DNA from: Candidatus Oxydemutatoraceae bacterium
GTDB lineage: Bacteria > Pseudomonadota > Gammaproteobacteria > Poriferisulfidales > Oxydemutatoraceae
Assembly (NCBI GenBank): GCA_965237985.1
Contig: OZ250161.1
Location: 185,691-249,690, forward strand
Direction: 5' to 3'
DNA: 64,000 nt
Part shown: in pieces, positions 1 through 64,000 of the stretch
How positions within the stretch are numbered: the stretch's first letter is position 1
Layout of the letters: each line of letters begins with the position of its first letter
Notes under the pieces: generated by a model
What the model was told of the DNA's origin: nothing
What the model saw: only the letters and a program-made list of their open reading frames with translations
Database searches by the model: none
Made by a program: the position numbers and the translations under genes

Positions 1-11833: not shown

Positions 11834-12860
11834 TCACATGATCTGAGACATCTTACCGACCTCGGAGAAGGTGTTGTGAATATAGGCCATTGGTGTCTTC
11901 CCGTTCAAGTTTTTGTGCGGCCGGTATGTGTTGTATTTGAGGACGGCATTTTTGAGTTCATATCTGATGGCCCCAATGGAATCTGCGAGCAGGTCAGCTC
12001 GGTAATAGAATTCTTCTTTGAAGGTTCGGTTTCCCCGTTCGACGCCGCCGTTGTAGGTCGGTTTGCTTGGCGGCAGGACGATAAGTTCGATGGTGAGTTC
12101 CTGGCAGGCGGTCTCGAATTCGGCCATGAACTCCGATCCGCCATCGACCTGTATGGAGCAGATCGTGAAAGGGGGCTTTTCGACAAGTTCGGTCAGGAAC
12201 CTTTTGGCAGAGGTTGCTTTGGCGTTCGAATAAACTTGCGCATGAATAAACTTTGAGCAGCGCTCCCAGGCTTGGAAGTGTTTGCAGGTGACGCCGTTTT
12301 TGTGCACTGTCATGTGATCGACCTGGACCCGTTCGCCCAGGTGCATTTTGCCATAATCTTTGTAGGTCTAGGGCCGGGCATGGGATTTTCGAAAGTCTCG
12401 CTTCCTCTTCGGGTGCGGTGCTGACAGCGACTTTTGGATCAATCCCCTGTCGAACAATCGCTTCAGGATCCGCCCGACCGTACTGGTGCTGATAGAGGCG
12501 CCGTGATCGCGTTGAAGAATAACCGCGATCTTTTCTTTGCCCATAGGTCGGGGTTTCGCGCCGGACCCGCAGCACGAGCTGTAAATCGGCCTCCCCCCAC
12601 AGAGGTTTGTTAGACCCGCCTTGGTCGTTTCGACGGCGGCACAATACCCCGCTCAAGGTCATGCAAAACCTGCCTGTAACGGTAATAGGATGCGCGCGAG
12701 ATGCCGACAAAGTATTGGCACTTCTCATCGCTGACCCCCTCGGCTTTCAGGTCATTCCATCGCCGCACCTTGTCTTTATGTTGTTGTCGATAGACATCAA
12801 GACATTCCTGTGTACGGGCGTAGGCCTAAAGTCTATAAACGTTCTTGTGCAATCCATGGA
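11834..12860 (-). mobile_element. Decayed IS481-family insertion sequence; the transposase is broken into two or more frames by frameshifts and stops
   Basis: The 3' ORF 11834..12346 encodes an rve/DDE integrase core ('HLGERVQVDHMTVH...IQVDGGSEFM...YNTYRPHKNLNGKTPM'). Upstream pieces in other frames read '...KIAVILQRDHGASISTSTVGRILKR...' and '...SRASYYRYRQVLHDLERGIVPPSKRPRR*', typical of the IS481 transposase N-terminus. Confidence 0.75.
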
Positions 12861-13191
12861 TTTGCATATTGGCCTCCGGAAGGTTGGGTCGTTTCATCAA
12901 CACCTATCTTCCGAGGCCCTTTACGCCAATGCAATCGGCAACGGCCCGCTCGCTACAGCGCTCCATAAGGGCGCGCTTCGCGGGCTGCAGAGTAACCGCC
13001 GGAGTCTCACATCTATCTGAACCTATTCACAAGTGCTGGCTGCCGGTGTCAAATCCAGATAGATAAGGTCCGCTTCCGACAGAACAGAAACGCCCGATGA
13101 GTGATGCTCATCCCTTTGGGATTTACCCTTGTTTTGCGACCGTGCTGGAATTAAAAGCAGCAAAATCTGTGCGAAAATGGAGCATGCCATT

Positions 13192-13265
13192 GCCGGTGTA
13201 GCTCAGTACGGCAGAGCAACTGATTCGTAATCAGTAGGTCGGTGGTTCAAATCCACTCACCGGCA
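13192..13265 (+). tRNA. tRNA-Thr (anticodon CGT)
   Basis: Cloverleaf with acceptor GCCGGTG/CACCGGC, D-stem GCTC/GAGC, anticodon stem ACTGA/TCAGT with loop TTCGTAA, T-arm GGTGG-TTCAAAT-CCACT, discriminator A. Confidence 0.85.
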
Positions 13266-14096
13266 TCATTCCGAGAGACTTTTTCAGGATGGCAATTCCC
13301 TGTTTTGTAGCGAACTATTGGTTTTTCATGAACTGCTTTCCTGAAGGCGGTTTTGGAGAAATCGGACTTCGGCACCGTGCGGATTTTTGTGGAGTAGGCC
13401 TTCGGCAGCGAATCAGGCAGTGGTCTCGGAACTTGCCATGAACTGTTGAAAAAAGCGACCGGCTCGGTCACGTTGAACGAAATGCAACAGACCCTCGCCA
13501 TGTGGCGACCGGGAAAACAGAAGGTGTTGGTAAATTCTGGTGACCTGTCGCACGTCTCAGTGGCGACTAATCCGTGGTGAACGACGCTTTTCCGGCAGCA
13601 AACAGCAATGGGTTCAAGATGACCAGGCGGTCGGCAGCAGACGAAGCTGCGCCGGATAAATTTCGGGACTGCTTGGCCGGATGGGCTTCGCTGCCGGACG
13701 AGAATGACGCGTGTTGCCAACCCTGACTCAGAGGGTGAGTTGCCGGTGACGCAGGTTCTACCTGTGCTGAAACGGAGGTGAGTAGATAGCTATTGTGAAA
13801 AGACTCGCTTGCCTGGCGAATTCCCGGAAACCGTCTGTCAGATGCGTTGCCGGAAGGGGGTTGGCCGGTGGTCGCCCATCTGCCTTGATACGCCCTGTCA
13901 GTGATCGACCGACTGGGGGGGCGCCATATGAGAGGCGATACAAGTACAGCGAGGGTGAACCACAGGGCCTGGATGTCATGGAAGTTTCTTTTCTCGGACA
14001 TCTCCCGGAGAGTCACCAGATTGAGAACCTGGCTGCTGGATTCGAAGACACGCTGGAAACGGATTGGGGTATATCCGTGGGCTGATCTGAAAACTT

Positions 14097-14468
14097 TTGC
14101 CGAAGCGGACGGCACCTTGTGGCAAAATGGTGAAAGCTCCTATTGGGAAAAGTAATCGCATCACGCCTGAACAGGAAAAGTCGGAAACGAGTTCGTTAAA
14201 TCTCATTCACGTCCAAAAAATACAGTTGAAAGTTTTTCGCTCCAGAGAGCGCTTCAACGACATGAAAGAGAAGTTGCGGACGTATTTTTGGTTCTCAGAT
14301 GTTCACTACGATTTGTCGGTAACCGACCCCAAAATTGAAAAGCAATATCTGGCTCGGAATAACGGTGACTATGATGTCGATGAGTGCCATTTGACGATCA
14401 GCCTCGGCGAACCCTATGTTCATGACAAGAAATGTTACAAGCTGGTTGCTGCTGCGATAACGATATAA
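14097..14468 (+). CDS. Hypothetical protein (123 aa), no recognisable domain
   Basis: Only sizeable ORF in an otherwise ORF-poor 1.4 kb region; the coding call is weak. Confidence 0.3.
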   Translation: MPKRTAPCGKMVKAPIGKSNRITPEQEKSETSSLNLIHVQKIQLKVFRSRERFNDMKEKLRTYFWFSDVHYDLSVTDPKIEKQYLARNNGDYDVDECHLTISLGEPYVHDKKCYKLVAAAITI

Positions 14469-14697
14469 AGTGGATGCCGTTGCCGACGTCAGGTCGCATC
14501 CGTACAGCAGGCGAAACGCAAACGCATCAAGGTTTCCTGACCGACCAAGGTGCAATAAAATACTGCCGTAGAGGCAGTCTGGCTAGTTTGCATATAGTTT
14601 TCAGGACACGATTTTCTCCTCTTGCCTAGTTGCGCATGGTGCCTGAACAAATTTTTTACCCGTTGTCACCCTGCCACCTGCCCGTGTCAACACGATA

Positions 14698-15162
14698 ATG
14701 AATCTAAGAAAAATGATGTTTGAGGATATCGAGGATGTCATCAGCATCGAGGTTGCCAGCTATGGTTTTCCTTGGGGCGAGAAAACCTTTCGTGACTGTA
14801 TATTTTTGGGCTATCCCTCCTACGTTGTTGAGTACGTGGGGAAAATTGTCGGCTATGTTATCGTGGCCCATGGCAGGCGAAGCTCTCACATCCTGAATTT
14901 GTGTGTTTCCCCCAAACACAGGAAGCAAGGTTGGGGACGAGGGCTTTTGCAGTCATCGTGTAGGGAAGCGGAGTGCCTGGGTTCGTCTTGTATTTTTCTT
15001 GAGGTCCGCTCCAGTAATGCCGGAGCTAAATCCCTTTACGAATCCGAATTTTTTCGAGTGATTTCCGTCAAAAAAGATTATTACCCCGCACGGCACGGTC
15101 GGGAAGACGCGCTGGTTTATTTCAAGGTCTTGGGTCACTTCGGCAACCTTGTCACCAGTTAA
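14698..15162 (+). CDS. rimI: Ribosomal-protein-alanine N-acetyltransferase (GNAT)
   Basis: 'FPWGEKTF...LNLCVSPKHRKQGWGRGLL...LEVRSSNAGAKSLYES' corresponds to E. coli RimI 'FPWSEKTF...RRGLGRMLL...LEVRASNAAAIALYES'. Confidence 0.85.
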   Translation: MNLRKMMFEDIEDVISIEVASYGFPWGEKTFRDCIFLGYPSYVVEYVGKIVGYVIVAHGRRSSHILNLCVSPKHRKQGWGRGLLQSSCREAECLGSSCIFLEVRSSNAGAKSLYESEFFRVISVKKDYYPARHGREDALVYFKVLGHFGNLVTS

Positions 15163-15456
15163 AATATGTGACGTGAAGGGTTTGTGATGGTTGGGACAAC
15201 TCAACGATTTTTGCCGATTTCCTGTTCTCGTTCTCAGTGACAGGATTCCGGGCAGGAAAAACGTGTTTTTTGTTCCGTTATGGGTTGACTGATTCTGAGA
15301 ATCTGTGTTCCTTTCTGGTATCAAATGAAAGGTGGCAGTTCCGTTTTTCGAGAAGTGGGCAGCCCGTAGCCTTGGTGCTTGACTTGCTGACGGTGGTGAA
15401 ATGTGAGTCATGTGAGGGTTACATGTCATTGCAAAGCACAGGATAATTCCACTGTG

Positions 15457-15530
15457 CGGGGCATGGCGCAGTTTGGTAGCGCACCTGCTTTGGGAGCAGG
15501 GGGTCGGAGGTTCAAATCCTCTTGCCCCGA
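15457..15530 (+). tRNA. tRNA-Pro (anticodon TGG)
   Basis: Acceptor CGGGGCA/TGCCCCG, anticodon stem CCTGC/GCAGG with loop TTTGGGA, T-arm GGAGG-TTCAAAT-CCTCT. Confidence 0.85.
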
Positions 15531-15565
15531 TTCGCGTGATTTAGATTTGTTTTTCTAATTTCAAG

Positions 15566-16186
15566 GTGTCGAAAATGAAGATTTTGGTTTTGGAAACCAG
15601 TCCCTATGTTCGGAAAGTCTGCATTGTGGCAGATGAAAAAGGCATGGTATACGAAAGAGTGGCGACCCACCCACGGGTGCGCCCGGCGCTACTGGCTGAA
15701 AGTAATCCGCTGGGAAAAGTCCCGGTACTCATAGACGATGGCGGCAGGGCGATTTTTGATTCAAATGTCATAGTGGATTACTTGGATGCAAAAGGGGGCA
15801 AACCTTTCTTTATTCCCGCTGATCTGGAACAGCGAATAGCAGTGAAAACCGTGGCAAGCGCGGCGGACGGGATTGTCGATGCAGTGGTTGCTGTGGTCGC
15901 GGCCAGGCTCGTGGACAAGGAGAACGTTTCCGAGCGCTGGGCAAACTGGCAGTTTGGAAAAGCCTCTACAGTTCTGGAGTGGCTTGAAAAAAGGTCAAAT
16001 GCTGGAGATTACTTTTGTTTTGGGCGATTGACTTTGGCGGATGTCGCCTTGGTCTGTGCACTTGATTGTCTGGACAGGCGGGCGCCACAACTTGCTTGGC
16101 GAGATCATTGCCCCGGGTTGTTGTCCAGTTTCGAAATGCTGTCGCTGCGTGACGCGTTCGCAAAAAACTTGAAGGCCTCCAACTGA
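15566..16186 (+). CDS. Glutathione S-transferase family protein
   Basis: A thioredoxin-like N-domain 'KILVLETSPYVRKV...NPLGKVPVL...DSNVIVDYL' is followed by an alpha-helical GST C-domain. Confidence 0.75.
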   Translation: MSKMKILVLETSPYVRKVCIVADEKGMVYERVATHPRVRPALLAESNPLGKVPVLIDDGGRAIFDSNVIVDYLDAKGGKPFFIPADLEQRIAVKTVASAADGIVDAVVAVVAARLVDKENVSERWANWQFGKASTVLEWLEKRSNAGDYFCFGRLTLADVALVCALDCLDRRAPQLAWRDHCPGLLSSFEMLSLRDAFAKNLKASN

Positions 16187-16190
16187 TTCT

Positions 16191-16264
16191 GCGCCTGTAG
16201 CTCATCCGGACAGAGCATCGGTCTTCTAAACCGAGGGTAGCAGGTTCGAGTCCTGCCAGGCGCG
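16191..16264 (+). tRNA. tRNA-Arg (anticodon TCT)
   Basis: Acceptor GCGCCTG/CAGGCGC, anticodon stem TCGGT/ACCGA with loop CTTCTAA, T-arm GCAGG-TTCGAGT-CCTGC. Confidence 0.85.
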
Positions 16265-16313
16265 TTTTTCGCTTGCCGGTGGCTACGCCGAGTGGGCAGA
16301 GACGGCAGGCACT

Positions 16314-16343
16314 GTCGGCAGGGCTTCGTGGTGGAGGTATAAT
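16314..16343 (+). promoter_or_regulatory. Candidate sigma70 promoter for the tRNA-His/tRNA-Lys pair
   Basis: A perfect -10 'TATAAT' at 16338..16343 lies 12 nt before tRNA-His; the -35 is weak. Confidence 0.3.
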
Positions 16344-16354
16344 GAATCGTGGAT

Positions 16355-16428
16355 GGTGGGCGTAGCTCAGTTGGTAGAGCGCAGGATTGTGGCTCCTGAG
16401 GCCGTGGGTTCAATGCCCATCGCTCACC
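16355..16428 (+). tRNA. tRNA-His (anticodon GTG) with the extra 5' G(-1)
   Basis: 'GGTGGGCGTAGCTCAGTTGGTAGAGC...CAGGATTGTGGCTCCTG...GTGGGTTCAATGCCCATCGCTCACC' resembles E. coli tRNA-His, including the G-1:C73 pair. Confidence 0.85.
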
Positions 16429-16444
16429 CCGGTGCTTGTTTTTT

Positions 16445-16517
16445 GGGCCATTAGCTCAATTGGTAGAGTAGCTGACTCTTAATCAGTAGGTTCGGGGTTC
16501 GAGTCCCCGATGGCCCC
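16445..16517 (+). tRNA. tRNA-Lys (anticodon CTT)
   Basis: Acceptor GGGCCAT/ATGGCCC, anticodon loop CTCTTAA, T-arm CGGGG-TTCGAGT-CCCCG. Confidence 0.8.
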
Positions 16518-16728
16518 CATCCCGGAGGCAACGCCTTCACACCGGCGAGACCCCATTGACTGGCAGAGGCCATTTTCTCCAGGTGTTTGCAACCTTCCGG
16601 ATTCAGATTGTGAAGTGCTTCCCGGGCCGGGAGATTCTCTGACTGGCCCTGGCAGTGCAATTTGAGCGGCGAGCTTCAAAATACCTGTGATTGTGTTGCC
16701 GATGCGAGCCATTGTGCATCACCGGATT

Positions 16729-17634
16729 TCAATGGCTTGATGGGCGGTTGGTCCGTGCCTGCCGCAAACGGTCGCACACGGATCTGACACCGTGGACGAT
16801 GTTTGGGGAGGGACGGTTCAGCGGTTTGGCATCGAAGCGGTAAATCGGCAACCCGCTCAGGGGCCCCAGGTTCATTTTTTCGTAGTTGGAATCGTGCAGG
16901 ACGACGTCAAAGTCTGTCAGGTAAAGCATTTCACGGCTTAAAGTGATGACCGGAGGAGACTGGGACGAGAAAGGGCTGACGCCATTGCACAGGGCGATGG
17001 CTTTGGAAATCCAGTGATTCGCATTTACTGTCATCAAAGGGTCATGCCAAATCAAGTACAAGGTTTTCAATTTTTCTGTCCTGGCGTTTTCCTGATGCAG
17101 CGCTGCGAGTTCGGCCATGAATTTTTCTGCGTTTTTTTTGGCCGGCTGCGTTTGGCCCAAAAGCATGCCGACGCGTAGCAGCGTATCAGAAATGTTTTTC
17201 ATGTCAGTGGGGTCGGAAACAAAAACCTGCTTTGCCAGACCCTCGAGCTTTGCCAATTGTGCGCTGCGTAGTCCGGCTCCCCAGACCAGTGCCAGGTCAG
17301 GGCGCAAGGCACTGATCCTTTCGTAGTTTATAAACCGGTGGTTTGCGACCTGTGGCAGACTCTTGACGGTGCTGGGGTAATCGCAGGCCTCTGAAACTGC
17401 CAGCAAACGATCTCCGCCGCCGGCGAAGTACACCATTTCCGTAAGATGCGGGGCTAGGGAAACTATTCTGGCTGCCGGACTTGAAAGTTTGACTGTACGG
17501 TTCCAGTCGTCGGTCAGTGAAATCGTTGCCAGACCAGACACCGTGCCGCATATAAAAATGATGCTGCATAATAGTAGCCGTGTTGCAAAAAAAACGGGTG
17601 CGTGAAAGCAGCTACGCTTGGCGGGAAACCGCAT
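16729..17634 (-). CDS. Periplasmic substrate-binding protein of an ABC transporter, BtuF/TroA-like (class 8; cobalamin or iron-complex binding)
   Basis: Signal peptide, then 'RIVSLAPHLTEMVYFAGGGDRLLAVSE...DLALVWG', typical of vitamin B12 (BtuF)-type periplasmic binding proteins. No cognate permease or ATPase is in the window. Confidence 0.7.
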   Translation of the reverse strand: MRFPAKRSCFHAPVFFATRLLLCSIIFICGTVSGLATISLTDDWNRTVKLSSPAARIVSLAPHLTEMVYFAGGGDRLLAVSEACDYPSTVKSLPQVANHRFINYERISALRPDLALVWGAGLRSAQLAKLEGLAKQVFVSDPTDMKNISDTLLRVGMLLGQTQPAKKNAEKFMAELAALHQENARTEKLKTLYLIWHDPLMTVNANHWISKAIALCNGVSPFSSQSPPVITLSREMLYLTDFDVVLHDSNYEKMNLGPLSGLPIYRFDAKPLNRPSPNIVHGVRSVCDRLRQARTNRPSSH

Positions 17635-17704
17635 GTCAGAAAACCATGTTCCAGACTATTGAAAAAATGCCCAGACTCTCTTGTCGGGGAAGCAGTGACC
17701 ACGC

Positions 17705-18772
17705 TTGTGTGCTCGGCTTAGGATGCCACGGGGCAGGGAAGGACAAAACCCCGTGCTGATTCGCAGTGAATTTCGTCCTGCCTGGTGGCTGCCTGATTCC
17801 CATTCCCAAACGCTTTGGGCAAACCTGGTTCGGCCTGTTTCGCGGGTTCACACTGAACTCCGGCGGCTGGAGCTTCCCGATGGCGATTTCCTGGATCTGC
17901 GTTTCGCGGGTCCGCGGGAAGGTCCGATCGCGTTGGTTTTGCCGGGCCTCGGTGGCTCTCTGGACTCTCGCTACGCGGTCGGTATGATGCAGAATCTGGG
18001 AGGACAAGGCTTTTCCTGTGTTTTTATCTACTACCGGAATTGTTCGGACGAACCCAACCGCCTGCCAGGCAGCTTTCATGCCGGAGAAACAGGTGATTTG
18101 AATTTTGTCATTGAACGACTCATGGTCTGGTATCCCGGCCGCCAGATTGTGGCGATTGGTTACTCATTGGGTGCGAATATGTTGCTGAAATACCTGGGGG
18201 AATTCGGCAACCGCGCCAGTCTGGCAGCGGCAGTCGCTGTTTCGGTGCCTTTTGACCTTGCGCAAACCGTTGCCTGCCTGATGCGGGGGTTTTCGCGCAT
18301 TTACCAGGCACATCTGCTCCTTGGTGTGAAAAAAAGATTTTTGCGAAAATGTGCGGTGACTCCGATGCCGGGGATTTCCACACAGGAAGTCGTTTCTGCG
18401 CAAAGCATCCGGGAATTCGATGAAGTGGCAACATCCAGGCTACACGGCTTTCAGAATGCCGAACATTATTACCAGTCTGCAAGTTGCCGCCCTTGGTTGC
18501 GTGACATTGTCGTCCCGACGCTCGTACTACAGGCGCGTGACGATCCTTTTTCCCTGCCCGAGTCGCTACCCGAAAACAGTGAATTGTCAGCAGATGTTAG
18601 CATTGAAGTGAGCGAGCGAGGCGGCCACGTTGGCTTTGTTTCCGGGAATTCTCCCTTGCGGCCGCGCTACTGGTTGGAAGAAAGGGTCAGCAGCTACCTT
18701 GTTGACGATATGCACATCGGCAGGCAGACTTCAGGGAGTGGGAGCGGGAGTTCCCGGCAGGAGATGAACTAA
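17705..18772 (+). CDS. Alpha/beta-fold hydrolase, YheT family
   Basis: 'FRPAWWLPDSHSQTLW...LELPDGDFLDL...GYSLGANML...ERGGHVGFVSG' aligns with E. coli YheT 'FTPYWQRLELPDGDFVDL...GYSLGGNML...EHGGHVGFIGG'. The 3' end is inside a tandem repeat. Confidence 0.8.
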   Translation: MCARLRMPRGREGQNPVLIRSEFRPAWWLPDSHSQTLWANLVRPVSRVHTELRRLELPDGDFLDLRFAGPREGPIALVLPGLGGSLDSRYAVGMMQNLGGQGFSCVFIYYRNCSDEPNRLPGSFHAGETGDLNFVIERLMVWYPGRQIVAIGYSLGANMLLKYLGEFGNRASLAAAVAVSVPFDLAQTVACLMRGFSRIYQAHLLLGVKKRFLRKCAVTPMPGISTQEVVSAQSIREFDEVATSRLHGFQNAEHYYQSASCRPWLRDIVVPTLVLQARDDPFSLPESLPENSELSADVSIEVSERGGHVGFVSGNSPLRPRYWLEERVSSYLVDDMHIGRQTSGSGSGSSRQEMN

Positions 18773-19463
18773 GCGCATATGCGGCCACGTTGGTTTTGTT
18801 TCCGGGAATTCTCCCTTGCGGCCGCGCTACTCGCGCTATTCGTGCTACTCGCTGGAAGAAAGGTGTCAGCAGTTACCATGTTGACGATATGCATGTTCGT
18901 TGGCAGGCGGGCTTTAGGGAGTGGGAGCGGGAGTTCCCGGCAGGAGATAAACCAAGCGAATATGCGGCCACGTTGGCTTTGTTTCCGGGAATTCTCCCTT
19001 GCGGCCGCGCTACTGGCTGGAAGAAAAGGTCAGCAGCTACCTTGTTGACGATATGCACGTTCGTTGGCAGGCAGACTCTAGGGAGTGGGAGCGAGAGTTC
19101 CCGGCAGGAGATAAACTAAGCGCATGTGCGGCCACGTTGGCTTTGTTTCCGGGAATTCTCCCTTGCGGCCGCGCTTATACTGGCTGGAAGAAAGGGTCAG
19201 CAGCTATCTTGTTGACGATATGCACGTTCGTTGGCAGGCAGACTCTAGGGAGTTGGAGCGAGAGTTCCCGGCAGGAAATAAACTAAGCGCATGTGCGGCC
19301 ACGTTGGCTTTGTTTCCGGGAATTCTCCCTTGCGGCCGCGCTACTCGCACTACTGGCTGGAAGAAAGGGTCAGCAGCTACCTTGTTGACGATATGCACGT
19401 CGGCAGGCAGACTCCAGGAAGTGGGAGCGGGAGTTCCCGGCAGGAGATAAACTAAGCGAATAT
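18621..19463. repeat. Tandem repeat of 5 units (160-183 bp) spanning the yheT 3' end and the cybB start
   Basis: Units begin with 'gcggccacgttggctttgtttccgggaattctcccttgcggccgcgct' at 18621, 18781, 18964, 19128 and 19295. Each ends '...ggcaggagataaactaagcg(c/a)at(a/g)t'. The copies have diverged slightly from one another. Confidence 0.9.
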
Positions 19464-20022
19464 GTGGACACGACTGCAACGCCCGGATGGCAAAAATGGT
19501 TTCGCCTGGGTACTGATTGTCGTGCACTGGGGCGTGTTTGTTCTGGTTTTTACTTTGTTCGTGCTGGGTTTGTATATGACTGGGCTGAATTATTACGACG
19601 AGTGGTACTATCTTGCTCCTTATTATCACAAGAGTTTTGGCATGCTGCTTTTCCCAATCATTTTGTTTTGGTTTTGCCACCGAGTGCTGGTTCGTCGCCC
19701 GATTCGGTCGCCCGAACTAAAACCTTGGCAGAAAAATACGTCGCGCCTTGTACACCTCGCGATGCTTTGGTTGATTTTCGCCATTGCTTTCACGGGCTAT
19801 TTGATTCCCACAGCCCAGGGCATGCCGGTAGAAGTGTTTAGCTGGTTTCGTGTGCCGGCGCTGCTGGCCGAGCTCCCCGACCCGGAAGATATTGTTGGCG
19901 ACATGCATTATTACTTGTCCTGGGTACTGGTAATTCTGGTTGGACTGCATGCACTTGCAACACTGAAACACCATTTTTTGCATCGCGACCAGACCCTGCT
20001 TCGGATGCTGGGGCGTGATTGA
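19462..20022 (+). CDS. Cytochrome b561 family protein (CybB/YceJ-like)
   Basis: Four-TM membrane protein. 'HWGVFVLVFTLFVLGLYMTGLNYYDEWY...YHKSFGMLLFPIILFWFCHR' matches the CybB 'HW...YYD.WY...HKS.G...' signature. cytochrome b561 next to YceI is as in E. coli yceJ-yceI. Confidence 0.8.
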   Translation: MWTRLQRPDGKNGFAWVLIVVHWGVFVLVFTLFVLGLYMTGLNYYDEWYYLAPYYHKSFGMLLFPIILFWFCHRVLVRRPIRSPELKPWQKNTSRLVHLAMLWLIFAIAFTGYLIPTAQGMPVEVFSWFRVPALLAELPDPEDIVGDMHYYLSWVLVILVGLHALATLKHHFLHRDQTLLRMLGRD

Positions 20023-20078
20023 TTTCTTAGGCCGGCGGGTTTTATTCCACCGGATTCCGCGCGACATAGGAGGAGACC

Positions 20079-20684
20079 GTGGGGCTTGAAAAATTTTTCC
20101 AGAAACATCTGAGAAGTTTGGTGCTGAACATTGTGTTGGTGTTTTCGGCGTTTCCTGTGGTGCAGGCGGCAGACTACAAGATCGACACAAAAGGCATGCA
20201 TGCTTTTGTTCAGTTCAAGATCCAGCATCTGGGCTTTAGCTGGTTGCTTGGACGTTTCGACCGCTTCGACGGTACTTTTTCGTATGACCCGAAAAAAATC
20301 GGTGAATCCAGTATCCAGGTTTCCGTGGCAACAGCGAGCATCGATTCAAACCACGCCGAGCGTGACAAACATTTGCGCGGTGAAAAATTTCTGCAGACCA
20401 AAAAATATCCCAAAGCGACTTTCAACAGCACCTCGTTCAAGAACCTTGGCAACGGCACAATGGAAGTGAAAGGCAAGCTGACCTTAAAGGGCAATACGCG
20501 AGTCATCACCATCTTGGCAGAGTCCGTTGGCATGGGGGCTGACCCGTGGGGTGGTTACCGTGCGGGGTTCGCTGGAACGACCCGGCTCAGGTTGGCGGAC
20601 TTCGGAATCGATTACAGGTGGCTGTTGTCCGAAGCTTCACAATTTGTCGATATGGAACTGTACCTGGAGGGGGTCAGGCAATAG
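20079..20684 (+). CDS. yceI: YceI-family periplasmic polyisoprenoid-binding protein
   Basis: Signal peptide; 'ADYKIDTKGMHAFVQFKIQHLGFSWLLGRF...GTF' and 'GKLTLKGNTRVI' fit YceI-like proteins. Confidence 0.8.
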   Translation: MGLEKFFQKHLRSLVLNIVLVFSAFPVVQAADYKIDTKGMHAFVQFKIQHLGFSWLLGRFDRFDGTFSYDPKKIGESSIQVSVATASIDSNHAERDKHLRGEKFLQTKKYPKATFNSTSFKNLGNGTMEVKGKLTLKGNTRVITILAESVGMGADPWGGYRAGFAGTTRLRLADFGIDYRWLLSEASQFVDMELYLEGVRQ

Positions 20685-20812
20685 TTCCCGGCGTTCCGGG
20701 TGTGAGGGTGGCCATGATGACATTGCCGAAGTTCGCTGGACAGCACCGGCCTGCTGCCAAACATGAGCATAGAGGTGCGTTCAGTCCCACTCAGTCGATG
20801 TTCAGGCCAGTC

Positions 20813-21094
20813 TCAAGCTGAATATTCCAGAACGGTGGCGGAAAGCACGATTAGAAACGCCGAAAACACCAAAAAGTTTGCCAGTAGGGGGCGGTAGATT
20901 TTTCTCAAGCTGGTTTCGCCGCGCGCGATTCGCGTCAAGAGGAACTGGAGCATGTTGCCGGCGACCAGTGCTGGGATTGCCAGCAAGACGGTAAAGAAAA
21001 TCAGACCGTACCGGTGCAGTCCAAGGTCGGCGATGCCGGTCACGAAATTGTTCAAGAGGTCCATAGGTTCGTCATCGTGATTATCCTTTGTCAA
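20813..21094 (-). CDS. Hypothetical small membrane protein (93 aa, 2 TM)
   Basis: ORF with two hydrophobic helices; no family recognised. Confidence 0.35.
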   Translation of the reverse strand: MTKDNHDDEPMDLLNNFVTGIADLGLHRYGLIFFTVLLAIPALVAGNMLQFLLTRIARGETSLRKIYRPLLANFLVFSAFLIVLSATVLEYSA

Positions 21095-23025
21095 AGAGTA
21101 CAGTGAAAGACGCTTGCCGAGTTTTCCAGACTGGCCTGCTTTTCTGCCTGTTCATCGCCCCTCATACCGGACAGGCGGTGTATCCGGATGCTTCCGGGCA
21201 CCACCGTTTTCTGGAAGTCGAAAAGCGCCTGGAAAAGGGTGATCTTTCAGTCTTTGCCAAACATGCCCGGCATTTGCGAGAGCACCCCTTGTTCCCTTAT
21301 TTGCAGGCCGCGGATTTGCGCGCTCGAATGCACACTGGGAACACGCATGCGATGGTTGCTTTTCTGAACGAACACCAGGATACGCCATACGGCGAGCGCT
21401 TGCGCAACGCATGGCTTGCGCAACTTGCGAAAAATCAGCAGTGGAAACTTTTTTCTACCCATTATCTTGAGCCACGCCAGTACGACAGACGAAAACTCTC
21501 CTGCCTGGCGGCAACCGGTCTGCTCAACACCGGCCAGTATGCGCTGGTGCGAGAGGCGGTAGCCGACTTGTGGCTGGTGGCGCATTCTCAACCGAAGGAA
21601 TGTGATGCGCCGTTTGCCTGGGGATTGAAAAGTGGGACGATTGATCAAAAAATGGTCTGGGACAGGCTGGTGTCGGTTATGCAGAAAGGCAATGTACGAC
21701 TGGCGCAATACCTGTCAAAGAATCTGGAGACACGCAATCGTGGCTGGTTCCAGAGCTTGAGAGAGGCTTATCGGCGTCCTGAAAAGGTTTTGGCTTCGCT
21801 CGGGGAGGGTTGTCCCAGCCTGTTTTTCAACAGAGACGTGCTTGCCGTCGCCATGAAGAGCTTGGCGCGAAATGACTCACAGGCGGCCGTCCGTACTTGG
21901 CAGAACATGGAGAGAACAGGCTGCCATGACCACTACAAGGCGGGGATAGCGCTTGGTTTTGCGCTGTCGCGGCAACTGTATTCTCAGGAAGCGTATCGGG
22001 TCTTTGCCAGTGTTCCGGCGCAGGAGAGAAGCGGACGGGTTCATCAAGAGATGATTCGTTCTGCTTTGCGAACCGGACAGTGGGCTCAGGTGTTGGAGAA
22101 CCTGGCGGCACTGGCAGCGGAGGAGCGTAAAACCCTCGAATGGCAATACTGGCGAGCGATGGCGCTCGATGCCATTGGGGACATGACAAAGGCCAAAGTG
22201 ATTTTCAGAACCTTGGCGGCAGGAACCGGCTATTTCAATTTTCTGGCGGCGGACCATTTGTATGTGCAGTACAGATGGGCGCCAACGGACGGTGTTCCGG
22301 CGAGTGTCCTGCGCAAAGTTTTATCTCGGGACAGTGTGAAAAGAATACGCATATTGCTGAAGCTGGATCGCATCATCGATGCCCGGCGCGAACTGCATTT
22401 TCTGTCTGATCGCTTGCAAGAGCCCGAAAAGCGAGCGCTGGCAACCCTGTGTCGGCGTTGGCAGTGGTCGTACTGTGCCATCCGGTCAATGGCTACTTTT
22501 CCACACGGCAGTGAGTACTACTTGCGTCACCCACTGCCATTCGAGGAAACCGTGCGTCGAGCAGCACAGGAAAGTGCCGTGCCTGTCGCTTTGCTCTACG
22601 CCGTGATGCGAACTGAAAGTGCTTTTGTGAAAGATGCGGTTTCCCATGCCGGGGCACGCGGTCTGATGCAACTGATGCCACCCACGGCGCGCAACAGCGC
22701 CAGGTTGATTGGTGCAAAACCTCCCAGCAAATGGCGTATGCTGGATGTCGATTTGAATGTTCGTCTGGGAGCGGCACACTTGGCAAAACTGCGCAGGAGC
22801 TTCAGCGAAGCCATGGTCAGCGTGGCCGCTTATAACGCCGGTGCTGCAAGGGTCAGGTACTGGCTGAAGAACTGGCCACCGCACAGCCCGGAATCCTGGG
22901 TGGCCGGGTTGCCGTTCGGGGAAACACGCGGCTACGTTCGGCGCGTTTTCTTCAGTTACCTAGTGATTCGCCGCCTCCTGCAAAAGCCGGGCATGCGTCT
23001 GAGCACATTGATGCTACGTGGTTAG
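21088..23025 (+). CDS. slt: Soluble lytic murein transglycosylase (Slt70 family)
   Basis: Superhelical N-domain, then C-terminal catalytic 'ESAFVKDAVSHAGARGLMQLMPPTA...AAYNAGAARV', the canonical lytic transglycosylase motif with the catalytic Glu. Confidence 0.9.
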   Translation: MSKSTVKDACRVFQTGLLFCLFIAPHTGQAVYPDASGHHRFLEVEKRLEKGDLSVFAKHARHLREHPLFPYLQAADLRARMHTGNTHAMVAFLNEHQDTPYGERLRNAWLAQLAKNQQWKLFSTHYLEPRQYDRRKLSCLAATGLLNTGQYALVREAVADLWLVAHSQPKECDAPFAWGLKSGTIDQKMVWDRLVSVMQKGNVRLAQYLSKNLETRNRGWFQSLREAYRRPEKVLASLGEGCPSLFFNRDVLAVAMKSLARNDSQAAVRTWQNMERTGCHDHYKAGIALGFALSRQLYSQEAYRVFASVPAQERSGRVHQEMIRSALRTGQWAQVLENLAALAAEERKTLEWQYWRAMALDAIGDMTKAKVIFRTLAAGTGYFNFLAADHLYVQYRWAPTDGVPASVLRKVLSRDSVKRIRILLKLDRIIDARRELHFLSDRLQEPEKRALATLCRRWQWSYCAIRSMATFPHGSEYYLRHPLPFEETVRRAAQESAVPVALLYAVMRTESAFVKDAVSHAGARGLMQLMPPTARNSARLIGAKPPSKWRMLDVDLNVRLGAAHLAKLRRSFSEAMVSVAAYNAGAARVRYWLKNWPPHSPESWVAGLPFGETRGYVRRVFFSYLVIRRLLQKPGMRLSTLMLRG

Positions 23026-23173
23026 CACCGTACTCCCATCCTTGGCTCAACCCGGAGACACACCAACCAAGCTCGGCCACTCACTGAAAAACACACTGTG
23101 CGCCTGCGCCCCAGCAGCTTTGTGCCAAGTGGAGGCAGGTAACAGTATCTACGCTGGCTAGAGCGGAGTGTCC

Positions 23174-24451
23174 TTATGCCGCTGAGGCGCTGAGCGCCTG
23201 TTCGAGGTCAGCCAGGATGTCGTCAATGTGCTCAATGCCGATGGACAGCCTCACCATTTCCTCAGTTACCCCGGCAGATTTCAACTCCTCTTCTCCCAAT
23301 TGACGGTGCGTCGTGGTGGCCGGATGACATGCCAGGGAGCGCGCATCTCCAATGTTTACCAGACGCAAAATCAGTTTCAAAGCATCGATGAACTTCGTGC
23401 CGGATTCCCTGCCACCGATAATGTCGAAACTGAGAATGCCCGCGGCTTTGCCATCCCGCAAATAACGCTTCACGTTTTTGCTGTCCGGGTGTCCAGGGAG
23501 ACCTGGATAGGTTACCCGGGTGACTCGCTCATGTTGCAGAAGATATTCAGCGACAGCCAGAGCGTTGTCACTGTGGCGCACGATGCGTAGCGCTAAGGTT
23601 TCCAGACCCTGCAAGACCAGGAAACTGTTGAAAGGAGAAATAGCCGAGCCCGTGTTACGCAATGGGACGAGCCGAGCGCGACCGATGAACGCCGCTTTGC
23701 CAAAAGCTTCCGTGTAAACCACTCCATGGTAGGAAGGGTCAGGCGTGCTTAAAAGAGGGAAGCGCTCAGGGTGATCCGCCCAAGGAAAGTTTCCCGAATC
23801 CACAATGACCCCTCCGATGCTGTTGCCATGTCCGCCCATGTATTTGGTCAGGGAATGCACCACGATGTCTACGCCATGATCGAAGGGACGGCATAAATAA
23901 GGGGTTGGCACCGTGTTGTCGACGACGACCGGTACTCCGTGACGATGTGCCATCTCGGAAATAGCGGCCAAGTCTGGGACATCGCACGCCGGGTTGCCAA
24001 TCGATTCAAAAAACACGGCCTTGGTGTTCTCGTCAATCAGTTTCTCCATGGCCTCGGCAGAACTGTTCGTGAAGCGGGCCTCTATGCCAATGGCCGGAAA
24101 AGTATGTGCAAAAAGATTGTACGTGCCCCCGTAAAGCGTGGCTGAAGAAACAATGTTGTCTCCCGTACCGGCAATGGCAGTGATGGTGTAATTGATCGCC
24201 GCCATCCCGGAAGATACCGCCAGAGAACCAATCCCGCCTTCCATTTCAGTGACCCGCTGCTCAAGGACAGCGGTGGTTGGGTTCATGATGCGTGTGTAAA
24301 TGTTGCCAACTTCTTTGAGGTCAAACAGATCGGCTCCGTGCTGTGTATCACGGAATGTGTAGGAAGTCGTTTGGTAAATTGGAGTTACAGCGGCGCGCGT
24401 GGTTTCCTCAGCTTGATAACCTCCGTGCACGGCAACAGTTTCAAATTTCAT
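23174..24451 (-). CDS. metY: O-acetylhomoserine/O-acetylserine sulfhydrylase (PLP-dependent)
   Basis: '[13 protein letters not shown]...TTSYTF...[10 protein letters not shown]' is a Cys/Met-metabolism PLP enzyme signature. The start was set at 'MKFETV'. Confidence 0.9.
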
Positions 24452-25287
24452 TGCATATCCTGTGTTGGGCTGGAAACGGAATCTATGCTTACGCAACAAA
24501 GCTCCAGCATGCTTTTGCTCTTGGCGGTTCTTGGACCATGCTAAAAAAGGTTACACGGCAGCACGAGATTGTATCCATCAGCCCCCCACAATGCAAGGGT
24601 TTTCCGGAAACCAATCGAGAATTCGAATGAAGGTTTGAATGAAGACGAGGACGAGGAGCATAAAAGCGTTGGACTTGCCAGAGGAGCAGGTTTGCCGGGT
24701 CAGGCTTGCAGCTGGGTCAGGCCTGTAGCGAGCTTTGGCGTGCCCAATCCAGCGGCAACCCCAACCATCGCGCCTTCTTGTCCGGGAGGCATCATTTTTC
24801 CGTGTCGAAGATTGTGATTCACTGGAATACGGACAATGAGTTTGTGCATCACGAAAGCACAAACACGAGTGACAAAGCGACCTGTGTCTGATTCATGAGA
24901 AACGAAAAACATCATAATCGCTGCCAAGCCTTCGACCGATGTGAGCAAAGGGCAGCGAACTGCCGTGGTCAACAGGAAAAAATCACTTCAGGCGCTGTGA
25001 ACGGAGGTGGCGGGTAGAGACGGGACAGGTGCCTCCCGGCGGCAACGGAACGGCTGTGGCGTGGTGGCAAGTGTGCCACAGCCAAACGATTTACTGCTGG
25101 GGAATCGTTTATGGCATCTCGCCCCGATGTCGCAAAAAATGAATCACAGGCAAATTTTCCAGGGTCGATGCCTTAAAACGCACCGCAGTCTCTGCCGCCT
25201 TTCATCATCAGTGATTCTATGGGCGCCGGCAAACCAGCTGATTCATTCGCCGGATCCTTCTGGTTTTGAGCTCATAAAATTTACGCT

Positions 25288-26433
25288 TCACTGTTTGCTC
25301 CTTCCCATCACCAGTGACTCTTCATCAATCTCAAACACATCCGGCGTTGAGCGACGGACACCAAAGCCATGTTCCATCAGGAGCGTCACGAGCTGTTCCC
25401 CGTTCATGAGGGCAATGGGTGTCTTATCTGCTTGGGAGGCTTCTTTGTCAGCTCCACTGCTGAAGTCGCTGGTGGTGATGATCAGGCCTTGTTCGTGGGC
25501 TCCCAGGCTGCCGCGCACCTGCTGAACTACCGGGGCCTGCACATTGTTCTTGGGTTTCCATTTCTTGGCCTGGATGGCCATTTTGATGTGGATAACATCA
25601 CCCACAACCAAGGTTCCACGAACATCGATGCCCTTATCTCCGCTGAGTTTAGTGACCTCAACCTTCTCAAAGCCCATTTCGGTGAGGAGCAGGGAAATGA
25701 GCGTCTCAAACTCGTCTGGGTTCATGGTCGACAGTTTTTTGTGCAGGGACTTTCGAGTTTTGTGATTGTGTTGTTCAATCTGAGACGCCAAGCCAGCTTT
25801 CATCCATTGACTTAGGCCGATATAGCCTTTTGCATTCTGCACAAAGAAGGGTTGTTCGCCGCGCTTCTTTTGATTCCTGATCTTGCTACCCACCTGGGCG
25901 CCCATGGTGCTTGCGGGAGTCTTTCCCGCCGTAACCAGCCAGCCCTGTTCCTGGGCCTTTGTGGTGATGTCCCTGTAGTACATCGGTTTTCCTTCGCCAA
26001 ATTCCTCAAGCACTTTCTGAGCGCAGACTATAAATGAAAATCCCGTAACGGATGGAGCGACTTTCAGTCCTGAGCTTCCCAACGACTTTGGATCCTGGGG
26101 TTCATCCTGAGGTGTCAGGCCAGCTTTCATCCATTGACTCAGGCCGATATAGCCTCCTGTATGCTGCACAAAGAGGGGTTGTTCGCCGCGCTTCTTTTGA
26201 TTCCTGATCTTGCTGCCCACCACGGCGCCCATGGTGCTTTCGGGAGTCTTTCCCGCCGTGACCAGCCAGCCCTGTTCCAGGGCCTTTCTGGTGATCTCCC
26301 TGTAGTGCATCGGTTTTCCTTCGCCAAATTCCTCAAGCACTTTCTGAGCGCAGACTATAAATGAAAATTCCATAACGGATGGAGCGACTTTACAGTCCTG
26401 AACTTCCCAACGACTTTGGATCCTGGGATTCAT
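25288..26433 (-). CDS. Mrr-like type IV restriction endonuclease with two tandem N-terminal HARE-HTH/Mrr_N winged-helix domains
   Basis: C-terminal Mrr_cat motif 'FETLISLLLTEMGFEKVEVTKLSGDKGIDVRGTLVVGDVIHIKMAIQAKKWK...VVQQVRG...GLIITTSDFS'. The N-terminus has two copies of the approximately 105-aa domain 'FSFIVCAQKVLEEFGEGKPMHYREITRKALEQGWLVTAGKTPESTMGA...RGEQPLFVQHTGGYIGLSQWM'. Confidence 0.75.
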   Translation of the reverse strand: MNPRIQSRWEVQDCKVAPSVMEFSFIVCAQKVLEEFGEGKPMHYREITRKALEQGWLVTAGKTPESTMGAVVGSKIRNQKKRGEQPLFVQHTGGYIGLSQWMKAGLTPQDEPQDPKSLGSSGLKVAPSVTGFSFIVCAQKVLEEFGEGKPMYYRDITTKAQEQGWLVTAGKTPASTMGAQVGSKIRNQKKRGEQPFFVQNAKGYIGLSQWMKAGLASQIEQHNHKTRKSLHKKLSTMNPDEFETLISLLLTEMGFEKVEVTKLSGDKGIDVRGTLVVGDVIHIKMAIQAKKWKPKNNVQAPVVQQVRGSLGAHEQGLIITTSDFSSGADKEASQADKTPIALMNGEQLVTLLMEHGFGVRRSTPDVFEIDEESLVMGRSKQ

Positions 26434-26700
26434 CGTCAGCTTTCATCCATTGACTCAGGCCGATATAACCCCGTGTATGCTGCACAAAGAGGGGTTGTTC
26501 GCCGCGCTTCTTTTGATTCCTGATCTTGCCGCCCATCTGGGCGCCCATAGTGCTTTCGGGAGTCTTTCCCGCCGTGACCAGCCAGCCCTGTTCCAGGGCC
26601 TTTCTGGTGATCTCCCTGTAGTGCATCGGTTTTCCTTCGCCAAATTCCTCAAGCACTTTCTGAGCGCAGACTATAAATGAAGGGTCATGACAAGTTAAGC
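25790..26700. repeat. Tandem repeat, about 2.8 units of about 320 bp, encoding the HARE-HTH domain
   Basis: Units start 'cagctttcatccattgactcaggccgatatagcc' at about 25793, 26121 and 26437. Confidence 0.85.
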
Positions 26701-26926
26701 GGGCGGTTGCGAGTGAGAGCGCGGGGTAAGAGCCAAGACTGAGGCTAGTACGTACTTTTGTATGTGGGCGGTAGTAATCAAGCAACCAGATTTTTGAGCC
26801 GTTGGGTTTGACGCGCAGTTGTAATCCACCACCATCTGAAAGGGTATAAATCTTCGGTTTCGATTTGGCTCGATCAATTCCCGTATTGGTTAGTGGTTTG
26901 GTCGTTTTGGCTATTTTTAGTAGCAC
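26390..26926 (-). pseudogene. Remnant of a P4/CP4-57-type tyrosine integrase (N-terminal DUF4102 arm-binding domain only), fused to a third HARE-HTH repeat and cut off from the mrr-like ORF by a 1-nt frameshift
   Basis: 'TKPLTNTGIDRAKSKPKIYTLSDGGGLQLRVKPNGSKIWLLDYYRPHTKVRTSLSLGSYPALSLATAR' matches the CP4-57 IntA N-terminus 'TKPLTDTEIKAAKPK..Y.L.DG.GL.L.IK..GSK.W...YYRP.TK.RT...G.YPA.SL..AR'. The catalytic domain is absent. The gene lies 150 bp from the ssrA 3' end. Confidence 0.7.
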
Positions 26927-27016
26927 CGCTATTTGGAGTATATGGATGATACTACTATCGGTACTACTATAAAAGTCGGATTTTACGGCACGGTTTAGGA
27001 TGCCATAGGTATTAAT

Positions 27017-27056
27017 AAAGCCCTAAAACGTTGTTTTTATTACGTTTTAGGGCTTT
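27017..27056 (-). terminator. Intrinsic terminator-like hairpin downstream of ssrA
   Basis: Perfect 14-bp inverted repeat 'aaagccctaaaacg'-N12-'cgttttagggcttt' directly after the tmRNA 3' end, followed on the minus strand by 'uuauuaau'. Confidence 0.5.
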
Positions 27057-27080
27057 ATTGGTTCTCTTAAAACCTTAAGA

Positions 27081-27434
27081 TGGTGGAGGCGGCGGGAATC
27101 GAACCCGCGTCCACGCGCCCTCTGCCATTGGTCCTACATGCTTAGCTTTGCCTTTATTTTCACTTTCCTGCCTCCGGCAAAGCGGGGAGCAGAAAAGCTA
27201 GTGCACTTCGTTGAACCGTCCGGTCGTACACAGTCCGGACAGCGACCCCGCTTTCGATTATGCCTGCAGCAGGCGGCGCGGGTGCCTCTGCCACAGACAG
27301 GCTACAGGTTTTTAGGCTGCGGCCGGTAAGCTGTATGTTTCGTCAGCTAGATTTTTTACAACAGTTTTACGAGTATGCTGCAACCTCGGCATGCACCTCC
27401 GGGTTCGCAGCTCATGTCGAAGCCAGGTCGCCCC
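27081..27434 (-). ncRNA. ssrA: tmRNA (transfer-messenger RNA, SsrA)
   Basis: The reverse complement begins 'GGGGGCGACCTGGCTTCGACATGAGCTGCGAACCCGGAGGTGCATGCCGAGG' (tmRNA 5' end) and ends '...GGACGCGGGTTCGATTCCCGCCGCCTCCACCA' (tRNA-Ala-like 3' end with CCA). The internal tag reading frame is '...GCT GAC GAA ACA TAC AGC TTA CCG GCC GCA GCC TAA'. Confidence 0.9.
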
Positions 27435-27625
27435 CTATGGTTTTCATTGGTGTTCATTGTACAGGAAATCGAGGCAGTCAACCACTGGATCAGTGTTTTC
27501 ACATTTCGCTGGTGAACTGACGTTTTTAGCACTGGCAGGCGTCTGAGTAGTGGTTTGTCGGCGGTTCGTCCGCAGCTTCCTAGTGAGGGAGCTTTGTTAT
27601 ACTGCGGGGGCCAAACGGCCTGAAA

Positions 27626-28579
27626 ATGGAAAAAAGACGCTTAATTATTCTGGGTTCTGGCCCGGCCGGCTACACGGCAGGGGTTTATGCAGCGCGGGCA
27701 AATCTTGATCCTCTGATTATCAGTGGGGTTGAACAGGGTGGGCAATTGATGACCACGACGGAGGTGGATAACTGGCCAGGGGACATTGCCGGCCTGCAGG
27801 GGCCTGATCTGATGGAAAGAATGCTCGAGCATGTCGGGAGATACGACGTGAAAGTGGAGGATGACCACATTGAATCCGTCGATTTTTCTCAGCGTCCCTT
27901 TCAATTTTTTGGCGAAAAGGAGTATGCCTGCGACGCGCTGATTATTGCCTGCGGTTCTTCGGCACTGTACCTGGGGCTGGATTCCGAAACCGCTTTCAAA
28001 GGTCGTGGGGTTTCGGCTTGCGCAACTTGCGACGGTTTCTTTTTCAAAGGTGAGAAAGTCGCGGTGGTAGGTGGTGGCAACACAGCCGTGGAGGAAGCGC
28101 TTTACCTCTCCAACATTGCTGAGCATGTCACGGTGATACACAGGCGGGACAAATTCCGTGCTGATAAAATTCTTCAGGACCGGATGTTTGCGCGAGAAAA
28201 AGAGGGGGTGCTGGATATTCTTTACGACAGTGAGCTGGTGGAAGTACTGGGTGGCGATGCCGGGGTCAGCGGGATAAAAGTGCGTCACAAAATCACCGGC
28301 GAGCTAAGCCAGCATCCTATGAGTGGGGTATTCATCGCCATCGGGCATCGGCCGAATACGGATTTCATTGATGGGCATCTGGATATGGAAAACGGCTACA
28401 TCAAAACTGGCCTGGGTGAGCCGACACGCCTGACGGAAACAAGTGTCGCCGGGGTGTTTGCGGCGGGCGATGTTTCCGACCATATTTATCGTCAGGCGGT
28501 CACTTCCGCTGGTACGGGTTGCATGGCTGCCCTGGATGCCGAACATTATCTGGAAAGCCTCCCCAGGCAGGAGAAGTAG
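27626..28579 (+). CDS. trxB: Thioredoxin reductase
   Basis: '[19 protein letters not shown]...CATCDGFFF...[14 protein letters not shown]' shows the FAD/NADPH sites and the redox-active CATC. Confidence 0.95.
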
Positions 28580-28843
28580 CCCGCGTCCTGCATGGTGATT
28601 TTCCAGTGGACAATTTGTTGCGTTGAATGTTGCCTGTCAGGAAGTTCGCTTTGGTTTCTTTTTTTCTTTTCCGGGCATACTTTGTCGCTTTCCACTGAAC
28701 GCCCGGTTTGTCCTGACCGTCCAAATCGTGCTGGTTGCCTCCGTGATGCTTTTTTTCTGGTGGCTTGAAATCGTCGCGACGTGAAAATGCCTGGTTCTGA
28801 ACCGTTGTCGGGATCGTCTTGCGCCACTTCGGATTTTGGCACC

Positions 28844-29980
28844 ATGAGTGATTTCGATCGCGATGCGTGGCGGCACCTGGTGTCTGAGGAAAACCTGTTC
28901 CTCCAGCATGAGTTTCTTTTCGCCTTGGAGAACAGCGATTGCGTGCACACGCGTGCCGGATGGTTGCCGCTTCACCAAGGTATAAAAAACAAAGCGGGAA
29001 ATTTGCTGGCTGCTTCGCCGCTTTATGTAAAAAGTCATTCATTTGGGGAGTTTGTATTCGATTGGTCATGGGCTGATGCTTACGAGCATTGCGGCCATGC
29101 TTACTACCCGAAACTGGTTTCCGCAATTCCTTTCACTCCGGTGACGGGGCATCGTTTATGTGGCGCCAAGCAATTGCGTGGCGCTTTGATTGAGGGAACA
29201 AAAAGCCTGGTTCGCTCCCTGGGGTTAAGTGGGGTGCATTGGTTGTTTTGCACCGCTGAAGAGAAACAGTTTTTTTCGGAAAGTTCCTGCATTACGAGGC
29301 TGGACTACCAATATCACTGGCATAACTCAGGTTACCAGTGTTTTGATGATTTCCTTTCTGTCCTGACTTCTAAAAAACGCAAAATGATTCGCCGCGAGAG
29401 GCGCCTTGTAAAGGAGCAGGGTCTTTGTGTGACGGCGGTTTCGGGACGAAATCTTGATGCGTGGCGCACGCGCCGGATTTTTGCCTTGTATGAAAACACT
29501 TTTCGTTACAAAGCCAGTTTTCGGGCACTGAATCTGAAGTTTTTCCAGCAGATCGTGACCACCATGCCGGACCATTTCGTGGTTTTTCTTGCCGAGAGAA
29601 AAAATGAAATCGTCGCATGCGCGATATGCTTTCGGGACGACAGCGCTTTGTATGGGCGTTACTGGGGTTGCCGGGAGTTTCACGAGCTGTTGCATTTTGA
29701 GACGTGTTTTTACGCAGGAATTGAATATTGCATAGCACATGGATTGAAGCGATTTGAACCGGGCGCTCAGGGCATGCATAAAATTCCTCGCGGATTTTTG
29801 CCCACTGAAACTTGGTCGGCGCACTGGCTTTCCAACTCTCGCTTTGGCCAGATTATTGCCCAGTTCTGCCGTCGAGAAGAACAGCAAAGGCGCACCATGC
29901 TGCCTTTCCTTCTGGCAAAATCTCCGTACCGTGAGGATGGAGTCCCTGTGTCGCAGTGTGGCTTGTATGCCAACGTCTGA
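28844..29980 (+). CDS. DUF482 / FemAB-like GNAT-fold acetyltransferase family protein (function unknown)
   Basis: An approximately 380-aa protein. 'FLQHEFLFALENS...GWLPLH...LYVKSHSFGEFVFDWSWADAY' and the C-terminal 'YWGCREFHELLHFETCFY' fit the conserved DUF482 family found in many proteobacteria. Confidence 0.6.
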   Translation: MSDFDRDAWRHLVSEENLFLQHEFLFALENSDCVHTRAGWLPLHQGIKNKAGNLLAASPLYVKSHSFGEFVFDWSWADAYEHCGHAYYPKLVSAIPFTPVTGHRLCGAKQLRGALIEGTKSLVRSLGLSGVHWLFCTAEEKQFFSESSCITRLDYQYHWHNSGYQCFDDFLSVLTSKKRKMIRRERRLVKEQGLCVTAVSGRNLDAWRTRRIFALYENTFRYKASFRALNLKFFQQIVTTMPDHFVVFLAERKNEIVACAICFRDDSALYGRYWGCREFHELLHFETCFYAGIEYCIAHGLKRFEPGAQGMHKIPRGFLPTETWSAHWLSNSRFGQIIAQFCRREEQQRRTMLPFLLAKSPYREDGVPVSQCGLYANV

Positions 29981-30677
29981 AAGTGACCCGAAATGGCCGT
30001 GCGCGGTGTTGGTGAAAGAGTTTGGGGCTTTTAAGGATGTCGTTGCCGTTGGTGGGAAATTATGTCCGGAAGTGTTGCTTTCGGCTTATTCGCAGGGAAT
30101 TTTTCCCTGGCCTGACGGGGAGGGGGCATTGGTGTGGTGGTCACCTGATCCTCGCCTGGTACTGCGGCCGGAACGGTTGCGGGTCAGAAGGGCTTTGCGT
30201 AAATCTTTGCGGAACGCGGGCTGGAACTACACGTTGAATTCGCGTTTTTCCGAAGTCGTCAGTGCTTGTGCGGGAAGTCGTCCAAAACAGGACGGTACCT
30301 GGATCACGTCGGAAATGCGTGACGTTCTCAACCGCCTGCACGCCTTGGGTTTTGCGCACTCTGTTGAAGTCAGCAATGCCGGCGGAAGTTTGCTTGGAGG
30401 ATTGTATGGCCTGGGAATCGGGCGCATGTTTTTTGGCGAATCCATGTTTTCCGTGGCCCGGGATGCTTCCAAAGCGGCACTTTATCAGTTGTGCGGACAT
30501 TTGTTGCACCATGGCCTTTCACTGGTTGACTGTCAGATTGAAACCAGGCATTTGCGAAGTCTGGGAGGGGAATTCATGAGTCGCAACAATTTTTGTGCCG
30601 AGGTGGAACGTTTGTGTTGCCTGACGGTTCCGGAAAAGCTGTGGCTGAAGCAAAAGCTCAGCTACGAAGTGTGCTGA
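29937..30677 (+). CDS. aat: Leucyl/phenylalanyl-tRNA--protein transferase
   Basis: '[25 protein letters not shown]...[35 protein letters not shown]' are Aat motifs. trxB being near aat matches E. coli. Confidence 0.85.
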
Positions 30678-30796
30678 GTGTTAAGATGGCTCTGTTTGCC
30701 TGGAATGTCGGCTTTCTCAGTTGCCGGCCTGGCAAGGGGAGATACCTTTTCGTGCGGGCATTTGCTGTTGTCTGTAGTTTTTTCAGGGAGGGGAGA

Positions 30797-30904
30797 ATGA
30801 CCTACGTAGTGACTGAGGGGTGCATAAAGTGCAAGTACACTGATTGCGTTGAAGTTTGTCCGGTGGATTGTTTTCACGAGGGGGCGAACTTTGTTGGCAA
30901 TTGA
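30797..30904 (+). pseudogene. Frameshifted 5' copy of fdxA (copy 1)
   Basis: '[35 protein letters not shown]'. One extra nucleotide ('aactttgttggcaatt' against 'aactttttggtaatt') shifts the frame after 'ANF'. Confidence 0.8.
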
Positions 30905-31018
30905 TCCCGTCGAGTGCATTGACTGTGCTTTGTGTGTCCCCGAATGTCCGATCGATGCGATTGTGTTAGATTCATGCGGGCATTTGCTGTTGTCTGTGGT
31001 TTTTTCAGGGAGGGGAGA

Positions 31019-31126
31019 ATGACCTATGTAGTGACTGAGGGGTGCATAAAGTGCAAGTACACTGATTGCGTTGAAGTTTGTCCGGTGGATTGTTTTCACG
31101 AGGGGGCGAACTTTGTTGGCAATTGA
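31019..31126 (+). pseudogene. Frameshifted 5' copy of fdxA (copy 2)
   Basis: Carries the same +1 lesion as copy 1, which implies the mutated unit was itself re-duplicated. Confidence 0.8.
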
Positions 31127-31240
31127 TCCCGTCGAGTGCATTGACTGTGCTTTGTGTGTCCCCGAATGTCCGATCGATGCGATTGTGTTAGATTCGCGCG
31201 GGCATTCGCTGTTGTCTGTGGTTTTTTCAGGGAGGGGAGA

Positions 31241-31564
31241 ATGACCTATGTAGTGACTGAGGGGTGCATAAAGTGCAAGTACACTGATTGCGTTGAAGTT
31301 TGTCCGGTGGATTGTTTTCACGAGGGGGCGAACTTTTTGGTAATTGATCCCGTCGAGTGCATTGACTGCGCTTTGTGTGTCCCCGAATGTCCGATCGATG
31401 CGATTGTGTCCGATGATGATCTTCCTGAAGATCAGAATCATTTTCTGGCACTCAATGCGGAACTGACAGAAATCTGGCCGGTCATCACCGAAAAAAAGCC
31501 TGCTCCTGCTGATGCGGACCAGTGGTGTGAGAAAAAAAACAAGCTCAGTCATCTGATTCGTTGA
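31241..31564 (+). CDS. fdxA: 7Fe ferredoxin ([3Fe-4S][4Fe-4S], Azotobacter FdxA type)
   Basis: '[55 protein letters not shown]...[16 protein letters not shown]', 107 aa, near-identical in layout to FdI of Azotobacter and Pseudomonas. Confidence 0.95.
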
Positions 31565-31658
31565 GTGTTGAACGGGGTCTGGGCGAACGTGGTTGTGCGC
31601 CTGGGGGCGTGGTGACCCGGGTTAGAAAACGGTTGTTATTCGCAAACATTTTGAGTCT

Positions 31659-34493
31659 GTGATCAACGCACCGGGAACTGGGTTGCAAACCGGGAGTTTC
31701 GGTGTTTTGCACTTGCCTTACAGAGAAGATCTGTTGGCGGTTTGCGCCCGCTCTGTCGTGCGGCTTGGTGCTGAACAGCTTCCAGACCTCAGTGCTGCCT
31801 TAGTGTTGCTTCCTTCTTTGCACTATAAGCAAACGCTGCTGAAAAAGCTGTTGGCTGCTGCCTGCGAATACGGGGCAAAGGCACTCATCCCACCTGAAAT
31901 CACGACTCTGAAGCAGCTTGCGGCGTGTAAAGCATCAGGCGAGTGCTGGTTCCTGGAATCGCACGAGCGAAAATTCATCCTGGCTTTTTCGTTGAAAGAA
32001 AACAGTGATCTTTTCAAGCATGGCGATGTTTGGCAGCTTGGTGAAGAGTTGGGGCTGACTTTTGATGAAATGGCGGCTTGTGGCGTGGGTAAACGCGGCG
32101 AAACGGTTTTGTCTGCAACTGCTTCTGAACGTATTTTTCTCGATCTCTTTCAGTCCTGGCAAGCGCAATCGGAAGACGATGAGCTTCCTGATTTGCAGAC
32201 CGTCTATTTGAAATATCTTGAATCTGGTGTGCTCGGCAATGGCTTTGAAAAAATTTTTATGTGTGGTCTCGATCATCTTAGTCCGGCAGAAGCCAGCTGG
32301 TCTGAAAAACTGTTCGGACAGGGCAAAGCCGTATCGTTTTTGCACGCACCATCTGGGGATGCGACTCCGCCGGCCACTATGCACCGGGCAGTCCCTGGGG
32401 TTGTTGTGGCAGCGAATGGCGGAGATGGCGCGAGCGAGGTTTTGCACCAGGCTTTTGATTTTAGCAGGACCCTTTTTGAGCGTGCCGCATATTGTCGCAG
32501 TCATTTTCCGCAAAGCCCCATAGCGGATCGCTTGAAGATTTTCTGGCCCGATAGCATGGCGCAGCACGCCAAGGGGCTGTGCCTGCGCATTCAGGAATGG
32601 TTGGCTATGGGGAAGCACAAGGTAACAGTGGTCAGCTTTGACCGCAAACTTGCCAGGATGTTGCATGCCGGCCTGGCTAACCAAGGAGTCAAACTGCTGG
32701 ATTTTTCTGGTTGGGCCTTGTCGACAACCAGTTCTGCCACTACGGTTGCACTTTTATTGCCCAAGGAAGATCTGGGTTTTCGCTGTCATGAAATTTTACG
32801 TCTGGTTCGTTCTCCCTATTGCAACTTCAACCGTTCTCAGGAAAGTCTGGTGCGCATCGTCCGAACGGCGCGGCAAGCAATGGCGGCGGTGGATTATCCG
32901 GTTGTTACTTTGGAGGAGCTGCTGGCGGTGCTCGCCAGTAGGCAACGCAGTTCCCGGCGTCGCGCCTGTCAGGAAGCGAGTCTTTTTTTTCAAGGCATCA
33001 GACCAATGTTTGCTGGTTTGGAAGCCTTGTTTGGGGGTCGGCTAAAAAGCGCTGAGTTTTTCGCGGCCTTGTCTTCGGTCTTCGTGGCGTTTGGGATCAG
33101 GGATGCTTTGGAGTGTGATGCGGCGGGGCGGGAAATCCTCGAGCGGCTGGGAGAGATACGTCGCTTCGGTGCGGAACGCGATGAAGAAATAAACTGGGGT
33201 TTCTGGCGGTCATGGGTTTTGCATACACTTGAGCACAACAGTTTCAAGCCGGAAGTCAAAGTGGCGCCAGGGGAGCCGCACGCTATTTTGTACAACCTGC
33301 AGCAAGCGACTTTGCTGCAGTCGCAAGCGCTGATTGTGGCGGCTTTGGATCTCCGGCATTTGTCGCCGTTGCGTGGCATGTTGCTGAACGAGCAGGTGCG
33401 TCAGGAACTGGGGCTGCCGGGCAGGGAAGCCCTGCGCAACCTTCAGCAGAACCGTTTCCGTGCCTTGCTCGAGTCGGCGCCTGAAGTGTTGCTGAGTTGC
33501 CAGACATACGACCGGAGTGGGAGAGTGGAAGCAGTTCCCTGGCTGCACAGTCTGAGGAGTTTTCACGAGTTCTGTTACCAGGACGATCTTGCGGATCAGT
33601 CCCTGTTTGAAAATTCTTTGCCTGCCCCGCCCCACTCTGTTTTGAAAAATCTACCGTGTATGCCAGCTCCTGATGCCCCTCGCGGAAGCTGGCCAAAGGC
33701 GATCAGTGTTGGTGCCTTCCAGGTTGCAAGTCGTTGTCCATACCGTTTTTTTGTGGAGAACTGCCTAGGTTTTAAGGAGCAAAGTGTGGCGGGCAGCTTT
33801 CTGGACAAACGTGATTTTGGTCCCCATTTACACAGCTGTCTGGCCACCCTGCATGGTGAAATTAAAAATTTTTCTGTCGGATTGGATCGTGCTGCTTGTT
33901 CTTCTGCCCGGAAACGTTTCCTCGCTTTTGCCAAGGAAGCGGTGGAGCAGGAGTTTTTGCCGTATGTGCGGAACAGTTATGCCAACCATTTCTGGCTGTT
34001 GGCTGCAAATGACATCTGTGCGCGCTATGTGGATTGGTGGCTGGAAAACTCGTCTTTTTATACGGCCGAGGACGTGCAAAGCGAAGTAAAACTCGAAAAA
34101 ACCCTTGCTGATGGTTTGTGTTTACAGGGCCGGGCGGACCTGGTGGTGTGGCTTCCATCTGGACAAGTAATGGTGGATTTCAAAACCGGGCAGGTGCCTG
34201 CCAGGGCGCGCATTGTGCAGGGAAATGAAGTGCAGCTTTTCAGTTACGCGCTGATGAGTGAAAACGTAAGCGAGGTGCGTTACTTGAAAATGCAGCCGTA
34301 CACTCCTTTGCGTCACACGGTTTTTTCCGGAACCGAGCTTGCCGAGTTGCAGGAGAAAACTTCGCAGCGCCTGCGGGAATTTCGTAGCGATTTTGCAAGT
34401 GGGAAACCTTTGCCTGCCTGGGGAAGCGATGTGGATTGTTGTCACTGTCCACACAGCGGTCTTTGTCGACGACCCAGCTGGGTCGGCTACTGA
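31659..34493 (+). CDS. AddB-like PD-(D/E)XK nuclease superfamily protein (inactivated-helicase N-region plus RecB-family nuclease C-domain with a Cys cluster), 944 aa
   Basis: C-terminal 'GRADLVVWLPSGQVMVDFKTGQVP' is the RecB-nuclease 'GxIDRID...DYKTG'-type motif. Cysteines are at 'FQVASRCPYRFF' and the terminal 'DCCHCPHSGLC'. There is no intact Walker A. No UvrD/AddA-like partner lies within 20 kb. Confidence 0.6.
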   Translation: MINAPGTGLQTGSFGVLHLPYREDLLAVCARSVVRLGAEQLPDLSAALVLLPSLHYKQTLLKKLLAAACEYGAKALIPPEITTLKQLAACKASGECWFLESHERKFILAFSLKENSDLFKHGDVWQLGEELGLTFDEMAACGVGKRGETVLSATASERIFLDLFQSWQAQSEDDELPDLQTVYLKYLESGVLGNGFEKIFMCGLDHLSPAEASWSEKLFGQGKAVSFLHAPSGDATPPATMHRAVPGVVVAANGGDGASEVLHQAFDFSRTLFERAAYCRSHFPQSPIADRLKIFWPDSMAQHAKGLCLRIQEWLAMGKHKVTVVSFDRKLARMLHAGLANQGVKLLDFSGWALSTTSSATTVALLLPKEDLGFRCHEILRLVRSPYCNFNRSQESLVRIVRTARQAMAAVDYPVVTLEELLAVLASRQRSSRRRACQEASLFFQGIRPMFAGLEALFGGRLKSAEFFAALSSVFVAFGIRDALECDAAGREILERLGEIRRFGAERDEEINWGFWRSWVLHTLEHNSFKPEVKVAPGEPHAILYNLQQATLLQSQALIVAALDLRHLSPLRGMLLNEQVRQELGLPGREALRNLQQNRFRALLESAPEVLLSCQTYDRSGRVEAVPWLHSLRSFHEFCYQDDLADQSLFENSLPAPPHSVLKNLPCMPAPDAPRGSWPKAISVGAFQVASRCPYRFFVENCLGFKEQSVAGSFLDKRDFGPHLHSCLATLHGEIKNFSVGLDRAACSSARKRFLAFAKEAVEQEFLPYVRNSYANHFWLLAANDICARYVDWWLENSSFYTAEDVQSEVKLEKTLADGLCLQGRADLVVWLPSGQVMVDFKTGQVPARARIVQGNEVQLFSYALMSENVSEVRYLKMQPYTPLRHTVFSGTELAELQEKTSQRLREFRSDFASGKPLPAWGSDVDCCHCPHSGLCRRPSWVGY

Positions 34494-34574
34494 AGTGCCG
34501 CGACTTTAGCGAAAATACAGGTTTTTTTCTGTTTCCGGGTTGTGGGTTTTGTCTGGATTATGGCCCGGGAAAAA

Positions 34575-35087
34575 TCATTGTAGTTTGCCGCTCGTGATGA
34601 ATTGGGAAAAAGTTTCACACCAGATCAGGGCGCTTTTCACGGTATTCAGGTCAACATGGGCGGGAATGGGGAAAGATTGGTAACCCTCGAATTGCTGAAT
34701 GTTGCCAACGAAGTGAGAGCCGGCTTTTATGGCGAGAAATGCGTTTTCGGTTTCAATATCATCCCGCCTGTTGATCAAATAAAGCTTGTAATTCGGCCCG
34801 TTGGTGACCTTGAAATTGTCTTCCAGCACGACCCAGTTTGTGCTTTGGAAGCGAACAATTTTGAAGTTTCCCCGGCCGCGGTGAAGCAGGTCGGAATCGT
34901 TCGCGGCGGGGTTGAAACGCCCGCTTTTGAGGACCTGCGTTTGAGTGCTTGAGGGATCTTCCAGCTGGCGTTTCAACTCGCGACCTTGGGGACTGGGTTG
35001 CTGTTCGATACTGCGGTGGGTGTACCAGAGAAGAAAGGCAGGGACGAGCAGGCTAGCAGCGACCACCGCGGAAATAGTTTTTTTCAT
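34575..35087 (-). CDS. DM13 domain-containing exported or membrane-anchored protein
   Basis: N-terminal hydrophobic anchor 'MKKTISAVVAASLLVPAFLLWY'. 'FKIVRFQSTNWVVLEDNFKVTNGPNYKLYLI' matches the DM13 'F.vtnGPdL.VyL' core. Confidence 0.6.
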   Translation of the reverse strand: MKKTISAVVAASLLVPAFLLWYTHRSIEQQPSPQGRELKRQLEDPSSTQTQVLKSGRFNPAANDSDLLHRGRGNFKIVRFQSTNWVVLEDNFKVTNGPNYKLYLINRRDDIETENAFLAIKAGSHFVGNIQQFEGYQSFPIPAHVDLNTVKSALIWCETFSQFITSGKLQ

Positions 35088-35960
35088 GTTCCCGCCATCA
35101 TAACTGTTCGGTTTTCAATGCCGTTTAGCCGGGTTTTGTTGCGGATAGGTCATTGCATCGCTCTCGCTTGTGCGGGAAGCAACAAACAACCAGAGGCTGA
35201 CAGATTTCATTGTCCTGCGTGTGAAGGTGAAGCAGGTCAGTTCCATTCGCAGTGGGGTTGAAATGCCCGCTTTTACGGGTCTGTAGTTGAGTTACTGACG
35301 TGCCTGACGGATCTGCCAGCTGGCGTTTCAACTCGCGACCTTGGGGACTGGGTTGCTGTTCGATACTGCGGTGGGTGTACCAGAGAAGAAAGGCAGGGAC
35401 GAGCAGGCTGGCAGCGACCACCGCGGAAATAGTTTTTTTCATGTTCCCGCCATCATAACTGTTCGGTTTTCAATGCCGTTTAGTCGGGTTTTGTTGCGGA
35501 TAGGTCATTGCATTGCTCTCGCTTGTGCGGGAAGCAACAAACAACCCGAGGCTGACGATTTCATTGTCCTGCGTGTTGAAGGTGAAGCAGGTCAGTTCCA
35601 TTCGCAGTGGGGTTGAAACGCCCGCTTTTACGGCTCTGTAGTTGAGTTGCTGACGTGCCTGACGGGCCGCCCGGCTGGCGTTTCAACTCGCGACCTTGGG
35701 GACTGGGTGGCTGTTCGATGCTGCGCTGGGTGTACCAGAGAAGAAAGGCAGGGACGAATGGGCTGGCAGCGACCACCGCGGAGATAGTTTTTCTTGCGAT
35801 CCTGCTATCATAACTGTTCGGTTTTCAATGTCGTGCTTCCGTTCGTGCGGGGACCAGCAACCCAGGGCAACGATTTCATTGTCCTGCGTGTTGAAGGCGA
35901 AGCAGGTTAAATTCGTTTGCAGTGGGGTAGACGCTGGACATCGTGCTTTTCAAAAAGGTG
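34890..35960. repeat. Tandem repeat, 3 units of about 356 bp, duplicating the first approximately 60 codons and promoter region of the DM13 gene
   Basis: Units start 'ccagctggcgtttcaactcgcgaccttggggactgggt' at about 34961, 35317 and 35673. Upstream copies give truncated ORFs 35125..35442(-) and 35561..35776(-) starting 'MKKTISAVVAASLLVPAFLLWYTHRSIEQ'. Confidence 0.9.
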
Positions 35961-36255
35961 GTCGTATTTGTACTCATCTGATTGGCTTATCGCTCTGTTT
36001 GCCAAGGCCCGGTTCCGTGTCATGATAAGACACACCTTAGGGTACGTTGCGGTGGTGCACGGTCAGTGGGTGGTCGGTCGTGTTCCGGGTTTCACGCAGT
36101 ATGTCTGGTTGTTGACTCCGGCTTCTCATAATCTCGGGGTTGCCGGCAGCAAGGCTTTATGTTTATGGAAAAAGTTTCCATTAAATGGAAGAAAATGGGA
36201 ATTACCTTCTTTTTTTGGAAAAACATAGGCACCAGAATGGTTAGCCTAGTGTTTC

Positions 36256-36696
36256 GTGGCTTCAAGAATCATCCCCAAAGCAGACTTGTGCTTGATGCTC
36301 ACGCCGTCGGTACAACGACGGATAGATACTCATCTCGGACAACGCATTCGGACCTTGAGACGTATGCGCAGCGCTACGCTTTTGGATGTGGCGACTTTGC
36401 TCAATCGCTCAGCTCAGCAGGTATCACGCCTCGAAAGCGGGGCCTGTCGGGTTTCGGTGGCGCAGCTTTGCATGATTTCCGTTTGGTATGGCGCCCGTTT
36501 GGGGTGGTTTTTTTACGGTTTGGAAGAAGCGTTTCCGGATTTTGGAAACCAGGTTCGGGAACGTTTGACGGTTTACGATTATCGCGAACGCGAAGAGTCC
36601 GAAAAGGCACTGCTTACCGCTTTTCGCGCGCTCAAGTCCAGGAATTGCCGCCGGCACTTGGTCAGGCTGGTAGAAGGCCTTGCCAACGAAGTCTAA
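36256..36696 (+). CDS. XRE-family (Cro/C1-type) HTH transcriptional regulator
   Basis: 'LGQRIRTLRRMRSATLLDVATLLNRSAQQVSRLESG' is a classic HTH_XRE. The C-terminal approximately 80 aa are unassigned. The last 30 codons lie inside a tandem repeat. Confidence 0.75.
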   Translation: MASRIIPKADLCLMLTPSVQRRIDTHLGQRIRTLRRMRSATLLDVATLLNRSAQQVSRLESGACRVSVAQLCMISVWYGARLGWFFYGLEEAFPDFGNQVRERLTVYDYREREESEKALLTAFRALKSRNCRRHLVRLVEGLANEV

Positions 36697-37625
36697 GCGG
36701 CATTTCGCTGCCTTCAGGTAGAACCGGCGGAGCCCTCCTGACCGGTCGTGTGCTTCGTGTCGGTTCCCTGTTTTTCGTGCCCTTCCCGGAGTGGAGCCGC
36801 GGGGGAGCCACTGCTTACTGCTTTTCGCGCGCTCAAGTCCAGGAATTGCCGCCGGCACTTGGTCAGGCTGACAGAAGGCCTTGCCAACGAAGTCTAAGCG
36901 GTATTTCGCTGCCTTCAGGTAGAACCGGCAGAGCCCCCCTGACCGGTCGTGTGCTTCGTGCCGGTTCCCTGTTTTTCGTGCCCTTCTCGGAGTGGAGTTG
37001 CTGGGGAGCCACTGCTTACTGCTTTTCGCGCGCTCAAGTCCAGGAATTGCCGCCGGCACTTGGTCAGGCTGACAGAAGGCCTTGCCAACGAAGTCTAAGC
37101 GGCATTTCGCTGCCTTCAGGTAGAACCGGCGGAGTCCCCCTGACCGGTCGTGTGCTTCGTGCCGGTTCCCTGTTTTTCGTGCCCTTCTCGGAGTGGAGTT
37201 GCTGGGGAGCCACTGCTTACTGCTTTTCGCGTGCTCAAGTCCAGGAATTGCCGCCGGTACTTGGTCAGGCTGACAGAAGGTCTTGCCAACGAAGTCTAAG
37301 CGGCATTTCACTGCCTTCAGGTAGAACCGGCGGAGCCCTCCTGACCGGTCGTGTGCTTCGTGCCGGTTCCTCGTTTTTCGTGCCCTTCCCGGAGTGGAGC
37401 CGCGGGGGAGGCACTGCTTACTGCTTTTCGCGCGCTCAAGTCCAGGAGTTGCCGCCGGCACTTGGTCAGGCTGACAGAAGGCCTTGCCAACGAAGTCTAA
37501 GCGGCATTTCACTGCCTTCAGGTAGAACCGGCGGAGCACCCCTGACCGGTCGTGTGCTTCGTGCCGGTTCCTCGTTTTTCGGACCCTTCCCGGAGTGGAG
37601 TTGCAGGGGAGCCACTGCTTCTGTC
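36607..37625. repeat. Tandem repeat, about 5 units of about 200 bp, duplicating the 3' end of the XRE regulator plus downstream sequence
   Basis: Units 'cactgcttactgcttttcgcgcgctcaagtccaggaattgccgccggcacttggtcaggctg(a/g)(c/t)agaaggccttgccaacgaagtctaagcgg' start at about 36607, 36812, 37011, 37212 and 37412. Confidence 0.9.
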
Positions 37626-37817
37626 AATGGTGTGTCGATGCCAATGTTGCGTGTTTTGGTTGTTCGATCCGGTTTTTGCTTGAGTGTTTTGCCCGCTTGC
37701 AGACGGTTTTCTGTGTTCAGGGGCGAGTCCTGTCAGGGGCGGCGTATGGGTTTGCCGTATTGCCAGACTTTTTGTCTCTGGGAGCCAATGCTTTTGGCAC
37801 CGTGAGCCAGACTGCGG

Positions 37818-40800
37818 ATGGTGAAATACTTTTTTGGTCAAGAAAGTCTGGTCGCCGAGGGAGGGCGGTCGGCACTCCGCCGACGTGGGTTGCCTGCCAA
37901 TGCACTGTGGTCTCGTGAGGTTTTTTTCTTGGACTGTGCTCCGGCTATGCCTGCCGTGCATTTCAAACGGCTTGCTGAACTCTTTCGTGCCAACCAGGGT
38001 GTTGCCGAAGATTTGGAAAAAGAATTTGCCCGGCCTGGGTGCTACCTGGTTCTCCCGCGCGCCGGCTTGATTTCTGCCTGGTCAAGCGGTGCCGGAGATA
38101 TATGTCGGGTTGCGCGTTTCAGTGGAGTGCGGCGAGTTGAACGGGGGCTTTTTTACCGCTTTGACCAAGCGGCTTTTGCTCAGGAGGGCGGCGGACAGGG
38201 TCAGGTTTCTGTGGCCGATGTTGAAACCTTTATGGCTGAGCTACACGATCGGATGACTGAAAGAGTCATTCGTGATGCTCAGGAACTGGAGACTTTGTTT
38301 GAGAGCACAAGTCCAGCTGCTTTTTCCGTTGTAACCCTGGGCACTGATTCGGGGCAGGCGGCCGCAGCAATCCGGGCTGCTGCCAAGTGTTTTGGTTTCC
38401 AGCTCAGCGTTGCTCAAATTGCATTTTTGTTGCGGCAATACGCCGCCTTGGGGCGCTCGCCTACCGACTTGGAACTCATGATGTTCGCCCAGGTCAATTC
38501 TGAGCATTGTCGTCACCATGTTTTCAATGCCCGTTGGGATATTGGAGGGGTCGATCCGGGGTTCACGCTGTTTGACCTGATACGTCAAACGCGGGCGCTC
38601 TCTCCGTCAAGAGTGCTTTGTGCTTACGAAGACAACGCTGCCGTTGTAGAAAGTTCGCGAGGGAACTATTGGCAGGTGGCACCAGATACCGGGGTATATG
38701 GCAACCAGCCGGGAGACCTGGTGATGGTGCTCAAGGTCGAAACGCATAATCATCCGACTGCCATTGCTCCTTTCCCTGGCGCGGGAACCGGTGCAGGGGG
38801 CGAAATTCGTGATGAAGCCGCTACCGGGCGCGGTGCCCGTCCCCTCGCTGGTATGTGCGGCTTTATCGTGTCTGATCTGCATTTGCCGGGGCACCCAAGG
38901 TCTTGGGAGAAAGCGAGTTCTGTGCCGCCGTTTTTTGCCGATCCATGCCAGATCATGCTGGAGGGGCCGGTTGGCGCCGCGCGTTTCAATAACGAATTCG
39001 GTCGGCCTGGTCTGGGTGGTTTTTTTCGGACTTTTGAACACCGACAAGGAACAACCTACTGGGGGTATCACAAGCCCGTAATGATCGCCGGCGGCATGGG
39101 GACAGCTCCGGGATTTTCTCCCAAGCGCAAAGTTCTTGAAGACGCTATGGTCGTGGTTTTGGGTGGGCCGGCAATGTTGATTGGTCTGGGCGGCGGGAGT
39201 TCGTCTTCACAGACTGCGGGGACAAACCGCAGCGAACTGGACTATGCCTCGGTGCAACGGGCGAATGCGGAGATGCAACGGCGTTGTCAGGAAGTCATCG
39301 ACCGTTGCGTTGCGTTGGGGGAAGGGAACCCAATATTGGCGATCCATGATGTTGGCGCTGGTGGGCTGGCCAACGCTGTCCCGGAGTTGCTGGCAGAAGG
39401 GGGCTGCGGCGGGACTATCGAGCTTGCCGATGTTCCGAGCGCGGATTTCGGGATGTCGCCGCTTGAGCTCTGGTGCAATGAAGCACAGGAGCGCTATGTG
39501 TTGGTCGTTGTGCGTGAACACTTAGGTCAGCTCTCTGCTTTATGCGAGCGGGAACGTTGCCCGGTGGCGGTTATTGGAGTTGCAAAAAAAAACGCTCCCT
39601 TGATCATCCGCGACCGTCGTTATGGCAACGAGCCGGCGTCTGTTCCAATGGACATGTTGATTGGAAAAGTTCCTGGTGGCTCGAAGGTTGTCAGGTTGCC
39701 ATCGCTCTCCTCCTCACGTGTCAATGGGCAGGCCTTTCAGAAGCCGGTGGTGAATCTGGGCGACATTGCGGACGCTGGCCAGGCGCAGACCTCCCCGTCG
39801 GCTACTTTTTCCCCGGCAGATGTGGAGCTTGAAGAAGCAGTAGAGCGCGTGTTGAAGTTTCCGGCTGTGGGGTCCAAAAATTTTCTGATCACGATAGCGG
39901 ATCGAACGGTGAGCGGACTGGTTTCTCGTGACCAGCTTGTCGGCCCGTACCAGGTTCCGGTCAGTGACTGTGCTGTGTGTGCCGTGGACTATATTGGTTA
40001 CGCTGGCCAGGCGATGGCTATGGGTGAGCGTACACCGGTGGCGGTTTGGAATGCTCCTGCTTCTGGACGTTTGGCCGTTGCGGAGGCCCTGACGAACATT
40101 TTTGCGGCCGATGTCCCTGCTTTGACGGACATTAGCTTGTCTGCCAATTGGATGGCGGCACAGGGTTACCCGGGTCAGGACGCGGCCTTGTATGAAACTG
40201 TCTGTGCAGTGACAACCGGGCTTTGTTCAAAATTGGGCATTGCGATTCCGATGGGCAAGGACTCACTGTCCATGCGCACCGAGTGGCGGGAACAGGGGAA
40301 GCAATATGAAGTGGTTTCGCCACTGTCACTGGTGGTCACAAGCTTTGCCCCGGTTACAGACGTTCGCAAGACCAGCACCCCTGAACTGTTATGCGATCAG
40401 GATACGGTTTTGTTGCTCATAGATTTTTCGCGCGGAAAAAACCGCCTGGGTGGTTCGGTGCTGGAGCAGGTGTGCAACGTTTTTGGGAATGTCCCCGCTG
40501 ATCTGGATTGCCCTGAGGACTTGCAAAAGACGCACGGTTTTCTGCGTCGCCTACGTGCGGCGGGAATGTTGCTTGCCTGTCACGACCGCTCGGACGGCGG
40601 GCTTTTTGTCACGCTGTGCGAAATGGCGTTTGCTGCACATACCGGCTTGGAGATAGGACTTTCCTGTGAATCCGGTGATGCACCAGGTTTTCTGTTTTCC
40701 GAGGAGCCAGGTCTGGTCATACAGGTTGCGGCCGATGCTTTGCCTCAGGTTGAACAGCTTGCCGCTGAATCTGGTCTTGGCGATTGTTGCCATCAAATTG

Positions 40801-41831
40801 GGCAACCGAGTCATGATCTCGAATTTCGTCTTTTGCTTGCCGGTCGAGCCTGGTCCTGGGACTTGATGCAATTGAAAAAATGGTGGTGGGATACGAGCTA
40901 TCGCATTCAGTCTCTGCGCGACGATTCTGTCTGCGCCCGTCAAGAGCGCGATTTTGTGATCCGAAAGGATGCGTACGGATTGCGCCCGAGCTGGCGAAAT
41001 GATGTTTCTTCTCGACAGGCTGTTGTCACTCGCAAGGCACCGGGGACCAAGGGCCTGTGCCGTCCGAAGGTGGCTGTTTTTCGTGAACAGGGCGTGAACG
41101 GCCAGCGTGAAATGGCGGCGGCTTTTCATGGTGCGGGTTTCACAGCGGTCGATGTGCACACGAGTGATCTGGCTTCAGGTCGCTGTTCTTTGAAGAGTTT
41201 TCATGGGCTGGCCGCCTGCGGAGGATTTTCCTTCGGAGACGTGCTGGGAGCGGGACGTGGATGGGCGGCCAGTATTCTTTACCATCCGTTGGTGTGCGAG
41301 GAGCTGCAAGCATTTTTTGCGCGCCCTGATACTTTCGGGATAGGGGTCTGTAATGGTTGTCAGATGTTTTCGCAAATCAAGCAACTGATTCCCGGTACGG
41401 AGTCTTGGCCGTGCTTTGTCGGCAACCGGTCAAGGCAGTTTGAAGCCCGCCTCAGCCTGGTAGAAGTGTTGGACACGCGCTCTATTTTTTTTGCGGGGAT
41501 GGCAAACAGTTTGCTTATGGTTCCGGTAGCGCATGCCGAGGGTCGGGTTGTTTTTGAAGACGGAGTCCCGGAGGCGCTTGCACACAACACCTGCCTGCGT
41601 TATGTGGGTCACGCAGATCGGGAAGCGACGGAAAACTATCCGGAGAACCCAAATGGGAGCACGGCTGGCATCACCGGTTTTTGCAATGACGATGGTCGCA
41701 TCACCATCCTGATGCCGCACCCGGAGCGGGTTTTCAGAGGAATACAGTTCTCATGGAGACCAAAGGAATGGGAGGATGCAAGTCCTTGGTCGCGGTTTTT
41801 TGAAAACGCGAAACTCTGGCTGGACAACTGA
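37818..41831 (+). CDS. purL: Phosphoribosylformylglycinamidine synthase (single-chain large PurL)
   Basis: 1337 aa. 'VETHNHPTAIAPFPGAGTGAGGEIRDE', the aminator/PurM-like duplications and a C-terminal glutamine amidotransferase domain with 'GVCNGCQM'. Confidence 0.95.
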   Translation: MVKYFFGQESLVAEGGRSALRRRGLPANALWSREVFFLDCAPAMPAVHFKRLAELFRANQGVAEDLEKEFARPGCYLVLPRAGLISAWSSGAGDICRVARFSGVRRVERGLFYRFDQAAFAQEGGGQGQVSVADVETFMAELHDRMTERVIRDAQELETLFESTSPAAFSVVTLGTDSGQAAAAIRAAAKCFGFQLSVAQIAFLLRQYAALGRSPTDLELMMFAQVNSEHCRHHVFNARWDIGGVDPGFTLFDLIRQTRALSPSRVLCAYEDNAAVVESSRGNYWQVAPDTGVYGNQPGDLVMVLKVETHNHPTAIAPFPGAGTGAGGEIRDEAATGRGARPLAGMCGFIVSDLHLPGHPRSWEKASSVPPFFADPCQIMLEGPVGAARFNNEFGRPGLGGFFRTFEHRQGTTYWGYHKPVMIAGGMGTAPGFSPKRKVLEDAMVVVLGGPAMLIGLGGGSSSSQTAGTNRSELDYASVQRANAEMQRRCQEVIDRCVALGEGNPILAIHDVGAGGLANAVPELLAEGGCGGTIELADVPSADFGMSPLELWCNEAQERYVLVVVREHLGQLSALCERERCPVAVIGVAKKNAPLIIRDRRYGNEPASVPMDMLIGKVPGGSKVVRLPSLSSSRVNGQAFQKPVVNLGDIADAGQAQTSPSATFSPADVELEEAVERVLKFPAVGSKNFLITIADRTVSGLVSRDQLVGPYQVPVSDCAVCAVDYIGYAGQAMAMGERTPVAVWNAPASGRLAVAEALTNIFAADVPALTDISLSANWMAAQGYPGQDAALYETVCAVTTGLCSKLGIAIPMGKDSLSMRTEWREQGKQYEVVSPLSLVVTSFAPVTDVRKTSTPELLCDQDTVLLLIDFSRGKNRLGGSVLEQVCNVFGNVPADLDCPEDLQKTHGFLRRLRAAGMLLACHDRSDGGLFVTLCEMAFAAHTGLEIGLSCESGDAPGFLFSEEPGLVIQVAADALPQVEQLAAESGLGDCCHQIGQPSHDLEFRLLLAGRAWSWDLMQLKKWWWDTSYRIQSLRDDSVCARQERDFVIRKDAYGLRPSWRNDVSSRQAVVTRKAPGTKGLCRPKVAVFREQGVNGQREMAAAFHGAGFTAVDVHTSDLASGRCSLKSFHGLAACGGFSFGDVLGAGRGWAASILYHPLVCEELQAFFARPDTFGIGVCNGCQMFSQIKQLIPGTESWPCFVGNRSRQFEARLSLVEVLDTRSIFFAGMANSLLMVPVAHAEGRVVFEDGVPEALAHNTCLRYVGHADREATENYPENPNGSTAGITGFCNDDGRITILMPHPERVFRGIQFSWRPKEWEDASPWSRFFENAKLWLDN

Positions 41832-42469
41832 GTTGGATGGATTAAATTTTCATTGCAGTAAATATCAGGCCGGGAGTGAAATATCCGCCTGCAGGCAGGT
41901 GAAATGATCACTGCCAGCGGAATGAAAGCAGAGGAAACGAGTTTCATGGGGTTGGTTCCTGCTCGTGTTGGATGCTTGGGTATCGTTCACAGGGTTGGTT
42001 GGTGGATTCCGGGAATGTTTCTGCCGTGCCGCGACCCGGCCGAGTCTCAGGTTGAGATGCTTGGCATCAACAGAGTTTGCGGCGGGGCTGTCCGAAGCTA
42101 CGCCGCCCGGGCGGGATTGGAGCTCGCGTGCCACTTGCTGTCGTTTCAGGTGTCTTCCTGGCGGACGGTCTCGCATACCCCGAGGTGCGTCGGCCCTTAG
42201 CCGCTCACGAGCAATACCTCGGAGCTGGTTGATTCTTGTGCCATTCGCTTTTTTTGGATGATGGTTCCGGCAAGGAAGTTGCGAGATTAAAAGCGGTCAT
42301 TCCTGTAATGAGAAAAAGCGGACGCTGTCAGGGCGCTTGCCCAAACGAAAGGTCCACTCTTGTTAATGAAGGAGGGTTCTGAGCTATAATGTGGGGAGTG
42401 TGTTTGGGGGATGAAACGTTTCCCGGCCCGCTTTTGGATGGGTGGTTTTTTAGCACTTGGGGAGGGGTT

Positions 42470-50552: not shown

Positions 50553-52625
50553 GTGGGAAGATTTGTCGCTACTTGCTTCCCGTGTTTTTTGGAAAATTTT
50601 AGAAAAATTAAAACAGAGGCTTCTCCCGAAACTCGCCGTTCTTGGTCATGTCCTGCAAGATGTCTGCTTTTGCTTTCCTGTTTTGTTTTCATGTGTTGTG
50701 AAGCGCAGGCAGGAGTGCCGCGGCATTGTGCGGTTTCCGGTTCGGAAAGACTGCATTTCGTGACTGCGCAGCATTTGAAAATTGACCGTCTAAAAGGGAA
50801 AAGCAGCCTCTCTGGGGCAGTACGCTATCGCCGGGAAAGAGAAGCTTTGATGAGCGAATATTTACAGATTGATGAAAACGAAAGCAGGCTGCTGGCAAGC
50901 GGAAAAGTACGCTACACTTCTTGTTTTGGCAAATCGCCTGCCTGGTTTCTCAGTGCCGATAAAATTCTCCTTGACCACAGGAAGGAGGTGGTGAAGGCCT
51001 ACAAAGTCACTTTGCATGTCGCTGGTGTCCCGTTTTTATCGCTTCCCTATTTTCAGGTTTCACTGAACAAGGAACGCAGCAGCGGGTTTCTGACACCCAG
51101 GCTTGGTTACAGCAGCCGGCGTGGTGCAGAAGTTGCTTTTCCTTACTACTTCAATTTCGCTCCCAACATGGATTTCCTTTTTCGACCAGCTTATATGAGC
51201 AAGCGAGGCTTGCAGGTCGGTGGTAAGTTTCGTTATCTGTTGCCTTATGGTGAAGGTGATATGCAGTCCGAGTGGCTTGATGACCAAGATTACGATGCCG
51301 ACCGCTATTCATACCGTTGGCGGCACCTTTCGAAAGTCAGCGACAAGCTGGAGTTTTCTGCCAGATTGCAACGTGTATCGGACCTCGATTATTCGCAGGA
51401 TTTTTCAGTGAGTTCAAACTTGTTGCACGAAGGATATTTGCCGAGTTGGGCCGGCTTGGATTACGTCTGGAAGGGCTGGCGTCTGAAACTGTTTTCAGAA
51501 AGCCTGCAACGGATTCGCAGTGTCTATCCTTCAGCCGAGAGCATCTATCAAAGGCGTCCTGACATCCAGCTTGCAGGAAACCATTTTTTCCAGCCTTTTG
51601 GTTTGCAGACACGTATGTTGCTGCGCTGGACTCATTTTTCGCACGACCTGTCTCTCTCGGGAAAACGCCTGTATGGCAAGTTTGAGATGCAAAAATTCTT
51701 CCGGAGTTCCTGGGCTTACCTGGCTCCCGGCTTCGGCATGCACCACACCCACTATTCGCCCACAGTCGCTGATGACCCTTCTCTTACGGTTCCGTTTTTC
51801 AGTTTCCGAGGGGGGCTGCTATTTGAAAATCCTCATAGTGGCCGACGCTTCACAAGCGTTTTGGAGCCGGAATTCATGTATTTGTACGTGCCGCGCAAAG
51901 CACAGGAACAGATGCCACTTTTTGACACGGGCTTCAAAGAGTTCTCTTATGATCGCCTGTTTGCAGACAATCGTTTCAGTGGCGTTGACCGGGTGGGCGA
52001 TGCCAATCAACTCAGCCTGGGGCTGGTTGCTAAAATGCTCCATAAGAACAGCGGAATAGAGATTGCCCGCGCGCGCATAGGACAAATACATTATTTCGAC
52101 GATCGAAAAGTCGGGCTTCAGTCTGCTGTTGATAACCGGGAGAAGCAGTCAGACGTGATTGCCGATTTGCAGGTTCGTTTCACTGATCGAGTGTCTTTGC
52201 GCAGTGAAGTGCAGCTTGGAAAACGCACTGCCTTCGCCGGTGGTTCGAAACATTCTTTGCGGTATCGTGCAGAGAATCGGGTACGTTTTGAGGTTTCCTT
52301 CCATTCTCTGCAGGCAGGAGGCAACGGGTTTGTGGACAGTGGACCCGCAGAAAAGTTCAGACAATTGCGGCTTGCTTTCGACACGCCCGTCAGGGAAAAC
52401 TGGCGAGTGCACGGAGCCTGGAGTCAGGACCTGAAAGGCGGGCGCGATCTTGAATCGCTGGTCGGACTCGAGTACGAAAGCTGTTGTTGGAGCATCAGCT
52501 TTTTCGCGCAACGCTTGCTGGTCAACGCCGGCGCAGAAGCTGCCACTGGGCTACAGGGAAAAGCGGATTATGACAACCGATTTGGCTTGCAATTTTCGCT
52601 CCGCGGTCTGGGGCAGCAGCGGTGA
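50553..52625 (+). CDS. lptD: LPS-assembly outer-membrane protein
   Basis: Large beta-barrel OMP; C-terminal 'LVGLEYESCCWSISFFAQRLL' with the conserved Cys pair. The lptD-surA-pdxA-rsmA order is as in E. coli. The exact start is uncertain. Confidence 0.85.
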   Translation: MGRFVATCFPCFLENFRKIKTEASPETRRSWSCPARCLLLLSCFVFMCCEAQAGVPRHCAVSGSERLHFVTAQHLKIDRLKGKSSLSGAVRYRREREALMSEYLQIDENESRLLASGKVRYTSCFGKSPAWFLSADKILLDHRKEVVKAYKVTLHVAGVPFLSLPYFQVSLNKERSSGFLTPRLGYSSRRGAEVAFPYYFNFAPNMDFLFRPAYMSKRGLQVGGKFRYLLPYGEGDMQSEWLDDQDYDADRYSYRWRHLSKVSDKLEFSARLQRVSDLDYSQDFSVSSNLLHEGYLPSWAGLDYVWKGWRLKLFSESLQRIRSVYPSAESIYQRRPDIQLAGNHFFQPFGLQTRMLLRWTHFSHDLSLSGKRLYGKFEMQKFFRSSWAYLAPGFGMHHTHYSPTVADDPSLTVPFFSFRGGLLFENPHSGRRFTSVLEPEFMYLYVPRKAQEQMPLFDTGFKEFSYDRLFADNRFSGVDRVGDANQLSLGLVAKMLHKNSGIEIARARIGQIHYFDDRKVGLQSAVDNREKQSDVIADLQVRFTDRVSLRSEVQLGKRTAFAGGSKHSLRYRAENRVRFEVSFHSLQAGGNGFVDSGPAEKFRQLRLAFDTPVRENWRVHGAWSQDLKGGRDLESLVGLEYESCCWSISFFAQRLLVNAGAEAATGLQGKADYDNRFGLQFSLRGLGQQR

Positions 52626-52671
52626 CAGCGTGCGACGAGCAGCGGAAAAACATTTTTTCAGGACAAATTTA

Positions 52672-54003
52672 ATGACGGGATTTACGCATAAAAACTTTTT
52701 TTGTCGCTTGCAGACGATGGTTGGCAAAGCGTTGCTCAGTATTTTCCTGGTTTATGGAATCACAGCTGTCGCAGCCACCTCGCGCCCGCTTGACCGCATT
52801 GTTGCGGTCATTGAAAACCACATTGTGACCCAGGTTGAACTGGATGCATACGTTGAACGGGCCCGGCGCATGATGCGTTCTCAGGGACACCAAATTCCGA
52901 CAGACATGCGGTTTTTCAGGCAGGAAGTTTTGCAACAGTTAATCATGAGAAAACTGCAGCTTCAGGAAGCCGGCAAGCTGGGCATTGTCATTGACGATAT
53001 TACGCTTGATCGGGCGATGAATTCTTTGGCCGCGCGTGAAGGCGTGACCTTGGAGGACTATTTGCGCAAAGTGGGAGAAGAGTATTCCTGGATCAGGAGG
53101 CGGGTCCGGGATGACATTGCGATTAACACTTTGCTGCAGCGCGAAGTGGTGGACCGCATTTATATTAAAGAAAGTGAAATTCAAGAATTCCTCATGGACG
53201 AAGTGGGTGACTTCAGACCGGAGTTTCGTATGGTGCAGGTGCGGTTCGAAGCGGCATCAATTCCTGAACAAACCCGCAAGCGGCTGAAAGTCCTCGTGTT
53301 GAAACTGAGGCGTGAGAACATCGACACCTTGTTCTGGTTGCGGCAGAGAACTTCTGCTCTTTTGCGTGAACTGGAGATTTGTCGTGGTTGCGCAAAGTTT
53401 CAGATATTCGACTGGTTGCACTTTGAAGATTTGCCGACAGTGGTTCGTGACGGTTTCAGCGCCGTACGTCCGGGCAGCACCGGTCAGTTATTGAAAACCA
53501 GTGACGCTTTTTTGTTTTACCAGTTGCTTGATGTCCAGCGCGCCATTGGTGAGGGTGTGCACAGCAAGTACAGGGTACGGCATATTTTGTTGAAGCTCAG
53601 CCCGATGCAAAGCGAAACAGTGATCAGGAAGAGGCTGACGGCGTGGAAGCAACGCATTCAAAAAGGCGAGCGATTTTCGAATCTGGCGCGGAGATTTTCT
53701 GAAGATGCCATGAGCGCTTTCAAAGGTGGTGACCTCGGATGGCTTGATCCCGAACAAATAACCCCCGAGTTTACAAAGCATCTTGTCGCTGCAAAACCGA
53801 AAACGGTCGTGGGCCCCTTTGAAACTCCTTTTGGTTGGCATTTGCTGGAAGTCCTGGAAGTACACAAGGAAAAGTCGGATTTTGAAGCGGCGTACCAGAA
53901 AGCATCGGAAATCATCCGCCGGGAGAAATCCCGTGCCGAAGTCCAGAATTGGCTGTCCCATTTGCGCGAGACGAGAAGCATAAAAGTTATTGGTGCCAAG
54001 TAA
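52672..54003 (+). CDS. surA: Periplasmic chaperone / peptidyl-prolyl isomerase
   Basis: Signal peptide; N-terminal chaperone domain and two parvulin domains ('HILLK...FSEDAMSAFKGGDLGW'). Start set at 'MTGFTHKNFF'. Confidence 0.9.
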   Translation: MTGFTHKNFFCRLQTMVGKALLSIFLVYGITAVAATSRPLDRIVAVIENHIVTQVELDAYVERARRMMRSQGHQIPTDMRFFRQEVLQQLIMRKLQLQEAGKLGIVIDDITLDRAMNSLAAREGVTLEDYLRKVGEEYSWIRRRVRDDIAINTLLQREVVDRIYIKESEIQEFLMDEVGDFRPEFRMVQVRFEAASIPEQTRKRLKVLVLKLRRENIDTLFWLRQRTSALLRELEICRGCAKFQIFDWLHFEDLPTVVRDGFSAVRPGSTGQLLKTSDAFLFYQLLDVQRAIGEGVHSKYRVRHILLKLSPMQSETVIRKRLTAWKQRIQKGERFSNLARRFSEDAMSAFKGGDLGWLDPEQITPEFTKHLVAAKPKTVVGPFETPFGWHLLEVLEVHKEKSDFEAAYQKASEIIRREKSRAEVQNWLSHLRETRSIKVIGAK

Positions 54004-54165
54004 ACATCAGCGACACGCGTTCGCACTGCTGACGGCAGTGGGTCAGGTTGGCGAGCTTTCTGTGGCGTGGAAAAATCATGTTTTGGGCAGGAAGCCAAGT
54101 TTAAGAGCAGGCTGATCTTCATTCCTTCATCTCACACTGAACAGCACTTGTCTGGCCGTAAAAGA

Positions 54166-55170
54166 ATGGTCTTGGTCACTACCGGGGAACCCGCTGGAAT
54201 CGGGCCGGACATCGCCCTGTCTTTGCGCAACGATTCTCGTTCCCATGAATACGTTCTTGTCGGGGACCTGGATATGCTTCGCGCCAGGGCACGGATGCTG
54301 GCCAGCCCGGTCAAGCTTTGCGAATACGAAAGGGAAAGCCACGAGCCTGCCCATGACCATGAACCCACGGTGCTTTCTGTTTTGCACATTCCTTTGTGTC
54401 ATCGGCCGGTCCGTCTCGGCTTTTCCGACCCCAGGAATGCCCCTTACGTCATCAGACAACTGGCAACCGCAAGCGACAGGTGTTTTGATGAAAACAGTGT
54501 CGCGATGGTGACGTGCCCGGTACAGAAGTCAGTGATCAACGACAGCGGTTTTGCTTTTTCAGGTCACACGGAATACCTTGCTCGTCGTTTTGGATGCAAT
54601 GCCACCATGATGCTGGCTCTGGAACATGGTCTCAAAGTGGCATTGGCAACCACGCATTTGCCTTTGCGGGAAGTGCCAGAAAAGGTCAGCAACGAGTGTG
54701 TCTTCCGGACGGTGAGCGCAACCAGTTCTGGTTTGCGTTCTTATTTTAATGTAGACAGCCCGCGAATCCTGGTTTGCGGGCTGAATCCGCATGCCGGCGA
54801 GGGAGGGTATCTGGGGGACGAAGAACAAAACGTGATTCAACCCGCGGTTGCCCGCGCGCGCGAATGTGGCATTGCGGTGACTGGGCCAGTAGCGGCAGAC
54901 ACGGCTTTTACGGAACAGAGCCTGGCAAACACAGATGCCGTGGTCGCGATGTACCACGACCAAGCGTTGCCGGTCATTAAAAGCATTGGCTTCAAGCGCG
55001 TGATCAACCTGACTTTAGGCTTGCCGATTTTGCGTGTTTCTGTTGATCACGGGGTAGCACTGGATCTGGCGGGCAGCGGACGTGCCGACCCGTCCAGCTT
55101 GATGCACGCTGCCGAATTTGCGTCCCGTGCATCCCTCTCGGGCAGCTCTTCGGGATCCGCTGGTCAGTGA
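54166..55170 (+). CDS. pdxA: 4-hydroxythreonine-4-phosphate dehydrogenase
   Basis: 'MVLVTTGEPAGIGPDI...GHTEYLA...CGLNPHAGEGG' are PdxA motifs. The last 15 codons lie in the repeat. Confidence 0.9.
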   Translation: MVLVTTGEPAGIGPDIALSLRNDSRSHEYVLVGDLDMLRARARMLASPVKLCEYERESHEPAHDHEPTVLSVLHIPLCHRPVRLGFSDPRNAPYVIRQLATASDRCFDENSVAMVTCPVQKSVINDSGFAFSGHTEYLARRFGCNATMMLALEHGLKVALATTHLPLREVPEKVSNECVFRTVSATSSGLRSYFNVDSPRILVCGLNPHAGEGGYLGDEEQNVIQPAVARARECGIAVTGPVAADTAFTEQSLANTDAVVAMYHDQALPVIKSIGFKRVINLTLGLPILRVSVDHGVALDLAGSGRADPSSLMHAAEFASRASLSGSSSGSAGQ

Positions 55171-56375
55171 AAGCAAAAAAACAACTGGGTCAGCATTTTC
55201 TCAGTGATCCGGAAGTCATCGAGAATATGGTCAGCGTGATTTCCCTGCGCCGGAATGAGCCGATGCTGGAAATTGGACCTGGCCGGGGAGGACTGACAGA
55301 CGCTTTGCCGGTGAGCATGTAGTACTCCATGCCGTGGAAGTGGACAGGGGTCTTGTCGATTTGTCCGGTCGGATGCATGCTCCAGTGTCTGTGCCTCGTG
55401 CATCCCTCTCGGGCAGCTCTTCAGGATCCGCCGGTCAGTGAAAGCAAAAAAACAACTGGGTCAGCATTTTCTCAGTGATCCGGAAGTCATCGAGAATATG
55501 GTCAGCGTGATTTCCCTGCGCCGGAATGAGCCGATGCTGGAAATTGGACCTGGCCGGGGAGGACTGACAGACGCTTTGCCGGTGAGCATGTAGTACTCCA
55601 TGCCGTGGAAGTGGACAGGGGTCTTGTCGATTTGTCCGGTCGGATGCATGCTCCAGTGTCTGTGCCTCGTGCATCCCTCTCGGGCAGCTCTTCAGGATCC
55701 GCCGGTCAGTGAAAGCAAAAAAACAACTGGGTCAACATTTTCTCAGTGATCCGGAAGTCATCGAGAATATGGTCAGCGTGATCTCCCCGCGCCGGGATGA
55801 GCCGATGCTGGAAATTGGGCCTGGCCTGGGAGGACTGACAGACGCTTTGCCGGGTGAGCATGTAGTACTCCATGCCGTGGAAGTGGACAGGGGGCTTGTC
55901 GATTTGTCCGGTCGGATGCATGCTCCAGTGTCTGTGCCTCGTGCATCCCTCTCGGGCGGCTCTTGCAGGATCCGCCGGTCAGTGAAAGCAAAAAAACAAC
56001 TGGGTCAACATTTTCTCAGTGATCCGGAAGTCATCGAGAATATGGTCAGCGTGATCTCCCCGCGCCGGGATGAGCCGATGCTGGAAATTGGGCCTGGCCG
56101 GGGAGGACTGACAGACGCTTTGCCGGGTGAGCATGTAGTACTCCATGCCGTGGAAGTGGACAGGGGGCTTGTCGATTTGTCCGGTCGGATGCATGCTCCA
56201 GTGTCTGTGCCTTGTGCGTCTCTTTTGGCCGGCTCTTCGGGATCCGCCGGTCAGTGAAAGCAAAAAAACAACTGGGTCAGCATTTTCTCAGTGATCCGGA
56301 AGTCATCGAGAATATGGTCAGCGTGATCTCCCCGCGCCGGGATGAATATGGTCAGCGTGATCTCCCCGCGCCGGG
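55128..56375. repeat. Tandem repeat, about 4.5 units of 271 bp, spanning the pdxA 3' end and the first approximately 55 codons of rsmA/ksgA; the last unit also carries a 34-bp internal duplication
   Basis: 'gtgaaagcaaaaaaacaactgggtcagcattttctcagtgatccggaagtcatcgagaatatggtcagcgtgat' recurs at about 55167, 55438, 55709, 55980 and 56254. The duplication at 56341..56374 is 'atatggtcagcgtgatctccccgcgccgggatga'. Confidence 0.9.
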
Positions 56376-57079
56376 ATGAGCCGATGCTGGAAATTGGGCC
56401 TGGCCTGGGAGGACTGACAGACGCTTTGCTGGCAAAGGGTGTGGTACTCCATGCCGTGGAAGTGGACAGGGGTCTTGTCGACCGCCTGCGCACCCGTTAC
56501 GATGGTTTCAAAAGATTGCATATCCACGAGTCAAATGCGCTGACATTCGATTACTTGCCGTTGGTGGAACCGGGAGCCACACGATTGGTGGGTAACCTGC
56601 CTTACAATATCTCCACACCTTTGTTGCTGATATTTTTGAAAATATCCAGATATTTCCGTGATATGCACTTTTGTTTGCAAAAGGAATTTGCCCAGCGGCT
56701 GTGCTCCCGTCCGGGAGAGCGCCACTGGTCGCGTATAGGGGCGACGCGTATGCTCTACTGCGATGCGGAAGTATTGTTTGATGTTCCAGCCGCCGCTTTT
56801 AACCCGCCGCCGAAAGTCTGCTCAAGCTATGTCTGGTTGCGTGCTTTGCAGCCACCGCCATCCTTGCAGTTTGCTGCGCGCATGGAGAAACTGGTGACCC
56901 GGTCTTTCAGTCATCCGCGCAAAAGCATTCGCAACATATTTGCTGGAATGCTGGATGGGGTGGAGCTGGAAAGTCTTGGGTTGAATCCTGCCATCAGGCC
57001 GAGGATGCTGACCTTGGGAGCTTTGGAAGCTATACTGCAACTCATGGAGGCTAAAAAACATGGGACAAGAGATAGCTGA
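56342..57079 (+). CDS. rsmA: 16S rRNA (adenine1518/1519-N6)-dimethyltransferase. The conserved N-terminus (from GTG 56254, '[20 protein letters not shown]...') is out of frame because of the 34-bp duplication, so the longest intact ORF starts at an internal ATG
   Basis: '[13 protein letters not shown]...LVGNLPYNISTPLL...' are KsgA motifs. The upstream in-frame-less segment encodes the canonical 'KxxGQHFL' N-terminus. Confidence 0.8.
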   Translation: MNMVSVISPRRDEPMLEIGPGLGGLTDALLAKGVVLHAVEVDRGLVDRLRTRYDGFKRLHIHESNALTFDYLPLVEPGATRLVGNLPYNISTPLLLIFLKISRYFRDMHFCLQKEFAQRLCSRPGERHWSRIGATRMLYCDAEVLFDVPAAAFNPPPKVCSSYVWLRALQPPPSLQFAARMEKLVTRSFSHPRKSIRNIFAGMLDGVELESLGLNPAIRPRMLTLGALEAILQLMEAKKHGTRDS

Positions 57080-57452
57080 CGGACGCTACATTATTACCAC
57101 GCAGGTTCGCACTTTGTTTTTGGAAGAGTATTCTGATTTCGAGGAAGGACGGTATGCCTTTGCTTATACCATCACGATTAAAAACGATGGCACTGTTGCT
57201 TCCCGGCTTATTTCTCGTCACTGGATCATTTGTGATTCCAACGACAAGATACAGGAAGTCCAAGGTGATGGCGTGGTCGGGGAACAGCCTTTTCTGCGCC
57301 CCGGTGAAGCTTTCTGTTACACCAGTGCGGCATTGATTGACACGCCGGTCGGAACCATGCGAGGTTCGTACAAAATGAAGGCGGTAGACGGTGAGGAATT
57401 TGACGCGCCGATTGATGAGTTCATGCTGGCCGTGCCCAACGTTCTTCACTAA
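57060..57452 (+). CDS. apaG: ApaG (DUF525) protein
   Basis: 'LISRHWIICDSNDKIQEVQGDGVVGEQPFLRPGEAFCYTSAALIDTPVGTMRGSYKM' matches E. coli ApaG '[30 protein letters not shown]'. Confidence 0.9.
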   Translation: MGQEIADGRYIITTQVRTLFLEEYSDFEEGRYAFAYTITIKNDGTVASRLISRHWIICDSNDKIQEVQGDGVVGEQPFLRPGEAFCYTSAALIDTPVGTMRGSYKMKAVDGEEFDAPIDEFMLAVPNVLH

Positions 57453-57464
57453 GTTCGTGCTTAA

Positions 57465-58322
57465 ATGGCTCTTTATGCGGTAGGTGACCTGCAGGGTTGC
57501 CTGCAGGCTTTTGAGGCGTTGCTGGAGCGCATAAATTTCGATAAAAACTCTGATCACCTGTGGTTGACAGGTGATCTGGTCAACCGTGGTCCCAGTTCGT
57601 ATGAAACACTTTGCCTAGTGCGTGATTTGAGCGACAGTATCGATTGTGTGCTGGGCAACCATGACATTTCTTTTTTGCGGATTTGTTCAGGAAGCGGCAG
57701 ACCACCGGCTGACGGGTCACTCGATAAATTGTTGAAAAGCCGGGAGTGCGGCGAGCTGTACGAATGGGTGCGGCACCTCCCGCTGGTACACCACGATATG
57801 CAGCGCAAGTTTTTGCTGGTGCACGCCGGACTGGTCCCGCAGTGGTCGATTCGTGATGCGATCGTTTTGGCAGGCGAAGTCGAAGACCGTTTGCGCGGAC
57901 CGGATCACGTTGCGTTTCTTGACAGTCTCTTTTGCCGAGGAGCACTTCAGTGGCGGGAAGACTTGCGTGGCCCCGAGCGGTTGTGCTTTATCGCCAACAC
58001 TTTGACCAGGATTCGTTTTTGCGATGAAGACGGTCGCCTGGATTTGCATGAAAACGGTCCCCCCGGTTCCCAGCCGGCGGGTTACTTTCCTTGGTTTGAT
58101 CTTGATAGTCGGAGAGAAGATGGATGGCGGGTGCTTTTTGGACACTGGTCTGCTTTAGGGCTTATGGTACGAAAAGATGTGCTGGGTCTTGACAGCGGTT
58201 GCGTCTGGGGGAGGCAATTAACAGCTTGCCGGTTATCGCCGTTGCCAGTGCAAACCTATAGTGTCCAATGTTGTCCACCTGTCCCCTCGCGTTTTGGGAA
58301 AACCATTGCAGCGGCACATTAG
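57465..58322 (+). CDS. apaH: Bis(5'-nucleosyl)-tetraphosphatase, symmetrical
   Basis: 'MALYAVGDLQGC...LWLTGDLVNRGP...GNHD' are metallophosphatase ApaH motifs. Confidence 0.9.
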   Translation: MALYAVGDLQGCLQAFEALLERINFDKNSDHLWLTGDLVNRGPSSYETLCLVRDLSDSIDCVLGNHDISFLRICSGSGRPPADGSLDKLLKSRECGELYEWVRHLPLVHHDMQRKFLLVHAGLVPQWSIRDAIVLAGEVEDRLRGPDHVAFLDSLFCRGALQWREDLRGPERLCFIANTLTRIRFCDEDGRLDLHENGPPGSQPAGYFPWFDLDSRREDGWRVLFGHWSALGLMVRKDVLGLDSGCVWGRQLTACRLSPLPVQTYSVQCCPPVPSRFGKTIAAAH

Positions 58323-59451
58323 CGTATTGCTTGTCTCTGTCACGGTCATGGCAGTGCTGGTTTTGTTATGGGCAAAGCCCAACCCGGCCACCAATGCCAA
58401 ACCAGTTAGTCGGGAAGTGGTTTCGATAGTCGCGGCGCAGGAGCTGAATCTACTGGCCGAGAGACTATTTTACGGCCGTCTGGAGCCAGTCAAAACAAGC
58501 CGCTTGGGCTTTGAAGTTTCAGGCGTTCTCAGCCAGCGAAAAACGGAAGTTGGAAAAAACGTAGTGGCGAAGGAAATCCTTTTGCAGCTTCGGGCAGACG
58601 ATTTTGCAAATGCCTTGGCCATCGCTGAAAATGAATTGCGACTGGCGCAGCTTGAAAAAATGCGTTACGAAACCTTGTTCGAGCTGACGGAAAAACGGCG
58701 CGTCTTGCAAAGCCTTGAAGTCAAAAGACAGGAAGATCTGGACAAAAAATCACTGTCGCCACGCTCTTCTCTGGATGCGGCGATGCGAGAACTGGTCAGG
58801 GTTGAATCCGAAGCAAAGGAATACTCCAATGCGCAGAAAGCGGCAGGCATAAAGTATCTGCTGGCTGCAACCAGGCTACGCCAGGCGCGCGAGGATCTGC
58901 AAAAGACATTTTTGCTTTCCCCCTACGCCGGGGTGGTCAATTCGATCACTGTGGAGGAGGGTGATTATGTAGACCGCGGGCGGACGGTTCTGGTTTTGGC
59001 GGCTGTTTCCAGCCTGGCGGCAGTCATCCACGTTGGCAATAACGATCTGGCATATATTCAGGCGCACTCGCTGGTGCCGATTGTGGCCGATGGGCAAAAT
59101 TTCTCTGGACGCGTTCACTCCGTGCAAACAATTCCTGATCCGCACACCCTGACTCACGAAGTACGAATTTATTGTGCGGGTGAAGGGCTCAGTGTGGGAC
59201 AGATCGTGCAAGTGAAATTGTCCCTTGAAGAAAAGCTCAGGGTTGTTACCGTGCCAGCTTCAGCGGTGCAGTACGAAGGTGGGACAGCGGTTTTTGTGGA
59301 AAATAATGGTGCCTTGAGTCGTGTTCCGGTGCAGCTTGGCGCACGCCTGGATGATGTAATCGCAATCGAACAGGGGCTGGCACCAGCGGCGCGTGTTGTG
59401 GTCGACGGTGTGCGGAAATTACGGGATGGGCAAAAAGTACTGGTTCAGTAG
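58261..59451 (+). CDS. Efflux-pump membrane fusion (periplasmic adaptor) protein, HlyD/RND-MFP family; the true start is probably internal (about 58345)
   Basis: N-terminal TM anchor 'VLLVSVTVMAVLVLLWA'; coiled-coil 'ALAIAENELRLAQLEKMRYETLFEL'; lipoyl and beta-barrel segments. No cognate pump gene is adjacent. Confidence 0.7.
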   Translation: MSNVVHLSPRVLGKPLQRHISVLLVSVTVMAVLVLLWAKPNPATNAKPVSREVVSIVAAQELNLLAERLFYGRLEPVKTSRLGFEVSGVLSQRKTEVGKNVVAKEILLQLRADDFANALAIAENELRLAQLEKMRYETLFELTEKRRVLQSLEVKRQEDLDKKSLSPRSSLDAAMRELVRVESEAKEYSNAQKAAGIKYLLAATRLRQAREDLQKTFLLSPYAGVVNSITVEEGDYVDRGRTVLVLAAVSSLAAVIHVGNNDLAYIQAHSLVPIVADGQNFSGRVHSVQTIPDPHTLTHEVRIYCAGEGLSVGQIVQVKLSLEEKLRVVTVPASAVQYEGGTAVFVENNGALSRVPVQLGARLDDVIAIEQGLAPAARVVVDGVRKLRDGQKVLVQ

Positions 59452-59631
59452 TCCCGTTTTGCGGTTGCTTTGGAAGTTTTTCAGGAGTTGTCGATGGCAC
59501 AAAAACCCCAGTGGAGATTGTGCTGATGAAAACTGGTGTTCGTGCTTTTGGTAACAGAGAAAGCGCCGAGAGAGTGAGCACGCGGTAGATACTTTGCTTC
59601 CGGTTCTACCTGTTGCCGTTTTTGGCTACTC

Positions 59632-60383
59632 TTGATTGGGACTTCCTGGATGCTTGAGACCTTCAAAGTCGCGCTCCGTAAAGCTGAGCAGGGAGACGTA
59701 AATGCTCAAACCGAGCTGGCAGAGATGTGCCACAAGGGAGAGGAGGATGTTCCACAGAACTTTGAGAAGGCAGCTTACTGGTACCACAAGGCGACAGAAC
59801 AAGGAGATGCAGCCGCACAATTCAACTTGGGAATGATGCATGTCGATGGGTGGGGTGTCCGGCAGGACGACCATGAGGCTGTCTGCTGGTTTTCAAAGGC
59901 AGCAGAACAAGAAGATGCAGCCGGGCAAAACAACTTTGGAAAAATGTACGCCGATGGGAGGGGTGTCCGGCAGGACGACCATGAGGCTGTCTGCTGGTTT
60001 TCAAAAACAGCAGAACAAGGAGATGCAGCCGGGCAAAACAACTTTGGAAAAATGTACACCGATGGGCGGGGTGTCCGTCCGGCAGGACGACCATGAGGCT
60101 GTCTGCTGGTTTTCAAAGGCAGCAGAACAAGGAGATGCAGCCGGGCAAAACAACTTTGGAAGAATGTACACCGATGGGCGGGGTGTCCGTCCGGCAGGAC
60201 GACCATGAGGCTGTCTGCTGGTTTTCAAAAGCAGCAGAACAAGGAGACGCAGCCGGGCAAAACAACTTTGGAAGAATGTACGCCGATGGGTGGGGTGTCC
60301 GGCAGGACGACCATGAGGCTGCCTGCTGGTTTTCAAAGGCGACAGAACAAGGAGACGAGGAAGGACTCTATAATCCTCTGTAG
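59632..60383 (+). pseudogene. Sel1-like repeat (SLR) protein gene interrupted by two 4-nt insertions; its three ORFs sit in three frames
   Basis: The 36-aa motif 'AAxQxNLGxMYxDGxGVRQDDHEAVCWFSKAAEQGD' repeats from 108-bp DNA units. 'gtccgTCCGgcagg' at about 60073 and about 60187 replaces 'gtccggcagg' of the other units. Confidence 0.7.
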
Positions 60384-61187
60384 ATATATGCCTGGGGGCG
60401 TGGCGGAAGGCGGGACAGTCCATAAGCCTGTTTTCTTTTTCCGTAGCGTAGCTGGAGAACGGGAGAGTGTCGGAATCAATATCTGGGGTCGGGATCGACG
60501 CCGGCTATGCGTTGGAACTTGGGTTTGTCAGATTGCCAAAGTGGTTTTTTTGTGTTGATTCTGACGTACCAAAGGGGTCAGAAGATGACCGAAAAACGCA
60601 ATTGACGCTCCGTGTCCAAAGCAGTATCTGTCACCAGGTCTTTTCCTACGGCTGAGAGTGAGTGTCGGGAAAAAAGTCGTCTCATTCAATCGTGGGTCAA
60701 AACGGATTCCGACTTTGTAGGGACCATCCGGTGAGAATACGCTCATCGATTCTTGATGGCGGGTAGTCTTGGGTTTCAAGGATCAGGAAAGCAGTCGCTT
60801 CAATCCAGTGTAGATGGTGGACATGACTGTCAAGGACAATCGGGGTCATCATAGACTGGTGACGGCTCCCATGTTCATTGTCAGTCAAAGCAGTGGATTC
60901 TTGTGCCATTTACCTCCTCCTGGTGGCTAAAGATTCCAGCGGGGAAGTGGCAATGTGAAAAAGCAGACCTTTCCAAATGGGAGAAAGCGGATCCGATCCA
61001 CTTGATCACACAGCAGAAAATTTGCCGTGTTTCAGGACGGCGTTTACCCGGTTACAATGGGGAAGCCGGAGCGTGTTCCGGCTTCCCCAAGGCAAGGCCT
61101 GCCGTGCATTTTTTTGCGGTGTCAAGCACGATGCTTGCTTGGTTTCATACCAGGACATGATGCGTCTTGGAACATTTTTATATCTGA

Positions 61188-64000: not shown

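What the first reader, a model, noticed from the sequence alone, without database searches (positions are those of the whole stretch)
24500..27434. Eroded ssrA-integrated island: CP4-57-type integrase stub fused to an Mrr-like restriction enzyme with a triplicated HARE-HTH domain
The tmRNA 3' end is the classical attB of P4/CP4-57-family integrases. Here only the approximately 76-aa arm-binding N-terminus of the integrase survives (26700-26926). It continues in frame into a HARE-HTH repeat and is separated by a single-nucleotide frameshift (extra T at about 26396) from an Mrr-catalytic-domain ORF with two more HARE-HTH copies, all from a 320-bp tandem repeat. Mrr-type enzymes normally have one N-terminal winged helix. 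Tandem DNA-recognition modules could alter modified-DNA specificity. No second att half-site was recognised at the distal end, which fits erosion.
Basis: partly seen in the sequence, partly recalled or inferred. Interest (0 to 1): 0.55.

Follow-up and report, generated by a model that had tools for sequence, protein, structure and literature searches.

The report
Decayed restriction-gene relic beside tmRNA gene
Next to the tmRNA gene lies the 2.6-kb wreck of an inserted island: a dead integrase stub joined to a frameshifted, 5'-truncated restriction-type nuclease whose DNA-reading domain was copied three times, a kind of remnant that is common, in a genome that makes such tandem copies everywhere.

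Summary
The tmRNA gene lies at 27081-27435(-). After it comes a 72-76-codon IntA/CP4-57-type integrase stub, which runs in frame into a HARE-HTH domain. One extra T at 26392 (not 26396) separates this ORF from a second one carrying two more HARE-HTH copies and an Mrr_cat nuclease with intact motifs. No second att site exists.

The interpretation needs correcting in three places. First, the nuclease belongs to a very large family (>2600 relatives, PADLOC candidate PDC-S02) whose normal form has two different HARE-HTH domains (A and B), not one. Here A and the native start codon are gone, and all three copies are B-type. Second, arrays of 3-9 HARE-HTH copies recur in this family, so a triplication is not special. 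Third, 11% of this window is long-period tandem repeat (9 arrays), against none in 787 kb of control loci, so this array is probably a by-product of a lineage-wide duplication habit.

The integrase stub has also lost its ATG. Relatives with 91%-identical MetY carry different defence genes at this spot, which bounds the variable segment at 24519-27080.

Most likely this is an eroding defence-gene relic. Expression of a residual two-reader nuclease is not excluded. Low-to-moderate interest.

The parts
27081..27435 (-). ssrA (tmRNA), complete, tag DETYSLPAAA; its 3' end is the attachment point of the island
   Evidence: ARAGORN; Rfam RF00023 186 bits, full model
27014..27059 (-). Perfect 18-bp inverted repeat with a 10-nt loop, 22 nt after the tmRNA 3' end. 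Probably the terminator of ssrA (inferred).
   Evidence: the repeat finder I1. A hairpin occupies the same position after E. coli ssrA in the CP4-57 junction alignment.
26946..26973 (-). Sigma-70-like -35/-10 match (TTTATA-16-TATCAT) upstream of the integrase stub. Possible residual int promoter; weak evidence.
   Evidence: Consensus scan, 9 of 12. The number of such sites does not exceed shuffles.
26699..26914 (-). IntA/CP4-57-type integrase pseudogene stub: 72 codons of the arm-type DNA-binding domain. The native start codon is mutated (ATA at 26914-26912). The only in-frame start is GTG at 26926.
   Evidence: Pfam PF13356 1.1e-15. NCBIfam PRK09692 positions 2-75/413. 56% identical to E. coli IntA aa 1-72, with window Ile5 aligned to IntA Met1. 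Relatives start MARTTKPLTN whereas the window has IAKTTKPLTN. Coordinates.
26681..26698 (-). Deletion junction / 18 nt of unassigned filler (LTCHDP) between the end of integrase homology and the start of HARE-HTH homology
   Evidence: Integrase homology ends at ...LATAR. Repeat homology starts at TCATTTATAGTC.
26438..26680 (-). HARE-HTH copy B1, in frame with the integrase stub and lacking the linker that precedes B2 and B3
   Evidence: Pfam HARE-HTH 2.9e-15; unit coordinates
26390..26392 (-). TAA created by a 1-nt insertion (T at 26392) in the B1-B2 linker. It splits the reading frame.
   Evidence: Compare GGACTGTAAAGTC with GGACTGAAAGTC in the B2-B3 linker. Removing the T gives a 545-codon ORF.
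26371..26373 (-). ATG exactly at the N-terminal edge of copy B2 (MEFSF; B3 has TGFSF, family consensus xGFSF), 16 nt after the TAA. Candidate restart codon for a 361-aa B2-B3-nuclease protein. No clear Shine-Dalgarno sequence.
   Evidence: Sequence; family consensus; coordinates
26122..26364 (-). HARE-HTH copy B2
   Evidence: Pfam; unit coordinates; AF2 pLDDT >90, winged-helix topology
25795..26037 (-). HARE-HTH copy B3, the copy in the ancestral position directly before the nuclease linker
   Evidence: Pfam; alignment to family consensus; AF2 pLDDT >90
25378..25731 (-). Mrr_cat PD-(D/E)xK-type nuclease domain. Motif I: DEFETL at 25716-25699. Motif II: GDKGID at 25641-25624. Motif III: IQAKKW at 25575-25558.
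   Evidence: Pfam PF04471 6.6e-26. BLASTP to EcoKMrr E 4e-10. Motif definitions from PMC2790908. Coordinates.
25288..26433 (-). The 381-aa ORF as held in public protein databases (P0001). Its first 20 residues are out-of-frame linker sequence.
   Evidence: the ORF listing; identical protein P0001 in NCBI/ENA
24519..25287 (.). About 770 bp of unassigned spacer forming the distal part of the variable segment. No protein family, RNA family, plasmid match or att repeat. Collinearity with related genomes resumes at 24518.
   Evidence: Pfam at E<=1: nothing credible. Rfam: none. Plasmids: none. blastn boundary against L092-L094.

Best explanation
Window 24519-27080 is the eroded remainder of horizontally acquired DNA at the ssrA integration hot spot.

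Proposed history (inferred unless marked otherwise):
1. An IntA/CP4-57-type element integrated into the 3' end of ssrA.
2. A later deletion ran from integrase codon ~73 into a downstream defence gene. That gene was a member of the widespread family with HARE-HTH domain A, HARE-HTH domain B and an Mrr_cat nuclease, which elsewhere usually follows a type I hsdR gene.
3. The deletion removed the integrase catalytic domain and everything between. In relatives that interval holds type I R-M genes. It also removed the gene's promoter, start codon and A domain.
4. The B domain plus part of its upstream linker was duplicated twice. The unit is 327 bp. The process is the same local tandem duplication that has filled 11% of this window with arrays of 100-355-bp units.
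5. A 1-nt insertion then split B1 from B2-B3-nuclease, and the integrase stub lost its ATG.

How the intact family most likely works (inferred): the HARE-HTH winged helices read modified DNA and the Mrr-type PD-QxK nuclease cuts it, as a type IV-like restriction/defence enzyme.

In this window the gene is most likely no longer a working defence gene, or is on its way out.

Shown: domain content, junctions, frameshift, lost start codons, absence of att and of partner genes, excess substitutions, genome-wide arrays.
Inferred: order of events, island cargo, loss of function.
For: Domains and junctions.

Integrase stub:
- Covers IntA residues 1-72 only, and Met1 is replaced by Ile.
- No integrase catalytic domain, attR, HsdR, HamA or GajA trace in the window.

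Family context:
- Canonical family architecture is A + B + Mrr_cat, about 350 aa, in more than 2600 relatives. The window has only B-type copies.
- In relatives the gene follows hsdR: L001 and L002; Geobacter L005-L007, where a YgjP-like gene lies between.

Signs of decay:
- The B copies break 10-13 of 56 columns that are at least 95% conserved in the family (family mean 0.75, maximum 7).
- The nuclease breaks 7 of 109 such columns, equal to the family maximum.
- dN/dS between copies is 0.45-1.08.

Boundary of the variable segment:
- Genomes with 91%-identical MetY are collinear only up to window 24518. Beyond that they carry other defence genes, some also broken.

Tandem arrays:
- 9 long-period arrays in 64 kb (11%), and 20-29% in the relatives' loci, against 0 in 787 kb of 80 control loci.
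- The arrays share no sequence with one another.
Against: - The 1.1-kb B2-B3-nuclease frame is still open, and all Mrr motif residues are present.
- Since B2 and B3 diverged (15 of 243 nt) no frameshift has hit that ORF. This argues for selection during much of that time.
- An ATG sits exactly at the start of B2, 16 nt after the stop.
- A-less versions with a clean in-frame deletion exist elsewhere (L002, P0004/L004). Old, diverged multi-copy arrays with an intact nuclease also exist (P0213, P0218). So neither loss of A nor extra B copies is by itself inactivating.
- The substitutions shared by all three copies cluster in helix 3 (6 of 13 conserved columns there, against 3 of 43 elsewhere; p = 0.003). 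This looks like remodelling of a recognition surface in a working gene rather than random decay.
- Whether the nuclease gene was cargo of the IntA element or an older neighbour cannot be decided.
Confidence: 0.6

Rival explanations
1. The locus still encodes a working enzyme. This would be a 361-aa protein (from ATG 26373) or the 381-aa protein (from ATG 26433), made of two B-type HARE-HTH readers and the Mrr nuclease. It would be transcribed from the residual int promoter and translated by restart after the upstream ORF. It would act as a type IV-like nuclease with a reader surface that differs from the rest of the family. The int'-B1 ORF would be junk or a separate small DNA-binding protein.
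For: - Open 1146-nt frame with intact motifs I-III.
- 102 of 109 conserved nuclease columns are kept.
- ATG lies at the domain edge, 16 nt after the TAA.
- Both B domains fold confidently in AF2, pLDDT >90.
- Shared substitutions are concentrated in helix 3 (p = 0.003).
- A-less and multi-B relatives exist.
- Public annotation calls the 381-aa ORF a protein.
Against: - No recognisable Shine-Dalgarno sequence before either ATG.
- The promoter-like match is no better than chance.
- The native start and the A domain were lost by a scar, not by the clean in-frame deletion seen in L002 and L004.
- B2/B3 dN/dS is about 1.
- Motif II has GDKGID where 98% of the family has GDGGID.
- The nuclease sits at the family maximum for broken conserved columns.
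Confidence: 0.3
2. The extra T at 26392 is an assembly or sequencing error, or is bypassed. The real product would then be one 545-aa fusion: integrase arm domain, three HARE-HTH domains and the Mrr nuclease.
For: Removing one base restores a continuous 545-codon frame. The int'-B1 junction is in frame.
Against: - The T is not in a homopolymer (CTG-T-AAAG), so a typical long-read indel error is unlikely.
- The native integrase ATG is lost.
- CUG-UAA-A offers no re-pairing for a +1 shift (own reasoning).
- The same 381-aa protein is in public databases, so the deposited sequence has the same frame.
- An in-frame junction has a prior of 1 in 3.
Confidence: 0.05
3. The nuclease gene was never cargo of the IntA element.
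For: - Relatives with 91%-identical MetY have a different set of defence genes, including another broken Mrr_cat, directly upstream of metY. So the site is a long-standing defence hot spot.
- No attR is left.
- GC of the stub (0.45-0.46) differs from the nuclease gene (0.52).
Against: - There is no sequence similarity between the window's 24519-27080 and the relatives' cargo. The layers are therefore not demonstrably shared.
- The relatives' Mrr_cat fragments are a different Mrr type.
- I could not reach ssrA in the relatives.
Confidence: 0.35
4. The triplication is an adaptation. Multiplying the reader would raise avidity or set the spacing for recognising several modified sites. It would have been selected in this gene specifically.
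For: - 18 of the best 150 cluster representatives have 3 or more HARE-HTH stretches, with up to 7 copies plus Mrr_cat, some old (35-54% identity between copies).
- In another lineage (L003, L004) the HARE array is the only notable long-period array in ~15 kb, beside a weak 1.9-copy, 74%-match repeat at L003 12346-12632.
- Related winged-helix type IV enzymes cut better with two modified sites close together (PMC11037411).
Against: - In this lineage tandem arrays of unrelated local sequence are everywhere. No gene-specific selection is needed.
- One of the three copies is cut off by a frameshift.
- Copies evolve at dN/dS 0.45-1.08.
Confidence: 0.15

Closest known systems
CP4-57 cryptic prophage integrase IntA at ssrA (E. 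coli K-12) and the P4-like integrase family
   Same: - Same gene order and strand: ssrA 3' end, then about 170-200 nt containing a hairpin, then int.
- 56% identity over IntA residues 1-72.
- Arm-DNA-bind_3 domain present.
- ssrA as an integration site is documented (PMC5148205 and PMC10107115, found).
   Different: - Only the first 72 of 413 residues remain.
- The start codon is mutated.
- There is no catalytic domain, no attR and no element behind it.
Family with two HARE-HTH domains plus Mrr_cat (PADLOC candidate system PDC-S02; 'HARE-HTH fused to REase' of Aravind & Iyer 2012, as cited in PMC4738411 and PMC10853773)
   Same: - 58-63% identity over B domain and nuclease to hundreds of ~350-aa members from many phyla.
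- PDC-S02 model match at 9e-45.
- Same linker and nuclease motifs.
   Different: - The A domain and native start are missing.
- The B domain is present three times.
- There is a frameshift between B1 and B2.
- 10-13 of 56 near-invariant B columns are changed, mostly in helix 3.
- No hsdR or Hachiman neighbours, unlike L001 and L005.
EcoKMrr (E. coli type IV methyl-directed restriction enzyme)
   Same: - Mrr_cat fold family. Motif I FE, motif II D-x3-D and motif III Q-A-K are all present.
- In E. coli, mrr also lies next to hsdR, as this family does in L001, L002 and L005.
   Different: - Only 28% identity, confined to the nuclease domain.
- Spacing between motif II and motif III is 2 residues longer (own count).
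- No biochemical data exist for this family.
Multi-copy HARE-HTH members of the same family (P0002, P0003, P0004, P0006, P0008, P0213, P0218)
   Same: - Tandem B-type HARE-HTH arrays ahead of one Mrr_cat.
- P0004 and P0008 are also A-less with three B copies.
- Some arrays are equally young, with 93-99% identity between neighbouring copies.
   Different: - Those genes keep their own start codon and an unbroken frame.
- In L003 and L004 the HARE array is the only notable long-period array nearby.
- Here the array is one of nine in the window and is interrupted.

Membership tests
P4/CP4-57 (IntA)-type tyrosine integrase | N-terminal arm-type DNA-binding domain (Arm-DNA-bind_3 / DUF4102) | tested here: met
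   PF13356 E 1.1e-15, above the gathering score. NCBIfam PRK09692 positions 2-75/413. 56% identity to IntA aa 1-72.
P4/CP4-57 (IntA)-type tyrosine integrase | C-terminal catalytic domain (Phage_integrase, R-H-R-Y) | tested here: not met
   The ORF passes from integrase residue ~72 directly into HARE-HTH. No integrase domain was found in any ORF of 24343-26926. It is a pseudogene stub, not an integrase.
P4/CP4-57 (IntA)-type tyrosine integrase | Sits beside the 3' end of a tRNA/tmRNA gene, with the element flanked by a direct repeat of that 3' end | tested here: inconclusive
   Adjacency to ssrA and orientation are met. The flanking repeat is absent.
Mrr-family nuclease (Pfam Mrr_cat) | Profile match over the whole catalytic domain | tested here: met
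   PF04471 E 6.6e-26, 91 bits against a cut-off of 21, profile 2-115/115. PADLOC mREase_IV 1.7e-16.
Mrr-family nuclease (Pfam Mrr_cat) | Motif I glutamate (E172 in EcoKMrr), motif II D-x3-D (D199/D203), motif III Q-x-K (Q219/K221) | tested here: met
   DEFETL, GDKGID and IQAKKW are present. Aligned to EcoKMrr (the GID motif was placed by eye because BLAST's ungapped stretch is offset by 2). Motif definitions from PMC2790908. The second residue of GDGGID is K here, versus G in 98% of the family.
Mrr-family nuclease (Pfam Mrr_cat) | Modification-dependent DNA cleavage | not testable with these tools
   No biochemical data. No solved relative by sequence. Foldseek against the PDB gave no significant match.
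Family with two HARE-HTH domains plus Mrr_cat (PDC-S02) | B-type HARE-HTH directly followed by the conserved linker (QIEQHNH) and nuclease | tested here: met
   58-63% identity to ~350-aa members over 87-94% of the query. Alignment to the consensus. PDC-S02 9e-45.
Family with two HARE-HTH domains plus Mrr_cat (PDC-S02) | N-terminal A-type HARE-HTH (MxVxxAAIQVLK...) with the native start codon | tested here: not met
   All three window copies align to B; nothing aligns to A. A clean loss of A also occurs in L002 and P0004, so A is not indispensable for membership.
Family with two HARE-HTH domains plus Mrr_cat (PDC-S02) | Unbroken reading frame | tested here: not met
   TAA at 26392-26390, caused by a 1-nt insertion, separates B1 from B2-B3-nuclease.
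Family with two HARE-HTH domains plus Mrr_cat (PDC-S02) | Anti-phage or restriction activity | not testable with these tools
   PDC-S02 is a candidate system. The held papers only list it in censuses. The HARE-HTH reader role is a prediction.

The most novel reading that the evidence does not exclude
In this nuclease family the number of B-type HARE-HTH readers is an evolvable dial. Copy number runs from 1 to at least 7 in proteins that keep the nuclease, and 8-9 HARE-HTH stretches in P0212, where no nuclease domain was detected. Expansions are both old and very recent. Loss of the A reader would tune avidity, site spacing or modification specificity. On this reading, the window gene, with helix 3 rebuilt at 6 of 13 invariant positions before its triplication, is a still-active variant that reads a different DNA modification.
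Probability: 0.15. Interest if true: 0.55.

Novelty: new member of a known kind. Interest (0 to 1): 0.28.

Why it matters
Taken as described, the finding is an ordinary product of genome decay at a well-known integration hot spot. It adds little beyond a correct annotation: both the integrase stub and the nuclease should be treated as probable pseudogenes.

Two things around it are more useful.
- The HARE-HTH/Mrr_cat family is very large and highly conserved (about 60% identity across phyla). It is repeatedly placed after hsdR and before Hachiman genes, and it is biochemically untouched. Its variable reader number offers a natural series of constructs for testing what HARE-HTH domains recognise. 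That question also concerns the eukaryotic ASXL proteins.
- The host lineage carries an extraordinary load of local tandem duplications (11-29% of the sequence examined). This deserves its own study and should be kept in mind when interpreting any repeat in this genome.

Tried and rejected
Searches that found nothing useful:
- Second att site: 26-nt search with up to 3 mismatches, and k-mers of 10-14 nt. Only chance 10-11-mers far away.
- Remnants of HsdR, YgjP, HamA and GajA in the window by tblastn: nothing below E = 1.
- Content of 24519-25287: Pfam at E<=1, Rfam at E<=0.1 and plasmid blastn all gave nothing.
- Solved structures by sequence: none.
- AF2 model plus Foldseek against the PDB: no match with E<0.1. 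Only weak winged-helix and RpoE-delta hits. The nuclease half of the model had only moderate confidence.
- Exact look-ups of window proteins (P0001, TrxB) in the contig index: not on record. Nearest named MetY hits are Halopseudomonas/Pseudomonas at about 71%.
- Metagenome scan for the tmRNA tag region: 0 hits.
- TrxB-based synteny scan: best identity 65-66%, and none of the 58 loci scanned for tRNA/tmRNA genes has ssrA nearby.

Partial or uninformative:
- The closest stub relatives (L009, L010) are themselves IS-disrupted integrases and are not next to a tRNA or tmRNA gene. They said nothing about an intact island.
- I could not walk upstream to ssrA in the 91%-MetY relatives, because only window proteins or search hits may be looked up.

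Ideas considered and rejected:
- Programmed +1 frameshift at CUG-UAA-A: rejected, no re-pairing is possible (own reasoning).
- A shared mobile sequence behind the tandem arrays: rejected, there is no similarity between arrays.

Full report

Yes. ARAGORN and Rfam place a complete tmRNA gene at 27081-27435 on the minus strand (186 bits, full model).

Downstream on the same strand there are two ORFs:
- ORF 26926-26390 (178 aa) carries an Arm-DNA-bind_3 domain (aa 12-78, E 1.1e-15) followed by a HARE-HTH domain (aa 84-160).
- ORF 26433-25288 (381 aa) carries two HARE-HTH domains and a full-length Mrr_cat domain (E 6.6e-26).

Tandem Repeats Finder reports one array at 25792-26681 with period 327, 2.8 copies and 93% matches. 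The copies start 327 and 316 bp apart.

The two ORFs are separated by a single extra T at 26392, which creates TAA 26392-26390. Deleting it yields one 545-codon frame.

No second copy of the ssrA 3' end exists in the 64 kb.

**2. The integrase stub**

- It is 56% identical to residues 1-72 of E. coli K-12 IntA, the CP4-57 integrase that sits next to ssrA (E 5e-22).
- It matches positions 2-75 of the 413-position NCBIfam integrase model PRK09692.
- The layout (tmRNA 3' end, a hairpin, then int about 170-200 nt later on the same strand) is the same as in E. coli.
- Homology stops at ...LATAR (26699). After 18 unassigned bases the HARE-HTH repeat begins at 26680.
- Relatives begin MARTTKPLTN, whereas the window reads IAKTTKPLTN. 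The native ATG is now ATA (26914-26912), and only an upstream GTG keeps the frame open.
- There is no catalytic domain anywhere nearby.

This is a dead stub. The CP4-57-type label is supported as ancestry, not as a working integrase.

**3.

A search of 5.8 billion proteins found more than 2600 relatives. The typical one is about 350 aa, 58-63% identical, and covers about 90% of the query. Sequences and Pfam scans give the canonical form:
- an N-terminal HARE-HTH of type A (MxVxxAAIQVLK...);
- a variable linker;
- a second HARE-HTH of type B (GFSFTDCAQKVLEEFG...);
- a conserved linker (QIEQHNH);
- Mrr_cat.

All three window copies are B-type, and nothing in the window aligns to A. PADLOC files the family under the candidate system PDC-S02 (9e-45) and, more weakly, under type IV methyl-directed enzymes.

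HARE-HTH fused to restriction-type nucleases is a known, predicted modified-DNA reader architecture. The source is Aravind & Iyer 2012, as cited in PMC4738411, PMC10853773 and PMC11037411. I could not read the 2012 paper itself.

Context in relatives:
- In L001 and L002 the gene directly follows a type I hsdR gene, overlapping its end.
- In L001 a HamA gene and a GajA gene come next.
- In Geobacter (L005-L007) a YgjP-like gene lies between hsdR and the nuclease gene, and HamA and a helicase gene follow.
- E. coli mrr also neighbours hsdR.
- None of these partners has left a trace in the window.

**4. Catalytic residues**

The Mrr-family motifs are defined in PMC2790908 as E172, D199/D203 and Q219/K221 of EcoKMrr. 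All are present: DEFETL, GDKGID and IQAKKW.

One blemish: the second residue of GDGGID is K here, while 98% of the family has G.

**5. How unusual is the triplication?**

Not very, for two independent reasons.

*Reason 1: arrays recur in the family.* An exhaustive phmmer search with one B unit against 1.84 billion cluster representatives gave 467 hits. Of the best 150, 18 have three or more HARE-HTH stretches. Examples include:
- seven copies plus Mrr_cat (P0213);
- six copies plus Mrr_cat (P0218);
- eight to nine HARE-HTH stretches in P0212, where no nuclease domain was detected.

Identity between neighbouring copies ranges from 20-54% (old, maintained arrays) to 93-99% (very recent). A-less three-B proteins also exist (P0004, P0008). 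In L002 and L004 the A domain was removed by a clean in-frame deletion that kept the native start codon.

*Reason 2: this lineage makes tandem arrays everywhere.* The window has nine arrays with periods of 108-355 bp, covering 11% of its 64 kb.
- Three contigs from genomes with 91%-identical MetY have 20-29% of 21 kb in such arrays, with different copy numbers at the same sites.
- Eighty unrelated control loci totalling 787 kb have none under the same settings.
- The arrays share no sequence with each other, so they are local duplications, not a mobile element.

The 327-bp HARE array is most simply one more product of that process. In another lineage (L003, L004) the HARE array is the only notable long-period array nearby. 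The family also has its own tendency, so both factors may contribute.

**6. Limits of the variable segment**

The relatives L092-L094 are collinear with the window from the murein transglycosylase gene through metY up to window position 24518. Then similarity stops.

Upstream of metY they carry different defence-type genes:
- a classical Mrr_N-Mrr_cat gene;
- a 1741-aa DUF4011 helicase gene;
- an MZB-domain gene;
- fragments of yet another Mrr_cat gene, which belong to a different Mrr type.

The site is a defence-gene hot spot with several decayed layers. I could not reach ssrA in those relatives.

**7. Alive or dead?**

*For decay:*
- The scar-type loss of A, promoter and start codon.
- The frameshift.
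- The dead integrase stub.
- 10-13 of 56 near-invariant B columns changed (family mean 0.75, maximum 7), and 7 of 109 nuclease columns changed, equal to the family maximum.
- dN/dS of 0.45-1.08 between copies.
- No convincing ribosome-binding site.

*For residual function:*
- The open 1.1-kb frame with intact motifs.
- An ATG exactly at the edge of B2, 16 nt after the stop.
- Confident winged-helix folds for both B domains (pLDDT >90).
- B columns are hit significantly more than nuclease columns (13/56 against 7/109, p = 0.004).
- The nine changes shared by all three copies cluster in helix 3: 6 of 13 conserved columns there against 3 of 43 elsewhere (p = 0.003).

The gene was therefore working for a good part of its history in this lineage.

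My reading: a relic that is now inactive or nearly so (0.6). A still-expressed two-reader enzyme is the main rival (0.3).

**8. Mechanism**

*For the intact family (inferred):* HARE-HTH winged helices bind DNA carrying a foreign modification, and the Mrr-type PD-QxK domain cleaves it. This would be a type IV-like defence that complements the neighbouring type I system.

*For the window (inferred order of events):*
1. An IntA-type element integrated at ssrA.
2. A deletion ran from int codon ~73 into the nuclease gene.
3. The B unit was duplicated twice in tandem.
4. A 1-nt insertion and loss of the int ATG followed.

Whether the nuclease gene was cargo of that element or an older neighbour is open (rival, 0.35).

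**9. Novelty and score**

The find is a new, damaged member of a known kind. Truncated integrases beside tmRNA genes and HARE-HTH/Mrr_cat genes are both catalogued. Interest 0.28.

The lineage-wide tandem arrays are the most surprising thing seen and lie outside the finding.

Noticed in passing
window 18666-19472, 30749-31409, 34945-35834, 36608-37620, 49310-49697, 55126-56345, 59788-60355, 63310-64000 (plus 25792-26681); L092 8535-9778, 11489-13003, 14611-15737, 17969-20249; also L093 and L094: Extraordinary density of long-period tandem arrays: units of 108-355 bp, 2.5-12 copies, 84-97% identity. They make up 11% of the window and 20-29% of three related 21-kb loci, against 0 arrays in 787 kb of 80 control loci. 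Most arrays copy gene ends plus adjacent intergenic DNA (for example a ferredoxin-like 5' end at 30749-31409 and an rsmA-like 5' end at 55126-56345). They share no sequence with one another. Copy number differs between relatives at the same site. Cause unknown.
   Followed up: partly
L092 1383-9800 (also L093, L094), the position homologous to window 24519 onward: Genomes with 91%-identical MetY carry different defence-type cargo upstream of metY: a Mrr_N-Mrr_cat gene (284-414 aa), a 1741-aa DUF4011/AAA_11/AAA_12/MTES_1575 helicase gene, an MZB-domain gene, and split fragments of another Mrr_cat gene (L092 8066-8469). The site is a defence hot spot with several decayed layers.
   Followed up: partly
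P0212, P0213, P0218, P0214; P0002-P0008: Proteins of the same family with 5-9 tandem HARE-HTH domains. P0213 has 7 copies plus Mrr_cat. P0218 has 6 copies plus Mrr_cat. P0212 has 8-9 stretches in 1127 aa, with no nuclease domain detected. Identity between neighbouring copies ranges from 20% to 99%. I found no held paper describing such arrays.
   Followed up: partly
L002 1915-2694; L004 7001-7060 compared with L003 7001-7300: Independent clean in-frame deletions of the A-type HARE-HTH that keep the native start codon (MDVKSAA|NHGFSF and MNIQ|VNPS). L003 and L004 are the same chromosomal locus in related genomes, carrying A+3B versus 3B.
   Followed up: yes
L001 4928-11736; L005 3029-12311 (also L006, L007): Recurrent gene order in distant bacteria: type I hsdR, then (in Geobacter only) a YgjP-like gene, then the HARE-HTH/Mrr_cat gene, then HamA (Hachiman). 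After HamA comes a helicase gene (Geobacter) or GajA (L001). This hints at a conserved defence module or a preferred insertion slot.
   Followed up: partly
window 26371-26373: Two substitutions (ACGGGA to ATGGAA) create an ATG exactly at the first residue of HARE copy 2, 16 nt after the frameshift stop. This could be chance, or a selected restart codon.
   Followed up: partly
one search hit list; L009 6001-7282; L010 2169-4844: Every database hit to the integrase stub is itself short (143 aa or less, Arm-DNA-bind_3 only). This may reflect how the search collects candidates. The two hits inspected are integrase genes split by a frameshift or by an IS, in transposase-rich regions without a tRNA or tmRNA gene nearby.
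   Followed up: partly
window 27014-27059: Perfect 18-bp inverted repeat with a 10-nt loop, just after the tmRNA 3' end. Presumably a terminator. It may come from the island side of the attL junction.
   Followed up: no
window 13191-16518: Five tRNA genes (Thr-CGU, Pro-UGG, Arg-UCU, His-GUG, Lys-CUU), the last three within 330 bp. Not examined for integrated elements.
   Followed up: no

Follow-up and report, generated by a model that had tools for sequence, protein, structure and literature searches.

The window, by which we mean the whole 64,000-nucleotide stretch of DNA that was analysed, carries intact pdxA, apaG and apaH genes around an rsmA (ksgA) locus whose 5' end is present in several tandem copies and whose last copy is interrupted (Table 1). 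The gene neighbourhood surA-pdxA-rsmA-apaG-apaH is conserved in the gene tables of L001, L002, L003, L084 and L085, with pdxA, apaG and apaH each matched by NCBIfam models. L001 is an independent assembly of the same species (ENA ERZ25766962, ~99% identical), in which pdxA likewise encodes 334 aa. In the window the pdxA stop codon (TGA, 55168-55170) overlaps the first rsmA-type GTG start (55167).

Table 1. Features of the pdxA/rsmA junction and neighbouring genes in window coordinates.
Feature	Position	Strand	Evidence
pdxA, 334 aa, intact	54166-55170	+	Pfam PdxA E=1.2e-94; TIGR00557 pdxA 366 bits
pdxA/rsmA array, exactly five head-to-tail units counting through the 34-bp insertion	55089-56481	+	TRF, anchors, unit alignment
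Array unit U1	55089-55359	+	
Array unit U2	55360-55630	+	
Array unit U3	55631-55902	+	
Array unit U4	55903-56175	+	
Array unit U5, 272 bp + 34-bp insertion	56176-56481	+	
Decoy rsmA 5' fragment 1, 51 aa, motif X + motif I	55167-55322	+	Pfam RrnaAD positions 3-48, E=1.6e-10
Decoy rsmA 5' fragment 2, 51 aa, same as fragment 1	55438-55593	+	ORF list
Decoy ORF across units 3 + 4, 182 aa	55709-56257	+	Pfam RrnaAD, two N-terminal stretches, E=2.3e-23
rsmA head: GTG, codons 1-31, 10 out-of-frame codons, TGA	56254-56379	+	Pfam RrnaAD positions 3-29
34-bp direct duplication, first copy, GAATATGGTCAGCGTGATCTCCCCGCGCCGGGAT	56310-56343	+	TRF, string equality
34-bp duplication, second copy, identical to first	56344-56377	+	TRF, string equality
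rsmA body, only long RsmA ORF, 245 aa from ATG 56342	56342-57079	+	TIGR00755 ksgA
apaG, intact	57060-57452	+	NCBIfam ApaG equivalog
apaH, intact	57465-58322	+	NCBIfam ApaH equivalog

The initial annotation of this DNA described a pdxA/rsmA junction amplified about 4.5 times, and TRF recovers the same repeat (55126-56345, period 271, 4.5 copies, 97% matches, score 2249). Start codons of the rsmA type, each within a GTGA overlap with a pdxA stop, occur at 55167, 55438, 55709, 55982 and 56254, at successive spacings of 271, 271, 273 and 272. Each unit of 271-273 bp was found to combine 78 nt of the pdxA 3' end with 194 nt (~65 codons) of rsmA, which corrects the earlier estimate of some 55 rsmA codons per unit, and the founding junction is marked by a CGACC microhomology (55086-55090 and 56479-56483). 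Comparison of internal with functional copies reveals a mosaic pattern of identity, amounting to 21/36 at the pdxA-tail edge, 137-141/142 across rsmA nt 1-143, 7-8/15 in a 15-nt patch and 36-37/37 over the last 37 nt. Amplification of a promoter was dropped as an explanation since 54800-56700 yielded no sigma-70-like site; the same interval yielded no plus-strand terminator, and 55000-56500 no short-period tract with a TRF score of at least 30.

The upstream copies differ in how far they can be read. The initial annotation had all of them stopping after approximately 55 codons, which applies to copies 1 and 2 only (51 codons, the loss of a single G having produced an early TAG); copies 3 and 4 are joined in a single ORF of 182 aa, whose TGA overlaps the real rsmA GTG. 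The unit carrying decoy fragment 2 is the extra unit missing from L001.

Nested within the last unit is a perfect 34-bp tandem duplication (TRF: 56310-56379, period 34, 2.1 copies, 100% matches), the duplicated segment being flanked by only 2 nt (GA) of microhomology. As the initial annotation proposed, the second copy disrupts the gene: it shifts the gene-proximal rsmA by +1 after codon 31, so that the ORF beginning at GTG 56254 comprises 41 codons up to a stop at 56379, and the only long RsmA ORF starts at an ATG and lacks the GQHFL segment. The 41-codon head holds the basic region KAKK and motif X (GQHF), and the public gene call for the body (P0001) spans 243 aa from Met21 at 56348, with residues 1-20 missing. 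L001 has an intact 263-aa rsmA with no second 34-bp copy, and removing one copy from the present sequence yields the L001 gene exactly (792/792 nt, 263/263 aa). The duplication is private to the present assembly and is the only lesion in rsmA.

The likely functional consequence can be read from the position of the break. Against TIGR00755 ksgA (curated cut-off 171), the intact L001 allele scores 210.9 bits over model positions 1-246 and the body ORF 180.7 bits over positions 21-246 only; the best PDB matches are the RsmA/KsgA chains 3tqs, 3uzu, 7afo and 1qyr. A GQ[HN]FL motif is present in 121/122 RsmA homologs, and while the L001 gene keeps motif X, the present genome carries it on the separate 41-aa ORF, outside the 245-aa body. 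In E. coli KsgA, the motif X (GQNF) mutants G16D, Q17L, N18A and F19A are methylation-defective (PMC11789486). By analogy with these published mutants, the body should be incapable of dimethylating A1518/A1519 of 16S rRNA, and the locus would therefore represent a loss-of-function allele that arose spontaneously, the gene being non-essential. Three options had been put forward at the outset, namely a truncated or inactive allele, expression through frameshifting or reinitiation, and a phase-variable switch, and the intact L001 allele, its 792/792 match and the KsgA mutants best support the first.

It is extremely unlikely, in our estimation, that active RsmA is still made, whether by a +1 ribosomal frameshift or by assembly of two fragments after reinitiation at Met21. 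On reading the sequence, ribosomes slipping by +1 at CUC-CCC-G, within the second 34-bp copy, would regain the correct frame at the cost of an 11-aa insertion, and ATG 56348, with GGGA before it at a 6-nt spacing, precedes the stop of the head ORF by 30 nt. However, spontaneous +1 shifting is uncommon, the insertion would adjoin the active-site cap, and a separate body would be without motif X, which is required for activity (PMC11789486). Reading the sequence also disclosed no slippery site of the prfB kind and no corresponding stimulator, that is, an internal Shine-Dalgarno combined with a poor stop context. A programmed frameshift gene of the prfB type is not supported, as orthologs are single-frame (5/5 related genomes) and no Shine-Dalgarno-like stimulator was seen on reading 56330-56380.

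Comparison with L001 places the duplication among other differences between strains. The array is confirmed as real by its presence in this independent assembly; it has five copies in the present genome and four in L001, whose units match units 2-5 at 99.6%. Besides 1-2-bp changes, the indels separating the two assemblies comprise 4-, 4- and 7-bp differences resembling tandem copies and the 34-bp duplication itself, and coding DNA outside arrays shows no indels between them. A second small frameshifting insertion, GTCC at 60185, lies inside another array. We regard it as possible, but doubtful, that assembly or polishing introduced the 34-bp duplication as an artefact into a real repeat array and that the true rsmA is intact. 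The duplication comes from a single assembly (P0001 and the 2.0-Mb contig) and lies among near-identical units, to which reads are ambiguously assigned and where polishing is hardest, the remainder of rsmA shows no decay (792/792 nt), and the GTCC insertion is another frameshifting change in a second array. Nevertheless, a perfect 34-bp tandem copy is not known to be a typical long-read error; the 4-, 4- and 7-bp apparent duplications also separate the strains, with unarrayed coding DNA free of indels; and the lineage demonstrably produces tandem duplications at all scales.

The same comparison bears on whether the duplication is one state of a reversible rsmA ON/OFF switch that the population exploits, a reading that we consider improbable. 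An ON allele (L001) and an OFF allele (the present genome) do exist in one species, the affected segment has four intact spare copies further upstream, and array copy number differs among strains of the lineage. Against this, the OFF allele is known from a single genome, the three related array-bearing genomes all lack a comparable 34-bp duplication, and two copies of a 34-bp unit do not amount to the simple-sequence contingency tract that a dedicated phase-variable switch, as first suggested, would call for. Reversibility is a property of every tandem duplication and by itself is no evidence of design.

Related genomes carry a distinct array at this junction. In a related species (L002, L084 and L085) the repeat has a 221-bp period, present in 4, 3 and 5 copies respectively, with differing end points and a TGCCG microhomology read from the sequence, and L003 has a single copy and no array. 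More than one rsmA 5' end was seen at 0/80 control loci, and amplification of the rsmA 5' end is specific to the lineage. The array found upstream of rsmA at one control locus (L035) was set aside as an intergenic repeat of 118 bp, unrelated to the present one and lacking a neighbouring pdxA. Two features may point beyond neutrality, the first being the occurrence of arrays with different end points at the same pdxA/rsmA junction in two species. The second is that the founding unit lengths, 272 and 221, are both 2 mod 3, so that internal ORFs run exactly from one GTGA to the next; such phasing would preserve translational coupling, and the chance of both lengths being 2 mod 3 is ~1/9.

These features raise the question of whether the decoy array is itself functional, either tuning rsmA expression as a translational coupling relay from pdxA or acting through decoy peptides. 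We judge this to be unlikely. Across strains, 12/16 internal units keep an ORF open from their GTG up to the TGA within the following GTGA, no strong Shine-Dalgarno is apparent before the GTG on reading the sequence, and the shared phase and shared junction in two species are in its favour. Yet the chain is interrupted by a stop after 51 codons in three units (1 and 2 of the window, 1 of L001), the closest relative of the 221-bp species does without an array, no promoter-like site was found in the unit, and the phase coincidence is a modest one at the chance level given above. Arrays elsewhere also obey no phase rule, with periods of 355, 118 and 316 being 1 mod 3.

Array formation is shown to be lineage-wide and to occur at very many gene borders. 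Tandem arrays with a period of at least 50 bp occupy 11.5% of the window and 11-14% of L001, L002, L084, L085, L086 and L088, against 0.14% across the 80 control rsmA loci (1.37 Mb); by species, two reach 11-14% and a third 0-6.7%, figures that describe ~0.2 Mb of sampled loci. Besides the pdxA/rsmA array the window holds nine others, with periods of 61-355 bp. Seven of the ten extend to the end of a gene or are located immediately before one (hydrolase/cyt b561, fdxA, a DM13 gene, desaturase, suhB, pdxA/rsmA and epimerase), and the remaining three have periods divisible by 3 (327, which also involves the mrr 5' end, 201 and 108). Copy number varies at other sites as well, a 70-bp array differing between two strains (4.9 against 20.9 copies).

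The arrays are local duplications. Units of different arrays have no 11-mer in common, and a dispersed repeat or mobile element was rejected for this reason, the unit at the present junction consisting of pdxA and rsmA sequence. A restriction of arrays to gene 5' ends was similarly ruled out, as several straddle 3' ends, namely those of the hydrolase gene in the window and of fdxA, PDDEXK nuclease and polysaccharide synthase genes at related loci. We think it highly improbable that gene-border arrays of 60-450 bp genome-wide are evolved or useful switches or dosage dials at gene starts, and hold the same opinion of its extension to this locus, whereby decoys would keep coupling in phase and template both breakage and repair of the real gene, with rsmA captured in an OFF state.

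The lineage in which these arrays occur is an isolated one. Its genomes are circular and 1.9-3.0 Mb in size, and its PurL shares no more than 53% identity with any sequence from beyond the clade. A scan of genome contigs returned relatives at ~40% identity only, among the matches listed, and JGI metagenomes gave no matches to an exact species 29-mer or a clade-degenerate 34-mer. A search of the literature for the clade, or for such arrays in Gammaproteobacteria, found nothing.

Taken together, the locus is probably the product of slippage and unequal recombination generating variable arrays at gene borders, as reported for Ehrlichia ruminantium, combined with a very recent loss-of-function mutation in rsmA. 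The founding step would have been a single duplication of a 272-bp segment, reaching from 78 nt before the pdxA stop to rsmA codon 65, through slippage between the two CGACC microhomologies. The resulting 272-bp direct repeats may later have grown and shrunk through unequal recombination or slippage, a variation that is directly visible among strains, and the mosaic identity pattern suggests that gene conversion homogenised the rsmA-derived parts of the units. As the unit straddles the gene border, pdxA is left complete by the first copy and rsmA by the last, such that the array is tolerated; copies in between would be dead rsmA 5' fragments, and purifying selection may leave only arrays that straddle borders or remain in frame. 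The 34-bp duplication within the last copy would represent a very recent event in a single strain, which could be undone if one 34-bp copy were lost or if the gene recombined with one of the decoy units upstream.

These findings have implications for annotation as well as biology, rsmA/ksgA being among the most conserved genes. The 243-aa 'RsmA' of the public record is a broken gene, and the upstream 51-182-aa 'RrnaAD' ORFs are duplication debris and not paralogs. A natural rsmA null in an otherwise intact genome would be rare, and would predict unmethylated A1518/A1519 and slower 30S maturation in that strain. If array formation extends genome-wide, the clade would provide a second, independent natural system for studying the causes of runaway tandem duplication in bacteria, and it offers a close relative with few arrays for comparison.

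In terms of known systems, the array is of the VNTR-like kind, with high-identity units (97%), strain-variable copy number and local duplications, here in an isolated gammaproteobacterial clade. The closest likeness is to Ehrlichia ruminantium, in which many long-period arrays account for several per cent of the small genome, and where a 2005 PNAS study reportedly found copy number to vary between and within isolates and repeats to be associated with truncated gene fragments. Arrays in that species have a mean period of 139 bp and a mean of 4.8 copies, slipped-strand mispairing being cited as the origin of repeat copies, and its 6.3% of tandem repeats by TRF has been called the bacterial maximum, compared with 0.38% in E. 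coli (PMC3287509). Local density in the present lineage, at more than 10% (11-14% of sampled loci, though only ~0.2 Mb was sampled), lies above that described record. E. ruminantium is, however, an AT-rich alphaproteobacterium, whereas the present lineage is gammaproteobacterial with ~53% GC, and here it is the start of a universally conserved housekeeping gene that is amplified, with the real copy broken in one strain. VNTR-141 and VNTR-105 of Wolbachia similarly show strain-variable copy number and near-identical units, ascribed to slippage and concerted evolution (PMC3287509). Both systems have tandem units (100-140 bp in Wolbachia) differing in number between close strains, but the Wolbachia units are intergenic with hairpins, while the present unit is coding sequence of two adjacent genes.

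Simple-sequence contingency loci, such as those of Neisseria and Haemophilus, vary in phase by slipped-strand mispairing; they consist of many units of 1-7 nt, affect surface or restriction genes and are found repeatedly in different strains. As in those loci, a repeat in the 5' coding region alters the reading frame and can revert; unlike them, rsmA has two copies of a 34-nt unit, encodes a ribosome-biogenesis function and is affected in one occurrence. Finally, loss of KsgA activity is viable in E. coli and Chlamydia, members of the family having been characterised as 'generally not essential for growth' (PMC11789486; PMC2807437). Known ksgA mutants are laboratory or selected ones, whereas the allele described here would be a natural one, arising in an uncultured organism through tandem duplication.

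The pdxA/rsmA junction carries a tandem array that TRF places at 55126-56345 (period 271, 4.5 copies, 97% matches, score 2249), and that extends beyond these limits once its units are printed in register: at the left end, alignment of the genuine pdxA tail with the tail of each unit starts at 55089, and at the right end the final copy reaches 56481 after a 34-bp insertion is bridged. There are exactly five units, with five rsmA-type GTG codons that overlap the pdxA stop as GTGA. A unit combines 78 nt of the pdxA 3' end with 194 nt of rsmA, or about 65 codons rather than the approximately 55 given in the initial annotation, and the founding junction of the array lies at a CGACC common to both genes (gtgccgaCCcgtcc in pdxA, cttgtcgaCCgcctg in rsmA). 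The ancestral unit was 272 bp. The junction amplification, the nested 34-bp duplication and the rsmA frameshift described in that annotation were all recovered by TRF, the in-register print and the ORF list; its statement that all upstream copies stop after about 55 codons holds for units 1 and 2, but not for units 3 and 4, which are read as one ORF.

Coordinates of the array units, reading frames and other features of the window
Feature	Coordinates	Size or period	Remarks
tRNA-Thr	13191-13267		
tRNA cluster	15457-16518	four tRNAs	Pro-TGG, Arg-TCT, His-GTG, Lys-CTT
Array	18666-19472	167 bp	from the 3' end of the hydrolase gene to the start of cytochrome b561
tmRNA region	25288-27435		
Array	25792-26681	327 bp, in frame	HARE-HTH N-terminus of Mrr-like gene
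Integrase fragment, minus strand	26390-26926		N-terminal, fused to HARE-HTH domain
tmRNA gene, minus strand	27081-27435		tag DETYSLPAAA
Array	30749-31409	222 bp	fdxA upstream region and 5' end
fdxA decoy	31019	35 aa	ahead of intact fdxA
fdxA	31241	107 aa	intact
Array	34945-35834	355 bp	5' end of DM13-domain gene
ORF upstream of purL	36159-37805	548 aa	
Array	36608-37620	201 bp, in frame	within the 548-aa ORF
purL	37818-41831		
Array	44406-44615	61 bp	upstream of fatty-acid desaturase gene
Array	49310-49697	118 bp	upstream of suhB
pdxA/rsmA array	55089-56481	271-273 bp	pdxA 3' end and rsmA 5' end
Units 1 to 5	55089-55359, 55360-55630, 55631-55902, 55903-56175, 56176-56481	unit 5: 272 bp + 34	
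GTG codons	55167, 55438, 55709, 55982, 56254		
Unit 1 decoy ORF	55167-55322	51 aa	TAG from 1-bp G deletion
Unit 2 decoy ORF	55438-55593	51 aa	TAG from 1-bp G deletion
Units 3+4 joint ORF	55709-56257	182 aa	ends at TGA overlapping unit-5 GTG
Unit 5, real rsmA head	56254-56379	31 correct codons	+1 shift by second 34-bp copy; stop 56377-56379
Unit 5, rsmA body	56342-57079	245 aa	sole long RsmA ORF
34-bp duplication	56310-56379	34 bp	perfect repeat (TRF)
Array	59788-60355	108 bp	Sel1 repeats
GTCC insertion	60185	4 bp	within Sel1-repeat array
Split Sel1-repeat gene	60093-60383, 60205-60558		overlapping ORFs
Array	63310-64000 (63310 onward)	276 bp	5' end of epimerase gene

The exact ApaG protein of the window is also encoded by an independent metagenome contig (ENA ERZ25766962, ctg16586_26x_l; L001), which by sequence is a different strain of the same species and aligns with the window at 99.2-99.6% identity in two long alignments (~17 kb). 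L001 holds four GTG-anchored copies of the same array, and its units match units 2-5 at 99.6% identity, unit-specific substitutions included. Because the same diverged units cannot be invented by an assembler twice in different samples, the array is real.

The 34-bp duplication is absent from L001, which has an intact RsmA of 263 aa. Removing one 34-bp copy from the window gene yields the L001 gene at 792/792 nt, so the event is either extremely recent or an error. An assembly artefact is suggested by its presence in a single assembly, by its placement within a repeat and by the small GTCC insertion, which also shifts the frame and lies in a different window array, but we regard this explanation as rather unlikely: besides 1-2-bp changes and the duplication itself, the indels that separate the strains (4, 4 and 7 bp) also look like tandem copies, coding DNA outside arrays contains none, and the lineage clearly produces tandem duplications at every scale. 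The GTCC, a tandem-looking insertion private to the window assembly, splits the second Sel1-repeat gene, which is 153 aa in L001.

The frameshift shortens RsmA at its N-terminus: intact RsmA reaches 210.9 bits against TIGR00755 (ksgA; cut-off 171) and spans positions 1-246 of the model, whereas the window ORF scores 180.7 bits over positions 21-246 only; similarly, the first Pfam RrnaAD model position matched is 25 rather than 3, and the public gene call (P0001) comprises 243 aa from Met21. The missing N-terminal stretch contains motif X (GQ[HN]FL), found in 121 of 122 retrieved RsmA homologs, the sole one without a related motif being the truncated call of this genome. In E. coli KsgA, the motif X mutants G16D, Q17L, N18A and F19A are methylation-defective in vivo and in vitro, with the basic region also contributing (McGaha et al. 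2025, PMC11789486). Since the body lacks motif X, it is expected to be inactive on its own. Intact pairings of motifs X and I occur four times in the window, every one on decoys (internal dead rsmA fragments), while their continuity is lost in the real gene. An inactive allele, one of the options proposed initially, is the best supported reading. Enzymes of the KsgA family have been characterised as "generally not essential for growth" (PMC2807437), so a null allele is viable.

Although a +1 slip at CUC-CCC-G would bring back the correct frame, no stimulator is present at this site and rsmA occupies a single frame in all five related genomes, so that expression by frameshifting is not supported. 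Reinitiation at Met21 (56348, 30 nt upstream of the head ORF stop) could well give rise to the body, which however lacks motif X. The suggestion of a phase-variable switch is likewise not supported; in principle the allele could revert if one of the 34-bp copies were lost or if an exchange took place with a decoy unit, but such reversibility is common to any tandem duplication and provides no evidence of a dedicated ON/OFF switch.

What is unusual is a property of the whole lineage, and the pdxA/rsmA array is one of its ordinary outcomes. The window contains about ten long-period arrays, jointly covering 11.5% of its length; the nine others have 2.5-5.2 copies and lie mostly at gene borders, several yielding decoy 5' fragments, as at fdxA. 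With identical TRF settings for all loci (period of at least 50 bp), coverage was 14.1% in L001, 12.1%, 11.1% and 12.0% in the rsmA loci of a second species (L002, L084, L085), and 11.4% and 14.2% in purL loci L086 and L088, as against 0.14% in 80 syntenic control rsmA loci (1.37 Mb) of other Proteobacteria, most of them gammaproteobacterial. A third species gave 6.7% (rsmA locus L003) and 0.0% (purL locus L087); its 1.92-Mb circular genome (ERZ25069837) carries a single array within the 21 kb at rsmA and none within the 24 kb at purL, and with far fewer arrays than the 11-14% of its nearest relatives it offers a natural contrast for the cause. A dispersed element as the source was rejected: no 11-mer is common to units of different arrays, which are therefore local duplications. 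Most arrays cross or touch a gene border (5' or 3') or else have a period divisible by 3, as would be expected if duplications occur everywhere and only gene-sparing ones survive.

Several further features of the window were noted. The tmRNA gene adjoins the integrase fragment, and next to this is a restriction endonuclease of the Mrr type in which the 327-bp array has duplicated the HARE-HTH domain in frame. The region resembles what is left of an island that had integrated at ssrA. The ORF just upstream of purL consists largely of five in-frame 201-bp repeats, has no significant Pfam match, and is either a real repeat protein or an array-created ORF; in related species this position holds only short ORFs that carry no annotation. 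Across 1-64000, 30 of the 32 2-kb bins show a positive GC skew, with typical values of +0.1 to +0.2 and no lasting change of sign, and the plus strand holds nearly all of the genes identified. The window thus seems to fall within a single replichore, its genes running in the direction of replication.

Comparisons between relatives point to a rapid turnover of arrays. Around purL, second-species arrays at the fdxA 3' end (period 70), a PD-(D/E)XK nuclease gene 3' end (442) and the purL 5' end (316) have no match among window arrays, and the 70-bp array itself has 4.9 copies in L086 (4285-4627) versus 20.9 in L088 (3177-4627), strains from the same sample (ERZ25071281). In L002, a 127-bp unit is repeated 10.8 times (13237-14609) between membrane-fusion-protein and MFS transporter genes, in a gap syntenic with that holding the Sel1-repeat genes in the window species.

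At pdxA/rsmA, the second species has a 221-bp array (one unit 243 bp) of 4, 3 and 5 copies in L002, L084 and L085, with end points that differ from those of the window and a junction at a TGCCG microhomology; the GTGA junction is single-copy in L003, and an rsmA 5' end occurs at most once in each of the 80 control loci. Nucleotide identity is ~93% among the second-species loci, ~88% between second and third species and ~76% between these and the window species, which falls outside the other two. The two arrays are most simply read as having independent origins, a coincidence that is not very surprising because arrays are so dense in these genomes. Within the window array, internal units show a mosaic of identity to the functional sequences: 21/36 at the pdxA-tail edge, 33-35 of 42-43 in the 42 nt before the real GTG, 137-141/142 across rsmA nt 1-143, 7-8/15 in a 15-nt patch and 36-37/37 in the last 37 nt. 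This pattern suggests an old founding duplication whose dead edges then drifted, with the rsmA-derived parts probably homogenised through gene conversion or unequal exchange.

A functional role for the array, which would relay translational coupling from pdxA to rsmA, seems to us improbable. Both founding unit lengths, 272 and 221, equal 2 mod 3, so that an internal ORF starts at one GTG and ends at the TGA of the GTGA that follows; as units are mutual copies, however, this represents only two independent events, with a chance of ~1/9. Such ORFs are kept in 12 of 16 internal units and rsmA, read by eye, lacks a strong Shine-Dalgarno sequence, but the chain is interrupted in units 1 and 2, the array is missing from one relative, and other arrays follow no phase rule. 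No promoter-like site was found within the unit.

Two things stand out: the load of arrays across the lineage and an rsmA broken in nature, which is rarely seen. The clade is represented solely by long-contig assemblies in ENA, among them circular genomes of 1.92 and 3.00 Mb, and literature searches found no paper describing the organism. It is isolated: closest outside matches reach at most 46% identity for RsmA and 53% for PurL, distances that suggest a deep or fast-evolving gammaproteobacterial lineage. Its behaviour is that of Ehrlichia ruminantium, for which a TRF survey reported 6.3% tandem repeats (mean period 139 bp, mean 4.8 copies), termed the highest content reported for bacteria (E. 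coli, 0.38%), and cited slipped-strand mispairing as their source (PMC3287509); the clade described here, however, belongs to another bacterial class and has a higher local density.
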